Positions 1 to 64,000 of a stretch of 64,000 nt of DNA are shown piece after piece (within the stretch, counting starts at the first letter, position 1; each line of letters begins with the position of its first letter). Position numbers and translations under genes: made by a program. Source of the stretch: Deltaproteobacteria bacterium TL4 (GTDB taxonomy: Bacteria > SAR324 > NAC60-12). The DNA lies in assembly GCA_051382335.1 (NCBI GenBank), contig JBBCAX010000349.1, positions 1 to 64,000 on the forward strand. The letters run 5' to 3'. Under the pieces are notes generated by a model. That model made no database searches and was not told the DNA's origin. It saw only the letters and a list, made by a program, of their open reading frames with translations.

Positions 1-178
1 TCGACATTGTGTCGGAATCGCTGCGCTTATTCCGACCTACATTTTATCGACATTGTGTCGGAATCGCTGCGCTTATTCCGACCTACATTTTATCGACATT
101 GTGTCGGAATCGCTGCGCTTATTCCGATCTGCATCTTGTCTACATTGTGTCGGAATCGCTGCGCTTATTCCGACCTAC
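1..178 (-). repeat. Tandem array of about 4 x 46-bp units, each holding a GTAG-type REP palindrome; may continue left of the window
   Basis: Units start at 1, 47, 93 and 139. The core read on the minus strand is GTAGGTCGGAATAAGCGCAGCGATTCCGACA (GTAG tetramer plus GTCGGAAT/ATTCCGAC stem). Units 1 and 2 are identical and unit 3 has diverged. Confidence 0.9.
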
Positions 179-222
179 AAAGATCCCCACAAACAGAGCA
201 TCACAAAATATAGGAGTTTAAG

Positions 223-3200
223 ATGGCGATTACGAATCATGAACGGGTAGGCAAGTGTTTAACCCTTCTGAAAGACGGTTTACAGCCGTTCACGGAGCGG
301 GAACTGAAGGCTGTCTATGGAGACCAATGGCTGGAGCAAGCTCAATCCGCAGTCAGAAACTTACCGGCACAACAGGGGGAGGCTCTCAACTGGGATTCAC
401 AGGCTTTATTGATGGTGATGTGGAATCTCTGGAACTCAGTTTTTTCCAACAAGCTGGGGCATGCGGAACGGAGCCTGGTCAGTGAACTCCGGGAAGTGAG
501 AAACCAATGGGCGCATCAGACTCCTTTTTCCACGGATGACGCCTATCGTGCCCTGGACAGCATGGTTCGATTGCTGACCGCTGTTTCAGCGGAGGAAGCC
601 AGGGAAGTGGATCGCCATCGACAGGAATTATTACGTATTCGATTCAGTGAAGAAGCCCGACGGGAACGACGAAAAGCCGCCGTCACCCCCATTGAAGGAC
701 AACCCTCTGTAGGATTGAAGCCGTGGCGGGAAATCATCATGCCCCACCCTGACGTGGCCACAGGACGCTATCAGCAGGCGGAGTTTGCCGCCGATCTCGC
801 CGCCGTGCATCGTGGTGAAAAAGACACGGCCAGTGAGTACAAAGACCCCAGAGAATTCTTCCAGCGCACCTACGTGACCGAAGGACTTCGGCATCTGCTG
901 CAGAATGCGCTATCCCGACTCATTCAGGGAGAAGGCGATCCGGTGATTGAACTGCAAACCAATTTTGGTGGTGGCAAGACTCACAGCATGCTGGCGTTGT
1001 ATCATCTTTTTTCAGGGATCACGACGGCAGACGTCAGCGATGTGGAAAGCATCCTGAACGAAATGAGCATTGATTCCATTCCAGCGGTCAATCGGTGTGT
1101 GCTGGTCGGGACCTCTCTGGCTCCAGGACAATCACGAAAGCATGCCGATGGCACCGAAACCCGTACCTTCTGGGGCGAGATGGCCTGGCAACTGGGAAAG
1201 GCCGAAGGCTATGCCCTGGTGGCGGATTCGGATAAATCCGGCGTCAGCCCAGGTTCGGAAATCATCAAAGCCCTTTTCGAAAAGTATGGTCCCTGCCTGA
1301 TCCTGATAGACGAATGGGTCGCTTTCATCCGCCAGCTTTACAATGTGGACGGTCTGCCTGCGGGTTCATTCGACGCCAATCTGAGCTTTGCCCAGTCCTT
1401 AACGGAAGCGGCGACCCAAACCACCAAAGCGCTGGTCGTGGCCAGTCTTCCGGCTTCCGATATTGAAATTGGAGGCGAAGGGGGACGAGCGGCGCTGGAA
1501 CGTTTAAGAAACACATTTGCTCGAATTGAATCCACCTGGCGACCTGCCAACGCTGAAGAGAGCTTCGAAATCGTACGGCGTCGTTTATTCCAGCCCATCA
1601 CGGAACCCAATGACTTTGCCAGCAGGGATGCCGTCATTGATGCTTTTTCCCACTATTACAGGGATCAATCTCAAGAATTTCCGAATGATTGCAGGGAAGG
1701 GGATTATCGACGACGGATGCAAGCCGCCTATCCGATTCATCCTGAATTGTTTGATCGCTTATACAACGACTGGTCTACGCTGGACAAATTTCAACGCACC
1801 AGGGGAGTGCTGCGTCTGATGGCTTCCGTGATTCATGCCTTATGGGAACGGAACGATCCCAACCTGTTGATCATGCCGGCCACCGTGCCCATTGATGACG
1901 GCCCTGTTCAGTTTGAATTGACCCGTTACATGGAAGACAACTGGGTTCCTGTGATTGAAAAGGACATTGACGGGGCCGCCTCACTTCCGCTGTCGCTGGA
2001 CCGTGAAAACCCCAACCTGGGGCGATATTCCGCTTGCCGGAGGGTTACCCGTACCATCTACATGGGGTCGGCTCCCACGGCCAAAACCAACAATCCAGGA
2101 CTGGATGAGCGCCACATCAAACTAGGGTGTGTTCAGCCAGGTGAAAGCGTGGCGATCTTTGGCGATGCCCTGAGGCGCTTGACCGATAAGGCGACCCACC
2201 TTTACGTGGACCGAAGCCGCTACTGGTTCAATACCCAACCCAGTGTGAACCGACTGGCGGAAGATCGAAGAGTTCAATTCCAGGAGGATAAGGATGCTCT
2301 ATGGGAGGAACTTAAAGTCCGATTAAAAAAGGATCGTCAAACCGGTGAATTCAGCGGAATCCATCTCATCCCATCCTCCGCATCCGATGTGCAGGACACC
2401 GATTCGGTCCGGCTTGTGGTGATTGGACCTCAATCCCCTCACACGTCCAAAGACGAGTACAGCCCCGCCATTCAAAACGCCGTGACGATTCTCAGTAAAG
2501 ATTCCCAGCGGAAGTTCCAGAACATGCTGGTGTTTTTAGCGCCTGATAATAAACGCTTGCAGGAACTGGAAACAGTGATTGCCCGCTATCTGGCCTGGCA
2601 TTCCATTCACGAACAAAAAGATGAACTGAACCTGGATACCTTCATGCGGAATCAGGCTCAGACCAAGCGAGAACAAGCGAACCAATCGGTGGATGCTCTG
2701 ATTCAGGAAACCTATATCTGGCTGCTGTTTCCCACTCAACCGAATCCTCAGATGCCCCCCCTCGTCTGGGAAGAACGCAAAATTCAGGGACCCGAAGCCC
2801 TGGCTGTTAAAGCCAGCCGGAAACTCATCAATGAAGAACAACTGATCCCTCATTTTGCCGCCCTCCGCCTCCGTATGGCCATGGACAATTATCATCTATG
2901 GCGGAACCAGCCTCACGTGAGACTGAAGCAAATATGGGAAGACTTTGCCCGTTATCCGTATCTTCCACGGTTGAAAGACGCTCAGGTGCTGATCGGTGCT
3001 GTGCAGGACGGCATTGGTCAGATGGTGATTGACGACAACTTTGGGTATGCGGAAGGTTATGATGAGGCCAAACAACGCTACATCAACCTCAAAGCAAGAC
3101 ACCACGGCAGCGTCATCATGGATGAGCAGAGCCTACTGGTGCAGCCTGAAGCGGCATTAGAACAATTGTCTGAGCAGGAACCAGTTTCCCCCGTGAATTC

Positions 3201-3519
3201 TCCCGCTGGAACCCATCTCTCCATGGGCACAACGTCGACAGGTGGAGGCACAGCACCTGTCGTCCCACCCACGACAGCAAAAAAAATCACCCGTTTTCAT
3301 GGAACCGTGGAAGTGAACTCCCAACGCTTGGGACGAGATGCCGGAACCATTGCTGAAGAAGTCGTGCAACACCTGAGTTCACTGGTGGGAACGGATGTCA
3401 AAATCACTCTGGAGATCAGTTCCCACACCCCAGATGGAGTGCCGGATCACACCGTCCGTACCGTCATGGAAAATGCTAAAACCCTGAAGTTTGAGAGTAT
3501 GGGGTTTGAGGAGGAATGA
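223..3519 (+). CDS. Swt1-like HEPN domain fused to DUF499-family AAA+ ATPase (defence-associated)
   Basis: AGGAG RBS upstream. N-terminal R-x4-H motif (RNQWAH), Walker A (TNFGGGKTHS), Walker B (LILIDE), and the DUF499 motifs AYPIHPE and FQRTRGVLR. Confidence 0.85.
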   Translation: MAITNHERVGKCLTLLKDGLQPFTERELKAVYGDQWLEQAQSAVRNLPAQQGEALNWDSQALLMVMWNLWNSVFSNKLGHAERSLVSELREVRNQWAHQTPFSTDDAYRALDSMVRLLTAVSAEEAREVDRHRQELLRIRFSEEARRERRKAAVTPIEGQPSVGLKPWREIIMPHPDVATGRYQQAEFAADLAAVHRGEKDTASEYKDPREFFQRTYVTEGLRHLLQNALSRLIQGEGDPVIELQTNFGGGKTHSMLALYHLFSGITTADVSDVESILNEMSIDSIPAVNRCVLVGTSLAPGQSRKHADGTETRTFWGEMAWQLGKAEGYALVADSDKSGVSPGSEIIKALFEKYGPCLILIDEWVAFIRQLYNVDGLPAGSFDANLSFAQSLTEAATQTTKALVVASLPASDIEIGGEGGRAALERLRNTFARIESTWRPANAEESFEIVRRRLFQPITEPNDFASRDAVIDAFSHYYRDQSQEFPNDCREGDYRRRMQAAYPIHPELFDRLYNDWSTLDKFQRTRGVLRLMASVIHALWERNDPNLLIMPATVPIDDGPVQFELTRYMEDNWVPVIEKDIDGAASLPLSLDRENPNLGRYSACRRVTRTIYMGSAPTAKTNNPGLDERHIKLGCVQPGESVAIFGDALRRLTDKATHLYVDRSRYWFNTQPSVNRLAEDRRVQFQEDKDALWEELKVRLKKDRQTGEFSGIHLIPSSASDVQDTDSVRLVVIGPQSPHTSKDEYSPAIQNAVTILSKDSQRKFQNMLVFLAPDNKRLQELETVIARYLAWHSIHEQKDELNLDTFMRNQAQTKREQANQSVDALIQETYIWLLFPTQPNPQMPPLVWEERKIQGPEALAVKASRKLINEEQLIPHFAALRLRMAMDNYHLWRNQPHVRLKQIWEDFARYPYLPRLKDAQVLIGAVQDGIGQMVIDDNFGYAEGYDEAKQRYINLKARHHGSVIMDEQSLLVQPEAALEQLSEQEPVSPVNSPAGTHLSMGTTSTGGGTAPVVPPTTAKKITRFHGTVEVNSQRLGRDAGTIAEEVVQHLSSLVGTDVKITLEISSHTPDGVPDHTVRTVMENAKTLKFESMGFEEE

Positions 3520-3735
3520 TGGTGATTCCTTCTAATTTTTGAGGTGGATGGATCCAATTTTCATCTAGGTGTTCAGTCATGGTGTTGGGAATATATATTT
3601 GTCAAGTATTCCAGTTCCGTATACTGTGCAGATAACTCAAGCCATTGGAAGATTTGGTCAGTAATCGTATCAACAAGAAATTGCTCAACCAGGAAGAGCA
3701 CATTTAATGCCCTGTAAGGGCAAAAGTGAGTTGAC

Positions 3736-4671
3736 TTAAATCAACTTGTCCAAGTATCGGACATTGAACTTTAAGGCGGCATCTTTACATTGATCAATGC
3801 ATAACCCGCAACGAGTACAGTCCCCAGAAACGACATAAGCCTGAGTCCCTTGATTGACGGTTTCTTTAAGAACCCACGGGACCATACAAACTCTCTGGCA
3901 TTCTTTACAATTCGTACATTTGTTGACGTTCCATTGTACCTTTGTCGGCGATATTCTTCCAAGGATATTATAAGAAACACCTACAGGACAAAAATAGCGA
4001 CACCACGCCCGACGGCTGAAAAAAATTTCAAAGCTGAGCAGCATCAAAACCCAAAACAGGATGATTCCAGGACCATAAACGAGACTGCGGCTCAGGATGC
4101 TCACAGGGTTGATGACCTCGAACACCATAAAGCTTGTTAGAAAAGCAAAAGCCAAAAAAATTCCATAGAAATAGTATTTAATTTTTTGATCAAAAGTATA
4201 ATTCCGTTTGATGATTTTCTTTTTTATCAGGATCCTGTTGATCGTTTCTCCTATCTCCGCAAGAAAGTGATAAGGACAAACCCAAGAGCAAAATGTACGT
4301 CCTCCGATCAGCAGGTAAATGCTGATAATGGTGACCATGCCAATGATCAGATTGGTTTTAATGACTTGACTGGACAACATCGCCTGCATTGCGACAAACG
4401 GATCTGCCATATGAAACCCAAGAAAACGAGAACCACTTAAGGTTCCCTCCAGAATCTGGATATCAAAATAAAAAGAGGCAAAGAACAGGAAATTGATGGA
4501 CAACAAAAAACTCCAGCGCATGATACGCCATTTATGGGGTGATTTGTTTTCGTGAATAGAAATCTCGCGTAAGCCGGGGCCTTTCTTATTTTTTTTCAAA
4601 GGGGACGGTGCTTGTTTTTCAGCAGGAATGATAGTCGTAGAAGGTGTGTTTTGATCCATTTTAGATTCCAT
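3736..4671 (-). CDS. nosH: NapH/MauN-family membrane ferredoxin (NosH)
   Basis: TM helices, GRTFCSWVCP and WCRYFCP motifs, two CxxCxxCxxxC clusters, located in the nos cluster. Confidence 0.9.
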   Translation of the reverse strand: MESKMDQNTPSTTIIPAEKQAPSPLKKNKKGPGLREISIHENKSPHKWRIMRWSFLLSINFLFFASFYFDIQILEGTLSGSRFLGFHMADPFVAMQAMLSSQVIKTNLIIGMVTIISIYLLIGGRTFCSWVCPYHFLAEIGETINRILIKKKIIKRNYTFDQKIKYYFYGIFLAFAFLTSFMVFEVINPVSILSRSLVYGPGIILFWVLMLLSFEIFFSRRAWCRYFCPVGVSYNILGRISPTKVQWNVNKCTNCKECQRVCMVPWVLKETVNQGTQAYVVSGDCTRCGLCIDQCKDAALKFNVRYLDKLI

Positions 4672-5560
4672 TATATTTCAAACGAGGCGTAATAGTGATT
4701 GATGATTGCGGGGTAGGGCATTTCATTTCACAAACACCACATCCCACACAGCTTTTCTGCACCACAGGGAGTACATAATTTTGACTGGTTTGAATGTCTT
4801 TTTGTGTTTCAAAAATAATTGGTTTTTCATTTTTTATAGGACATTGATCCAAACAAACCGTGCACGTTTTCGCGGACAACTGAGTTTTTTTTATAAAATC
4901 GATTATTTGTGACAAATCCAGGTTGGGTAGAATCTCAATCAGACCTTCCAAAGAGAGAGAGTCGCTTTCTCTCAGATTCAGTGTGGTTTGGAGCTGTTTC
5001 TTCTCTTCAGTATTGATGCGTTCGACCAGTTCTTGAAGAAGTGCGCTGAGAAGCTCTTTGGTTGAGGAAGCATTCCATTTGCTAGCTTCCAGTTGTTCAA
5101 AGCGATAGAGCAGATCGTTTTTTCCTTTTACGGACAGGCACGTTTGAGCATTGCTCATGACCGCTAATCCCATCTGCGCCTCTTTTCCCTCGGAGATCTG
5201 ATGATCCAGGGAACCTGTAGGACAAGCAAGGACACAAGGCAAACCGCCGCATAAAATACAGGCACCTTCTCGGGGAATAATATAGGGGGTTCCAATGCCC
5301 AACCCCAAGTCCAATCCTGCCAAATGAATGACTTGCGGAGGACAAACCTGCAAGCATTGACCACACTTAATACAAGAGGCCACAAACTTTGATTCTTCCA
5401 ACGCTCCAGGAGGACGGAGTCGTAGCTCCTCGCTTCGCAAGACGGGAACACTCAAAGCGCCATAAGCTACGGCACTGCCAATACAGACTAAGGTTGATCG
5501 TTTAAAAAGCTTTCTGCGGGTAATTTTTGCAGAGGGTATGAATTTCTCATGGTTTTGCAT
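4661..5560 (-). CDS. nosG: NapG/MauM-family polyferredoxin (NosG) with internal insertion
   Basis: Twin-arginine-like TRRKLF, LRPPGA, CIKCGQCLQVCP, CILC...CVLACP, CTVCLDQCP and CVGCGVCEMKCP. Confidence 0.88.
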   Translation of the reverse strand: MQNHEKFIPSAKITRRKLFKRSTLVCIGSAVAYGALSVPVLRSEELRLRPPGALEESKFVASCIKCGQCLQVCPPQVIHLAGLDLGLGIGTPYIIPREGACILCGGLPCVLACPTGSLDHQISEGKEAQMGLAVMSNAQTCLSVKGKNDLLYRFEQLEASKWNASSTKELLSALLQELVERINTEEKKQLQTTLNLRESDSLSLEGLIEILPNLDLSQIIDFIKKTQLSAKTCTVCLDQCPIKNEKPIIFETQKDIQTSQNYVLPVVQKSCVGCGVCEMKCPTPQSSITITPRLKYNGI

Positions 5561-6044
5561 TCAGTTCCATTGTTTTCAAGGAGTGTTGATGCTTTGAAGG
5601 TTCTTGTTGCGCTCTGTACGTCTGCTTGGTATCGATTCGCCGTTTGACTTCAGCAAAAGGAATCGTGTTGATTCCAGGCTTTGTCACAGCAAAACCATAT
5701 CCCATGGGGGTATTGGGGTTGTCAAATGACCATGCGGCTTCTTTGGCTTCTTGCCATTGATGCGTCGAAACCTCATTGGCCCAAATGCGTGCTTGCTCTT
5801 TCCAGGGTTGTTCTTTCAACCAGTTTAAGGCACACCCGATATCATCAAACAGATGGATGGCACCATCAGGACTGACCACTTGTGCCGCATAACGCTGATC
5901 GCTGATGACCATACCGCAATGTTGGCAGGGATCCCGATCCCATACAATTTTTCCCGGTTGTTGTGCTGTATTTCTTTTTTGGCAAGAGAGACTTCCCCAA
6001 AGGAGCAGGATGAAGATTAGCGGCATGAAGGTTTTTCTACTCAT
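5547..6044 (-). CDS. nosL: NosL-family copper chaperone lipoprotein
   Basis: Lipobox SLSC, CQHCGMVI, FDDIGC and TPMGYG. Confidence 0.9.
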   Translation of the reverse strand: MSRKTFMPLIFILLLWGSLSCQKRNTAQQPGKIVWDRDPCQHCGMVISDQRYAAQVVSPDGAIHLFDDIGCALNWLKEQPWKEQARIWANEVSTHQWQEAKEAAWSFDNPNTPMGYGFAVTKPGINTIPFAEVKRRIDTKQTYRAQQEPSKHQHSLKTMELNAKP

Positions 6045-6892
6045 ACTAAATCGCCTCGCTTGAAAATCTGATATCCCACAAACGCGCTACCCCAACCAAT
6101 GCCTAAAGGGTAGAGAATCGCGAATATTAAAAATCCTACACGTCCCAAATGATCAAGAATCACATAAGAGGAAGGACCCAGGATGGAAAGTTGAGGATCA
6201 AATAAAAGAATGGTTGCTGTACGGAAGGCTTGAAGTGGGTTAAGAAGAGAGATACCAACAATCAGGGACTCTTCTATTTGATGTTGGAGCATCACACCAA
6301 TCATAATGATGTCCATAAAAAGGAGCAGAATCAACCAGATTAAAAAAGCCAACCCCAAGGCCCATTCTTGTTTACGTACCAAGATGGAAATCAGCATTCC
6401 AATCCCTAAAAAGCACCAACTCAGGGTTCCCAGCAGAATGGAATAATAACCCACTTGTTCCCATGGAATAGCTAAATTCTGGGTCAATCCCCAAATTAAC
6501 GCGCCAAGCAACGCCATACAGACAGGAATAAATACGACTAAAAAACGAGCTGAAATTTTACCCCAGTAATAGGCACTCAGCGAAAAAGGCATCGAAAGAA
6601 AATATTCAAGAACATTGGATTCTCGTTCACCGACAATCGTGCGGACGGTTGTCATTAGTATGAACAGAGGTAAGATGGCGACACACAATTGAATATAAGT
6701 AATCAAAAATCGGCTCAGTCCCGTAAATCCTTGCACTTGAGATTCCGTGACTCCCAAGGTGAGCAATAAAAACACGGCACCTCCAAAAATAAAGATATAA
6801 AGAAAGAACCATTTGGTTCGCAGGGATTCTCTGATTTCGGCCAAAATGATGTAGATGAACTGACTCAACAAAACCTCCATAAAATCCATCAA
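6041..6892 (-). CDS. nosY: ABC transporter permease NosY
   Basis: Multi-TM protein, GERESNVLEYFLSMP and LLNPLQAFR; follows nosF. Confidence 0.88.
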   Translation of the reverse strand: MMDFMEVLLSQFIYIILAEIRESLRTKWFFLYIFIFGGAVFLLLTLGVTESQVQGFTGLSRFLITYIQLCVAILPLFILMTTVRTIVGERESNVLEYFLSMPFSLSAYYWGKISARFLVVFIPVCMALLGALIWGLTQNLAIPWEQVGYYSILLGTLSWCFLGIGMLISILVRKQEWALGLAFLIWLILLLFMDIIMIGVMLQHQIEESLIVGISLLNPLQAFRTATILLFDPQLSILGPSSYVILDHLGRVGFLIFAILYPLGIGWGSAFVGYQIFKRGDLV

Positions 6893-6897
6893 CAGAA

Positions 6898-7743
6898 CTA
6901 CTCCATTGATAACTGCTGGATATGGTTTGAAAAATGGGAAATGGCCGTTAGAAAACGCATTCGATCCACACCCGCAATGGAACCCTGGTAACTATTCTTT
7001 GCAAGATCATAATCCAATTTCCATTCTCGTAACACCTTATTAAGCGCGTCATTATTATCTGCAAGCCCAATTCGACAAAATAACAATTTTCCTCCAAGGG
7101 GTGCCGCTATCGGCTCATCAAAGACAATACGGCCACAGTCCATTTCAATCACTCTATTGACTAAACCAAGCAACTCGTCAACTCGATGACTGCTGAGAAT
7201 CATGGTCGTGTTTGAGGAGGCCTCCGCCAATTTGAGAAAAAAAGCTTTTCGTCCTGCAGGATCCAAGTTTGCGGCAGGTTCATCCATAATCAGAAGATCC
7301 GGATGTTTGGCGAGAGCGAGCGCGATTAAAAGTTTTTGCTTCATCCCTCCTGATAATTTGAAAAAGGGTTTCTTGGCGTTCGCCTGAATATTGAGTCCAA
7401 GATCTTCTGATATTTGATAAATCTCACTCAACTTTGTGGATTTGGAAATGTTTGCCGAAAAATGGATCAACTCATCAAGGCGCATCGGAATGGGTGGAGA
7501 ATGTTGAGGTACAAAGCCTATCCGGTCAAGCACTTCGACCCTTGATTTTCGGGGATCCTTACCAAAGAGAGTCAAGGTGCCCTCATGGGTATATTGCCCT
7601 AAAAGACTACGAATCAAAGTGGTTTTCCCTGCTCCGTTTTGTCCGATGAGAGCTATACGGTCACCAGGATGAATTTGGACATCAAGCTCGTCCAGGACTC
7701 GTTGTTTTCCAAATTGTTTTACGATCTTCTTTACGTCAATCAC
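6898..7743 (-). CDS. nosF: ABC transporter ATPase NosF
   Basis: GQNGAGKTT, LSGGMKQK, IMDEP and SSH motifs; lies between nosD and nosY. Confidence 0.88.
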   Translation of the reverse strand: MIDVKKIVKQFGKQRVLDELDVQIHPGDRIALIGQNGAGKTTLIRSLLGQYTHEGTLTLFGKDPRKSRVEVLDRIGFVPQHSPPIPMRLDELIHFSANISKSTKLSEIYQISEDLGLNIQANAKKPFFKLSGGMKQKLLIALALAKHPDLLIMDEPAANLDPAGRKAFFLKLAEASSNTTMILSSHRVDELLGLVNRVIEMDCGRIVFDEPIAAPLGGKLLFCRIGLADNNDALNKVLREWKLDYDLAKNSYQGSIAGVDRMRFLTAISHFSNHIQQLSME

Positions 7744-7754
7744 CCCGTCTCCTG

Positions 7755-9050
7755 TTAATATAAATCTTCATCCTCATCCTCATCAATTTCTGGAATTTCA
7801 AAATGCAGGTTTGCTTTTGATCGCAGAAAGGCGTTATTCAGACTCAACACAGGCATGCTGTCTCGTACCAACAATCTGGGTTCTGAAAAAGGTGCCAACT
7901 TCGCTAAAAAATTAAGCATACTGATCACAGGCGACGCAAAATAAAAACGAATCCAGGGATCATTCATCCACAGTTGATCCAAATAGACATAATTGACGTA
8001 GTCCCGATCGCCATAGCCATTGCGATTTCGATCGAACCCCTCATAATCACTCCAGTAATTTCCTTCCCAAATATTTTTAATCGCCGTCCCATTTGCATGG
8101 ACGATGACGCCTTCAATATTGTCAACCAGCGCATTGCCTTTGAAAACATTATTTTTCAGGGTACTATGGAACACAATGCCTTGTAAATTGTAAGCAATCT
8201 GATTCCCGAAAATCAGATTATAATTCAAAGGATCGGAGGGCGATTGATCCAAATAAAGTCCCATCGTACAATAGATGATCCTGTTATTGAGAAGGGTCAT
8301 ATTGTCAACTTCCTTCATCCCCATGCCCATACCTGTCGCTCCTTGTGAGGCCAGGATTTCATTTTCTTCAAGGAGCGAATTTTTACTATACATTAAAAAA
8401 ATTCCAACCGCATTGTTGCTATATCGGTTATTGCGAATTGTATTGGTATCCGTGTACATGAAATGAAGGGAGTACCGGTTATTCCACGCTTCATTGTCTT
8501 GAATCACACTGTTGTTGGAGTACCAGATCACCATATCCCTGGAGTCATGTAATTTGTTTTTTTGAAAAGTGTTGTTGTGACTGGCCCACACCTTGATACT
8601 GTCCCCTCGTGCGCCCAATTCTGAGGGTTTGGAGGAAATATCATTGCCTTCAACCAGGTTGTTGTGAGCTTCTCTAAGTTCAATCCCAAATAAGGTATGA
8701 TCGATGGTGTTGTAAAGGAGTTTATTATTGGAGGAAAAAACAGAAATACCGGCATTAATGTGATCGTGACTATCGCCCGAATTGGTAATATGAAGGTTGC
8801 GGAGGGTGACGCCGTCAGCCTTGATCGTGATGACACTACCGGTCCCCCCACCGTCTATAATCACCTGGCCCTGAGTGCTTTCCATGGTGAGGGGTTTGTC
8901 GATAACCACCGAACCTTCGTAACGTCCGGGTGACAAGGCAAGGATTCCGCCTGAGGGCGTGTTGTCAATAAGCGATTGCAACATCGGGGCGGCCGAGAGA
9001 CTACGGCTTCCCAAGAGTACGGCAACAATGAACCAAACCTGAATTTTCAT
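7755..9050 (-). CDS. nosD: Nitrous oxide reductase maturation protein NosD (beta-helix)
   Basis: Signal peptide, RGDSIKVW, RYSLHFMY, GIFLMYS and GNYWSDYEGFDRN. Confidence 0.95.
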   Translation of the reverse strand: MKIQVWFIVAVLLGSRSLSAAPMLQSLIDNTPSGGILALSPGRYEGSVVIDKPLTMESTQGQVIIDGGGTGSVITIKADGVTLRNLHITNSGDSHDHINAGISVFSSNNKLLYNTIDHTLFGIELREAHNNLVEGNDISSKPSELGARGDSIKVWASHNNTFQKNKLHDSRDMVIWYSNNSVIQDNEAWNNRYSLHFMYTDTNTIRNNRYSNNAVGIFLMYSKNSLLEENEILASQGATGMGMGMKEVDNMTLLNNRIIYCTMGLYLDQSPSDPLNYNLIFGNQIAYNLQGIVFHSTLKNNVFKGNALVDNIEGVIVHANGTAIKNIWEGNYWSDYEGFDRNRNGYGDRDYVNYVYLDQLWMNDPWIRFYFASPVISMLNFLAKLAPFSEPRLLVRDSMPVLSLNNAFLRSKANLHFEIPEIDEDEDEDLY

Positions 9051-9063
9051 TGTTCACCAAGCC

Positions 9064-9882
9064 TTATGAGGTTGCAGCTTTTTCTCTTAAGGCTCTACGT
9101 TTGATTAAAACGGAAAGCCCCAAACAGACAAAAACACCCAAGAGAAAATAAAATCCCACCGTGGGGTAAGAATGAGTGACAAACTGAGCCACTTTTCCAT
9201 CGCCTAAGACCGTCGGCATAAAGGGTTTGATTTGGAATGCGCCATAGTCGTGTAAATTATGTCCAAACCAATACAGCCAATAACTGAAAAACCCGATAAA
9301 ATACCAAGGCATTAAGGCGGGAACCATCCCCAGAACCCACCAACCCGGACCACTGTAAAACAGATAGATCAGGATCATCAGGAAAAAAGTTAAATAAACA
9401 AAAGGAACAAGCTTTCTGACCTTGAACGCTCCGACATCCATCGGGACCATGCCAATGTAATGGTTGATGACGTTCATCTCCACCACTCTTCCCCGAAAAT
9501 CAGTCAGTGTGAAGAACACTGGAATTCCCTCAGGATAAGAGGCTTTAGGATATTGAGGTGCTTCTAAAGAGACCCTCCAGATAGGCATGGTATTGTATCC
9601 GACAAGAGCGGCTTCCAATCCTGCGGGAAAGTAAACATAGAGTTCATCGCCCAAATACTGAACCAGTTCAGGGGAGGGATCCACGGTTTCAGTACCTTCA
9701 GGAATTAGAAAGGAAAAGGGTTGAAAAGATAGATTTTCTTCATCAATTTCTGTATCGCCTGTAATAGGATCGGCATAGCGGTATAAGGGGCCAAGCAAAT
9801 AGGTACAAACTAAAAGTACCAGTCCCATCAAGGCCAGTATACGAGCCAACCAGAGTCTCCCTTTAATTGCATGGGTTTCCAC
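9064..9882 (-). CDS. nosB: Clade II nos membrane protein NosB
   Basis: PIWRVSLEAPQYP, EMNVINHYIGM and WLYWFGHNL. Start moved to GTG at 9882 because it has an AGGAG RBS (ORF track starts at 9999). Confidence 0.85.
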   Translation of the reverse strand: METHAIKGRLWLARILALMGLVLLVCTYLLGPLYRYADPITGDTEIDEENLSFQPFSFLIPEGTETVDPSPELVQYLGDELYVYFPAGLEAALVGYNTMPIWRVSLEAPQYPKASYPEGIPVFFTLTDFRGRVVEMNVINHYIGMVPMDVGAFKVRKLVPFVYLTFFLMILIYLFYSGPGWWVLGMVPALMPWYFIGFFSYWLYWFGHNLHDYGAFQIKPFMPTVLGDGKVAQFVTHSYPTVGFYFLLGVFVCLGLSVLIKRRALREKAATS

Positions 9883-10014
9883 GTTTTCTCCTTCTAAAGC
9901 AGAATATCTTCTATTTTGAAAAGAGGAGGGATATTCTGAGTGGATTAATGGTTTATCCTGGAAATAAAATATCAGGTGCTTTTGATTCAAAGCCTTCACG
10001 TTCCCGGCCTATCC

Positions 10015-10782
10015 TCATTTATTTCGATCCCAGTCGCCAGGTTTCATGACTTGTCTGGAGGTATAGTCCATAACGGCGTCGACCTCCTCGTTCGTAAAGG
10101 CTTTAACCTGCGCCACCATATCCGGATTGGCGTTTCTTCGTTTACCGTCTCGAATCCAAAGGAATTGGCGAACCAAATATTTAAAATTTTGTCCCGCAAT
10201 CACAGGATAATAGTTTTTGAAGCTTCCCTGACCATGATCCCCATGACAACGCACACAGTTATCTTTGTAAAGTTTCTCCCCTTCCTTTAGTTTTTCACCG
10301 CTGCCCTTTATGTCACTTGACATCTTAAGTGTTTGGATATAAGCCGCTACATCCGCCAATGCCTGAGGGCCACTTTTAGGCTCATCAAACAAATCCTCGG
10401 TTGCTGTTCTAAGGGCTTCAACATTGGCAAAAGGGTACATGGTGGGATTATCCCTGTTTCCTGCACGAATGTCCGCAATTTGCTTGATGATGACGGTTGA
10501 CTGTTGTCCCGCAAGTTGGGGGAAGTTCCCGGCGGGGTCTCCATTGCCTTGAGGTTGATGACAGATTTCACAAACTTCCTGATAGATCACCTTCCCATCT
10601 TCAAGTTTTCCTTCCAAATGCAACGCTTCCACGGCTTCTTCCACATTCGTACCCCATTTTCCACCGAATTCACCGGTTGAGATTAGTTTCGTCGCATTCT
10701 GTGCTGAAACATTCATGGTCATTCCTGTGAGAAGTAGAAGCTTCAAACTTCCCTTGAGAATCCTCTCGATTATCTTTTTCAT
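10015..10782 (-). CDS. Diheme c4-like cytochrome c (NosC2-like)
   Basis: CEICH and CVRCH, with PQLAGQ/PVIAGQ repeats. Start chosen at MKKII, which has a GGAG RBS. Confidence 0.85.
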   Translation of the reverse strand: MKKIIERILKGSLKLLLLTGMTMNVSAQNATKLISTGEFGGKWGTNVEEAVEALHLEGKLEDGKVIYQEVCEICHQPQGNGDPAGNFPQLAGQQSTVIIKQIADIRAGNRDNPTMYPFANVEALRTATEDLFDEPKSGPQALADVAAYIQTLKMSSDIKGSGEKLKEGEKLYKDNCVRCHGDHGQGSFKNYYPVIAGQNFKYLVRQFLWIRDGKRRNANPDMVAQVKAFTNEEVDAVMDYTSRQVMKPGDWDRNK

Positions 10783-10854
10783 TGGTACTCCACATACTGA
10801 GTTGTTTAGGTTATTCATACAACAATACAATTTGTATCGTTTTTCCATTCTTGG

Positions 10855-11262
10855 TTACCTGACCTGAGAGAGGTACTTGGCAATCGCCTTTAAATCATCA
10901 TCAGTTGCCGAGTTATCAATCATCAGTTTGATGCCTAGCATGGCGCGGGTCATGCCGTTGGTTCGTCTGCTTTCAAAGATATCTTTCATTTGATTGTATA
11001 AATATATTTCCGATTGTCCCGCAAGTTTGGGATAAATCTCAAATCCTGGTAAAGGATCTCCTTCACGATATTTGTATGCTCCTGTGTTTTTATCAATTTG
11101 ATCGCGTTTCCTGACCATGCCTTTTCCTTCGGGACCATGACAAGCAATACAGGTGAGTTGTTGATAGAGTGTTTGGCCATCAGCGGTAAAAGCAGAGGGC
11201 GTGTATACAAAAAACGATAGAAACGTGGATAAGAATACGGTCAAAATTTTAGCTATTTTCAC
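10855..11262 (-). CDS. Monoheme cytochrome c (c553-like, NosC1-like)
   Basis: Signal peptide, CIACH and YPKLAGQ. GTG start with GAGG RBS. Confidence 0.85.
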   Translation of the reverse strand: MKIAKILTVFLSTFLSFFVYTPSAFTADGQTLYQQLTCIACHGPEGKGMVRKRDQIDKNTGAYKYREGDPLPGFEIYPKLAGQSEIYLYNQMKDIFESRRTNGMTRAMLGIKLMIDNSATDDDLKAIAKYLSQVR

Positions 11263-11279
11263 AAGACCTCTTAAGTATA

Positions 11280-11319
11280 AAAGTAAAAAGAACAAAGCAA
11301 CCCGAAGGTTGCTTTGTTC
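11280..11319 (-). terminator. Intrinsic terminator/attenuator after nosZ-orf176
   Basis: Minus strand GAACAAAGCAACC-TTCG-GGTTGCTTTGTTC (13-bp perfect stem, C-UUCG-G loop) followed by TTTTTACTTTT. Confidence 0.75.
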
Positions 11320-11325
11320 CCCAGA

Positions 11326-11856
11326 TTATTCGCCATCGACCATTTTTTTGGCAAAAATCCCGCGACTTGCGGTTTTTACCAAATATTGCCACGCCATTTC
11401 CTCATTGAGAAGCGCCTCCTGCCACTTTCCCTGCTTGGCCATTTCTTTAGCCACTTTACGAAGAGGATAGTGCTCTTTAAACTGCTCCACCGCATCGTAA
11501 AGTTGCATTGCCGCATTCACATGGAGAATTTTTTTAGACTTTAGATCTTTATTGAGTTCAGCATCACCCAATTCATCCAGTTCGTCAATGTCTCCCATTT
11601 GCTTTTGGATTCCCAAGGCGGAACCCACAGGATCTTTGGGATTACAGATTCCGGTTGAAGCCTCCACAATTTTGGGACAAACATAATTGATGACACCCGC
11701 AATCACGCCTATGGTTGCGTCATTTTCCGCGACTTTGCTTTCATATTTGGCTTTGTAGTCATCGTCTGCCGCTACAGTCAAACCTGCCGTACAAGCAAGG
11801 TATAAAAAAATGGAAACCCCCATTAGGGGCAGGCTCCTCACACTATTTAATTTCAT
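11326..11856 (-). CDS. Exported helical protein resembling the C-terminal extension of clade II NosZ
   Basis: AGGAG RBS, N-terminal signal peptide, and the segments YESKVAENDATIGVI and WQYLVKTASRGIFAK. The CDS is solid; the homology is recalled, not computed. Confidence 0.7.
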   Translation of the reverse strand: MKLNSVRSLPLMGVSIFLYLACTAGLTVAADDDYKAKYESKVAENDATIGVIAGVINYVCPKIVEASTGICNPKDPVGSALGIQKQMGDIDELDELGDAELNKDLKSKKILHVNAAMQLYDAVEQFKEHYPLRKVAKEMAKQGKWQEALLNEEMAWQYLVKTASRGIFAKKMVDGE

Positions 11857-11974
11857 GATTTCTCCTATAAATTAATGATCAAATCCATAGATTTTTTTAT
11901 TTTAAGATTCCGCAATCATTCGTACAGGCCAAGGGAAAAAAGACTTAGCTTGTACGAGATGTTGCAATAGAATT

Positions 11975-13954
11975 CTAGGGTTTAACTAAAAAGTATCCTG
12001 TCATTTCCAGATGAAGCGCAGAACAGAATTCAGTACAATAATAAGGGAATACGCCTTCTTGATCTGCCTTGAAATGGAACGTTGCCGTTTCACCAGGTTC
12101 GATAGACCCATGGATATTGTAGGTATCAATTGCAAAACCATGAACCTGATCTTGAGCTCTTTCCACGTTAGTAACGTGCCAAGTGATTTCATCTCCTTTT
12201 TTGACTTCAATGATTTCAGGGCTGAAGTGACTTCGAATAACGGTTGAATGAATAGTCACCTGATTTCCCTTTCGTTCAATCCGCTCTTTTCCTGCTTTTA
12301 CATAATGTTCAAACGCTTCTTTGTTATAGCGAATTACCGGATCAAGCTTATCCGCTTTAATCATCTGCGCGTAATGAGGTTCTCCTAAAGGCAGAGGCAT
12401 GTCATACAGCAGTTGCATGGGTCTTCCCGCAGTGATGTCGATCAATTGATGATTTTGAGGATGCAACGGGCCTACATTTTGAAAACGGTCAATGGCCAAT
12501 TTGTTTAAGGCAATCAGGTATTTTCCATCAGGATCAACCGTATCGCCTTCTGCCGCGACCAAGTGTCCAATGTTGTAGTTGATAGGCAGCTTGGAAAGAA
12601 CTTTTCCTTCAAGATAATTCCAACGGACGACCGCTGAATCTACATAAAGAGAAGTGTAGACCACGCCTTTTTCGGAATCATACTGAGTATGTAGTGGCCC
12701 TAAACCCAACTGAACCTGGGTATGAATGGTTTTTTGAAGGTCCAGAATAGGGATCCCGTAGGGATCCTTATCCGCAAAATCTTTATTGTCAATCAAGGCT
12801 TTGATTTTTGTGAAATCATAAACGGTGGCATGAGTATCCAGTTTTCCCGCGACAATAATGTACCGTCCGTCAGGGCTTACATCATTTCCATGAGGACTTT
12901 TAGGTTCAGGAACAAGGAACAAAGCATTGTTCGCAATCATATCTTCCAGGCGAATGATCGCGTGTCCATTCACTTTTTTGAAGGTTCCTGCTTTGAATAA
13001 TTTTTCCGCTGTTTTCCAATTCACAACGTGCATGTAGTCGGTATCCTTTGCGGACATCCCGGCTTCATTTGCCAAGCGGCTTTGAAGCCCGGTGTTTCCT
13101 TTCCCATAACCTCCAATGTATCGCTCACTGTTAATGGAGTTTGTGAAAGACCAGCCGTCACTGATGTTTTTTCCCGCGTCAGTAATGTCCTGCATGTAGG
13201 GAGGCATTTCAACGGTGAATGATTGCTCAGGAACAATTCGTCCTCGTTCATCCATTTTTTCCTTTCTACTGCCTTCAACTTTCACTTGCGTTCGGTCAAA
13301 TTTCCAGTAGGTAACTCCGCCCCGGAATTTGTTATTGAAATTTTCCTGCGTCAATTCAACATAACCCTTTTCAAAAGGAGTTGGATATTGAGCCGCTTCC
13401 AAAATATACTCGGTATTGGGAGTCACAACCGTACTACCATGTTCGGATTTAAAAACAGGGTTGACTACAATTTGCACAGTTTCAAAAGTTTTTAAATCAA
13501 TGACCGCAACGCGTGGATTCGCTTTATCATTAATAAACACCCAGCGTCCATCATAATCGCCTGCGGTTTCTGAAAGCGCAGGATGATGCGTATCTCCCCA
13601 GGTTATTTTTCTTCCATTGATCATCCCTTCTTCAAACCGCTTCATACTCTCTTCTTCACCATAACCATAGCCTTGCCAGGGTTCAGGGGTAAAAACAGCG
13701 ATGTATTTGATAATTCTCATTGAAGGGACTCCATAGACTATTACTTGCCCGGCTTGCCCTCCTGAGGAAAAAACAATATATTCATCTTTTTTTCCCGTAG
13801 GCGTATAAGTCTTTGCCGCAGCAAGTAAATCCTGTTCGGAAAGATTACGGTCTTTCATTACCTCCTGCAGTGTTTGCGAATATCCGGCTGTTGATATTAA
13901 CAGCAAGGAAATGAGGATTATGCCTCTCCATAGTTGTTGCTTCATCACTAACAT
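11975..13954 (-). CDS. nosZ: Clade II (Sec-dependent) nitrous-oxide reductase
   Basis: FSSGGQAG; CuZ His motifs WGDTHHP, SEHG, KSPHG, GPLH, IGH and EPH; CuA motifs VHGF and CTEFCSALHLEM; Sec-type signal with no twin-Arg. GGAGG RBS before 13954. Confidence 0.97.
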   Translation of the reverse strand: MLVMKQQLWRGIILISLLLISTAGYSQTLQEVMKDRNLSEQDLLAAAKTYTPTGKKDEYIVFSSGGQAGQVIVYGVPSMRIIKYIAVFTPEPWQGYGYGEEESMKRFEEGMINGRKITWGDTHHPALSETAGDYDGRWVFINDKANPRVAVIDLKTFETVQIVVNPVFKSEHGSTVVTPNTEYILEAAQYPTPFEKGYVELTQENFNNKFRGGVTYWKFDRTQVKVEGSRKEKMDERGRIVPEQSFTVEMPPYMQDITDAGKNISDGWSFTNSINSERYIGGYGKGNTGLQSRLANEAGMSAKDTDYMHVVNWKTAEKLFKAGTFKKVNGHAIIRLEDMIANNALFLVPEPKSPHGNDVSPDGRYIIVAGKLDTHATVYDFTKIKALIDNKDFADKDPYGIPILDLQKTIHTQVQLGLGPLHTQYDSEKGVVYTSLYVDSAVVRWNYLEGKVLSKLPINYNIGHLVAAEGDTVDPDGKYLIALNKLAIDRFQNVGPLHPQNHQLIDITAGRPMQLLYDMPLPLGEPHYAQMIKADKLDPVIRYNKEAFEHYVKAGKERIERKGNQVTIHSTVIRSHFSPEIIEVKKGDEITWHVTNVERAQDQVHGFAIDTYNIHGSIEPGETATFHFKADQEGVFPYYCTEFCSALHLEMTGYFLVKP

Positions 13955-14318
13955 TCCACCTCCAATAATTTGGTTAAATTTAGAATAAAAATACTGGATA
14001 CGGGGTAATCGCTTTTTTTTGAAATGCGACCAAGTAGGGGAGCTTGGGATAAGCAAGTGCACCACATAGAAAAACATTAACCCGTGTTTATTTACTCGGC
14101 GCTGACTATTTCATGGGAGCACGATCTTTCGCTGTCATGAAAAATCAAAACTGAGTCTTTGAAATTTAGAAGACATCCTCCAAATATTCAAAGTCGAGTC
14201 ATTCCTAAATACAACGATTAAGAATGAGTGTCAATAGAATACCAAAATGTACTATTTTTAAAAGTACGAAAATGACTTATCCCGTTTTGGGGGCATCGTC
14301 TTCTTTCATTTTGTGAAA

Positions 14319-15044
14319 TTAATTTGGGGAAACCCTGACCGCCAGTCTGGAAACGTAGTCCATTACGGAAGAGATATCGTAAGGATTAAAGCTTTGTATC
14401 TGAAGGACCATTTCCTTATTCGCGTTTCTTCTTTTGCCTTCTTGAATCCAATGAAATTGTCGCACGAGGTAGTAATAGTTTTGCCCTGCAATTAAGGGAT
14501 AATATTTGTCAGGCTTTCCGAGCCCGTCGACACCATGACATTCCAGGCAATGTTTTTTATAAAGTTCTTCTCCATGTTCTAAATCGGTTCCCGGCCCTTT
14601 GGTTGTTTCCGCAAACATAGGGATAGACTCCACATAAGCCGCGACATTGGCAAGAGACTGATTGTTTTGCGCTTGATCAAAATGATCCAGAGTCAATAGT
14701 TCCTCTTTCGAATAAGGATACATCGTGGGATTATCACGGTTGCCTGCCCTGATATCCGCAATTTGTTTAATGAGGACACTGGCATGTTGTCCCGCAATTT
14801 GTGGAAAAGTTCCAGAGGGGTCGCCATGGGCACGAGTCTGATGGCAATTCTGACAGAGTTCCTCATAAATTTCCTGACCTCTTCCAACATCGCCTTTTAG
14901 AGTTAATGCCTTTTCTATTTCCTCTTTATTATTCTGCAACGGCCTTTCAGCGGGAGTAGTGGCGGGAGAGGTTGTACACGCAACCAGCGCTACTAAAAAA
15001 GTAATCAAGATCATTGCTTTGCCAATCATTTTCAACTTCAACAT
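14319..15044 (-). CDS. Diheme c4-like cytochrome c, probable lipoprotein; paralog of 10015..10782
   Basis: Lipobox LVAC, CQNCH and CLECH. Shares IKQIADIRAGNRDNPTMYP and GKRRNAN with the downstream paralog. Confidence 0.88.
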   Translation of the reverse strand: MLKLKMIGKAMILITFLVALVACTTSPATTPAERPLQNNKEEIEKALTLKGDVGRGQEIYEELCQNCHQTRAHGDPSGTFPQIAGQHASVLIKQIADIRAGNRDNPTMYPYSKEELLTLDHFDQAQNNQSLANVAAYVESIPMFAETTKGPGTDLEHGEELYKKHCLECHGVDGLGKPDKYYPLIAGQNYYYLVRQFHWIQEGKRRNANKEMVLQIQSFNPYDISSVMDYVSRLAVRVSPN

Positions 15045-15088
15045 ATTGCTCCTACTGAATAATTCATTTGACGGATGACTACATCCAT

Positions 15089-15598
15089 TTATTGCTCACG
15101 ATATAAGGCATGGCAGCCTCGACACCCTTTGTCGTCCACTATTCTTATTTGCTCATCAATTGCGTTGAGATCTCCCGTTTTTGCCAATTTCACAAGCTTA
15201 CGGGTTTCTTGTTTCAAGACTTCCGCTTGTGCGATAAATTCTGCAACGAGAGCTCCCTCCTGATTCCAAATTTTAGCGCTGGTCCGGTCTTGCGCATCAA
15301 GGCTGCCTTTGGGAAACAAAGACAGAATTTCCTCGGCCATCTGATTTAGTATTTCCGCATGGGTAATCAGATGTTCGTTCATTCCAAGCTCACGTTTGAC
15401 TAACATCCTGATGGCTAGAAAATGAATGCCTTTAGCTTCCATGAAAAGCTTTCGGTATTGACCCAAGTGTCTGGCCTGAGCTTCCCCGTAAGCATAGACA
15501 GGAGTTACCCTCGTAAAAAGTGTTGCTGTAATTCCCAAAACAACAATGAATTGACGAGAGAAAATAAAATTCATTAATGAAAAAAAAACGTACCGCAT
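15089..15598 (-). CDS. Class II cytochrome c (cytochrome c'/c556 four-helix bundle)
   Basis: Signal peptide, LFPKGS, IW motif and C-terminal CRGCH. Confidence 0.85.
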   Translation of the reverse strand: MRYVFFSLMNFIFSRQFIVVLGITATLFTRVTPVYAYGEAQARHLGQYRKLFMEAKGIHFLAIRMLVKRELGMNEHLITHAEILNQMAEEILSLFPKGSLDAQDRTSAKIWNQEGALVAEFIAQAEVLKQETRKLVKLAKTGDLNAIDEQIRIVDDKGCRGCHALYREQ

Positions 15599-15661
15599 GT
15601 TCTTATTCGCCCCAAAAGGTCATCTATTTAAAAAAAACCCAACCCAAAACCGAGAAAGGCG

Positions 15662-15690
15662 AGTATAATCAGAGAAATTTTGAATGTCAA
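15662..15690 (-). promoter_or_regulatory. Sigma70-type promoter for the cytochrome genes upstream of nosZ
   Basis: Minus strand TTGACA-17 nt-TATACT. Confidence 0.65.
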
Positions 15691-15731
15691 GTAAGTGTTT
15701 TGTTTTTATAATAAAGCCTTGATGTTGGGGC

Positions 15732-16463
15732 TTAAATCAACAAACGTCCGCCATCAACTGGTAAAATCACTCCTGTTACAAAATCTGCTTTTAATAAATA
15801 AGCTACCGCCTGAACGATATCCTGATCGGATCCCATGCGCTTCAGTAAGCTTTGTTCAATAGAGAGACTTTGATCAATTTCTGAGCCACTGGGAGGTGGT
15901 AATACGGTTCCAGGAGCAATGCCATTGACTTGAATATCGGGAGCTAAAGCTTTGGCAAGTCCTTCGGTTAAAGAGTGTAAGCCTGCTTTGGTGGTACAAT
16001 AAGGTAGAAATTTGGGCCAGGGACGTTTGGCAGAAACATCGACGATATTTAGAATTTTGCCTTCTTTCTGTTTTTGCATCGTTTGGGCAACCCGTTGGCA
16101 AAGGAAAAAAGGCGCTTTCAGATTCAGCATAAACAAATGATCCCATTGTTCTTCGGTAACAGTCCCGAGTGGTGTGACAAAGAAATCCGCGGCATTATTA
16201 ACGAGGACAGAAATCGGCCCCAGAGAGTCCTCAACGTTTTGAACCAGTTGGTACAATTCGGCTAGTTGACACAGGTCTGCCTGGAAAAGTTGATGTTGTT
16301 CTGAAGAACCCTTCATTTGTGATAAAGTTTGTCGTGCACCTTCTGCGGAACGATGATAATGTACCGCGACTCGCAGACCTTGGGAGGCTAAATAAACGGC
16401 AATGCTTTGTCCTAAGCGGACCCCTGCACCTGTAACCAGTGCGATTTTACCATGTAATTCCAT
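15732..16463 (-). CDS. Short-chain dehydrogenase, pteridine reductase/FolM-like
   Basis: TGAGVRLG, VHYHRS, NNA, YCTTK and VDGG. Likely start at MELHGK (16463). Confidence 0.85.
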   Translation of the reverse strand: MELHGKIALVTGAGVRLGQSIAVYLASQGLRVAVHYHRSAEGARQTLSQMKGSSEQHQLFQADLCQLAELYQLVQNVEDSLGPISVLVNNAADFFVTPLGTVTEEQWDHLFMLNLKAPFFLCQRVAQTMQKQKEGKILNIVDVSAKRPWPKFLPYCTTKAGLHSLTEGLAKALAPDIQVNGIAPGTVLPPPSGSEIDQSLSIEQSLLKRMGSDQDIVQAVAYLLKADFVTGVILPVDGGRLLI

Positions 16464-16588
16464 AATAATTCCTGACGAGTTAAAGATGAACTGGTTGAAC
16501 TTTATCGTATAGGAGACTTGTTTTATTTTAAGCAAATAAAAACAAGTTGGAAATGAAAATTTTATTGCAGTAAAATTAAGGAGATAAC

Positions 16589-17602
16589 ATGACTGATATT
16601 CCCTCACCCAAAGAGCGTGTTTGTTTGGGATTAACCATGGGAGACCCCAATGGAATTGGACCTGAAATTATTGTTAAGGCCTTGACTCAAATGATTCCAT
16701 TTCAAGGATGGGTGCCTTTGGTTTTTGGCGATTTGAAAGTGCTTAATGCCGTTAGAGAGCAACTTAAAAGCCCTTTGACTTTCAGCACCTATGACCGCCG
16801 TAAGCTTTCAAAAGATTCGGTTCCCGTGTTGGACCTTGCTGTTCAGGAAGGCTGGAATTGGCAATTAGGGCAATGTAGTGCCTGGGGAGGAGAATCGGCC
16901 TTCCAGTGTTTGAGAACCGCCATTACCTGGACGTTGGAAGGTAAAATTGAAGCTATTGTGACGGCGCCTTTATGTAAAGAGGCCTTGCATGCGGCAGGAC
17001 ATCATTTTCCAGGTCATACGGAAATGCTTTCTCATTTTACCAATCAGGCGCCTCCGATCATGATGTTGACGGTGGATCAATTTCGTGCGATTCATGTCAC
17101 AACGCACATGGCGCTTCGAGAAGCCATTGATTCACTTTCAATTCAACGCATTCTCTATGTCATTTCAATTGCGGATCAAGCTTTGAAACGACTGGGGATT
17201 GAACATCCCAGGCTTGGAGTGCCAGGGCTAAATCCGCATTCCAGTGAAAATGGAATGTTTGGCTCTGAAGAGCGGGAAATCATTATTCCCGCGATTGAAG
17301 CAGCTCGCAGCAAGGGCATTCTGTGCGAAGGTCCGGTTCCTCCAGATACCATTTTTCTGCGCCATCGCGATGGTCATTTTGACGCGGTCATTGCTTTATA
17401 CCACGACCAAGCCCATATTCCGTTGAAACTGTGGGGGATTGAAAGAGGGGTCAACGTAACGTTAGGATTACCGATCATTCGAACTTCTGTGGATCATGGG
17501 ACCGCCTTTGACAGAGCGGTACAGTTTAACGCGAATCCTGGCTCCCTGATTGAGGCGATCCATTTGGCAAACCGGTTTGTGAAGAACTCAATGCAGTTTT
17601 AA
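16589..17602 (+). CDS. pdxA: 4-hydroxythreonine-4-phosphate dehydrogenase
   Basis: TMGDPNGIGPE, FPGHTE, GLNPH, YHDQ and IRTSVDHGTAFD. Confidence 0.95.
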   Translation: MTDIPSPKERVCLGLTMGDPNGIGPEIIVKALTQMIPFQGWVPLVFGDLKVLNAVREQLKSPLTFSTYDRRKLSKDSVPVLDLAVQEGWNWQLGQCSAWGGESAFQCLRTAITWTLEGKIEAIVTAPLCKEALHAAGHHFPGHTEMLSHFTNQAPPIMMLTVDQFRAIHVTTHMALREAIDSLSIQRILYVISIADQALKRLGIEHPRLGVPGLNPHSSENGMFGSEEREIIIPAIEAARSKGILCEGPVPPDTIFLRHRDGHFDAVIALYHDQAHIPLKLWGIERGVNVTLGLPIIRTSVDHGTAFDRAVQFNANPGSLIEAIHLANRFVKNSMQF

Positions 17603-19358
17603 CGGACTCCGGAAAGACTTCACGTAACAGCAAGGCTCGTTTGGCGATTTTTCGAAAGACAGGAGCCGCCACCACGCCTCCATAGGAGGAAGTACGAGGG
17701 TGTTCCAAGAGCACTAAAATTGTGAGTTCGGGCTCGGACGCCGGCACGAATCCAGCGAATATGGCAATATGTTTATTGCGGGAATACTTACCCGTTTTGG
17801 CATCATACACCTGACTTGTGCCCGTTTTTCCAGCTACCTGATATCCTGACAACGCCGCTTTTTCTGCGGTCCCTCCTGATTGAGTAACGGTTTTCATGTA
17901 CTGTGTGATCGTTTCCGCCGTCTTTGCTTGAATGACTCGGTGTTGTGCTTGTGGACCAAATTTAAACACAATTTGATCATTCATGTAGCGAACCTCGTTA
18001 AACGATTCCCCTTTTTCATTGTTGACATGACTGACAACGTAAGGAGGAACCCAAATACCTCCATTCGCAAAGATGTTAATGGCACTGATGATTTGTATGG
18101 GAGACGCCAGCAGGCCGTGTCCATAGGAAATGGTTGCTTGATCCACTTCTGTCCATTTTTCCGGAGACAACACTCTTCCTGTCGCTTCTGCGGAAAGACC
18201 TACCCCCGTCTTGCTCCCAAAGCCGAATCTCAAAATACCTTGATAAAAGCGTTTTGGCGGAAGCTTCAAGCCTATTTTTGCCGCGCAAATATTGGATGAT
18301 TTTTGAATTATTTCCTCCAGTGTGAGTATTTTATGCGCTGAGGTATCATGAATGATCCTATCTCCAATTCGAAATTCCCCGTTCTCACAATCAAAAGTCT
18401 GATCGGTTTGAATCACATGATTTTCCAAAGCAATAGCCAGCGTGATGGGTTTGAAGCTGGAACCAGGTTCGTAGCCAAAAGTCACGGCACCATTCAACCA
18501 GGAAGAACTGTCATATCGACCAAAATGATTTGGATTAAAGGAGGGGGAGCTTGCCATCGCTAATATCTGCCCTGACTTTGAATGTATGACAATAGCGATT
18601 CCCCGCTGAGCTTTGGCTTTCTTAACACCCTGGGCCAAATATTTTTCCGTGTAATATTGAATGGCCGTGTCGATGGTTAAATGGAGAGCATAACTGTGCG
18701 GATTTTTTAATTCTCGTGTATCCGAGTTGGGAATAATACGATGTGTTCCATCTTTCTCAACGATGTAAATCAGTTTTCGACCATAAAGGAGATCCTGATA
18801 TTCATACTCTAAACCTTCCAAACCTTTGGTGTCCTTATTGCCATCCGCATTCATCCCTGTAAACCCTAAGAGGGGTCCAGCAAGGTAACTGTTAGGGTAA
18901 AAGCGTTTATATTCTCGGAGAAACCCAAGGCCATTAATTTTCAAGGCCTTAATTTGACGGACAACTTCTGGTTTGAGTAAGCGCTTGAGCCAAATGAAGG
19001 CCCGTTTGGAAGACAGTTTGGCTATTAATCCCTGCCGCTTCATGGAGAGCAGGGGGGCCAGCTGATTGGCAACGGCTCTTGCGTTACTGATTTGACGCGC
19101 ATTCGCGTAAAGAGAATCGACAGGTACCGAAACCGCGAGCATCCGTCCTTTTCGATCGTAAATGGTCCCTCTTTGCGCCTCCAAGGTCACTGTAGATTCA
19201 TGCTGGGAGCGTGCTATTTCTGTGATCTCTTTGGAATTGAAGATCTGTAAATAATAAACACGTCCGAGAATGATGACAAAACAGAGACCCATGACACAGA
19301 CAACAGAAAGCAAACGGAATTTAAAATCAGGAATAGCTTCGTTTTTTGTTTTAGTCAT
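17526..19358 (-). CDS. ftsI: Class B penicillin-binding protein, FtsI/PBP3
   Basis: N-terminal TM, RGTIYDR, GLE, EPGSSFK (SxxK), SSN and KTGT; directly follows ftsL. Confidence 0.88.
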   Translation of the reverse strand: MTKTKNEAIPDFKFRLLSVVCVMGLCFVIILGRVYYLQIFNSKEITEIARSQHESTVTLEAQRGTIYDRKGRMLAVSVPVDSLYANARQISNARAVANQLAPLLSMKRQGLIAKLSSKRAFIWLKRLLKPEVVRQIKALKINGLGFLREYKRFYPNSYLAGPLLGFTGMNADGNKDTKGLEGLEYEYQDLLYGRKLIYIVEKDGTHRIIPNSDTRELKNPHSYALHLTIDTAIQYYTEKYLAQGVKKAKAQRGIAIVIHSKSGQILAMASSPSFNPNHFGRYDSSSWLNGAVTFGYEPGSSFKPITLAIALENHVIQTDQTFDCENGEFRIGDRIIHDTSAHKILTLEEIIQKSSNICAAKIGLKLPPKRFYQGILRFGFGSKTGVGLSAEATGRVLSPEKWTEVDQATISYGHGLLASPIQIISAINIFANGGIWVPPYVVSHVNNEKGESFNEVRYMNDQIVFKFGPQAQHRVIQAKTAETITQYMKTVTQSGGTAEKAALSGYQVAGKTGTSQVYDAKTGKYSRNKHIAIFAGFVPASEPELTILVLLEHPRTSSYGGVVAAPVFRKIAKRALLLREVFPESVKTALSSSQTGLPNGSPQSGSQDSR

Positions 19359-19713
19359 GGTTTTTTGCTGTGTCCAATAAAAAATACTGGGTGGTTTTAG
19401 GGCGTTTCATCCCTAGGCGTTGAGTCGCAAAGGCCTCCAAGCGCTGAGGACGGGTCAGGTAATTGATTTCAACTTCCATCAGCGTTAACTGATGTTCTAA
19501 CGCGGATTTTTCCTTTTCAAGCGATTGGATCTGATAGCCGTGTTGCAAATAACTCATCCATTGCCAAAGGTGAAACATGCTTCCAAGCGCAACTAAAACC
19601 GAGATGAACAACACCGTTTGAAACGACAAAAATACACTCTGCAATAGTTTTGATTTCTTCTTCCAACGATACTGTTCCCTTAATAAAGGGGGCCTTCTAG
19701 GAAAAATTTTCAT
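19351..19713 (-). CDS. ftsL: Cell division protein FtsL
   Basis: Single TM, coiled coil, RLEAFATQRLGM; overlaps the ftsI start. Confidence 0.8.
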   Translation of the reverse strand: MKIFPRRPPLLREQYRWKKKSKLLQSVFLSFQTVLFISVLVALGSMFHLWQWMSYLQHGYQIQSLEKEKSALEHQLTLMEVEINYLTRPQRLEAFATQRLGMKRPKTTQYFLLDTAKNHD

Positions 19714-19972
19714 AGCCTTTCCATCCCTGCTATTCCGAGTTTTTTCTGAACATTCTTAAGAACAACCTCAACGGACTCACCTGCAATAGAAAAAAATTGC
19801 TGCATCTTTCCTTATGCAAAGATTGTGAATATAGGGTGTTCTTTATGCTTAAAGGCTCATTTTCGGTATTGACACAAAAGAACATCTTGAGTTCTTTGTT
19901 TCAGTAGGATACCTGTCTCTGAAGAGCCTTATTTTAAGGAAGGTGACACTCTATATCACAATGGAATGAAAG

Positions 19973-20353
19973 ATGCCACGATGGATTGATATTTGTTGTC
20001 CGGAATGCGGAACCATCCAGGAAGTACGAAGGGACATGAACTGTTTTGTGGATGTTCAAGGGGCTGAAATCCCCTGTCCTGATTGTGGTTGCCTTCATTG
20101 CAAAGAACTTCCTCCCTTGGTCAATCTACAGATCCGGAAGTTTTATGAGCCGAAAGGTCCTCGGAAAAAAATCAGTCTTGCTGACGAAAAGACCCCCTTG
20201 CCTAACGAAGTGCGTCAGTTATTGGCAAAAGAATTATTTGATCCCTGTAGTTGTGGTGAGCACGCCCCTGTGGATCTTGAGGGACATGAGGCAGAGTGTC
20301 ATGTCAATAAGCATAGTTTCATGAAAAATCTGAAAAAAGACGAGTTACTTTAA
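19973..20353 (+). CDS. Zinc-ribbon protein (FmdB-like)
   Basis: MP...CPECG...CPDCG plus extra Cys/His near the C-terminus. Confidence 0.6.
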   Translation: MPRWIDICCPECGTIQEVRRDMNCFVDVQGAEIPCPDCGCLHCKELPPLVNLQIRKFYEPKGPRKKISLADEKTPLPNEVRQLLAKELFDPCSCGEHAPVDLEGHEAECHVNKHSFMKNLKKDELL

Positions 20354-20368
20354 AATAATCTTTGACTC

Positions 20369-20761
20369 TTGAATTTGCTCATGTCTGTTAGTATTTTCTT
20401 TGCCGTGGGAATTGGTGGATTTTTTGGCGCCATTAGCCGTTTTTTTGTGGGTTATGCCATTTCAACTCATTTTGGCACATCTTTTCCCTATGGCACCCTG
20501 ACTATCAATGCTCTGGGCTCTTTAATGATCGGTTTTCTTTCACGCTATTTTGTGCAGCACTTGGTGGTGAGTGATTTCATGAGGATGGGAATCCTGGTTG
20601 GGTTTTTAGGAGCCTTTACCACCTTTTCCACCTTCAGTTATGAAACCATTGTTTTATTGCAGGAAGGTGAATCCTTGAAAGCGGGAATCAACGTTGTGAG
20701 CAATGGCCTTGTGTGTCTTACGCTTTGTTTTGCGGGACTCCAACTTACCAAACTGATTTGA
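20369..20761 (+). CDS. crcB: Fluoride channel CrcB/Fluc
   Basis: GGFFGAISRF, FPYGTLTIN and GFLGAFTTFSTFSYE. True start may be ATG at 20381. Confidence 0.95.
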   Translation: MNLLMSVSIFFAVGIGGFFGAISRFFVGYAISTHFGTSFPYGTLTINALGSLMIGFLSRYFVQHLVVSDFMRMGILVGFLGAFTTFSTFSYETIVLLQEGESLKAGINVVSNGLVCLTLCFAGLQLTKLI

Positions 20762-21109
20762 ATGATGTCTGATAAATATACTGGAAAACGTTTACTTGCA
20801 CGAATTACCATCAAAAACAGTTCCCAATATGAGGGAAAATCACTTTACCTCGCTTTAATCGAAAAGCTGGAAGCTCATCATATTTTTGGCGCGACCGTTA
20901 CTCGAGGCGTTGGCGGATTCGGGAGCCATGCCCATTTTCATACGGATCGAATCTTGAGTCTTTCTTCAGAGTTACCCCTCATCATTGAATTTGTGGACTA
21001 TGAAGAGCGTATCCGAGCCATTTTACCAGAAATTGACCCAATGATCCCTTCAGGGATGATCACCTTGGAACAAGTAGAAGTCGTGTTTTATAGACAAGAC
21101 TTTGAATAA
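20762..21109 (+). CDS. DUF190 (PII-like) protein
   Basis: GATVTRGVGGFG and LSLSSELPLIIEFVD; the usual neighbour of crcB. Confidence 0.88.
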   Translation: MMSDKYTGKRLLARITIKNSSQYEGKSLYLALIEKLEAHHIFGATVTRGVGGFGSHAHFHTDRILSLSSELPLIIEFVDYEERIRAILPEIDPMIPSGMITLEQVEVVFYRQDFE

Positions 21110-22402
<1,293 letters not shown>

Positions 22403-22409
22403 TCCCCTT

Positions 22410-22440
22410 GTGCGCTGAAGCTCTCAGCGCACTTTTCTTT
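22410..22440 (+). terminator. Rho-independent terminator after eno
   Basis: GTGCGCTGA/TCAGCGCAC stem followed by TTTTCTTT. Confidence 0.75.
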
Positions 22441-22589
22441 CCTCCTCAAAAATCTCTCCCAAAAAGTTGCGCATCCCCCCATGAACTTGTATAGACAAGG
22501 GTAGGCAACGTGTGTTTAAGCGAAATAAGCACATCGTAAATCGTTCTATCATGAAGCTCTTTCGTTCAACCCTGTTCCTTGAAAAGACT

Positions 22590-23561
22590 ATGAAAAAATC
22601 ATTATGGTTCTTAACCTCTATTCTTTTTCCCGCATTATTATGCGCAGAACCCTGTTATCTGACTGTTGAAAAATCTGGAAATTTCGATTCTGGTGTCGTG
22701 CACTCCATGGCAAAACCTCTCGTGAGTCAATATATCGAACCGATTAGCCCTGTTCCCAATGAAGGTTTTAGTGATAAGGACTGTTATTACCGTATCAATG
22801 TCAACGAATCCCGACAAGGGTTTACTGTCTCCATTTCAGGGAAATTGAATGCCTTAGGCGATTCGCAACGTGTGGGAATGGAGGGTTTAAGAGAAGCCTT
22901 GCTCCATGCTATTTATCAAGGGACCCAAAATCAGGGAACCCGAAGTCGCCTCTGTCAAGATTATGCCCAGGATTTAGTGAAAGTCTGCTCTCCGCAGCAG
23001 TTCAATTCCAAGATAATGACGGGAACACCTCCTGCGCCTCAAGCAGGGCCCACGGCCTCTCTTCCTACCAGGAAATTTCAAGCTGAAGAACCGACCCCAA
23101 CTGCGGTCATTCACGTGGATCAGGAAAATCCTCAAGACGCTCAAGCCGCCATGTTTGAAAATGGAATTAGAAATTTAGTAAAACAAGGGAAATATGGAAT
23201 TGCCTTAAAACGAATCAACCAAGCCTTAAAAAAACATCCTGACGCACCCAGGCTTTTCATGGCAAAAGGACAGATCTTCAGGAGAATGGGAGAAAATCAA
23301 AAAGCCAAGATTGCGTTTGAGAAAGCCTGTGCTCTGGGAGCTCAACAGGCTTGTTCTTTAGTAAAAGGCGAGCAAGATGGACGGCCTGGTTATGAACGTG
23401 GAAATAAAGGACAAAATCGAGTAAACACCCCGGAACAAAGGAATAGAATCAACAGACAGGGTCCTGACGGGGAAGGACGCGGAAGTCAGAGGGGAAAAGG
23501 CGCTAGAGGGCAAAACCAGGAAAATCACCCCTATGAGGACACTCCTCAAAGCAAATATTAA
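22590..23561 (+). CDS. Secreted hypothetical protein with TPR-like region and disordered G/R/Q-rich tail
   Basis: Signal peptide MKKSLWF..., TPR-like ALKKHPD...AKGQIF...AFEKACALG...AC. Confidence 0.7.
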   Translation: MKKSLWFLTSILFPALLCAEPCYLTVEKSGNFDSGVVHSMAKPLVSQYIEPISPVPNEGFSDKDCYYRINVNESRQGFTVSISGKLNALGDSQRVGMEGLREALLHAIYQGTQNQGTRSRLCQDYAQDLVKVCSPQQFNSKIMTGTPPAPQAGPTASLPTRKFQAEEPTPTAVIHVDQENPQDAQAAMFENGIRNLVKQGKYGIALKRINQALKKHPDAPRLFMAKGQIFRRMGENQKAKIAFEKACALGAQQACSLVKGEQDGRPGYERGNKGQNRVNTPEQRNRINRQGPDGEGRGSQRGKGARGQNQENHPYEDTPQSKY

Positions 23562-23599
23562 GAACTTAATAAAATTCACACGGATCAACTGTTAACGCT

Positions 23600-26500
23600 A
23601 TGAAAATCCACTTAAGAATCCTACAGCTTTTATTGAGCGCCCTGATGATACTTGTAAGTCCGGCTTACTGCGAACAAGTAAGTTTGGATGAAACACTTTT
23701 CATGGCCAAAGGACTCAATGAAACCCTGCTAAGGGTTGCGTCTCCAGGACAGTATCGTCTTCAAACTAAAAGTGATCAAGGAACTCAATTAACTTTAGTA
23801 GATCGCATGGTAGGGCCAACTCATGTTTCCGGTGTTATGGGACAAAGCGATGCCCGTTTGGATGTTTTACTGGATGAAGGCGTTTACAAAGTCCGCTTGC
23901 AATCCCATCAAGAGGGGGTTGGACAAGTCGAACTTTCTGTTTTTACCTTTAAGGAAACTCAAGCAAAAAAACAAATCCCCGATTTCCCGGTTTTAGAATG
24001 GCCAAGTACGTATGCGGGAAAATTAGAAGATTTACAACAGAAGTCCTTTTGGTTTCACCTGGAAAATAGAGACGTGATCCGTTGGGAAGCCATGGGCAGA
24101 AATTTAAAAAACTGTCGCTTATGGCTGGATGGCAATTGGTTGATCGCAGAACAAGCGACAAGTTCAAGCTATGAGCCGATTGAAGGGCAACCCATGACCT
24201 ATTTGGAGTTTAATCAACAAATTAACCCGGGACTCTACCTGTTGACTTGTTATGGCGGAGAAGCCTTACCCTGGACAGAGCAAACCGACCGTCATCTCTT
24301 TTTTGTTCGTACAGGGGTTTCGAGTCTTGGCGATAGTGGGAGGCAAACATGGACAATTTCTCCTTTTGGACGGGATGTATTTAGGCTTCCTAAAGAAACG
24401 AATTTTTTTCAACTGATTCGTGAGGATAAAAAGGAGACCACTTTAAGCACAGGAACATGGACCGAGTATGGAACAAGGCATAAAGAGGAAAACCCTTGTA
24501 AAATCACAAAAGAGTCCCGAGATCCCTGGTGCGTTATTCAGAGTGCTTCCGGTTATGAAAAACAAGTGGTAAGTATTCGTGGGGAGCCTGGAGATGAAGT
24601 CCTTCTGGATTATTTTGTGAGTAAAAACGAAAAATTCGCCTTACCTCGTCAGACACAGGAATACTGGATCTCGAGTTTGCATTCCACAGAAGGAAATGAT
24701 GCGATTGATGTGACAGGCCTGATTATGAGTTTTTATGACAAGAAACCGATTATCTCCCAATTTCTGAGCCTCGGCAGAGGAAAACCCCTGGTACGGAAAA
24801 TCAATTTATTGGGCGAGGATGAAGTCTATATACAAGTTGAAGACTCAGGGACCTATACCCTTTTGGAAGATCCGGCTCAAGGAGCCAGCGTTCAATATCA
24901 ACTGGAACCTTTGATGTTTTATGAAAGAACAGATTATCGGGCTCCTTTGCAAAAACCGGGTGATGAGGTTGAGCTGATCCAGGGGATTTATGTATTGAAA
25001 CTGCACCCTGTCTCTAAAGGAATTCTATCGTTTACACTGCGTAAAAAAGAAAAATTTGAACTCCATACCTTTACTGAAAAGATGGTTTCGACCATACACG
25101 ATGTATTGGGAACGCAAGTAGAGACTTACGGAAATCTGCTTTGGCCCGCGGTGACTATTTCAGGAAGCGATAGGCCTCATGAGCTTTGGATGAATAGGAG
25201 GTATGGAGTCACGTCTGGTATTATTATGAGACCCTTGCCTTTAAACTTGGAAACCCCTCTCCCTATAACACTTGCCACGGGTCAGCAAGTTCCTATCAAA
25301 ATCCATATTCACCAACGCTCACGGATTGAGGTAAGTCATAAGCAGAACGCCAAATATTCGTTAAGTCAGAATGGAGCGTCTTTAAGTAGAAGCAGTTTTT
25401 TACCTCAGGGTCCTTATACGCTTACGCTTAAAAATACAGGAGAAACTTCCGGCTTATTTACCATCCAGGCGATGCCTTTTGTTTCCACCAAAAAGCTTTC
25501 CCCGAAACATCTTGACCATTTACAACAGGTTTCAGGATCATTTCCGGTTCTTAAAGAACAGAAGCCTGTTTTTGTGAATTTTGAGCGACACGAAAACAAA
25601 CACTTCACCGTATTGGTTGAAGAAGCCGGTCTGTACCGTATCGAAACGAGTGGACGCCTCGCGACGCAACTTACGGTTAGAAACCGAATGACAACGTCGT
25701 TATTTAATGCCTCACTCAATGGCATTGGCAGAAATGCTTTGGTACAGCAATACCTGAAACCAGGCGAGTATCAAGTGACGGTGCAGACACAAGGACAATC
25801 AAAAGGTCGTGCGGGAATCCATTTACGTCGAACCGCATTGGATACAGATAAAACTTTATTGGTTGATGGAGTTCAACGAGTCAGCTTGGAACCTGATGCC
25901 GCTGTTCGTTATCATTTTGAAATTACGGAAAAAGGAAACTATCAAATTCAAACCTCAGGTTTGGGAAAAACATTCGGTTTCCGCTTGGATGACGCGGAGG
26001 GTTGGCCTTTGGTGTCACCCGGAAATCAAGTCAGCATTCAACAGGAACTAGGGCCTGGTTCTTACTTTTACTACTCACTTCCCAGTTTTCTGGAAAGTCG
26101 ACGAAGCACCAAACTGAGTCAAATTAAATCACCGGCTGAACTTGTAGGAAAAGGCCCCCATGTTTTGCCGATCAATGCCACCCGCTCTCATCTTTGGCGT
26201 GAAACGCCAGGACGGATTCCCGATGTTTATACGCTCAACATTCCCGCGAATGTATTAGCAACGGGGACTTTAAGCAAAGGGATGGAGCTTTTTCTTTTTA
26301 GAAAAGGGGAAGGGCTGATTGAGACCATTTACGGGCCTAGTGGATGGGAAGGTGAATTAAAAACAGGGGAATACGAGGCCCAGGTGAAGAGTATTGAAAC
26401 GAATGATTTATTTCCCTACACTCTTGGCTTTCAAACCAAACAACTGATTTCAGGCATAACTCAAAAAATTCATTCGCTCCCCGCCTTACTCAAGGTCAGT

Positions 26501-28876
26501 GTTGGAACGACCAGTTTCGTTGATATCGCAAGTGAGGGAGGAACCGATGTGAAAGCGGTTTTATGTAATGAGCAGGGAACCCGGATCTTAGGATGGAATG
26601 ATGACGCGAAAGATGATTGGAATTTCCATCTTTCACAAAGATTAAAACCAGGTCTCTATACACTGAGGGTGATGTCTGTGGGCCAAAAAAGAGGTTCGGT
26701 TGGGGTCAAGATGCGGACACGGGAAGAGGTTTCACTTCAAGAGCATTTCCTCCCTTTCACCGTCGAAGAACGCTTGGGTGAAAAAGTATGGACGGTACCG
26801 TTCCAAAGCAAAAATAAAGAAAGTTTGATTCATCTCAAAGCCTCTGATCCTGACATCGGAATGACCTTGTTGACTCAAGATAGGGTTGTGGCTCAAGAAA
26901 AAGGTGAAATGTTTATCCCACTGAAATCCGACGATTTGTATCATCTCCAATTCTGGCATTTGAACAGTTCTTCCGAACCGATAACGATTACGGCAAAGCT
27001 TTTACCCTTCATAAAATCTGCGCTTTCGTCGTCTCAAACCAAGCTGGACATTCCTCCTAAAGAACATACGACCATTGTGCTATCCAGTGCTGAAAATATC
27101 AGTTATCACCTGTCGGAAAATCTAAAATCCTGGTTTTGTACGGCAGAACATTCCTCATGTCACCCCTTGGAAAATACGCCTTTTAGTTTGAATCAAGGAA
27201 AAGGCTGGTTGATTGTCAAAGGAGGGATCTCTGAAGAACAAATCACCTTAACGCCTTTTGAATTATCGCTTCAAAAGGTCACTATGGTTGAACTCGGACA
27301 GACCCCTTTAGCCTTTAACATCAATGTTTCAAAATCAGCGCCATTATTACTGGAGGCAACGTCCGTGGGGGGGATGTTAGGTGGCATGATTTCATCACAA
27401 AAAGCCGCTTCGTCTTTTTCCCGATCTTTTCATTGGTTTGGTTCAGAGAGTCAGCCGGCAAAAACAATCATGGGAATTCCAACAAAAGGACAATATTGGG
27501 GCCGAATCTGGAAAACAAAGAAATCTTCAAACCCGGAAAAGGTATTTTTTAAATTTCATGTCTTTGATCCTCAAGCACAGAAAGAACTGCCTTTCATGTC
27601 CACAGTTGAAGGTGTGCTCCAATCCGGTCAATCACAAAGTTATGCCTTGTCACAAAAGACAGGGACGCTCGAGCTTTCCATGACAAAAGGCATGGTTGCG
27701 TTTGTCTGGTCACAAGAACAAACAGAAACTCTGATTTCAGCAATGGAGGGAAATGTTCAGGAAACGGTTGATGTTTCCGGAGGTCTTTTGATTTTCACAA
27801 ACCAGGGAAACCAAGAGGCTTTATTCCATCTGACACCGGGAACAAAAAAAAATACCCTCCCTGCTTTTGATAACCGGAAAGGCTTTGAAGCTACTTTTTC
27901 TGAACCGGGAAAATTCTATTTATTCCTTCAAGAAATTCAAACCGGACATCACCTTTTTGTTGATGGCGACCATGTTTCCAGCCGCTTTTTTGATGCGGAG
28001 GGGGTGCTTCGATCAGGAACTCAATTCGAGATTAAGACGCCCTCAGAGCAAAATCAAGGAATGCTGGAAGTAACTCATGATACTGGTTTTGTGCAAGTAT
28101 GGCAGGGTCCTGTTCCTCAAAAGGAACGCCTACGGATGGGATCGCATGAAAACGTTGAGGAGTCCCCGTTGCTCGAAACAGGCGAACTGAAGCATGAAAC
28201 GCAATTGTGGAAAATCACCTTAAAACATCCCGGTTACCTTATCGTTGAGACGAACGCTCCTGGTGCAACCGCATTGCTTGATAAACAAATGGTATTAAAA
28301 ACCGCGCTAAGTGGATTCTCAACCCAACGCAGGCTTTCCTATTTTCTTGATTCCGGGGAATATCAATTGTGGACACGCCCCATTGAAGGCACAAAGCAAA
28401 CCGGCACCATTGAGATTCAAAAACTCGCGCCTGTTCTTCTTCACGAAGGACTTTCAGAAAAGATCTCACTGATACGTTCCGGAGTCCCTCATGTCTATCA
28501 ATTTGAAGTTTATGCCAAAGCTAAAATAGGAATTGGAGTTCGGACAGAGCAAGATCAGTTGAAAGGAGAACTCTATGATTCCAAATTTCAGTGGATCGCT
28601 CAAGGTCCTTTAATTTTTCGTGAGCTTGAACCAGGGAAATACATCTATGTCGTTTCTTTAAGCACCCCTTCATCACCTCCTGTCCAGTATAAACCCGTAC
28701 TTTGGGGGACACAGGGCAGTGAGTCAGGGGTTCCTGAAGAAGTGATGAAACAATACCAGCGGGAGGGACTTGCCATTCGTGATGAAATCCTATTGGGTGA
28801 TCACGGCAATACTCGAACAGAAAGCGACAGAGCTTCAAACAACACAGAAAATCCAGCGTCTGTTTGTCAATTCTAA
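23600..28876 (+). CDS. 1758-aa secreted multi-domain beta-rich protein with repeated PPC-like modules
   Basis: Signal peptide and recurring L-x-x-G-x-Y segments (LDEGVY, LKPGEY, LGPGSY, LKPGLY, LDSGEY, LEPGKY). The domain call is inference. Confidence 0.7.
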   Translation: MKIHLRILQLLLSALMILVSPAYCEQVSLDETLFMAKGLNETLLRVASPGQYRLQTKSDQGTQLTLVDRMVGPTHVSGVMGQSDARLDVLLDEGVYKVRLQSHQEGVGQVELSVFTFKETQAKKQIPDFPVLEWPSTYAGKLEDLQQKSFWFHLENRDVIRWEAMGRNLKNCRLWLDGNWLIAEQATSSSYEPIEGQPMTYLEFNQQINPGLYLLTCYGGEALPWTEQTDRHLFFVRTGVSSLGDSGRQTWTISPFGRDVFRLPKETNFFQLIREDKKETTLSTGTWTEYGTRHKEENPCKITKESRDPWCVIQSASGYEKQVVSIRGEPGDEVLLDYFVSKNEKFALPRQTQEYWISSLHSTEGNDAIDVTGLIMSFYDKKPIISQFLSLGRGKPLVRKINLLGEDEVYIQVEDSGTYTLLEDPAQGASVQYQLEPLMFYERTDYRAPLQKPGDEVELIQGIYVLKLHPVSKGILSFTLRKKEKFELHTFTEKMVSTIHDVLGTQVETYGNLLWPAVTISGSDRPHELWMNRRYGVTSGIIMRPLPLNLETPLPITLATGQQVPIKIHIHQRSRIEVSHKQNAKYSLSQNGASLSRSSFLPQGPYTLTLKNTGETSGLFTIQAMPFVSTKKLSPKHLDHLQQVSGSFPVLKEQKPVFVNFERHENKHFTVLVEEAGLYRIETSGRLATQLTVRNRMTTSLFNASLNGIGRNALVQQYLKPGEYQVTVQTQGQSKGRAGIHLRRTALDTDKTLLVDGVQRVSLEPDAAVRYHFEITEKGNYQIQTSGLGKTFGFRLDDAEGWPLVSPGNQVSIQQELGPGSYFYYSLPSFLESRRSTKLSQIKSPAELVGKGPHVLPINATRSHLWRETPGRIPDVYTLNIPANVLATGTLSKGMELFLFRKGEGLIETIYGPSGWEGELKTGEYEAQVKSIETNDLFPYTLGFQTKQLISGITQKIHSLPALLKVSVGTTSFVDIASEGGTDVKAVLCNEQGTRILGWNDDAKDDWNFHLSQRLKPGLYTLRVMSVGQKRGSVGVKMRTREEVSLQEHFLPFTVEERLGEKVWTVPFQSKNKESLIHLKASDPDIGMTLLTQDRVVAQEKGEMFIPLKSDDLYHLQFWHLNSSSEPITITAKLLPFIKSALSSSQTKLDIPPKEHTTIVLSSAENISYHLSENLKSWFCTAEHSSCHPLENTPFSLNQGKGWLIVKGGISEEQITLTPFELSLQKVTMVELGQTPLAFNINVSKSAPLLLEATSVGGMLGGMISSQKAASSFSRSFHWFGSESQPAKTIMGIPTKGQYWGRIWKTKKSSNPEKVFFKFHVFDPQAQKELPFMSTVEGVLQSGQSQSYALSQKTGTLELSMTKGMVAFVWSQEQTETLISAMEGNVQETVDVSGGLLIFTNQGNQEALFHLTPGTKKNTLPAFDNRKGFEATFSEPGKFYLFLQEIQTGHHLFVDGDHVSSRFFDAEGVLRSGTQFEIKTPSEQNQGMLEVTHDTGFVQVWQGPVPQKERLRMGSHENVEESPLLETGELKHETQLWKITLKHPGYLIVETNAPGATALLDKQMVLKTALSGFSTQRRLSYFLDSGEYQLWTRPIEGTKQTGTIEIQKLAPVLLHEGLSEKISLIRSGVPHVYQFEVYAKAKIGIGVRTEQDQLKGELYDSKFQWIAQGPLIFRELEPGKYIYVVSLSTPSSPPVQYKPVLWGTQGSESGVPEEVMKQYQREGLAIRDEILLGDHGNTRTESDRASNNTENPASVCQF

Positions 28877-28898
28877 ATCTTTAAAGCCAAGGTGGATT

Positions 28899-31800
28899 AT
28901 GTGGAAGCGAATCATAGGGTGTTTATGCTTAGGCATCTTTTTATATGGAAATCCTCAAAGGGGATTTGCTCAAAAATCAATTCCGGAACATATTATTGGG
29001 GCTGATAAAACCACGGTTGTGCCGGAAGCCTTTCTGAGAGCTTATGATCCAATTACGATTTTTTTCAATAAAGACGAAGGACCTGCAGAGGGAGGCCCTG
29101 TCGATCAGCTTGAAAAGTGGATGATCATGACTCCAGAACATCCCGGGGAAGCACGTTGGTTGGACGCCAGAACTTTACAATTTTTTCCGACAATCGCATG
29201 GCCTGCCTTAAGCCGTTATACGCTTCTGGTAAAGCAGGAAAAAAAATCCCTGGTCACTTTGATGCATCCTCCCTCCCATCTTTCCCCCAGTCCTGGAAGC
29301 GTTGAGTTGGAACCCTTGAGAGATTGGATGTTCCGTTTTGAAAATCGGATGGATCTTCAAAAACTGAAAAGCATGATAAGCCTTGAAGTTCTGCCCTTAC
29401 CAGGCGTCGGGAATGCCAATCAGGTTTGGATTACAGAGAATGATTTCACCTTAAAAGAAATCGAACGGACTTCACTTCATTCCCCTGTTGAGTATCAACT
29501 GACCTTACACCGTCCTATCGATTATGGCAAAAAAGCGATTCTGCATTTTCGCTTGTCTTTGGATGAGACCACAAGCAGCTCTGTCGCCCGCTATGCCTTT
29601 TCAACCAAAGCGCTTTTCCGAATAACAGGTTTGGGCTGCGGTTCCTTTTTATATCCGGTTTCAGTCAAGGGGAGTGTTTATTCCATGGATCAAGCTTTGA
29701 ATTGTGGAGATGCCCTTCCGTCTTTTTTCCTGCAATTCAGCGAACGTTTGGGGCCTGTCTCCATGGAAGAAGTAAAACGTCTGGTAAGCTTCAGCCCTGC
29801 TGTTCAGAGTTTCCGGTATGAGGTTTCAGGGAGCCGATTACAATTATTTTTTGATGTTGCACGTGATAAACCGTATGAACTTCGTTTGAACAGCATGGTT
29901 CTTCGGAGCGTTTCCAATCGGGAGTTGGCACCTTTTGGAGAAGTTTCCACGTTCTTTTATTACACCCAGGAATCGCCTTATCTTCGATGGCAGCAAAGTC
30001 AGGGTCTGGTGGAACAATATGGTCCTCAGCAATTTCCGATGGAAGGTCGTGGAGAAGAGCAACTGGATTTAAGGATTTATAAGATTGACCCCCTGGATCG
30101 TAACTTCTGGCCTTTTCCCAACTCGCCTTTGGCGTTAAATGATCAAAACCGTCCTCCCGGTCCCGGAGAAGAGCCTGAGCCGGGAACGCGAATGCCGGAA
30201 CAAATCCAATTGTTAGGCAGTCCTTTAGTTTCAACATTAGTGCCTTTACCCACTAAAGAACGTTCAGGCGGATTAAAATTCGGCTTGGATCTCCAACCTC
30301 ATTTTACAAAAATTTCCGGTCCCTCTCAACCGGGCACCTACCTCGTTGGATATCGAAATATCGGAAGTAGTACAACACGCCAATTTGTCAGAACTCAAGT
30401 CACCGATTTAAGCTTAAGCACCATCGAGGAGGAATCGGCTGTAACGTTTATTGTGACTTCCTTAAAAACAGGCAAGCCCTTGACCGATGCAACTGTGAGC
30501 GTGGAAGGAGAGTATGAATCGTCTCATCCTCTTTATTCTCCAAAGGATGTTGACAAATGGCAGGTGTTGATTTCTGGCATAACGAATACACAAGGGCAAT
30601 TCAGGTATGAACAGGTTGAGCGAATTAAAGCTCAAATTCGACGGATTGCCGTCCAACGTGAAAATGAGAGACTGGTGTTGAATCCACAATACCCACCTCC
30701 GCACTTTGCGAATAATCATTGGTATCATGAGGAATCTCCCTGGTTGGACTGGCTTAACCGAGATACGCAACATAATCGGGAAAAGGCGATTCGGAAAGTT
30801 TTTTTATTTATTGAAAGACCTGTTTATCGTCCTGAAGAACCTGTGCATATCAAAGGCTTCTTACGGTTACGTCAACAGGGAATGCTCAAGCATGAACCCG
30901 ATCGTCCAAGAACTTTGGTGATTCAAGGACCAGGTAACAAGGAGTGGACCTACCCTGTGCGATTAAATAAAATGGGGAGTTTTTACCATAAATTTGAGGA
31001 AAAAGACTTACCCACCGGAATGTATCAGGCTTACCTGCTCGACGAACAATCCTTTGAGCACTTAGGGTCGGCCCAATTTAAAAAAGAAAGCTATCGCATT
31101 CCTCGTTTTGAAATTAATATTTCTGGCCCTGATAAAGTTCCTTTAGATCAACCTTTTCAATTAACCATGACCGCGGATTACTATGCGGGAGGACGAGTTG
31201 TGGGGCAGGACGTTTCATGGCAAGCGACCCAGTTTCAGTACCGCTTTTCGCCTCCCCGTTTTCCCGGGTTCCTTTTTTCTACCGATGAACGATTTCTTAG
31301 CGGACACCCTTTCAGATCTTCAGGCAGTCTTCGAAAACAGGAGAAAACCGATGAAAACGGCGCCTCTTTTTTCACGCTCAATCCGGCAGTCGAACTGGAT
31401 GGAAAACCCCGCCAATATGTGGTTGAAGTCACCGTTAGGGGGGCTGATGAACAAACCGTTTCCGCAACGAAAACGGTCCTGGCTCTTCCCGCGTTTATGC
31501 TTGGAATAAAGGTGGATCGTTTTTTAAATCAGGCAACCACCATTTCACCGCAACTCCTGGTACTCAATCATGAAGGGAAACCCTTGGAAGGGCAGGAATT
31601 TCGATTGCGCCTGTTACATAGACAATGGCATTCCTATTTGAAGGAAAGCGATTTCACAACAGGAAAAATCCAATATGTCAATGATGTGGTCGATGTTCCG
31701 GTTATTGAAAAACGTATGGTTTCTGAACAAAACCCCATGACAACGCCTCTCACGGTAGAGGAATCCGGCGTTTATGTTGTGGAAATGACCGCAAAGGATC

Positions 31801-34673
31801 GTTTGGGACGTTTGCAGAAAGTTGCCGTGGATTTATACATCGCGGGAAAGACACCTGTTGCCTGGGAAAAGCCCAAATCTCAAGTTTTTGAAATGACTCT
31901 GGCTCAAAACGAGTATAACCCTGGAGAAACAGCGACTCTTCTGTTAAAAAGTCCCTATCAACAAGCGAATGCCTTAATTATTCTCGAAACTCCTACCGAT
32001 AATCAATATCATTGGGTCGAAATATCAAACGGCCAGGGCGTTTTTTCATTTCCTGTCCATGAGAACATGACACCAAGAATGCCGCTCCATGCTCTTTTAT
32101 TGCGGGGTCGTTTGGAGGGAAAGTTACCTTCTACAGAAAACGAAGACCGTTACCGGCCTATTGCCATGGGAAGCACCGCATGGGTCAAAGTTCAGCCTAA
32201 AAATAACCGCATGAATGTAACGTTAACACACCCCCCGAACAGCCTGCCGGGCGCGTCTCTCCCCTTAACCATCGAACTGAGTGATCCTGAGGGAAAGCCT
32301 CTGAGTGGTGAAGTGACGCTTTGGCTTGTCGATCAGGCGGTGTTAGCCTTAGGAAAGGAACAAGCGTTGGACCCCGTACCCGCGTTTATGGATCCAGTCT
32401 TTTCGCGGATAAGGTTCAGAGATTTGCGAAATCAAATTATTGGCGAGATTTCCTTAGAAGAAAACCCGGGTGGAGATGGAACCAGGGATGACGCGGAATT
32501 ATTCCGACAAGTGACTGTCCGTAAAAACTTCAAAACCATGCCTTATTATAACCCTGCGTTGAACGTCCTTAAAGGAAAAGTTCAAGTGACCATTGAACTG
32601 CCTGACAACCTGACCGATTTCGCTATACGTGCTGTCGCAACAGAGGGGCTTGCCCGTTTTGGGCATGCTAAATCAACGTTATCCGTTCGCCTTCCTCTTA
32701 TCGTACAGTCGGCATTGCCTCGTTTTGTCCGGCCTGGAGATCGTTTTATCGCAGGAGGCATTGGACGTGTTGTGGAAGGCCTGGGAGGAGACGGGATGGT
32801 TGAACTGCAAGCTGAAGGAGTGGTCGTTGAGGGCGCGCTTCAACGCAAAATTAACTGGGTTAAAGATCAACCAGAGCCGCTTTTCTTTCCCATGACCGTG
32901 AACCAGCTTACCCCCATTGATGGCGCGGAAGAGAGTCACATTGTGATCCGTATGGCCGTCAAAAGAAACAGCGATAATGCGAAGGACGCGTTTGAAATCA
33001 AATTACCTGTCAAACCAGACCGTGAAAGAGTGCACCTTGAAAGTATGGCTCAAATTCAACCCCAGCAAATACTGTCTTTTTCGACTCCTGAAGAAGACAT
33101 GCGTCCGGGCTATGTGACTCAAGCGATAGTCCTTACCCAGGAACCTGCGCTGATTAAAATGCTTGCCGGATTGAATTACTTAATCAGTTATCCACATGGC
33201 TGCACCGAACAGCGTATCAGTCGAATGATGGCGGAACTGGCCTTGCAAGCGTTACTGGATCCAATGGGGCCTAATCAACGAAAAACAGCGATTAAAGCCT
33301 CCATGGAAACAACCTTGGCGTATTTGGAAATCACACAGAAGCCCAACGGACTTTATAGTTACTGGCCAGGATCTCAAGGATATGTCAGTTTAACCGCCTA
33401 TGTTGTGGAGTTTTTACTGTTGGCTAAACAGCAAGGATATCCTGTCAAGGAAGCTTTATTGGAACGAAGTCTTCAAGCTTTAAAAGATTCTTTAAGAACC
33501 GATTATAGCTCCTTTATTGATGGAGCCTCCTTTATAGAACGGGCCGAAGCTCTTTACGCCTTATCCAAAGCGGGAATGTTTGAAGAGGGATACGCTCGTG
33601 ATTTATTTGTTCGGGCCATGAATATGGATCTTTATAGTGAAGCAAAAATCATGACCACCTTAATGGATCGGTATGGAAACAATACCGATGAGGTGAGAAA
33701 ACTTAAAACGGATTTATGGAAAAGCCTGATATTTAAATTACATGACGGCAAAGAAAGGTATCAGGGGTTGCAATACCGGTCCCAAACTTGGGGAGGACTG
33801 ATTCTTTCGAGTGAAGTGAAAACCCTGGCGAATGTCAGTCGGGCTCTTTACCACTCCGAACCTGAAAACCCCAGAGTTCGTTTGTTGGTGGACGAATTGA
33901 TTTCCCGTGGAAATCAGGATGGTTGGGGTAGCACCAGTGCCACGACGGCAGCACTCTTGTCGTTGGGCGAAGCTCTGAAAACCCCACAACCCTCTCAACA
34001 GGAACACAAAATTGAGTTAATTTTTGGTGATAAGACAACCATCCTCAATACCGCGGGTAAGGTAATGACCGAGCATACATCGCATGAGACCGCTCTTGGC
34101 AAAGTTCAATATCGGAGCGGACCTGAAGAGACAATACCTTTTGCTAAACTGACCTTGGAATATCTTCCTTCAAAATCAGGCGATCACGTTCAACAAAAAA
34201 ACGCGGGATTTGTAGTCGATCGTGAGCTGCTCATCATTCAGGAAGGCAACATGCCTCCGGTCAGACAAAAGGCTGTCGCGGGACAAAACATTGAATTACC
34301 GATGGGAGCCATTATTGAAGAGCATGTTCGTGTCGTCAATCCTTCACCTCGTAACTTTGTCGCTGTTCAGGTCCCTTTTGCCGCGGGTTTTGAACCCCTC
34401 AATCCCAATCTGGCAACTTCTCCTAAAGAAGCCCTCCCTACAGGGATGATGACGCAAACTCCTGATTATTCACTATACGAGGATGATCAAGTAACCTTTT
34501 ATTACGATGTCTTACCTAAGGGCGTTTATGATTTTTATTTTCGTCTTCGAACAAGCATTGAAGGGAGCTTTGTTCATCCTTCAGCAAAAACAGAAATGAT
34601 GTATCACCAGGCTGTTTATGGATGGTCTGAAGGAACTCGTGTCCTGATTAAACCCCGCACGCTTAATCCATGA
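28899..34673 (+). CDS. Bacterial alpha-2-macroglobulin with thioester motif
   Basis: ERPVYRPEE, YRIPRFE, LVDQAVL, bait-like GGDG...VRKNF, LPDNLT, PRFVRPGD and YPHGCTEQ. Start reassigned to ATG at 28899 (AAGGTGG RBS). Confidence 0.93.
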   Translation: MWKRIIGCLCLGIFLYGNPQRGFAQKSIPEHIIGADKTTVVPEAFLRAYDPITIFFNKDEGPAEGGPVDQLEKWMIMTPEHPGEARWLDARTLQFFPTIAWPALSRYTLLVKQEKKSLVTLMHPPSHLSPSPGSVELEPLRDWMFRFENRMDLQKLKSMISLEVLPLPGVGNANQVWITENDFTLKEIERTSLHSPVEYQLTLHRPIDYGKKAILHFRLSLDETTSSSVARYAFSTKALFRITGLGCGSFLYPVSVKGSVYSMDQALNCGDALPSFFLQFSERLGPVSMEEVKRLVSFSPAVQSFRYEVSGSRLQLFFDVARDKPYELRLNSMVLRSVSNRELAPFGEVSTFFYYTQESPYLRWQQSQGLVEQYGPQQFPMEGRGEEQLDLRIYKIDPLDRNFWPFPNSPLALNDQNRPPGPGEEPEPGTRMPEQIQLLGSPLVSTLVPLPTKERSGGLKFGLDLQPHFTKISGPSQPGTYLVGYRNIGSSTTRQFVRTQVTDLSLSTIEEESAVTFIVTSLKTGKPLTDATVSVEGEYESSHPLYSPKDVDKWQVLISGITNTQGQFRYEQVERIKAQIRRIAVQRENERLVLNPQYPPPHFANNHWYHEESPWLDWLNRDTQHNREKAIRKVFLFIERPVYRPEEPVHIKGFLRLRQQGMLKHEPDRPRTLVIQGPGNKEWTYPVRLNKMGSFYHKFEEKDLPTGMYQAYLLDEQSFEHLGSAQFKKESYRIPRFEINISGPDKVPLDQPFQLTMTADYYAGGRVVGQDVSWQATQFQYRFSPPRFPGFLFSTDERFLSGHPFRSSGSLRKQEKTDENGASFFTLNPAVELDGKPRQYVVEVTVRGADEQTVSATKTVLALPAFMLGIKVDRFLNQATTISPQLLVLNHEGKPLEGQEFRLRLLHRQWHSYLKESDFTTGKIQYVNDVVDVPVIEKRMVSEQNPMTTPLTVEESGVYVVEMTAKDRLGRLQKVAVDLYIAGKTPVAWEKPKSQVFEMTLAQNEYNPGETATLLLKSPYQQANALIILETPTDNQYHWVEISNGQGVFSFPVHENMTPRMPLHALLLRGRLEGKLPSTENEDRYRPIAMGSTAWVKVQPKNNRMNVTLTHPPNSLPGASLPLTIELSDPEGKPLSGEVTLWLVDQAVLALGKEQALDPVPAFMDPVFSRIRFRDLRNQIIGEISLEENPGGDGTRDDAELFRQVTVRKNFKTMPYYNPALNVLKGKVQVTIELPDNLTDFAIRAVATEGLARFGHAKSTLSVRLPLIVQSALPRFVRPGDRFIAGGIGRVVEGLGGDGMVELQAEGVVVEGALQRKINWVKDQPEPLFFPMTVNQLTPIDGAEESHIVIRMAVKRNSDNAKDAFEIKLPVKPDRERVHLESMAQIQPQQILSFSTPEEDMRPGYVTQAIVLTQEPALIKMLAGLNYLISYPHGCTEQRISRMMAELALQALLDPMGPNQRKTAIKASMETTLAYLEITQKPNGLYSYWPGSQGYVSLTAYVVEFLLLAKQQGYPVKEALLERSLQALKDSLRTDYSSFIDGASFIERAEALYALSKAGMFEEGYARDLFVRAMNMDLYSEAKIMTTLMDRYGNNTDEVRKLKTDLWKSLIFKLHDGKERYQGLQYRSQTWGGLILSSEVKTLANVSRALYHSEPENPRVRLLVDELISRGNQDGWGSTSATTAALLSLGEALKTPQPSQQEHKIELIFGDKTTILNTAGKVMTEHTSHETALGKVQYRSGPEETIPFAKLTLEYLPSKSGDHVQQKNAGFVVDRELLIIQEGNMPPVRQKAVAGQNIELPMGAIIEEHVRVVNPSPRNFVAVQVPFAAGFEPLNPNLATSPKEALPTGMMTQTPDYSLYEDDQVTFYYDVLPKGVYDFYFRLRTSIEGSFVHPSAKTEMMYHQAVYGWSEGTRVLIKPRTLNP

Positions 34674-37042
34674 TGACTGGGAATCGTTTAAATCCGTCTA
34701 AAATTGCGATCACCGTTGCGTTTTTAATCATCGGACCGCTTTTAATCGCCTTCGTTGGATACAAGGAACTTAAGGGGAAAATTCAACTGACGGCTCCTCT
34801 CTCTACGCCCTTAATCGAAGATCGGCAGGGCCAATTTATTACAGAAGGCAATTCCAGTTATCAACAGGATTTAGGCTTCTGGGAAATCAAGGGTGAGCTT
34901 CCAGAAAGGATGAAACAGGCCCTCCTGGTGATTGAAGACCGACGTTTTTACAAACATCAAGGCGTGGATCTCCGTGCTCTTTTTCGAGCGTCTTGGTACA
35001 CCTTGACTCATGATACCCGTCAAGGCGCTTCAACCTTGGCCATGCAGATCATTCGGATGCAAAATCCCGGTGAACGTACCTACTGGCATAAACTATGGGA
35101 AATGATCGCGGCCCTCGGGTTGATTCATAAATATGGATATGACGCCGTACTTCGGCATTATTTAAAGATAGCACCTCAAGGAAATAGAATTCATGGAGTT
35201 TCTTATGCGGCAAGGAAGTATTTCCAGAAGCCTTTGAGTGATTTGAGTTGGAGTGAGGCCGCGGTCCTTGCTAGCTTGCCCAAAGCTCCTGGAAGCATGA
35301 ATGTTTATAATTATTATGGATTCCAAAAAGCCTTAACACGGGCAAACCTGATTCTGGAATTATTGAAACAACATAAGTTCTTGAATCAAGAAGAGTATCA
35401 GGCGTCCACACGAGAGTTAAAAAACCTTCCGATGCCCGTAAAAATAGCTCAGCCCTACCATAGCTATCATGCGATTATCAAAATGAAACAGGCACTCCAA
35501 CAACTACCCGGTTTTGCCTATGCTCAACCTTTGCATTCAGGAATGGATCTGCGAATCCAAAGTGAAATTGATACGTTGGCAAGCGCGACAATTCGACAAC
35601 TTCGCCTTCAAGGCGCGGGAAATGTTTCAGTCATAGTAACCGAAAAAGCCACAGGACTGATTGTGGGATATCTCGGATCAGAGTTTTATTACGACGATTG
35701 GTATGCCGGAGCCATTGATTACGCGTCAGTCCCCCGCTCCTCAGGAAGTACCTTAAAGCCATTTATTTACGCGTTAGGCCTGGAGGGGAAATACTTTACC
35801 CCGTCAAGCATTCTAACCGATCTTCCCTTAACGATTCATTATTCTGGTGGTAATTATAGTGTTCGTAACTTTGATGAAAAATATTTGGGGCCTGTCATCT
35901 ATCGCAAGGCCTTAGCCAATAGTCGAAATGTTCCCGCGGTTCAAATTCTTAGAGCGATTGGACTGGAGGAAACTTATCAGCTTTTTGATCGTTTGGGGTT
36001 AATCAAGGACTCAAAACCCGCTGATTATTATGGCTTAGGAATGGCCATCGGGGGCTTGTATGTGACCTTGGAAGACTTGGTCAGAGCTTATGGTGTTTTA
36101 GCAAATGAAGGGATGTCTTTTAATCAACACTGGTTTGTCAAGGATTCAAACGCTTCCCGCACCCGCCTCCTTTCTGAAGAAACAACCCGTCAAATTTCTC
36201 TGTTTCTTTCTGATCCTCAAGCGAGATTGCCTTCCTTTCCCCGGAAAACGATGCTGGAATATCCCTTTCCTGTTGCCGTAAAAACAGGAACGTCTCAAGG
36301 CTTTCGAGACGCCTGGACGCTTGCCTATAGCTCACGTTATATTGTGGGCGCATGGATCGGGCATCATAATAATGAACCCATGAAACATGTCAGTGGCATA
36401 GATACAGCTCGGCTGGTCAAGCAAATATTAGTCTTTCTACATCCAGAGGAAAGCCGTGGTATTCATGAAACCCCTTTTCCTCCTCCGCAAGGTTATGAGT
36501 CTGTTAAACTATGCGGATTGAATGGTCAACCTGCGACTGAGGCGTGTCCTGAAGTGTTTTTAGAGTATTTTCTTCCAGATCTGGCACCGAAAAAGAAAGG
36601 GGAATTCCAACAAAAAATAGTTGTAGATCAACGAACTGGTACCGTTCCAACCACAGAAACCCCTTCAAAACAGGTCGCGCTCAAAAATTATGTGGAGTTG
36701 CCTGCTCAGTTTTATGAATGGGGAACTCAGCAGGGATATAATGTTTCCGCACTTTTGGACTCACCTTGGAAAACTTACGTAAAAATTCAAGAACCTGTAC
36801 ATCAAAGTGTATTTATTATTGATCCTGATACGCCTCAAGCTCTTCAAACGCTGGCTTTAAGAGCAGAGACGATGCCCCTTGTCTCAGAAATAATATGGAA
36901 GGTTGATGGAAGGTTGTTTGGAAGGGCTTATTATCCATACACATTGCGCTGGCCCTTGTCTCCGGGAGAGCATACCTTTCAAGCCCATTTTCCTCACGCG
37001 AATGTAGTCAGTGAGGCTGTAACCATTACGGTGTCAAAGTAA
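34670..37042 (+). CDS. pbpC: Penicillin-binding protein 1C
   Basis: EDRRFYKHQGVD and GASTLAMQ (transglycosylase); GSTLKP, SRN and KTGT (transpeptidase); ATGA overlap with the A2M stop. Confidence 0.9.
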   Translation: MMTGNRLNPSKIAITVAFLIIGPLLIAFVGYKELKGKIQLTAPLSTPLIEDRQGQFITEGNSSYQQDLGFWEIKGELPERMKQALLVIEDRRFYKHQGVDLRALFRASWYTLTHDTRQGASTLAMQIIRMQNPGERTYWHKLWEMIAALGLIHKYGYDAVLRHYLKIAPQGNRIHGVSYAARKYFQKPLSDLSWSEAAVLASLPKAPGSMNVYNYYGFQKALTRANLILELLKQHKFLNQEEYQASTRELKNLPMPVKIAQPYHSYHAIIKMKQALQQLPGFAYAQPLHSGMDLRIQSEIDTLASATIRQLRLQGAGNVSVIVTEKATGLIVGYLGSEFYYDDWYAGAIDYASVPRSSGSTLKPFIYALGLEGKYFTPSSILTDLPLTIHYSGGNYSVRNFDEKYLGPVIYRKALANSRNVPAVQILRAIGLEETYQLFDRLGLIKDSKPADYYGLGMAIGGLYVTLEDLVRAYGVLANEGMSFNQHWFVKDSNASRTRLLSEETTRQISLFLSDPQARLPSFPRKTMLEYPFPVAVKTGTSQGFRDAWTLAYSSRYIVGAWIGHHNNEPMKHVSGIDTARLVKQILVFLHPEESRGIHETPFPPPQGYESVKLCGLNGQPATEACPEVFLEYFLPDLAPKKKGEFQQKIVVDQRTGTVPTTETPSKQVALKNYVELPAQFYEWGTQQGYNVSALLDSPWKTYVKIQEPVHQSVFIIDPDTPQALQTLALRAETMPLVSEIIWKVDGRLFGRAYYPYTLRWPLSPGEHTFQAHFPHANVVSEAVTITVSK

Positions 37043-37115
37043 TTGAGGCTTAGACAAAAAACCAAGGTTACGATCAGCCTGATGTCTCCAGGTGAGAAAG
37101 AACCAAGGAATGGAC

Positions 37116-38825
37116 TTACTCCCTGATCATTTCCGAGTGTCTGCCATGAAATCCTAGAGAAATATCATTCGTTAACTCTCCCTTTTCTAAAACAAATCCA
37201 TCTTGAGGGACTGTGATCACACGGCTTCCAACATCGACTTCTCCATCATCGGCAAGGATCTGGTTGAAATTTTCGCTTAGGTTTCCCCGTTGCCCTGTCA
37301 TCTTTTCAATAAAATAATTGCTCCTTGACGCAATTTTTTCCACCACCAGGACCAAGGCGGGATAAGGGTAACCTGCCGCAGCAGCGGCTTGGCGGAGTTG
37401 TTTTTTATTGAGTTGTTTGAGGCGCTCAATGAACGCCAGCACATCCTGTTGGGTCGTTTGATACCAGGCAGAAACATCCCTCTGACGAGTTGGGATGGTG
37501 ATTGTGGGCGCCCCCTTGGTGTCTTGTTGAATATCAAAGCCTATCGAAAATTGATTAGGATGAGGCTCAAAAGCGAGTCCTAAATCATGCACGACAAATT
37601 GATATTGATAATTTCCACTACAGTCCGGATTATCACATTTCAAAAGAATGCGATTGTTATCATACTTTATGTCTTCATTTCCTAACCAGTAATGCAGCAA
37701 GCCTAATAACCGGACAGCACGTAATTCCGGATTGCCTAACGCATCAAAAGACCACGATCCTACTCTTACAATCTTCGGATCTCTTCTTTCTAAAACAACT
37801 TCTTTAAACATCAAATACTGAATGTGTTTACGGTTTTGCTGATAGAGTTTTTGAACCTCAGGCTGATATTCTGCTGTCGCAATTAAAGAAATCGTCGTCC
37901 CGTCTTTCAAATGGATTGCTGAAAGTGAGTCTTCCAAACGGCGTGCGTGGCCCTCAAACAATTGTTCCAAAACCTCAGTGTATTCCACTCTCAGTTCCCG
38001 TACATGAAAGACTTCATCGACGGGAAATCCCAAGCCCCAAGCTAAATGCGTTGCTAAAGGTTCCCGATAGGATTCCCAACCTATTTTGACTTTCCATTCC
38101 GTATCCCGGTTAACATCCTTGACAAAAAAACCAGTAGATTTTCCTCGTTCCGATTTAGTGTGAATAAAACGATAAACATGGGATGAATCCATTAAATAAT
38201 CTATTTCCTCAGGCGTAGCATAAGCGTAGTACAGATTTCGCTGAGCAATGGATTCAATGGAAGGATCCATAAAATAAGCTTCAATCGCTTGTTTTTCATA
38301 AGGATGAGGGTCCGATTTTAATACAATTCGTTCAGTACATTCTTGCAGAAAGCTTCGATCGGTTACTAATTCGCCCCAACGTAAGTGGTTATAAAGGGTG
38401 AGCCATTGTTTTTTTTCTGAAAGCTTGGAACTTTTTTCCAGTCGACGAATCAAATCCAGTTTCACATAAGCCGTCCGTCCCTTTTTCGATAAAGGCTCGT
38501 GATAGGATAGACGCTTCTCAGGTAATGCCTGATTGATCAGCGTTTCCTGCTCTTGACGTTGACGTTCTTCTTCCTGAATACGGTTCCATAAACGATTTTG
38601 TTCGTTGCGTATTAAGTCTTCATCATACAACAATTCACTCTGCTCATCAATGGCAATGGAGGTCAGTTTTTGCGTAAAATCACAACTTTGTGGTGCACTA
38701 TCCGTGACTTCCAGACGATCACCACAGGAACTTAATAGAGCCCCTGAGAAGACGAATCCCAAAATCAAAAAGGTGTAAGGAAATTTACGAAATGGACGAA
38801 ATCTGGGGTTCCACATAGGGTTCAT
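37116..38825 (-). CDS. Lipoprotein with atypical kinase-like motifs
   Basis: Lipobox LLSSC, WKVK, ExxxE, NEDIKYDNN and HDLG. Start is uncertain (38816-38864). Confidence 0.6.
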   Translation of the reverse strand: MNPMWNPRFRPFRKFPYTFLILGFVFSGALLSSCGDRLEVTDSAPQSCDFTQKLTSIAIDEQSELLYDEDLIRNEQNRLWNRIQEEERQRQEQETLINQALPEKRLSYHEPLSKKGRTAYVKLDLIRRLEKSSKLSEKKQWLTLYNHLRWGELVTDRSFLQECTERIVLKSDPHPYEKQAIEAYFMDPSIESIAQRNLYYAYATPEEIDYLMDSSHVYRFIHTKSERGKSTGFFVKDVNRDTEWKVKIGWESYREPLATHLAWGLGFPVDEVFHVRELRVEYTEVLEQLFEGHARRLEDSLSAIHLKDGTTISLIATAEYQPEVQKLYQQNRKHIQYLMFKEVVLERRDPKIVRVGSWSFDALGNPELRAVRLLGLLHYWLGNEDIKYDNNRILLKCDNPDCSGNYQYQFVVHDLGLAFEPHPNQFSIGFDIQQDTKGAPTITIPTRQRDVSAWYQTTQQDVLAFIERLKQLNKKQLRQAAAAAGYPYPALVLVVEKIASRSNYFIEKMTGQRGNLSENFNQILADDGEVDVGSRVITVPQDGFVLEKGELTNDISLGFHGRHSEMIRE

Positions 38826-38961
38826 CAGGGACATCAAGAACAATAGTTGGATGGCGATTGACAACGTTAGAATTTTTTATTGACTTGCAGAGATGCAACT
38901 CACAGCCCTTATTTCTTTTTTGTCCCTTCTGCCACAAAACTCAAGATCCAAAAGGAAAACT

Positions 38962-38990
38962 AAAAAAATCCCGGCACCAAGGATCCCGGG
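38962..38990 (-). terminator. Intrinsic terminator upstream of the lipoprotein gene
   Basis: Minus strand CCCGG...CCGGG hairpin followed by ATTTTTTT. Confidence 0.5.
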
Positions 38991-39192
38991 CGTTTGTCAC
39001 TGTCGCGGAATAGATATTAGCCTTTAGGGGTGAGGTCTTGTTATTAAACACCTGTAATATCAGCCTATTTTTAAAACGAAGTTCTCATCCCTAAAGGCTG
39101 AAAGCCAATGAAGCGACAAAGACTTGTGAGAATTTGATTAAAATTGCCTTGCAACCCTTCCTCGAATAATGTAGTTATCTGCGGCTCATTCA

Positions 39193-39278
39193 GGAGGGGT
39201 GGGAGAGTGGTTTAATCCGGCGGTCTTGAAAACCGTTGTGCGCGAGTACCGGGGGTTCGAATCCCTCCCCCTCCGCCA
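39193..39278 (+). tRNA. tRNA-Ser(TGA)
   Basis: Cloverleaf, anticodon arm GCGGT-CT-TGA-AA-ACCGT, variable arm, TTCGAA loop and encoded CCA. Confidence 0.97.
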
Positions 39279-39315
39279 ATAAAAAACGTCTTTCGGCGTT
39301 AATTTTTCTCTGTGC

Positions 39316-39405
39316 GGAGAGATGACTGAGAGGCCGAAAGTGGCAGATTGCTAATCTGTTGTACTCGCAAGGGTACCCAGGGTTCGAATCCCTGTCTCTC
39401 CGCCA
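39316..39405 (+). tRNA. tRNA-Ser(GCT)
   Basis: GCAGA-TT-GCT-AA-TCTGT, long variable arm and CCA end. Confidence 0.97.
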
Positions 39406-39425
39406 TATAAAAACCTGCTCATAAC

Positions 39426-39502
39426 GCACCCGTGGCTCAGCTGGATAGAGCATCTGATTGCGGTTCAGAGGGTCGGGCGTTCGAATCGCTCCGGGTGCAC
39501 CA
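39426..39502 (+). tRNA. tRNA-Arg(GCG)
   Basis: GCACCCG/CGGGTGC acceptor stem, TCTGA-TT-GCG-GT-TCAGA anticodon arm and CCA end. Confidence 0.95.
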
Positions 39503-39603
39503 ATCTTTCAAGGGTTTACTTTTTCTATTTTAGAAAAGATAGTGAAAAAAACCATCCAAACACCAGTAAACTTCTTGCATAATTTTTTGATCAACTCCTC
39601 AAA

Positions 39604-41067
39604 ATGCATCTCAGTTGGTTGTTTTTTCCCGGATTTATGGCAATTCTTTGGAGTCTTCGGCATCGATTGATGCTGATTGGCGTTGTGTTGATGTCAGCAT
39701 GTGGTTTATTGGCTTACCAACTCTTTATCCAACTTCCTGAATGGGAAACCACCTTAACTCAAGGCCTGGATCAACAGCAAACGGTATGGGTTCGCGGAAA
39801 AATCCAAAGAGCTCATCTGGAGAACAACGAGGCCCAATTACATCTGATTGCTGTTGACATGTTTGCTTCTGAACAAGAGACAGAACTCCATGAAATTTTT
39901 GTCACATTTCCCACCTATCCCGGTCGCCAACCCCGGTTTTTTCGGCAACGTCATATACAAATCAGTGGGACGCTTAACGAAGTGAAAGCAGAAAGCCAAC
40001 GTCTTCATCTATCTTTTGCCAAAGCGCATTTCCATGATGTGCAGACTCCTGAAAGTGCTTTTCAACGACGGCGGAGCAGCTTCCATGCGCGACTGGTGAA
40101 TCGTGCGCAGTTTTATCTTTCTGAAAAAGCAGCCTCACTCTATTTGCCGGTCACTTTGGCCAACAGTGTCTATTTGCCTGAAGTCCGCAATTTATTCAGT
40201 GAAACAGGCGTCTCCCACTTATTAGCAATCAGCGGGTTACATATTGCGCTCATCTATGGAATGGTGCTTTGGGGGCTCCAGAGCATAGGCGGACGTGTTA
40301 CACAATGGATGCTTTGGCCTTATTTCATTCCCTTTTCTCAAACAATGACGTTAATAGGGTTATGGGGCTATATCTTCCTTTTGGGGTTTCCTCTACCGGC
40401 TTTACGTGCGGTATGTATGTTGTCACTCTGGGTTGTGATCCGTTGGAGTGGGCAACAACAACACCCGCTGTATCTCCTTTTTCTCACAGCGTTAGGGTTT
40501 ATGATTCAGCAACCTACAACCATTTATGACGTGTCCTTTCAACTTTCATTTATGGCGGTATTTTACATTTTGTTATTTGCCCGATTTCTGAGTATAAACC
40601 TTGAAAAGGTGTCACTCTTTCACCGAATGCTCCATTATTTGTGGGCGAGTTTTGTAGTGACAGGAAGTGTTTCACTGGGTTTGTGGCCAATCCTGGTGAG
40701 TTATTTTCATGCTTTTTCTTTTGAGGTTTTTTGGCTGAATTTAATTCTGATTCCCCTCTTGGGTTTGGTCATCTTACCCCTTTGTTTAATCGCCCTGTTA
40801 AGCAGTCTTGTGTTGCTCAACGAGGTTCCTTTTCATTTTTTAGAATCGTGGAGTTTTCAACTGGTGGAGTGGGGAATGCAGGGATGGCTTTGGGGGTTAA
40901 GCCATTTACACCAGTGGGCCTCCTGGGCCCAATGGCATCTGAGTTTAGAGTGGGAACCCTTCGATTTTTTCTTATATTATGGAAGCACAGGACTCCTTTG
41001 GTACGTTCTCAAAAGGTGGCAAGAAGCCTTTAGACCACATCTGAGGAACCACCACGGCCTCCAATAA
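39604..41067 (+). CDS. comEC: ComEC/Rec2 competence membrane protein lacking the C-terminal beta-lactamase-like domain
   Basis: TGVSHLLAISGLHI, ALRA and DVSFQLSF. Confidence 0.85.
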   Translation: MHLSWLFFPGFMAILWSLRHRLMLIGVVLMSACGLLAYQLFIQLPEWETTLTQGLDQQQTVWVRGKIQRAHLENNEAQLHLIAVDMFASEQETELHEIFVTFPTYPGRQPRFFRQRHIQISGTLNEVKAESQRLHLSFAKAHFHDVQTPESAFQRRRSSFHARLVNRAQFYLSEKAASLYLPVTLANSVYLPEVRNLFSETGVSHLLAISGLHIALIYGMVLWGLQSIGGRVTQWMLWPYFIPFSQTMTLIGLWGYIFLLGFPLPALRAVCMLSLWVVIRWSGQQQHPLYLLFLTALGFMIQQPTTIYDVSFQLSFMAVFYILLFARFLSINLEKVSLFHRMLHYLWASFVVTGSVSLGLWPILVSYFHAFSFEVFWLNLILIPLLGLVILPLCLIALLSSLVLLNEVPFHFLESWSFQLVEWGMQGWLWGLSHLHQWASWAQWHLSLEWEPFDFFLYYGSTGLLWYVLKRWQEAFRPHLRNHHGLQ

Positions 41068-42043
41068 CCAGTGTTCCCGCTTCTTCCATTTTTCTGACAA
41101 CCGTAATAATTTTTTGCTGCGCAGCTTCAACATCGGAAACTTTAACGGGACCCATGATTTCCAAGTCTTCCCGGACCATATCCGCTTGACGGGAAGACAT
41201 ACTACTGAAGATGAGTTCTTTCACGGAATCTCCTGCCGTTTTCAAAGAAAGGACGAGGTCATTTTGGTCAATTTCTTTAAGCACATTTTGCATTTGACGA
41301 CTATCCACCAAGACCAAGTCTTCAAAAGTAAACATGAGTTCACGAATTTGCTCTGCAAGATCAGGGTTACTTTCCTCAATAGTGGCCAGAATTCGAGTCT
41401 CTGAGGCTTTATCCAAACTGTTGAGAATTTCCGCGACAGATTCCACACCTCCCACTTTGGTCCCAACGCCTGCGGCCGTTTTCATTTCTTCGGAAAGTAC
41501 CTCGTCCATTTCCGCAATTACGCCTGGGGGAATACTTTCAAGAATCGCCATCCGATAAACAACATCCGCTTGCAGGTTTTCAGGTAATTCACGCAGTACG
41601 GTTGAGGCTTGTTCCATGTCTGTCAGGTGAGCCATGATTAAGGAAATGGTTTGAGGGTGTTCGTTGACGATGTAACTTGCAATCACTTTGGCATCCATGT
41701 ATTTCAGCGAATCGAGTGCCCCTTCTTCCTGGTGGGCTTTCAGTCCATCCACCAGGTCTCGGGCACGATCGGAACCAAGAGCTTTGGTCAAGGCGTTTCG
41801 TACAAAGTCTCCTGTCGCGTTAATTCCCGCGCCTTCATCCTGAATGACGGATTTACGGTAATATTCTTCAAGGACCAAGTCCAGCTCTTCAGGAGACACA
41901 TCAGTGAAGCGTGTCATATAATAACCTACCTGCTGAATTTCAGATTCTTCTAAATTCTTCAGGATTTCTGAGGCACCCTCTTCTCCCAAGGCCAGAAGTA
42001 GAATTGCTGCCTTTTTGGGACCTGTCATTTTTCCGACACTCAT
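41030..42043 (-). CDS. fliG: Flagellar motor switch protein FliG
   Basis: KAAILLLALGEE, EHPQ, GG hinge, MFTFEDL and VEAAQQKI. Confidence 0.96.
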   Translation of the reverse strand: MSVGKMTGPKKAAILLLALGEEGASEILKNLEESEIQQVGYYMTRFTDVSPEELDLVLEEYYRKSVIQDEGAGINATGDFVRNALTKALGSDRARDLVDGLKAHQEEGALDSLKYMDAKVIASYIVNEHPQTISLIMAHLTDMEQASTVLRELPENLQADVVYRMAILESIPPGVIAEMDEVLSEEMKTAAGVGTKVGGVESVAEILNSLDKASETRILATIEESNPDLAEQIRELMFTFEDLVLVDSRQMQNVLKEIDQNDLVLSLKTAGDSVKELIFSSMSSRQADMVREDLEIMGPVKVSDVEAAQQKIITVVRKMEEAGTLVIGGRGGSSDVV

Positions 42044-42335
42044 GATGCTCCTTACATTGAATAATTAATAAGTTGGTAATACTCAGTCCACGAAACACAT
42101 TAAAAAAACTAAAAAATAATAAATTTAGTGTTTTTTATGGATTTTAGAGCCCTCCCTTTTTAGGCGGAGTAGTGACAAAAATTGTTTGTTTGCTGTTGGG
42201 AACATGCAAAAAATAAACCGACTGTCTGTTTTATCTCAGCACGGCAAAAAACGAAACATTTATAGCACGGTGAATCCGGTTTGTCTCTCACTCTTTTGGT
42301 CATCTTCATCCATGACTTGATGATGAGGGAGAGCG

Positions 42336-43439
42336 TTAGGGAACTTTAAAAGTGATTCCCAGGTTAAGTTCTCGATGTTCCTGATTTACCGATAGCCCTG
42401 TTTTGACAATTTCCAGAAGATAGATCAAGTGGATTCGCAAAGCCTGTGAGTTCTCAGGATAGATCTCAACGCCTGTCATTTCTCCTGTATGGAACATTGA
42501 GTCTCCATCGCCATAAAGGGTTTCATCACTGGTATATTTGAAAACCCAGTGCAAGTAATCTTGACGATGGTACTTGAAAAACACAAGCATACTCCAGGTT
42601 TTTTCTGGGTCTTGAGTCAGCGTTTGAATTTGTTGATTGACGAGCAGCTCTTTTTGATATTCGGAGGTCAAGACCTGACCGTATTCAAGTTCCGTTTGTA
42701 AGCTGATGGAGGTCCAACGAAAACCGATCCCGATTTGAGAGGTATCAAAGGCTCCGGTGCTGAGGAGGTGGCCTTCGAGCATTTGCGTTTGTTGAGGGGC
42801 AGGAAAACGCCCATACGAGATAATCGGTTCCAGACTATTGTTTTGAAAGTGACCATACCATGCGAGGTTTGCTCCAACGGCTGTGGTTTTTTGTTCCTGA
42901 TGGCGTAGGGGGCTATTGAGGAGCTGGACACTCCAGGTTTGTTCACCGGTGAAGGCTCGTAAATCCAATCCGGCTCCATAGATCACAGGTAATTTTTGAT
43001 TCGCCCAGGAGTATAAATATTGATCCATGACGTTATAATCATTTTCCCATGAGCCTGACGGAATAAAGATTTTCCCAAATTTTAAACTGAATGACGACGA
43101 CATGTTGAGTTCAAGATAGGAGTATTCAATATTTTCTTCAGCAACCGTTTCAAGCGTCTCAGGCTGTAGCCAGGTCGTAAAGTTGAGCCTGATGCGAGCA
43201 CGTGCGTTTGAATTGAGCGTCTGTTGAAAATCGATAGCCGCTCTTTTGAAGGAAATCTCGGTATAGGATTCTTCTTGCCAGGGATTCCGCGGAGTGTTGG
43301 CGTGCTGTGAAATATCATTCCTGATTTCTAATCCAGAACGGAATGTCGTTGTTTCAGCCCCGCTTATTGATGAAAACAATCCGGTACCCAAATAAATTAA
43401 AACGCAAATCAGTTTGTTCCATCGTAACGTCATCATCAC
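42336..43439 (-). CDS. Putative outer-membrane beta-barrel porin
   Basis: Signal peptide, amphipathic strands, LKFGK and terminal LNLGITF. Confidence 0.55.
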   Translation of the reverse strand: MMMTLRWNKLICVLIYLGTGLFSSISGAETTTFRSGLEIRNDISQHANTPRNPWQEESYTEISFKRAAIDFQQTLNSNARARIRLNFTTWLQPETLETVAEENIEYSYLELNMSSSFSLKFGKIFIPSGSWENDYNVMDQYLYSWANQKLPVIYGAGLDLRAFTGEQTWSVQLLNSPLRHQEQKTTAVGANLAWYGHFQNNSLEPIISYGRFPAPQQTQMLEGHLLSTGAFDTSQIGIGFRWTSISLQTELEYGQVLTSEYQKELLVNQQIQTLTQDPEKTWSMLVFFKYHRQDYLHWVFKYTSDETLYGDGDSMFHTGEMTGVEIYPENSQALRIHLIYLLEIVKTGLSVNQEHRELNLGITFKVP

Positions 43440-43553
43440 ATTATTCCTTAAAAAGATTCATTTTAGTCGTGAGATTTGAAAAAAAAGCTGCTAAAGGGTT
43501 GAGCTTCGTTTTGTAAGACGTATTAGAACAATCTTTTGATCGGAGTCAAGCTC

Positions 43554-43952
43554 ATGTTTCCATTTGAATCGATCGCAGTGGCTCAAGAAGCAGGTGGTCC
43601 CGCAGGTATCGCGGCAAATCCGTTTTTTCAGTTTTTGCCTTTCGTCCTGATTTTCTTTGTTTTTTATTTTTTGATCATCCGTCCTCAGCAAAAAAAGCAA
43701 AAGGAACACACGGATATGCTCCGTTCTTTGAAGAAGGGAGACAAAGTGGTGACTTCCGGAGGAATTTATGGGACCATCCAAAAAATAGGAGAGGATTGGC
43801 TCACTTTAGAAATTGCGGAAAAAGTTCGCATCAAAGTGGATCGAAATCAAGTTTCTCGACTTACCGTAGAGTCCGTTGAGAAAAATGCAAAAGAAGAGGC
43901 AAAGTCTGAAAATAATGACAATAATGACGAGAGCGCAGAAAAAACAGGATGA
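43554..43952 (+). CDS. yajC: Preprotein translocase subunit YajC
   Basis: FYFLIIRPQQKK and LKKGDKVVTSGGIYG. Confidence 0.95.
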   Translation: MFPFESIAVAQEAGGPAGIAANPFFQFLPFVLIFFVFYFLIIRPQQKKQKEHTDMLRSLKKGDKVVTSGGIYGTIQKIGEDWLTLEIAEKVRIKVDRNQVSRLTVESVEKNAKEEAKSENNDNNDESAEKTG

Positions 43953-44008
43953 ATTCTGATGTTTTTATTGCAAGCCCTATAACTTAAAAGTAAGAAAGCA
44001 AAAATATT

Positions 44009-45583
44009 ATGGATACGGAAGTTCGGATAAGAGGTGTGATCATCTTGATTGTCTTGGTAGTGGCAGGCTATTACGCCATTCCAACCTACCATGCTTATAA
44101 ACCTGGAAACAATCCTAAATTAGTTGATAAAAAGGTGAATTTAGGACTGGATTTACAGGGAGGCATGTATCTGGATATTGAAGTTCAGGTTGACGATGCT
44201 GTTGATGAAGTTGCGCGAAGAGCCGCTCAGGAGCTTGAGGATGCCTTTATTGATAATCAGGTGGAGTACATTCATATTGAGAGTAAAGGATCTCAAGTCG
44301 AGATTGAGTTTGAAGCAGGGAGCAGTCTGGACCTTGAAGAGGAACCTTATAGTCGCTTGGTGGTACAGTTTGATCAGAATATTGAAAAAGACTTCACCCG
44401 CCTGACTGTGAAAGCGGAAGAGATCAAACGCATACGCACAAGCTCCGTGGATCAAGCTTTAGAGGTCTTACGGAACCGCATTGACGCCTTGGGTGTGGCG
44501 GAGCCTTCTTTACAACGGCAGGGTGAAAATAATATTCTGATTCAGCTTCCAGGCTTGACCGACCGTGAAAAAGCGATCAAGTTGATTGGAACTCAGGCGG
44601 TGTTGGAATTTTATCTTGTCAACGAGAATGCTACAAAAAATAATTATAACCAATTGACCTCGGTTGTTAAATATGAAGAAAATTGGGATAAAATCACTCA
44701 GAAAGTGGCCACTCGAATCCCTTTTGTCTTAGACAAAAAAGTGGTGTTGACCGGAGAGTTCATTCGAGATGCCAGAGTGCGTTTTGATCAAAATGATAAT
44801 CAACCTTACGTCTCTTTATCCTTTGATTCCATGGGGGCGGATCGTTTTGGTCGAATTACCGAAAAGAACAAAGGAAAACGACTCGCCATCGTCTTGGATG
44901 ATAAAGTTCAATCCGCGCCTGTGATCCGAGAAGCTATCCTGGGAGGCGAAGCTTCGATTTCAGGAAACTTCACCTTGGATGAGGCGAATGATTTAGCTCT
45001 GGTTCTGCGTTCAGGTTCACTGCCCGCAGGGATCGTGATTCGTGAAGAACAAACGGTAGGTGCGAGTTTAGGAGAAGATTCTATCAAACAGAGTTTGATT
45101 TCTCTGCTGATAGGCGGTCTTAGCGTTTTTTTCTTTATGATGTTTTATTACCGGGTTTCTGGTAGTTTTGCCAGCCTGGCCTTACTCCTGAATTTGATTT
45201 TAATCATTGCTATTCTGGCAGGGTTTGAATCAACCTTGACGTTGCCCGGAATGGCCGGGATTGTGCTTACCCTGGGGATGGCTGTGGATGCGAACGTGCT
45301 GATTTTTGAACGTATACGTGAAGAAATGAAAAGGAACGGAATGCCAAGAGCCGCTGTTCGCGAAGGCTTCAGTAAAGCGTTTCTGACCATTGTTGATTCC
45401 AATGTCACAACCTTGTTTGCCGCGCTGGCCTTACTTCAATTTGGGACAGGGCCGGTTAAAGGGTTTGCGGTAACCTTGTCGGTTGGAATTCTGTCCAGTA
45501 TGTTTACTTCGATTGTGGTTACCCGGTTTTTGTTTGATATAGTCTATCTTAATCGTCGTAAACTTGAAAAAATCAGTATTTAA
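44009..45583 (+). CDS. secD: Protein translocase subunit SecD
   Basis: LGLDLQGG, RNRIDALGVAEP and GMAVDANVLIFERIREE. Confidence 0.97.
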   Translation: MDTEVRIRGVIILIVLVVAGYYAIPTYHAYKPGNNPKLVDKKVNLGLDLQGGMYLDIEVQVDDAVDEVARRAAQELEDAFIDNQVEYIHIESKGSQVEIEFEAGSSLDLEEEPYSRLVVQFDQNIEKDFTRLTVKAEEIKRIRTSSVDQALEVLRNRIDALGVAEPSLQRQGENNILIQLPGLTDREKAIKLIGTQAVLEFYLVNENATKNNYNQLTSVVKYEENWDKITQKVATRIPFVLDKKVVLTGEFIRDARVRFDQNDNQPYVSLSFDSMGADRFGRITEKNKGKRLAIVLDDKVQSAPVIREAILGGEASISGNFTLDEANDLALVLRSGSLPAGIVIREEQTVGASLGEDSIKQSLISLLIGGLSVFFFMMFYYRVSGSFASLALLLNLILIIAILAGFESTLTLPGMAGIVLTLGMAVDANVLIFERIREEMKRNGMPRAAVREGFSKAFLTIVDSNVTTLFAALALLQFGTGPVKGFAVTLSVGILSSMFTSIVVTRFLFDIVYLNRRKLEKISI

Positions 45584-45775
45584 TTCTCGTTTTACATCGT
45601 GTCGGATGCACTTGGAACAGGTTCTGTTGTGAGTGTGTTGGGTTTTGCCTTTTGGGAAGCCAACGTTGTGGGCTTTGGTGAGGCGACCTGCTTAAAAAGT
45701 GAAGTTGGATTCACACTTCCTGTTCTTAAACCGACAGCCTTATTTATTAGTAACATCTATACTACTTATGAAATT

Positions 45776-46702
45776 ATGCAGATAATAAAGGACGACTGTA
45801 ATTTTGATTTTTTAGGGAAGCGGAAGATAGCTGCCGTTATTTCCGCATTAATGATTCTTGTTGGAATGGTTTCTATTGCCTTACATCGAGGGTTGAATTT
45901 TGGCATCGATTTTCGGGGAGGAACCAATGTACAAATCCGCTTTGAGAAACAAGTCAATCTGGACGATTTACGGAAAGTCTTCGCAACACGAGAGGATAGT
46001 GGCGAAATGAGTCTCCAAACCTTTGGTGTTCCCGAAGATAACGAAGTCCTGTTGATTTTGCCGGTTGACAGCAAGCTGGCAAAAGACGGGCAACTTAAAG
46101 AAAACCTGACGGAATTGCTTAAAGATAAATATCCTCAAATGGAGTTACGTCGAGTCGCGACCATTGGTCCAAAGGTTGGCGAGGAATTAAAACTGAATGC
46201 AGTTCGTGCGATTTTTATCGCACTGGGCTTGGTATTAGTCTACATCTCCTTCCGTTTTCAATGGAAATTTGGTGTTGGCACAATCGTTGCGTTGATCCAT
46301 GATGTTTGCATTGTTGTTGGCGTTTTTTCGATGCTGGATAAAGAATTTACCCTGACGATTGTGGCCGCACTCTTAACGGTTGTGGGATACTCTTTGAATG
46401 ATACCATTGTCGTTTTTGATCGCATTCGTGAAAATCAAGGCAAGTACCGTAAAAAGGGCTTGGAAGAGATCATCAATCTGAGTACCAATGAAACTTTAAG
46501 CCGAACGATACTCACCTCAGGGACCACCTTGCTTGTTGTTGTGTGCTTGTTCTTTCTTGGCGGAGAGATTATTCATGACTTCTCCTTTGCCATGCTCGTT
46601 GGCATCGGGGTTGGAACGTATTCTTCCATTTACATTGCAAGTCCGGTATTATTGTTATTGAACCAAAAAAATCCAGCAACTCCGGTTAAAGAAGAAGCTT
46701 AA
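45776..46702 (+). CDS. secF: Protein translocase subunit SecF
   Basis: GIDFRGG and GYSLNDTIVVFDRIRE. Likely start MQIIKD at 45776. Confidence 0.96.
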   Translation: MQIIKDDCNFDFLGKRKIAAVISALMILVGMVSIALHRGLNFGIDFRGGTNVQIRFEKQVNLDDLRKVFATREDSGEMSLQTFGVPEDNEVLLILPVDSKLAKDGQLKENLTELLKDKYPQMELRRVATIGPKVGEELKLNAVRAIFIALGLVLVYISFRFQWKFGVGTIVALIHDVCIVVGVFSMLDKEFTLTIVAALLTVVGYSLNDTIVVFDRIRENQGKYRKKGLEEIINLSTNETLSRTILTSGTTLLVVVCLFFLGGEIIHDFSFAMLVGIGVGTYSSIYIASPVLLLLNQKNPATPVKEEA

Positions 46703-46718
46703 TCTTGTAGGAGTCCTA

Positions 46719-47591
46719 TTGATGCCAATTACCACTTTTAAACTCGAGACTGTTGCCATCGTAGGCTTGGGGTTGATCGGAGGCTCTGTTGCTTTGGATT
46801 TACAACGGTTGGGCTTAGTCAAACGACTGGTGGGCTATGACCAGCGTCAGGATCATTGTCAACAAGCCTTGGAACATGGTTTGGTTCATTATGCCTCCCC
46901 TCAATGGGATGCTGAGTTGACACAAGCGCAATTGGTGATTCTTTCAGTACCTGTCGGTGCCTTTGAAGTCGTCGTGGCTCAAATCCGGGAGTACTTAGCC
47001 CCTGGTGTGATTCTCTCAGATGTTGGCAGTGTCAAAAGTCCTCTGCTGGCCTTGATGAAAAAGGCTGAAAACCAACATATTAATTTCATAGGCGCGCATC
47101 CGATTGCGGGTTCAGAACATTATGGTCCTACCAGTGCTCGTATCCGTCTTTTTGAAGGCAGAAAATTAATCATCACTCCCGACTCCAGTTCTAATCCCGA
47201 GGCACTGTCTTTGGTCCGGACTCTTTGGGAACACCTTGGCAGTAACGTGATTGAAATGGACGCGGAATCTCATGATGAAGTCTTTGCGTGGGTGAGTCAC
47301 TTACCTCACTTGTTAGCGTATGCCAGCATTAAAACCATCGCGGCTGCGGACCATCCCGAAATTCTAAGTTTCTCCGGTGCAGGACTCAAAGACTTCTCCC
47401 GCATTGCTTCCTCCAGTCCTGAAATGTGGGCCGATATTTTTATGGAAAATCAAAGCTACCTCTTAGCTCATTTGGCTCAGTTTGAACAAATCCTGACACA
47501 ACTAAAAACCACAATTCAACAAAGAGACAGAGATTCCCTGGTTGAATTATTGTTTGCTGCGAAGAATTCCAGAGATCACTGGGTGCGCTAG
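46719..47591 (+). CDS. tyrA: Prephenate/arogenate dehydrogenase
   Basis: GLGLIGGS, DVGSVK, HPIAGSE, SHLPH and SSPEMW. Confidence 0.93.
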   Translation: MMPITTFKLETVAIVGLGLIGGSVALDLQRLGLVKRLVGYDQRQDHCQQALEHGLVHYASPQWDAELTQAQLVILSVPVGAFEVVVAQIREYLAPGVILSDVGSVKSPLLALMKKAENQHINFIGAHPIAGSEHYGPTSARIRLFEGRKLIITPDSSSNPEALSLVRTLWEHLGSNVIEMDAESHDEVFAWVSHLPHLLAYASIKTIAAADHPEILSFSGAGLKDFSRIASSSPEMWADIFMENQSYLLAHLAQFEQILTQLKTTIQQRDRDSLVELLFAAKNSRDHWVR

Positions 47592-47674
47592 ATAGCACTA
47601 ATGGGGCTTTGGTGTGGGAAAACCTAAAAAAACAGACTCAGCGACAAATCCTCCCAACACAACTCAGCTTCAAG

Positions 47675-48451
47675 TCAAGTGCCAGCCTCGTTATACTCAA
47701 TAATCAAAGGGGCATGATCGGAAAAGCGTTGTTCTTTATAGATGGCTTCTGTTCGGGCGAGTGCCGCGATGTTTGGAGTCGCCATTTGATAGTCAATACG
47801 CCATCCGACATTTTTGGCCCAGGCTTGTCCCCGGTTGGACCACCAGGTGTATTGACCAGGGTTGGGGTTTAATTGCCGGAATACATCAACATATCCTAAT
47901 TGATCCACAACCAGAGTCAGCCATTCCCGTTCTTCGGGTAAAAACCCGGAATGCTCCTGGTTGGCTTTCCAGTTTTTTAAATCAATTTCTTTGTGCGCGA
48001 TATTTAAATCTCCACAAATGATGTATTCCCGTCCATCGGTCTGTTTTTCTTTTAGCCAATGTGTGAAATGCTCCATCACCTCATACTTAAAAGCCTGTCT
48101 TTCTGGACTACTGCTTCCTGAAGGCAAATATAAGGAAATAATGCTCAAAGCACCATAATCGATCTGCAAAAATCGAGCTTCCCTATCCATGGGCTCCCAT
48201 CCATACTTAAGATGAATGCGATCCGGTTTTCGCTTATAATACACAGCGACACCTGAATAACCTTTACGTTCCGCACAATGAAAAACACTATTGTAACCAG
48301 GCGGATTTTTTATGGTGGACGTTAATTGTTCGTGCGGAATTCGTGTTTCCTGAAGGCAAACGATATCTGCCTGCTGAAGATTTAACCAAGCTAAAAACCC
48401 TTTCTTTACTCCAGCACGGATTCCATTAATGTTAAGAGAGATGATTTTCAT
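47675..48451 (-). CDS. xth: Exodeoxyribonuclease III (AP endonuclease)
   Basis: NINGIRA, CLQE, GYSGV, GDLNIAH, GWRIDY and SDHAP. Confidence 0.95.
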   Translation of the reverse strand: MKIISLNINGIRAGVKKGFLAWLNLQQADIVCLQETRIPHEQLTSTIKNPPGYNSVFHCAERKGYSGVAVYYKRKPDRIHLKYGWEPMDREARFLQIDYGALSIISLYLPSGSSSPERQAFKYEVMEHFTHWLKEKQTDGREYIICGDLNIAHKEIDLKNWKANQEHSGFLPEEREWLTLVVDQLGYVDVFRQLNPNPGQYTWWSNRGQAWAKNVGWRIDYQMATPNIAALARTEAIYKEQRFSDHAPLIIEYNEAGT

Positions 48452-48717
48452 AAGAACTCTTCAGGATCTTGTTGTGTCAGTGCGGATTTAAAGGGGGGTA
48501 GTCTTGTTTTTTGTAATTCACAAAATTATATACTAAAGCAGTGCTAAAAAATAACAAGTGAATAGGACCTCCCGTTTAAGACGACACAGTATTTGACGAG
48601 AGTGTCCTTTGTTCTGGCTTAAGCCTGTGGTCGATGGTTTCAATTTCTGCTGAAGAACCTCCGTTATTTGATGCGCCTATCCCAAGTGAGTCTGAATTAT
48701 TTAAAATAGAGGAAGCC

Positions 48718-49962
48718 ATGAAACGTGTTGTCGTAACGGGTATCGGTATTAATTGTTGCCTTGGAAATGATCAGGAGTCTGTGATTGCAGCCTTGAAACA
48801 GGGACGCTCAGGCCTTAAGTTCAAACAAGAATACCAAGATTTAGGTTTCCGCAGTCAAGTCGCCGGAAATGTTGTAGGACTGGACCTTGAAAGTTTAATA
48901 AATCGTAAAATAAGACGTTATATGGGAAAGGCAGCGGCTTTTTCCTATTTGGCCATGCAGCAAGCCATTGAAGATTCGGGATTAACGGAAGCTCAGGTGT
49001 CCCATGATCGAACCGGGTTAATTGCTGGTTCTGTAACCGGATCTTCCGAGAGTCAGGTTGCTGCGGCGGATTTGTTACGAGAAAAGGGCGTCCGTCAGGT
49101 GGGGCCCTTTATGGTGACTCGGATTATGTCCAGTTCTGTTTCAGGTTGTTTGTGCACTGCGTTTCAAATCAAGGGACTTAATTATGCGATCAGTTCAGCC
49201 TGTGCGACCAGCTCACATTGTATTGGAAATGCCATGGAGCAAATCCAATGGGGAAAGCAGGATATTATTTTTGCGGGAGGAGGTTGTGAGGAGCATTGGA
49301 CCCAAACGATGCTCTTTGAGTCAATGTCCACGCTGTCTTCCAAGTATAATGATACTCCAGAAAAAGCCTCCCGGCCTTATGATGCCAACCGAGATGGTTT
49401 TGTTGTTTCTGAAGGTGCGGGGATTATCGTCTTGGAAGAATTGGAGCACGCCCTAAAACGCGGTGCTCCTATTTATGCGGAAATCGTTGGGTATGGCGCA
49501 ACATCCGATGGGGTGAACATGGTGGCCCCCTCAGGAGAAGGGGCGGTTCGTTGTATGAAAAAAGCGATGGAAACGGTCAACGCCGATTTAAACTATATCA
49601 ATACTCATGGAACAAGTACGCCTACAGGGGATATTGCGGAGCTTAAGGCGATTCGTGAGGCTTTTGGTGAGGAGCTTCCTCCTCTCAGTTCCACAAAATC
49701 GCTGACAGGGCATTCTCTGGGCGCGGCCGGTGTTCATGAGGCGATTTACTGTTTATTGATGATGAAACATCAATTTGTTGCGGCATCCGCCAATATTGAA
49801 AATATGGATGAAGGCGCGAAAACCTTTCCGATTGTGACTGAATGTCAGGAACCTGTCCCTCTGAACGTCGTTCTTTCTAACAGTTTTGGCTTTGGTGGTA
49901 CTAATGCGACATTGGTCTTTCAGCGTTTTCAAGAGGACATGCCGGCCACAGGAAGTAAATAG
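48718..49962 (+). CDS. fabB: Beta-ketoacyl-ACP synthase I
   Basis: MKRVVVTG (GAGG RBS), SSACATS, HGTST, GHSLGA and SNSFGFGG. Confidence 0.9.
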
Positions 49963-50033
49963 GAATGGACTTGTTAAGTGGTATGAGCTATCCTCCCTTG
50001 CTGATGGGGATAGGGATTGGAGGACGATTGAGG

Positions 50034-50984
50034 CTAATCTTCAACCAAGGGAAGATTTATTTCAAAGCCTACTACTTTTCCTTGCTCCCTGTAAAATGAT
50101 AGATTTCCTCCATGTTTTTCAATAATCTTTTTGGCATAAAGTAAATCCAGTCCACTTTCTTGAGAGGTATTGAACGCTTTCTGTAAAAATTCATGCATTT
50201 CCCGATCTTCGATTAATTCCCAATCGGTTTCTCCATACATGGATACTTCAACCTGCTTTTTGTCAACGTTGTAGATTCGACGATTTCCTTGGCGTAAGGT
50301 GATTTTTATCACATCTTCTTGAGAAATCCTGGAAATTTCTTTCAAAAGCAGCATAATGGCATCAATGAAGAGGCTTTCATCCAAATCGGAAACTGGAATA
50401 AACTCGGGGCTGACCAATAATTTTGCCGATTTATTCTGGGAATTGAGTTTATGGGTAATGGATTTAAAAAAGTTGAGGACATTAACTTGTTTTTTGACGG
50501 GAACGAGTTCTTTATCCAGGCGGATGGAGTGATCGTGTAACTGTTGAACTCTCTGTATCATCGAAACGGCCATGTTTTTACATTGACGCAAAACGGAACT
50601 GACATCGGGATCATTTATTTTCGCGATGACCTGATCCAGGTTTGAGGTGATACTTTCAATAGGCTCTCTCAGTTGTCCCATAACTTTGGGGAATAGCCTG
50701 GAACGATGATAGTATTCCGTCTGTTGTTCAAGAAGTGAGGTAACTTGTTCTCTTTTTATTTGGAGTTGGATTTTTTGTAATTCCTCGTTTTGCTCAGTGG
50801 GCAGCTGTTTCTTTCCTGAGAGGATTTGGCGCTTTTCTGATTCATATTGAGATAATTTAGATTGCAGCAATTCCAGTTGATGTTCCAGATCAGAAATGAT
50901 TTGATCGGATTCATCGGGTAAAGTTTTCTCTGATTCTTCAACTTGTAAAGACACGCCTGATTTCGTTATTGTTTTGTCTGCCAT
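50034..50984 (-). CDS. Degenerate histidine-kinase-like protein (coiled coil, DHp-like, HATPase-like)
   Basis: VMGQLREPI at the H-box position without His; GLDLLYAKKIIEKHGG; FEINLP at the end. Confidence 0.6.
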   Translation of the reverse strand: MADKTITKSGVSLQVEESEKTLPDESDQIISDLEHQLELLQSKLSQYESEKRQILSGKKQLPTEQNEELQKIQLQIKREQVTSLLEQQTEYYHRSRLFPKVMGQLREPIESITSNLDQVIAKINDPDVSSVLRQCKNMAVSMIQRVQQLHDHSIRLDKELVPVKKQVNVLNFFKSITHKLNSQNKSAKLLVSPEFIPVSDLDESLFIDAIMLLLKEISRISQEDVIKITLRQGNRRIYNVDKKQVEVSMYGETDWELIEDREMHEFLQKAFNTSQESGLDLLYAKKIIEKHGGNLSFYREQGKVVGFEINLPLVED

Positions 50985-51076
50985 ATCCGAACAATTATGA
51001 GGTGTTAGAGGTTTTGGAGGAAAATCGCTTTCATTTTCGCATTATGCAACGAATATTTCTAGTTTTTTAGGATAAA

Positions 51077-52093
51077 ATGAAAATTATTTTGCAACCCTTT
51101 ACTTTTGGTGCCTTGTTTAAGCGGGCAATCCGGATTTATACAACTCACTGGATTCCTATGCTCCTGTTGACATTCGTGTTCTTAATCATTCCCTGGGTGT
51201 TGGGAACCCTCAATCTTTCTGTGCTGGAGTTTTTTTCCTTATACCTTGCGGAACGCTTGTTAGAAGCGGCGATGACCTTAGGTCTCCTCTCCCTGATGGT
51301 CAGTCCCGTCTTTCCAGTGACAAAAATTATCAACTATTTTCGCTCTCCCCGCATTTTAGGCGCATTTTATGTGGCAACGCTCCAATTTGTGATTTTCATC
51401 TTTGGAATGACGGGATTATCTCCCGTTTTCGCTCCGTTTAACATTATTGTCGTATTTCTTTGGATTGGCAGTATCTTCGCTTTTTCACTGGCTCAACCTG
51501 TTTATATTACTGAAGGTTTGAGAGGGGTACAAGCACTTGCCAGAAGTTTACAAATATTAAAACCTTTCGTCATCTATGCTTTTTTTACGATCATGTTCAT
51601 CAAACTTTGTCAGGTAATCCTTCCGGGGGTAATTTCCATTATCATGCTACCCGATTTGAATTTTTCTCTTGCAGAAACTCCAGAACAAGTAAAGGAAATG
51701 TTGCTGCGTGTTTTAAAGGATCCTGAATCTCAACAAATCATGCGTTGGTCTCAATACCTTGCTATACTCGTTTTTGATCCTTTTGTCGCTATTATACTGA
51801 GTCTTCTTTATTTAAATTTTATTCACATCCGATCCGGTGTTGAAATCTCAGTATTTTCCAATCTTGCCAGAGGTTTGCTCGGTTTACCTACGGAAAGAGC
51901 GGCCAATGGTCAAGAATTAATTCAATCAACTGATCCTCAAGAAGACGTGAACAGCGGAGAACCCTTGCCCCATGAGGACCCTTTACCGCAAGCTGAAGAT
52001 ACGCAAAAAATACATGAAAAACAACAGGATACTTTTCTTAATGAATCCACTTTAGAGTCCCCCTCCAAAGATAAGCTGGGACCTCATCGCTGA
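51077..52093 (+). CDS. Hypothetical multi-pass membrane protein with acidic C-terminal tail
   Basis: Several hydrophobic segments, ALARSLQI and an AGGA RBS. Confidence 0.7.
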   Translation: MKIILQPFTFGALFKRAIRIYTTHWIPMLLLTFVFLIIPWVLGTLNLSVLEFFSLYLAERLLEAAMTLGLLSLMVSPVFPVTKIINYFRSPRILGAFYVATLQFVIFIFGMTGLSPVFAPFNIIVVFLWIGSIFAFSLAQPVYITEGLRGVQALARSLQILKPFVIYAFFTIMFIKLCQVILPGVISIIMLPDLNFSLAETPEQVKEMLLRVLKDPESQQIMRWSQYLAILVFDPFVAIILSLLYLNFIHIRSGVEISVFSNLARGLLGLPTERAANGQELIQSTDPQEDVNSGEPLPHEDPLPQAEDTQKIHEKQQDTFLNESTLESPSKDKLGPHR

Positions 52094-52217
52094 GCTGTAA
52101 AAGGAGTTAAAGGCCTGAACTCTGGCAAAGCTATTTTGTCAGAGAGGTCATTTTTAGGGGTATCCTAATGACGCAACTATTAAAATCAAGTCGACCTATC
52201 AAATGTAGGGGTAAATC

Positions 52218-52799
52218 ATGAAAATAAAATCAGCAGAATTTATTATAAGCGCCGCATCAGAACAACAATTTTACGAGACTCAACTTAACGAAGTCGCCTT
52301 TGCCGGAAAATCTAATGTTGGCAAGTCCACGTTAATTAATTCTTTGTTAAACCGGAGACAGCTAGTCAAAACAAGTTCAACCCCCGGGAAAACACAACTG
52401 ATCAATTTCTTTTTGATTAATTCGATGTTTCACCTGGTGGATTTGCCCGGATATGGCTTTGCAAAAGTTCCTGATCATGTCAAAAATCAATGGAAACAGT
52501 TGGTTGAGGTGTATTTATCTCAAAGAGACGTGCTGCAAGGAGTGGTCTTGATTATTGATGTTCGACACGGTCCCAGTCAAGCGGATATACAACTCAAAGG
52601 TTGGTTAGATCACTATCAACGCCGGACTTTAATTGTTGCCAATAAAGCGGATAAACTCAAAAGAGGGCAGCGCCTGGAACAGCAAAAAATGATTCAGACG
52701 AAAATGGGAATGGAAACCCTTCCGATACTGCATTCATCTTTAGAGGGCATAGGAAAGTCAGAAATTTGGAGCGTTTTAGATCGTTGGCTGAATCCCTAA
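52218..52799 (+). CDS. engB: Ribosome biogenesis GTPase YihA/YsxC
   Basis: GKSNVGKS, TSSTPGKT, DLPGYG and NKAD. Confidence 0.95.
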   Translation: MKIKSAEFIISAASEQQFYETQLNEVAFAGKSNVGKSTLINSLLNRRQLVKTSSTPGKTQLINFFLINSMFHLVDLPGYGFAKVPDHVKNQWKQLVEVYLSQRDVLQGVVLIIDVRHGPSQADIQLKGWLDHYQRRTLIVANKADKLKRGQRLEQQKMIQTKMGMETLPILHSSLEGIGKSEIWSVLDRWLNP

Positions 52800-52914
52800 T
52801 ATAGCAATAAAGGCAGAAAACTCACCCGGTTGCGTGATCCGTTCAACTCTTTTTTAGGAGTGCCAAAGCTTGCTTGGTACTCCACACAGTCTAGGTGACT
52901 GACGTTGAGTATAA

Positions 52915-52997
52915 GTAGGGTGCCGCTTAAGCGAAGCGAGCGCACCACAGCGGATCGCCATTTTCTGGTGCGCTCGCTTCGCTTAAGCGCACCCTAC
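52915..52997. repeat. REPIN: inverted pair of GTAG-type REPs
   Basis: GTAGGGTGC(C)GCTTAAGCGAAGCGAGCGCACC ... GGTGCGCTCGCTTCGCTTAAGCGCACCCTAC; the arms differ by one inserted C. Confidence 0.85.
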
Positions 52998-53069
52998 AAC
53001 CCATTCTCGGACTAGGTGACTCAAGTGACTATTCAATGAACAGCTATCATACCGATTTTGCCACAGCCA

Positions 53070-53510
53070 TTACTTAGTTTCCGTTTCTAACTTTGAAGAC
53101 TCGATTTGAAGTTTCCATTGCCTGGTCAACTGTTGAATGAGTGCTCCTTTTTCCTGAACTTCGACGAGTTGATACTCTCCTAAAAAATCGCCTTCTTTTA
53201 CCAAATATTTCAATTTTCCAATTTGTATCAAGGCATAACGCCCATTGGCTTCCAACAGAATTCCTTTGAGTTGGGGAAAAGGGGTCAGTTCCTGCGAATG
53301 CGATTCTTCTTTTGGGGGTGCTTCTGAGGTGGACTTAAGGGGAAGTTTAGTGACATTGACATTGGCGTTAGTTGTTTTTTTTGATTCCAGCAAGCTTGAA
53401 AAAGGATTATGGCTTTCGGAAGAAGCTCCCGCTTTCTCCTGCCCTTGCGCGACAGGAATCCAGAAAAATAGGATAAAACCTACAAATCCAGCAAACGTTA
53501 TGACTTTCAT
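53070..53510 (-). CDS. PilP-like type IV pilus/T2SS accessory protein
   Basis: Signal peptide, NPF, LKGIL...ALI...VKEGDFLG; follows pilO. Confidence 0.6.
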   Translation of the reverse strand: MKVITFAGFVGFILFFWIPVAQGQEKAGASSESHNPFSSLLESKKTTNANVNVTKLPLKSTSEAPPKEESHSQELTPFPQLKGILLEANGRYALIQIGKLKYLVKEGDFLGEYQLVEVQEKGALIQQLTRQWKLQIESSKLETETK

Positions 53511-53515
53511 GAAGC

Positions 53516-54163
53516 TTAGCCTTTCTGTGGAGGTGCCTTCATTTCAAACGGAAGACGGCGATAAACACTCAATTGGATGCTCACGTGCAACGGAGGTTGC
53601 TGCTGTTTTAAAATCGGATTTTCTACTTCCAACTTACGAATATTGACCATAATCGGAAGCTGTTTCATTGCGGAAACCAAAGTTAATAATTGCTGATAAC
53701 TGCCTGATAATTCTTGGTGGATTTTTATTTCTGCATAATGCTCGAACTCAGATTCTGGCAAAAAGACCTGTTTGATCAAGAGCATCCCACTCGTGTCAAT
53801 CGCCTGATAGAGGTACTGATTTAATAAGGCAAAATTCCATGTCAACGGCAAGGCCTCCTCGATTTTTTTAAGCCTTTCCTCCATTTCGATAGACTGCTTT
53901 TCAAAACGGGTTTGAAATTTTTGATACTGATCAATTTCTCTAAGTTTCCCCCTGGCCTCTTGCAACTGGCTGGACAAGAGCTGTTCGTGAAGAATCATGG
54001 GACGGAGTTGCACATTGTAAATCAGGGAACCTATAAAGGCGAAGACGAGTATCATCAAAACCCAACCTTTGGTGGAGGGGTGACTCCAATCGACGGAGGA
54101 TACAGGCTTCCATTCCATAAACACCTTTTTCAAGCTCTCAAGTTGAGAAGGGATGATCTCCAA
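53516..54163 (-). CDS. pilO: PilO-like type IV pilus alignment protein
   Basis: TM plus coiled coil, LP, YAEIKI...GSYQQL...LPIMVNI. Confidence 0.7.
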   Translation of the reverse strand: MEIIPSQLESLKKVFMEWKPVSSVDWSHPSTKGWVLMILVFAFIGSLIYNVQLRPMILHEQLLSSQLQEARGKLREIDQYQKFQTRFEKQSIEMEERLKKIEEALPLTWNFALLNQYLYQAIDTSGMLLIKQVFLPESEFEHYAEIKIHQELSGSYQQLLTLVSAMKQLPIMVNIRKLEVENPILKQQQPPLHVSIQLSVYRRLPFEMKAPPQKG

Positions 54164-54180
54164 AGTAAGAAAGGAATGTC

Positions 54181-54211
54181 AACCTGAAGCCTGGGAGTCT
54201 GGCTTCAGGTT
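54181..54211. terminator. Hairpin directly after rpsA (terminator or processing site)
   Basis: AACCTGAAGC/GCTTCAGGTT inverted repeat, with only a weak U-tract on the rpsA strand. Confidence 0.45.
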
Positions 54212-54231
54212 TTATAAAAAAGGCAGCTTGA

Positions 54232-56049
54232 TTATTCCTCAGAACCCGCTGTTTTTGCGGAAGTTTGAGTTTCATTAGCGTCCACTGCCGCACTTTTGGC
54301 TGTGGCCGCTCCGGAATGTGCGCCTTCTGGGGCACCCTTCGGTGCTTTTGCCGTAGTATGTGCAGCAGGAACTTTGGGGGCTTCTGCTCCAACGATTTCC
54401 AGAATACTTAAACCTAAGCGACGATCCTCTGGATCAATTTTGATCACTCTGGAACGTACATCGGTTCCAATAGGATAGAATTCCGTCAACTTCCCTTTAG
54501 GGATGGCAGGATCAATTTCAGAAATATGGACTAACCCTTCGACACCTTCCAAGACCTCAACAAAAATACCAAAGTCCGTCAAATTGACGACTTTTCCAAC
54601 GACTTCACTATTTAGAGGAAATTTTTCATCAAGGTTCTTCCAAGGATCTTCACTCAATTGTTTGATTCCAAGGGAGAGACGTTCCTGATCCACATCAATG
54701 TTGAGGATCTTGACTTCGATTTCATCGCCCTTACGAGCAAATTCGGAAGGTTTCCGTTGTCGCTGACCCCATGAAATATCGGAAATATGCACCAAACCGT
54801 CAATTCCTTCTTCCAAGCCCACAAAAATTCCAAAGTCGGTCACATTCCGAACCTTACCTTTAACAATACTGCCGACAGGATAGCGATCCATTGCCAGCTT
54901 CCAAGGATTAGGCTGAGCTTCTTTGATGGACAGAGAAATCCGCTTACGATCAACATCCAATTCTTTGACAATGGCTTCAACCGCTTCATTCAATTGAACA
55001 ATTTTTGAAGGATGTCGGACTTTTTTGGTCCATGACATTTCGGAAACATGAATCAAGCCCTCAACACCAGGTTCCAATTCGATGAAAGCGCCATAATCGG
55101 TGAGGCTTACGATCTTACCTTCAATTCGGGTACCCACTGGATATTTCTCATCCACAGAATTCCAAGGATTCGCTGATTTCTGTTTGAGTCCTAAAGAAAC
55201 TTTTTGATCATCAGCATCATACTTAAGCACCATTACTTCAACTTCATCGCCAATGGCAAACATTTCGGAAGGATGAACAATACGTCCCCAGGTAATATCC
55301 GTAATATGCAGCAATCCATCAACACCGCCCAAGTCAATGAACACACCATAATCAGTGATATTTTTAACATGTCCCTTGATGAGTGTATCTTCTTTGAGAA
55401 TCTGAAGTGTCTTCTTACGTCGCTCTTCTCGGTCAATTTCCAAAAGTGCACGTCGAGAAAGAACAATATTTCCACGTTTTTGATTAAACTTAAGAATTTT
55501 AAACTGAAACGTTTCTCCGAGTAACTTGTCCAAGTTACGGACAGGGCGTAAATCTACTTGAGAACCTGGCAAGAAAGCCTTCACTCCAATATCAACAGAA
55601 AGTCCGCCTTTGATGCGTGCCACAATATTTCCATCAACGGTTCCGTTGTTTTCATAGATTTGACCAATTTTTTCCCAGACTCTGAGCTTCACCGCTTTGT
55701 CTTTTGAAAGTATGGTTACTCCATCTTCAGACTCCAACGCTTCGACGTAAACCTCAACATCATCCCCGGGTTTTACGTTACATTTGCCATCTTCACCCAA
55801 AAATTCACTAACAGGAATTAAGCCCTGAGATTTAAATCCAATGTCAATATTGACATAATCTTTGCTGATACTTGCAACTTTTCCAATGGTGATTTCTTGT
55901 TCAACAATGCTGGTGAGTGATTGCTCATAAAGCGCTTCAAAATCACCGTCATCAACGAATGATATGGAAAAAAGAGAGGGGCTTTTTGTTTCAATTGTTG
56001 TTTCAATTGTTGTTTCAATCGTTGTTTCAATTACTGTATTTTCTGTCAT
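54232..56049 (-). CDS. rpsA: 30S ribosomal protein S1
   Basis: Six S1 repeats: AFLPGSQVD, DYGVFIDLGGVDGLLHITD, DYGAFIELEPGVEGLIHVSE and others. Confidence 0.97.
   Translation of the reverse strand: MTENTVIETTIETTIETTIETKSPSLFSISFVDDGDFEALYEQSLTSIVEQEITIGKVASISKDYVNIDIGFKSQGLIPVSEFLGEDGKCNVKPGDDVEVYVEALESEDGVTILSKDKAVKLRVWEKIGQIYENNGTVDGNIVARIKGGLSVDIGVKAFLPGSQVDLRPVRNLDKLLGETFQFKILKFNQKRGNIVLSRRALLEIDREERRKKTLQILKEDTLIKGHVKNITDYGVFIDLGGVDGLLHITDITWGRIVHPSEMFAIGDEVEVMVLKYDADDQKVSLGLKQKSANPWNSVDEKYPVGTRIEGKIVSLTDYGAFIELEPGVEGLIHVSEMSWTKKVRHPSKIVQLNEAVEAIVKELDVDRKRISLSIKEAQPNPWKLAMDRYPVGSIVKGKVRNVTDFGIFVGLEEGIDGLVHISDISWGQRQRKPSEFARKGDEIEVKILNIDVDQERLSLGIKQLSEDPWKNLDEKFPLNSEVVGKVVNLTDFGIFVEVLEGVEGLVHISEIDPAIPKGKLTEFYPIGTDVRSRVIKIDPEDRRLGLSILEIVGAEAPKVPAAHTTAKAPKGAPEGAHSGAATAKSAAVDANETQTSAKTAGSEE
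55987..56032. repeat. In-frame 12-bp tandem repeat (about 3.8 copies) in the rpsA 5' end
   Basis: TGTTTCAATTGT units encoding (T)IET repeats. Confidence 0.9.
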
Positions 56050-56571
56050 GATACCGATATAAGTAACAATATGCGTTAAAAGAGCATACCGGTTAAAGGT
56101 TAATAAAATAAGTAAAACGTCATTGTCTTACCCATCAGAAACGCTTTCCAATCGGGTAAAGCGTCACAAAAACCCGAAAAAATGTGGCTTGGCGAGGACT
56201 TCTCCTCCACACCATGGCACAAGGACGGACCAAAATGCCAGATTTATCCAAATAGTCAATTTATTAACTGACTCGACTTTGAACAATTTGCTCAATATTA
56301 CTCCTGAATAAAATCAGAGACTTATAAAGTCGTATTAGAATTAATGATAGGTTTGGCCTGAAAAACGGGAAATAATAACCTTGCATTAATTCATTCATAA
56401 AATAAAACCACTGATATTATTGAATAATTAAAACTAAAACCATGAATCAAATGTTCAAAGTCCAGTAACTGAGGTACATGAATGATTTTAAAACGGGGAT
56501 TCCCTGGTCTCCAAAGGGGAAAACCTCTTAAATCGGGGGGCCTCATGCCAGAAATACGAATTAGAATAAAA

Positions 56572-56600
56572 TTGAAAATAGGGAGTATTTCTTCTACGAT
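56572..56600 (+). promoter_or_regulatory. Candidate sigma70 promoter for the 2089-aa gene
   Basis: TTGAAA-17 nt-TACGAT, 57 nt upstream of the ATG. Confidence 0.45.
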
Positions 56601-56657
56601 GAAACTAATGGTGATGAATCACGAAGTATTCGGTAAAATTTTGGTTGAGGTGGAACA

Positions 56658-59600
56658 ATGACTATTCGTATTTTGACTGCCGTGTGGACTCTCTTCTGGT
56701 TCAATATCGCCTTGGGAAATGAACTTGGGTTTCTGGAAACCTTCAGTTTGGCCTCAAATCGTCAAGCAGCCTTAAAACAGCTCATTCCGGGAACGGAGGA
56801 TTACTATTATTATCACAGTCTTCATGCTCAAAATGAAGGCCAGTGGGACCATTTGGCGCAATATCTTGAACCTTGGATTAAACGTTATGGCTATACCCTC
56901 CAAGTGAATGAAATCCTGAATCGACAAGCCTTATTTGAATATCCTCAAAACCCTCAAAAATCTCTCGATTATTTAAAAAGGAAACTGGGATTATACTTCA
57001 ATCACCAAAAAGAAGTAACGCGACAACAAAGTAATTTTCCCAGTAAATTGGACGAATCCTTGATTGAGTGGAATCAGCTTTTGGAAAGAGCCTTAACACG
57101 CTATCAAGGGCTTCAGGACTTTGAGAATCAAGGGATAGAGTATCTGGATGCTGGCTCGTTGGATCCTAAACGGCAACGTCAATTCCTGCAGCGTTTGGAA
57201 ACTCCGGATTATCCAAACCTGGCACGATGGATTGTGAGTGATCTCAGGTTTGAACACAGCTCCGGATTTGGCTCTCATCCGATTCACGGACGTTTGACCT
57301 TGAGCCAGCTACAGGAATGCGCTCGTCAAATGCCTGAACTGCTCAATCATTCTGTATTCATCAACACCTATCTAAAACGTTTGTGGCCGAGTGATGATGT
57401 GAACTGGCAACAAAATATTCCAGAAAAAGAAGCCTACTATGATCGGCTTTGGCAGTTTGTCAAGAGTTTACCTCCCTCTCAAAACTCCTTGAAAGCTCAT
57501 GTACTTTATCACCGTTTGTTCCATGACCGAAGCCAGGGTGTTCTGGATAAAGCTCGGTTTACAGAATACATAAAGCTTCCCAAACAAAGCAACTACGCGA
57601 ATCCCCAATATTTCAACCATTATCAGAATCGACAATTTCAGGCCAACCTGGGCACCAATTACCAGGAAGTCACGCAGCTTCCTCCGATCACTGATGATGA
57701 ACCCTTAATACGGGATTATCTGCAGTACTTTTTTGTGAAAGCAGAGGGCTATGAGTCTTATCGTGATTATTTTCAAGAGTCGTATTTAAAAGCACTTTTT
57801 GCGGAAACCAAGTTGCTTCATGGGGTAGGTGACGCTGAAGCCTGGTATTCCCTGTTATCACCCGAAAAAGTTCATGAATTACAGGAACAAGTTGTGCTTC
57901 AACTGGCTCCCCTCAACAAGGAGTGGTTTGGAAGTCAGGAACCGGTGCGGCTTAGTGTTTCCGTGAAGAACGTTAAAACATTGTTGGTTAAAATCTATCA
58001 AATCAATACATTGAATTATTACAAACAGAACAACAAAGAAATCCCCTTAGACATCAACCTTGAGGGACTGGTCGCCAAGGAAGAAAAAACCTACCCTTAT
58101 GAAGAAGTTCCCCTACGCCAGGTGTTGAGGCATTTTGAGTTTCCCTCCCTGGAAAAATCGGGAACCGCAATCATTGAGTTTATTGGAAACGGAAAAAGCA
58201 GTCGTGCGCTGATTCGTAAAGGGCGACTTTATTTTGTACAGAAACAAAGCGCGTCCGGGCATGAATTTACCTTGTTTGATGAGCGTTTCAATCTTTTGAA
58301 ATCTGGTAGTATATGGCTCTCAGGACACCATTATACCGCGGACTCCACCGGACATATCCTCGTCCCTTATACCAATCGGCCTCAACGAACATCAATCATT
58401 CTTCAAGCGAAGGATCGGGCAACCTTAAGTCATTTTCAACATGCTTCCGAAGCCTACTCTTTATCCGCGGGGCTTTATGTTGACCGGGAGCATTTATTGA
58501 GACACCAAAAAGCCAAGGTGTTGATCAAACCTTCACTTTTGATCAATAATAATCCCATCTCGCTCAATCTGCTCAAAAATCCCGGTTTGCAAATTGAAAC
58601 AGTGGATCATGACGGTGTTAAAGTGCTCAAGGAAGTTCCGAATATTCAATTGTTTGAGGATCAGGAAACACTCTATGAATTTCAAGTTCCACCAAGACTT
58701 TCCACCTTACAGTTGAGACTGAAAGGCGAAGTCCAGAACCTCAGTCAAAACAAAACCGAGACTCTTGAGGCTTCCAGTATTTTTTCATTCAATCAGTTGG
58801 ATGCCACGTCACAAACCGAAGTTTTCTATTTGAGTCAGGTGGATGACACTTATCGCTTGGAGTTATTGGGCAAAAGTGGAGAAGCACAAGCAGGCCGTAC
58901 CGTCACCGTACAATTGAAGCACAAATATTTTCATGAAATGATTTATGCCTTATTACAAACAGATCAAAACGGAATCATCCAGCTAGGGAAGCTTTTAAAT
59001 ATTGACTGGATTACGGCTAATATTGACCAATCTCAAAGCAGCAAACCACAACGTTTTTCCCTGGAACAGGATCATTATAGCTATCCGCTTTCAATTCACG
59101 CGAAGGCAAACTCTCCGCTTAGCATTCCCTACATCGGGCCACAAAACACACTGACACGACAGCAAGTGGCTTTGTTTGAAAAACGAGGATCCGATCTTTT
59201 CAACAATCACTTTGAGCGCTTGAAATTGGAAAAAGGCTTTTTGGAAATTCAGGGCTTAGCCCCTGGAAATTATGAACTGCATCTCAAACAAGCGCGTCAA
59301 GTGATTGATGTACGTGTGACTCAAGGCGTGGAAAAACAAGATTATTTATTATCGGAGCGCCGTCTTTTGCAGTTTCGCGAACGTCCCTTTCTTCATATTT
59401 CTGATATAAAAGCAACTACAAAACAAATCAGCATTCAATTGGCCAATTATTCCAAATTTTCAAGGGTCCATGTTATCGCGACACGGTTTGTGCCTGATTT
59501 TTCTGTTTTTAAGCCATTAATTCCGCGGCAAACAACATTATCCACACAACAGTTTTCGCAACCTCAGTCCCGTTATCATTCTGAACGACGTATTGGGGAT

Positions 59601-62600
59601 GAAGTCCAATATATTCTGGATCGGCAATTATTTAACCCGTATCCGGGAAATATGCTCAAACATCCCAGTTTACTGCTGAATCCCATGAACTTGAGTCAGA
59701 CGGAAACTCAAACACAACAAGCCTCAGAAGGCGAGCCTTTGTACGACCGTGAAGAGGGAAGAGACGTCGCAAATCGTTTATCAAAACAAAGGAGTCTTCC
59801 CGTTCCTCAGAATGAAAGTTTTGTGAACCTCGACTTCCTTTCCAAAACTTCGGTAGTTCTGACCAATTTACGGCCCAATTCTCAAGGGCGCTTGAGTCTG
59901 GACCCTCAGCAGTTTGCGGGGTATTCTCAACTCCACATAGTCGCCGTTGACCCGGAAAACACAGTTTATCGTAAAGTGAAATTGACAGAGGTCCAAAATA
60001 ATTTTCAGGATGTGCGATTACAAACTCCTCTTGAATCTGAAAAACACTATAGTGAACAAAAACAGATTGCGGTGATTCCTGCTGGAAAATTGTTTGTTCT
60101 TAAGGATATCAGCACCTCAACTTTTGAAGCCTACGACCAGTTGTCTGAAGTTTATCAATTATTTTTGACCTTGAATCCTGACGCAAAATTGACTGAGTTT
60201 CAGTTTGTCACCCAATGGCAGGAGTTGACCAAGGATCAAAAATTAGAAAAATATTCAAAATATGCCAGCCATGAGCTGCATTTCTTTTTATTTAAAAAAG
60301 ACCCCGTGTTTTTTAATCAGGTCGTTCATCCTTACCTTCAGCATAAGCAGCATAAAACATTTTTGGATCAGTGGTTTTTAAAAGACGATCTCTCCTCGTA
60401 TCAACGTTTGTGGCCCTACACTCAACTCAATACCGTGGAGCAAATTCTTTTGGCGCAACGAATTCCAGAAGAAGCCAAAGCAACCTTACGGACCATTACA
60501 GACCGTTATGATCTGCTGCCTCCAGATTTGGAGCGGGAGCATTTGTTATTCAAAACGGCTTTATCCCGAAGCTCCTTGGACGTAGGAGGGAAGTTAGGAT
60601 TTGCGGACGCAAAGCAAAAAGCGCTTCAAATGAAAAAGGCTTCCCTTCGAGATGAGTTCTCCTCAATAAAGGAAACCGCACCGGCCCCCGCAGGATTTGA
60701 AACAGAGGCTGCTTCTGAAGCAAAGGCAAACAGACCGTCTGCAATGGCACCCCAAATGATGGCCGCGTCTCCGGCCTCGAAAAGAAAAGGGGGCAGAGAA
60801 GGGGAACAATTTTACAAAAAGGAAGAAAAACGGCGACAACTGGTACGACCGTTTTATCGGAAATTGGAAAAAACACAGGAATGGGTTGAAAATAATTATT
60901 ACAATCTTGTGCCAGAATTACAAAACGCGTCTTTGATTCAGGTTAATCGTTTTTGGAAAGATTACGCCAGGCATAACAAAGAGACCTTGTTCCTTTCGAA
61001 GTATATAGCAGAAGCTTCCCTGAACTTTAGCGAAATCATGTTCGCGTTATCAGTCCTTGAGCTTCCAGACAAAGCGGAAGAACATAAAGTGGAATATAAG
61101 GGAACCCAAATGGAATTAACGGCTAAAAGTCCGATGATTGTATATTACAAAGCCATACAGGAAACGCCTTTGGTTGAAGACAAAGTTCCCCTATTGATCA
61201 ATCAGCATTATTTCAACTATAATGACCGTTATCGTTATGTAAGCAATGAACGTCAGGAAAAATACGTAACGGGTGAGTTTTTGATTCATACAGTTTATGG
61301 AACGCAGGTGGTGATCACCAATCCTACGGCTTCTCAAAAAAAATTAGATGTCTTGATGCAAATTCCTCAAGGGGCGGTCCCTGTGCTGAATGGCTTTTAT
61401 ACCCGCAGTTTTCACTGGAAGATTGAGCCTTATTCCACGAAACAGTTTGAATATCATTTTTACTTTCCGAAATCGGGTCTTTATTCCCACTATCCGGCCC
61501 ATGTCGCGGACAAGGAGCAGATTATTGCTTATAGTTCGCCTTCCACAATAAAAGTGGTTGAAAGGCCAACCCAAGTGGACAAGGACTCCTGGAATTACAT
61601 TTCACAATCTGCTTCTGATGAAGAAGTATTAGCCTTTCTATATAAAAATAATCTGCATCGCCTTGATTTAAATCGCATCGCTTTTCGGATGCGGAATCAG
61701 GAGTTTTTCAAGCAAGTGCTTGTCTTGTTGGACACCTTTCATGTCTATAACGATACCCTTTGGAGTTATAGTATTTACCATGATGACAAAACCCGATTGA
61801 AAGATTATCTCGAACACTCCAGTTTGCTTCAACAAAGTGGCGAATTTTTGGAGAGCCTCTTAGTCACCATAGATCCCATAGAGCGTAAAACTTATCAACA
61901 CCGCGAATACTGGCCTCTTGTGAACGCCAGAGTGCACCAACTGGGATCGAGTCGTCAGCTTCTGAATCAACGTCTATTTCAGCAATATCAAAAGTTCTTG
62001 AAAATTATGAGCTACCGGACATCGCTAAACAGCTCAGACTTCATGGCGTTGTCCTATTATATGCTGCTTCAAGGTCGAATAGACAGTGCGCTCGACGCCT
62101 ATCGTCAGGTTGAGGCTAAAAAGATCAGCACTCAACTCCAATATGATTATCTAACCGCTTATCTTGCCTTTTATCGCCTGAATTATGAGCAAGCGCACGC
62201 CATTGCGACCCGTTATCAGGAATATCCTGTATTGCGTTGGAAAAACGCTTTTTTAGAGATTCTGCAACAGCTTAAAGAAGCTGGCGGAGAATCAACCTCT
62301 GTCGTGAATTCCGAGGATCGGTCAGAGTTACAAACTCAACTTGCCTCCACGGAACCCAGTTATGATTTTGAAGTGCAGGGCAAACACATGGTGATTCGCT
62401 ATCAAAACATAAAACAATGCGGTATTCATTATTATCCGATGGATATTGAACTCTTATTTTCACGAAATCCCTTTGTGAAACAATACTCAGGACAATTTGC
62501 TTATGTAACGCCTTCATCCTCAACAACCCTGTCTCTTCCCAAGGATCAAAAAGAAACAACAGCCGCACTGCCCGCGCAATTCAATAATCAGAATGTGATG

Positions 62601-62927
62601 ATAGAACTGGATTGTCATGGTTTGACTCAATCAAAAATGTCTTATTCCCATGCGTTGGTAATACAACTTATAGAAAACTATGGACACCTCGCGGTCACCC
62701 ATCAAAAAACAGGAAAACCCCTGCCCATGGTATATATTAAGGTTTATGCTCAAATGAAAGAGGGGGGAGTCCAATTTTACAAAGATGGGTACACGGATAT
62801 CAGAGGACGTTTTGATTACACGTCGCTAAATACGGATGAGTTGGATCAAGTCGATAAATTCGCGTTGTTAGTTTTAAGCAAAACCGACGGAGCAACCATT
62901 CGAGAAGCGCATCCACCTAAACGCTAA
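56658..62927 (+). CDS. 2089-aa secreted hypothetical protein, possibly macroglobulin-like
   Basis: GAGGTGG RBS, signal peptide and an uninterrupted ORF. There is no CxEQ motif and the function is unknown. Confidence 0.8.
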   Translation: MTIRILTAVWTLFWFNIALGNELGFLETFSLASNRQAALKQLIPGTEDYYYYHSLHAQNEGQWDHLAQYLEPWIKRYGYTLQVNEILNRQALFEYPQNPQKSLDYLKRKLGLYFNHQKEVTRQQSNFPSKLDESLIEWNQLLERALTRYQGLQDFENQGIEYLDAGSLDPKRQRQFLQRLETPDYPNLARWIVSDLRFEHSSGFGSHPIHGRLTLSQLQECARQMPELLNHSVFINTYLKRLWPSDDVNWQQNIPEKEAYYDRLWQFVKSLPPSQNSLKAHVLYHRLFHDRSQGVLDKARFTEYIKLPKQSNYANPQYFNHYQNRQFQANLGTNYQEVTQLPPITDDEPLIRDYLQYFFVKAEGYESYRDYFQESYLKALFAETKLLHGVGDAEAWYSLLSPEKVHELQEQVVLQLAPLNKEWFGSQEPVRLSVSVKNVKTLLVKIYQINTLNYYKQNNKEIPLDINLEGLVAKEEKTYPYEEVPLRQVLRHFEFPSLEKSGTAIIEFIGNGKSSRALIRKGRLYFVQKQSASGHEFTLFDERFNLLKSGSIWLSGHHYTADSTGHILVPYTNRPQRTSIILQAKDRATLSHFQHASEAYSLSAGLYVDREHLLRHQKAKVLIKPSLLINNNPISLNLLKNPGLQIETVDHDGVKVLKEVPNIQLFEDQETLYEFQVPPRLSTLQLRLKGEVQNLSQNKTETLEASSIFSFNQLDATSQTEVFYLSQVDDTYRLELLGKSGEAQAGRTVTVQLKHKYFHEMIYALLQTDQNGIIQLGKLLNIDWITANIDQSQSSKPQRFSLEQDHYSYPLSIHAKANSPLSIPYIGPQNTLTRQQVALFEKRGSDLFNNHFERLKLEKGFLEIQGLAPGNYELHLKQARQVIDVRVTQGVEKQDYLLSERRLLQFRERPFLHISDIKATTKQISIQLANYSKFSRVHVIATRFVPDFSVFKPLIPRQTTLSTQQFSQPQSRYHSERRIGDEVQYILDRQLFNPYPGNMLKHPSLLLNPMNLSQTETQTQQASEGEPLYDREEGRDVANRLSKQRSLPVPQNESFVNLDFLSKTSVVLTNLRPNSQGRLSLDPQQFAGYSQLHIVAVDPENTVYRKVKLTEVQNNFQDVRLQTPLESEKHYSEQKQIAVIPAGKLFVLKDISTSTFEAYDQLSEVYQLFLTLNPDAKLTEFQFVTQWQELTKDQKLEKYSKYASHELHFFLFKKDPVFFNQVVHPYLQHKQHKTFLDQWFLKDDLSSYQRLWPYTQLNTVEQILLAQRIPEEAKATLRTITDRYDLLPPDLEREHLLFKTALSRSSLDVGGKLGFADAKQKALQMKKASLRDEFSSIKETAPAPAGFETEAASEAKANRPSAMAPQMMAASPASKRKGGREGEQFYKKEEKRRQLVRPFYRKLEKTQEWVENNYYNLVPELQNASLIQVNRFWKDYARHNKETLFLSKYIAEASLNFSEIMFALSVLELPDKAEEHKVEYKGTQMELTAKSPMIVYYKAIQETPLVEDKVPLLINQHYFNYNDRYRYVSNERQEKYVTGEFLIHTVYGTQVVITNPTASQKKLDVLMQIPQGAVPVLNGFYTRSFHWKIEPYSTKQFEYHFYFPKSGLYSHYPAHVADKEQIIAYSSPSTIKVVERPTQVDKDSWNYISQSASDEEVLAFLYKNNLHRLDLNRIAFRMRNQEFFKQVLVLLDTFHVYNDTLWSYSIYHDDKTRLKDYLEHSSLLQQSGEFLESLLVTIDPIERKTYQHREYWPLVNARVHQLGSSRQLLNQRLFQQYQKFLKIMSYRTSLNSSDFMALSYYMLLQGRIDSALDAYRQVEAKKISTQLQYDYLTAYLAFYRLNYEQAHAIATRYQEYPVLRWKNAFLEILQQLKEAGGESTSVVNSEDRSELQTQLASTEPSYDFEVQGKHMVIRYQNIKQCGIHYYPMDIELLFSRNPFVKQYSGQFAYVTPSSSTTLSLPKDQKETTAALPAQFNNQNVMIELDCHGLTQSKMSYSHALVIQLIENYGHLAVTHQKTGKPLPMVYIKVYAQMKEGGVQFYKDGYTDIRGRFDYTSLNTDELDQVDKFALLVLSKTDGATIREAHPPKR

Positions 62928-63168
62928 AAGATTAGGGGGCAATCCTTCTGTTTGAAAAATCGCTTCAGGTTTCCCGAAGATGTGGTGACCCAACAACATA
63001 TTCAACGCTGCCGAGTTTATCTGCAAAACCCGCCTCCTGAAGAAGGGTGACCTTCCGGTGAAGAAGGGTAGAAGAGGTACATACCTACAGGCTTAAAAGA
63101 ACCTGTTGTCACTTGTTGTCAATTGGAAAATTTTTAGTAAAAAACCCGAAAACCGTTGCAAATGCTAG

Positions 63169-63242
63169 TAGCAGGGGGGAGACTTGAACTCCCGACCTCG
63201 CGATTATGAATCGCGCGCTCTAACCAGCTGAGCTATCCTGCC
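63169..63242 (-). tRNA. tRNA(CAT), probably elongator Met (Ile2 not excluded); CCA not encoded
   Basis: GGCAGGATAGCTCAG...CGCGA-TT-CAT-AA-TCGCG...TTCAAG...CCTGCTA. Lacks the initiator features (C1 mismatch, three G-C pairs). Confidence 0.92.
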
Positions 63243-63393
63243 ATAAAAGAGAAAAGACGTAGCGTCGAAAGAAGAACGGGTTATACTTATTTTTTTTCAA
63301 AAGGCAATTTATTAATAAGCATTTTCACAATTCTTCTTTCGATCTTCTTGATAACTTCAATACCCCCTGTGACTCATCGCGCAAGGAAGCCCA

Positions 63394-63999
63394 TTAACCA
63401 TATAATCGCTTTTTAACAAACTCATGTTCCGCATAGGGGGCTTTAGACAAGTAGTCCCTTAAGTCTCTCAAGGTTTTATAAGGCCATTCCCGTTGTATCA
63501 GATTGGCAATCGCTGGAGGAATTTTACCCAGAGGGTCGGTATGTATTTCAACGGTAATAGCCGTTTTTCCATTACCGATATCTTTCAAGTAATAGCTACT
63601 TTCATGAAGCAGTGCACGTACTCCAACTGTATCGGGGGCATCTTCATGTTCCACCGATGTGAGATCCAGCAATACAGACATGTCGTCTTTGTCTACTTCC
63701 CATGTCGCTTCAATCACATAATCTCTTTTTGCCACAGGAAAGGGAGGTTTGAAGGCTTGATAAATAATTATTGTTTGCTCACTAACACACTCGATTTCTC
63801 TGGAGGCAATAATTAAATCAGTCCACTTCATCCTTCCGTCATGATCCTCCAAGGCATGAGCAATTTGCGCGAGTGGAAAGGAAAACACAGCCTGCCCTTT
63901 AAAAGCAAAAATATTGCTATTTTCGATGGTTTTATAGTGGACCAGAATCCCATTCTTTTCGTTCACTTCCTTCCAGTCACCTTTGGCAATCATCGCGTT
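63394..63999 (-). CDS. START-domain lipid-binding protein; 5' end probably outside the window
   Basis: W...KNGILVH, PFPVAKRDYV and TDPLGKIP...AN. The frame stays open to the window edge. Confidence 0.85.
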   Translation of the reverse strand, partial: NAMIAKGDWKEVNEKNGILVHYKTIENSNIFAFKGQAVFSFPLAQIAHALEDHDGRMKWTDLIIASREIECVSEQTIIIYQAFKPPFPVAKRDYVIEATWEVDKDDMSVLLDLTSVEHEDAPDTVGVRALLHESSYYLKDIGNGKTAITVEIHTDPLGKIPPAIANLIQREWPYKTLRDLRDYLSKAPYAEHEFVKKRLYG

Positions 64000-64000
64000 T

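Follow-up and report, generated by a model that had tools for sequence, protein, structure and literature searches.

In animals, the extracellular phosphorylation of proteins and glycans is well documented and relies on the Fam20 kinases, and the Golgi, where these enzymes work, is supplied with imported ATP. To our knowledge, extracellular or extracytoplasmic phosphorylation is almost unexplored in bacteria, and the bacterial periplasm is usually regarded as ATP-free. The spore-coat kinase CotH has access to ATP, because it works in the cytoplasm of the mother cell, and HipA, a toxin paired with an antitoxin, is also cytoplasmic. Two further proteins with kinase folds, SelO and SidJ, are an AMPylase and a glutamylase, respectively.

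Here we analyse a gene of a SAR324 bacterium (strain TL4) located in a stretch of 64,000 nucleotides, referred to below as the window. Judged from its sequence, the product is an exported, lipobox-bearing protein and a predicted lipoprotein, and its fold is confidently predicted to belong to the kinase-like group that comprises HipA/CtkA, Fam20, PI4KII and CotH. The superfamily and the fold are already known; what is new, on the predicted models, is a bacterial lipoprotein family of such a fold that has no database model and is predicted to be extracytoplasmic.

The likeness to described kinases lies in the fold. It extends to CtkA, the cell-translocating kinase A of H. pylori (PDB 3akk, 3akl, 3akj), and to the HipA/HipT toxin kinases. 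Compared with CtkA and HipA, the SAR324 protein has, in addition, a lipoprotein signal peptide, an N-terminal helical region, conserved paired cysteines and a beta module at its C-terminus and, unlike HipA, it has no antitoxin partner. The secretory-pathway kinases Fam20C (the Golgi casein kinase), Fam20B and Fam20A (PDB 5yh0, 4kqa, 5xom, 5wrs) share 12-14% identity with it in structural alignments; however, Fam20 is a eukaryotic Golgi family, whereas the SAR324 protein is a predicted bacterial lipoprotein. CotH (PDB 5jda, 5jd9) is also matched structurally, although its Pfam family (PF08757) is not matched and CotH is absent from the genome to which the window belongs. The lipid kinases, type II PI 4-kinase alpha and Legionella MavQ (PDB 4pla, 4yc4, 7m7a), are likewise among the structural matches.

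At the level of profiles, comparisons with HipA by hhalign, with PDB and with the Pfam kinase models revealed no significant similarity to known kinases. The protein itself matches nothing in Pfam, NCBIfam or the PDB sequences, and profiles built from the family alignments did not match PDB either. HipA_C (PF07804) was matched neither by this protein nor by 74 aligned family members, and Fam20 (PF06702) neither by the SAR324 protein at E <=1 nor by the 74 members at E <=5; the HMMs of CotH (PF08757) and PI3_PI4_kinase also gave no match. Aligned by hhalign with the genome's own HipA, the family obtained a Prob of 0.05, and with a 10-sequence SAR324 HipA profile a Prob of 0.12 (E 0.47); the sole alignment proposed, which is not significant, brings the two catalytic loops into register. 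No recurrent Pfam family emerged from 21 sampled relatives or, subsequently, from the 74 aligned ones, none of which matched a kinase model, and NCBIfam returned no match for 18 relatives. The nearest named language-model clusters are Fam20C, HipA_2 and CotH at 0.80-0.84, which we take as a lead only. A literature search found no description of this kinase-like family; a preprint that reports new kinase-like families from the oral microbiome (10.64898/2026.09.18.752743) could list a relative in its supplementary tables.

Gene and genomic setting

The gene is present in a single copy in the genome and encodes a protein of 569 aa when read from the in-frame ATG adopted here (Table 1). The database entry for an identical protein starts three residues further in (566 aa). 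The gene converges with that of PBP1C, the stop of which lies at 37042, leaving a gap of 73 nt; the PBP1C gene comes after a bacterial alpha-2-macroglobulin (A2M) gene (28770-34673). Upstream of the kinase-like gene, on the opposite strand, are the genes for tRNA-Ser(TGA), tRNA-Ser(GCT) and tRNA-Arg(GCG). With PBP1C convergent on one side and tRNA genes on the other strand upstream, the kinase-like gene forms a lone transcription unit. Consensus scans for promoters and terminators at this gene yielded nothing above chance.

Table 1. Features of the kinase-like gene and its product (coordinates in the window; residues in the 569-aa protein)
Feature	Residues	Coordinates	Strand	Remarks
Whole gene	1-569	37116..38825	-	569 codons, ATG start in frame at 38825; stop at 37116-37118
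Longest ORF reading		37116..38864	-	582 aa, TTG start (ORF listing)
Alternative starts		TTG 38864; ATG 38816	-	
Signal peptide and lipobox	lipobox L31-S32-S33-C34	38724..38825	-	from sequence; Cys34 in 9/10 aligned orthologues
Low-confidence tether with conserved C48	35-66	38628..38723	-	pLDDT <50 at 35-43 and 51-59
N-terminal helical region	67-158	38352..38627	-	helices 69-100, 114-131, 135-153; matches generic helical bundles only
Protein-kinase-like core	200-513	37287..38228	-	
Gly-rich loop KSERGKSTGF	224-233	38127..38156	-	between predicted strands beta1 and beta2
KVKIGWESYRE	245-255	38061..38093	-	beta3 Lys K247; E251/E255 opening an alphaC-like helix
Catalytic loop NEDIKYDNNR	383-392	37650..37679	-	D385, K387, N390
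DLG	414-416	37578..37586	-	counterpart of the metal-binding DFG motif
C-terminal beta-hairpin module and conserved tail (NDIS...HGRHSEMIRE)	514-569	37119..37286	-	strands 528-553

Predicted fold and conserved kinase motifs

A first AF2 model, built from the 10 orthologues only, was poor (pLDDT 57.7); searched with Foldseek, it ranked Fam20C, CtkA, HipT and actin-fragmin kinase first, at a marginal E-value of 1.4e-4. The model built on 74 sequences reached a pLDDT of 88.4 and a pTM of 0.88, and the top of its Foldseek list consists of kinases only, the best E-value (2.6e-3) again being marginal. The highest structural match scores were those of DrFam20C1 (12.3; rmsd 3.6 with 235 aligned, model 202-511), CtkA (12.1) and Hydra Fam20 (12.0), followed by PI4KII-alpha (11.1), C. 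elegans Fam20 (11.0), CotH and MavQ (10.4 each), actin-fragmin kinase (10.1) and HipT/HipA (9.6-8.2). From row 15 down, the list is made up of generic helical bundles, which are matched by the helices of the N-terminal region. The first-pass annotation had recognized in the sequence the layout of HipA/PI3K/CotH/Fam20-like atypical kinases and had named AlphaFold and Foldseek as the means of checking it. The predicted fold is indeed kinase-like, with two lobes superposable on solved kinases, as in the PKL superfamily; kinases lead the list, marginal as the E-values are, and PI4KII-alpha, CotH, Fam20 and HipA are all among the matches.

The motifs on which that annotation relied are all present, in the order given and at the coordinates checked, and they are preceded by a lipobox, LSSC, with C34 in place. 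As in other PKL proteins, the beta3 Lys is followed by the acidic residue of alphaC, the catalytic-loop Asp and Asn, and the metal-binding Asp in a D-x-G. In the model, the Gly-rich loop sits between strands 217-223 and 231-237, and K247 lies within strand 243-248, the third of the N-lobe sheet. E251/E255 mark the beginning of helix 254-264; D385/N390 fall in the loop that joins helix 369-381 to strand 391-397, and D414 comes immediately past strand 406-412. From motif order and secondary structure, we infer that K247, D385, N390 and D414 would overlie the catalytic residues of Fam20C and CtkA.

In the 10-sequence orthologue alignment, G228, S230, F233, W244, K247, G249, W250, E251 and Y253-E255 are invariant, and so are N383, D385, I386, K387, D389-R392, H413, D414, G416 and L417. 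More distant conservation was counted over 152 domain rows aligned to the family HMM. D385 is kept in 146 of these rows, G416 in 141, N390 and D414 in 138 each, E251 in 135 and K247 in 134, so that each of these six residues is retained in 88-96% of the distant relatives; an acidic residue (E or D) stands at position 255 in 121 rows, and a basic one (K or R) at position 387 in 132. Such retention among 152 relatives shows that the catalytic residues are truly conserved and do not form a pattern by chance. A similar picture came from an independent MAFFT alignment (74 sequences), with D385 invariant (74/74) and K247, E251, N390, D414 and G416 each kept in at least 90%, and the top-conserved positions family-wide are the kinase motif residues. 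The long forms of ~1100 aa also retain KxK, E, D-x-K-x-x-N-N and HDLG. A lack of conservation of the motif residues had been set beforehand, beside a fold unlike that of kinases, as an observation that would speak against a kinase; they proved to be conserved in the 10 orthologues as well as in the 152 distant rows.

Conservation of the Gly-rich loop is confined to close orthologues: in the distant rows, G is found at position 228 in 59/152 and at position 232 in 44/152. Further well-kept positions are G266, G356, R369, R372, D461 and R501. In the C-terminal tail, N553, D554, I555, H560, G561, H563, E565, M566 and R568 are invariant among the orthologues.

Export, family and neighbouring genes

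The predicted signal peptide comprises a basic n-region (RFRPFRK) and a hydrophobic core (FLILGFVFSGALL), and a Gly occupies position +2; the N-terminal sequence reads MNPMWNPRFRPFRKFPYTFLILGFVFSGALLSSC/GD. Following the n-region and the core, L31-S32-S33-C34 agrees with the lipobox pattern [LVI][ASTVI][GAS]C. The lipobox Cys is aligned in all nine orthologues that have an N-terminus, the tenth lacking this part of the protein. Given the Gly at +2, the protein would probably be anchored in the outer membrane, on its inner side. Two cysteine pairs are conserved, the first formed by C48 (9/10 orthologues) with C163 (10/10) and the second by C397 (9/10) with a Cys of the adjacent insertion (7/10; C402 here); they would fit disulfides of an oxidising compartment. 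In a crude hydropathy test, 122 of the 157 family representatives starting with Met had a hydrophobic N-terminus, and a lipobox-like motif was found in 23 of those 122. The extracytoplasmic location proposed in the first-pass annotation is thus supported by the lipobox, the two cysteine pairs, the prevalence of hydrophobic N-termini and the outer-membrane genes found beside relatives (see below).

A word-indexed search retrieved nine orthologues with 45-54% identity, one of which bears the label of a hypothetical protein from a SAR324 cluster bacterium, and a repeat search with the family profile A2 returned only the 10 sequences already known. An exhaustive HMMER search found 266 cluster representatives at E <=1e-3, 69 of them at E <=1e-10, which occur as forms of about 400-750 aa and as a form of about 1100-1200 aa. 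As far as can be predicted from sequence, this is a large, unannotated and mostly exported family. Among the 88 genomes of the SAR324 phylum, four carry an orthologue, that of the window included; all four belong to one family and have sizes of 5.8-9.7 Mb. A FastTree phylogeny of 155 core domains unites the ten SAR324 sequences in one clade (support 0.997), with P0012, the second paralogue of the SAR324 genome G042, as its sister (0.995); both are nested among 65 mid-length proteins that together make up a larger clade (0.984). The long forms, 74 in number, are separate and group with 10 shorter sequences (0.99).

The gene directly upstream, on the same strand, encodes a putative porin-like protein in two of the four SAR324 genomes having an orthologue (loci L002/L007 in G042 and L003/L008 in G045), and such a gene also lies upstream of the paralogue P0012 (locus L010), where the version is 24% identical and the overlap is ~30 nt. 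The proteins of G042 and G045 measure 417-449 aa, the two copies being 63% identical; the porin-like protein has a signal peptide and a C-terminus ending in ...YSF. We call it porin-like because the language-model clusters closest to it are those of siderophore porins and of Porin_O_P/Porin_4, at 0.97, and because Pfam gives a Porin_4 hint (E 0.033), all Pfam hints for this protein being sub-threshold. Against Omp85 it scored 10.9 bits (E 0.32, cut-off 24), and hhalign with the Omp85 cluster gave a Prob of 0.5. The genome of the window has a porin-like homologue (45% identity) on another contig, beside unrelated genes, and in genome G044 the porin-like and the kinase-like genes are not neighbours.

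For a distant subfamily, 80 metagenome loci were taken, 52 of them having an upstream neighbour. In eight of these 52, the gene directly upstream on the same strand, at gaps of -3 to +10 nt, belongs to a single BLAST cluster, and the four members of this cluster that were scanned all match Omp85 (PF01103) with 33.8-43.4 bits (cut-off 24). The branch paired with Omp85 retains D-x-K-x-x-N and D-V-G, and the beta3 Lys is lost in six of its seven aligned members. No Omp85 gene occupies this position in the window, where the upstream genes are those of tRNAs. When the SAR324 porin-like gene, the neighbours of Omp85 type and the C-terminal half of the long forms were compared with one another, phmmer found nothing and hhalign gave a Prob of <=0.5. 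The remaining neighbours of family members are heterogeneous. At the three related SAR324 loci they are carB, a GFO/IDH/MocA oxidoreductase, GAPDH and an HtrA-like protease, and none of the three loci has A2M or PBP1C nearby; the link of the kinase-like gene to A2M/PBP1C is therefore positional only, a matter of convergent genes, as had been stated at the outset.

A source of nucleotide was also sought among the neighbours, and no ATP/ADP-carrier gene was found near the kinase-like gene. The TLC family has one weak match in the genome of the window (22.5 bits, cut-off 21), on another contig; its matches in G042 and G045 are unlinked to the kinase-like gene, and G044 has none. A phmmer search with the SAR324 TLC-matching proteins found none among the neighbours of family members. 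Similarly, no TLC or PAP2 family was detected at E <=1e-6 among 132 representative neighbour proteins encoded within 3 genes of metagenome members; these are 132 of 145 neighbour representatives, the others being 10 that were scanned separately and the 3 longest.

Proposed function and its alternatives

The presence of a lipobox, a kinase-like fold and a full catalytic set in one protein leads us to propose, tentatively and with a confidence somewhat below an even chance, that the SAR324 protein is a phosphotransferase acting beyond the cytoplasmic membrane. Nucleotide binding and phosphotransferase activity are what the predicted model would lead one to infer. The protein would be exported by Sec, lipidated at C34 and tethered to the membrane through a flexible linker of ~30 residues. 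A nucleotide triphosphate would bind between the lobes, where K247, paired to E251 or E255, would orient the alpha and beta phosphates, N390 and D414 would hold Mg2+ or Mn2+, K387 would steady the gamma-phosphate and D385 would activate the substrate hydroxyl. The D-I-K-x-x-N loop owes its value as a pointer to protein substrates to the Ser/Thr kinases. Since this loop is present and the nearest solved relatives (CtkA, Fam20C and CotH) are protein kinases, the favoured target would be Ser/Thr of a protein located in the envelope or outside the cell. Speculatively, donor or substrate may be supplied through the product of the porin-like gene found beside relatives. A periplasmic ATP-diphosphohydrolase is described in Shigella (PMC5613738), which gives some precedent for nucleotides on the far side of the inner membrane.

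The substrate of such a kinase could also be something other than a protein, for example a membrane lipid head group, peptidoglycan, a polysaccharide of the cell surface or a solute that enters through the porin-like channel encoded next door. We regard this as unlikely, although worth keeping in mind, because the D-I-K-x-x-N loop and the structural match to CtkA would indicate protein substrates, and no genes of lipid or glycan biosynthesis are conserved beside family members. Kinase-like proteins can also perform AMPylation or glutamylation, as stated in PMC10870513, and the same fold might here serve one of these reactions or another nucleotide-using transfer. This seems improbable, as the canonical phosphotransfer set, including D385 and K/R at 387, is intact and strongly conserved, and the nearest solved structures are those of true kinases, with the exception of the pseudokinase Fam20A. 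We give similarly little credence to a non-catalytic role of the fold, as a sensor of nucleotide or ligand or as a scaffold that docks to a barrel of the outer membrane: the five catalytic residues do not vary among this protein and its orthologues and are the most conserved positions across the 152 distant rows, which is typical of active enzymes. Membership of an envelope-defence module with A2M and PBP1C, for instance as a regulator or modifier of either protein, is highly improbable and was rejected, because the neighbourhood is not conserved at the three related SAR324 loci, the convergent orientation excludes co-transcription with PBP1C across the 73-nt gap, and an A2M domain occurs in only one of the 132 neighbour proteins scanned, even though a gene for bMG10 (the A2M C-terminal domain) lies two genes from a distant family member at metagenome locus L048.

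Returning to the proposed extracytoplasmic phosphotransferase, its relatives raise a broader and more doubtful possibility, namely an undescribed and widespread bacterial system of extracytoplasmic phosphorylation, a counterpart of Fam20, in which lipoproteins or secreted proteins of kinase fold would act at the outer membrane. They would often be placed beside a barrel that holds the kinase or feeds it with nucleotide or substrate; this barrel would be porin-like in SAR324, Omp85 elsewhere and possibly fused to the kinase in the ~1100-aa forms. The SAR324 protein is compact, encoded by a single-copy gene and equipped with all the catalytic residues, and so lends itself well to being expressed and assayed. 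The family that it represents, with 266 representatives that are mostly exported by prediction, combines an intact kinase active site with the lack of a Pfam or NCBIfam model and has barrels adjoining in several lineages. If its members are active, bacteria must bring a phosphoryl donor past the inner membrane, and targets in the envelope or in the environment would undergo a modification of which present annotation gives no sign.

The A2M–PBP1C neighbourhood and the adjoining genes

The bacterial alpha-2-macroglobulin (A2M) gene of the window codes for MG2, bait-region, A2M and bMG10 domains, and the PBP1C gene that follows it for transglycosylase, transpeptidase and BiPBP_C domains. Together they make up the classical A2M–PBP1C pair, with 4 nt shared between their reading frames. 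The ORF of 1758 aa that precedes them has no Pfam match (E up to 1e-5), and the TTG start listed for the A2M ORF falls within its 3' end. A fragment carrying the A2M C-terminal domain (bMG10) lies at L048, a metagenome locus, two genes from a distant member of the kinase-like family and convergent with it, an arrangement resembling that of the window. This proximity is probably a coincidence, as only one such case turned up in a scan of 132 representative neighbour proteins.

On the other side of the kinase-like gene, the ORF of 87 aa is almost certainly not a gene. The ComEC-family gene and fliG are convergent, with a 38-nt overlap between the two ORFs (39604-42043).

Coordinates of the features discussed
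Feature	Location	Strand	Remark
1758-aa ORF	window 23600-28876	+	directly 5' of A2M gene
A2M gene, then PBP1C gene	window 28770-37042	+	
87-aa ORF	window 39190-39453	-	antisense to tRNA cluster
tRNA-Ser/tRNA-Ser/tRNA-Arg cluster	window 39193-39502	+	
ComEC-family competence gene	window 39604-41067	+	
fliG	window 41030-42043	-	
Gene fragment with bMG10	L048:2047-3429	-	
Porin-like exported protein genes, 390-450 aa	L002:6419-7672		SAR324 genome G042
	L003:6589-7938		SAR324 genome G045
	L010:3002-4120	-	paralogue locus, G042
	C180:17360-18427 (L011:6358-7656, -)		window's genome

Matches to the ATP/ADP-carrier family

The window's genome contains a weak match to the ATP/ADP transporter family TLC (contig C401:16632-17216; 22.5 bits vs a cut-off of 21), which falls inside a reading frame open for about 1100 aa and is unlinked to the window. 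Genomes G042 and G045 also have TLC matches, stronger than this one.

Putative outer-membrane partners of the kinase-like family

In two SAR324 genomes a gene for a porin-like exported protein lies immediately 5' of the kinase-like gene, and the diverged paralogue also has one upstream; in the window's genome the two genes are unlinked. The porin-like protein, which ends in YSF or LNF, has no Pfam family; by language-model comparison it sits closest to clusters of siderophore and phosphate porins.

In eight metagenome loci (L066, L067, L068, L071, L075, L078, L087 and L090) a barrel gene (405-500 aa) is paired with an exported family member of about 565 aa; the two genes, separated by -3 to +10 nt, are translationally coupled. 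All four barrel-cluster members scanned matched Omp85, and most of the kinase-like partners have the beta3 Lys substituted.

The family also has long forms, among them P0013-P0050; the 74 representatives, 1040-1225 aa in length, bear a C-terminal extension of about 550 aa with neither Pfam nor PDB sequence matches. Because Phe is the last residue in 23 of the 74, the sequences allow speculation that the long forms may be kinase-like proteins fused to an outer-membrane barrel.
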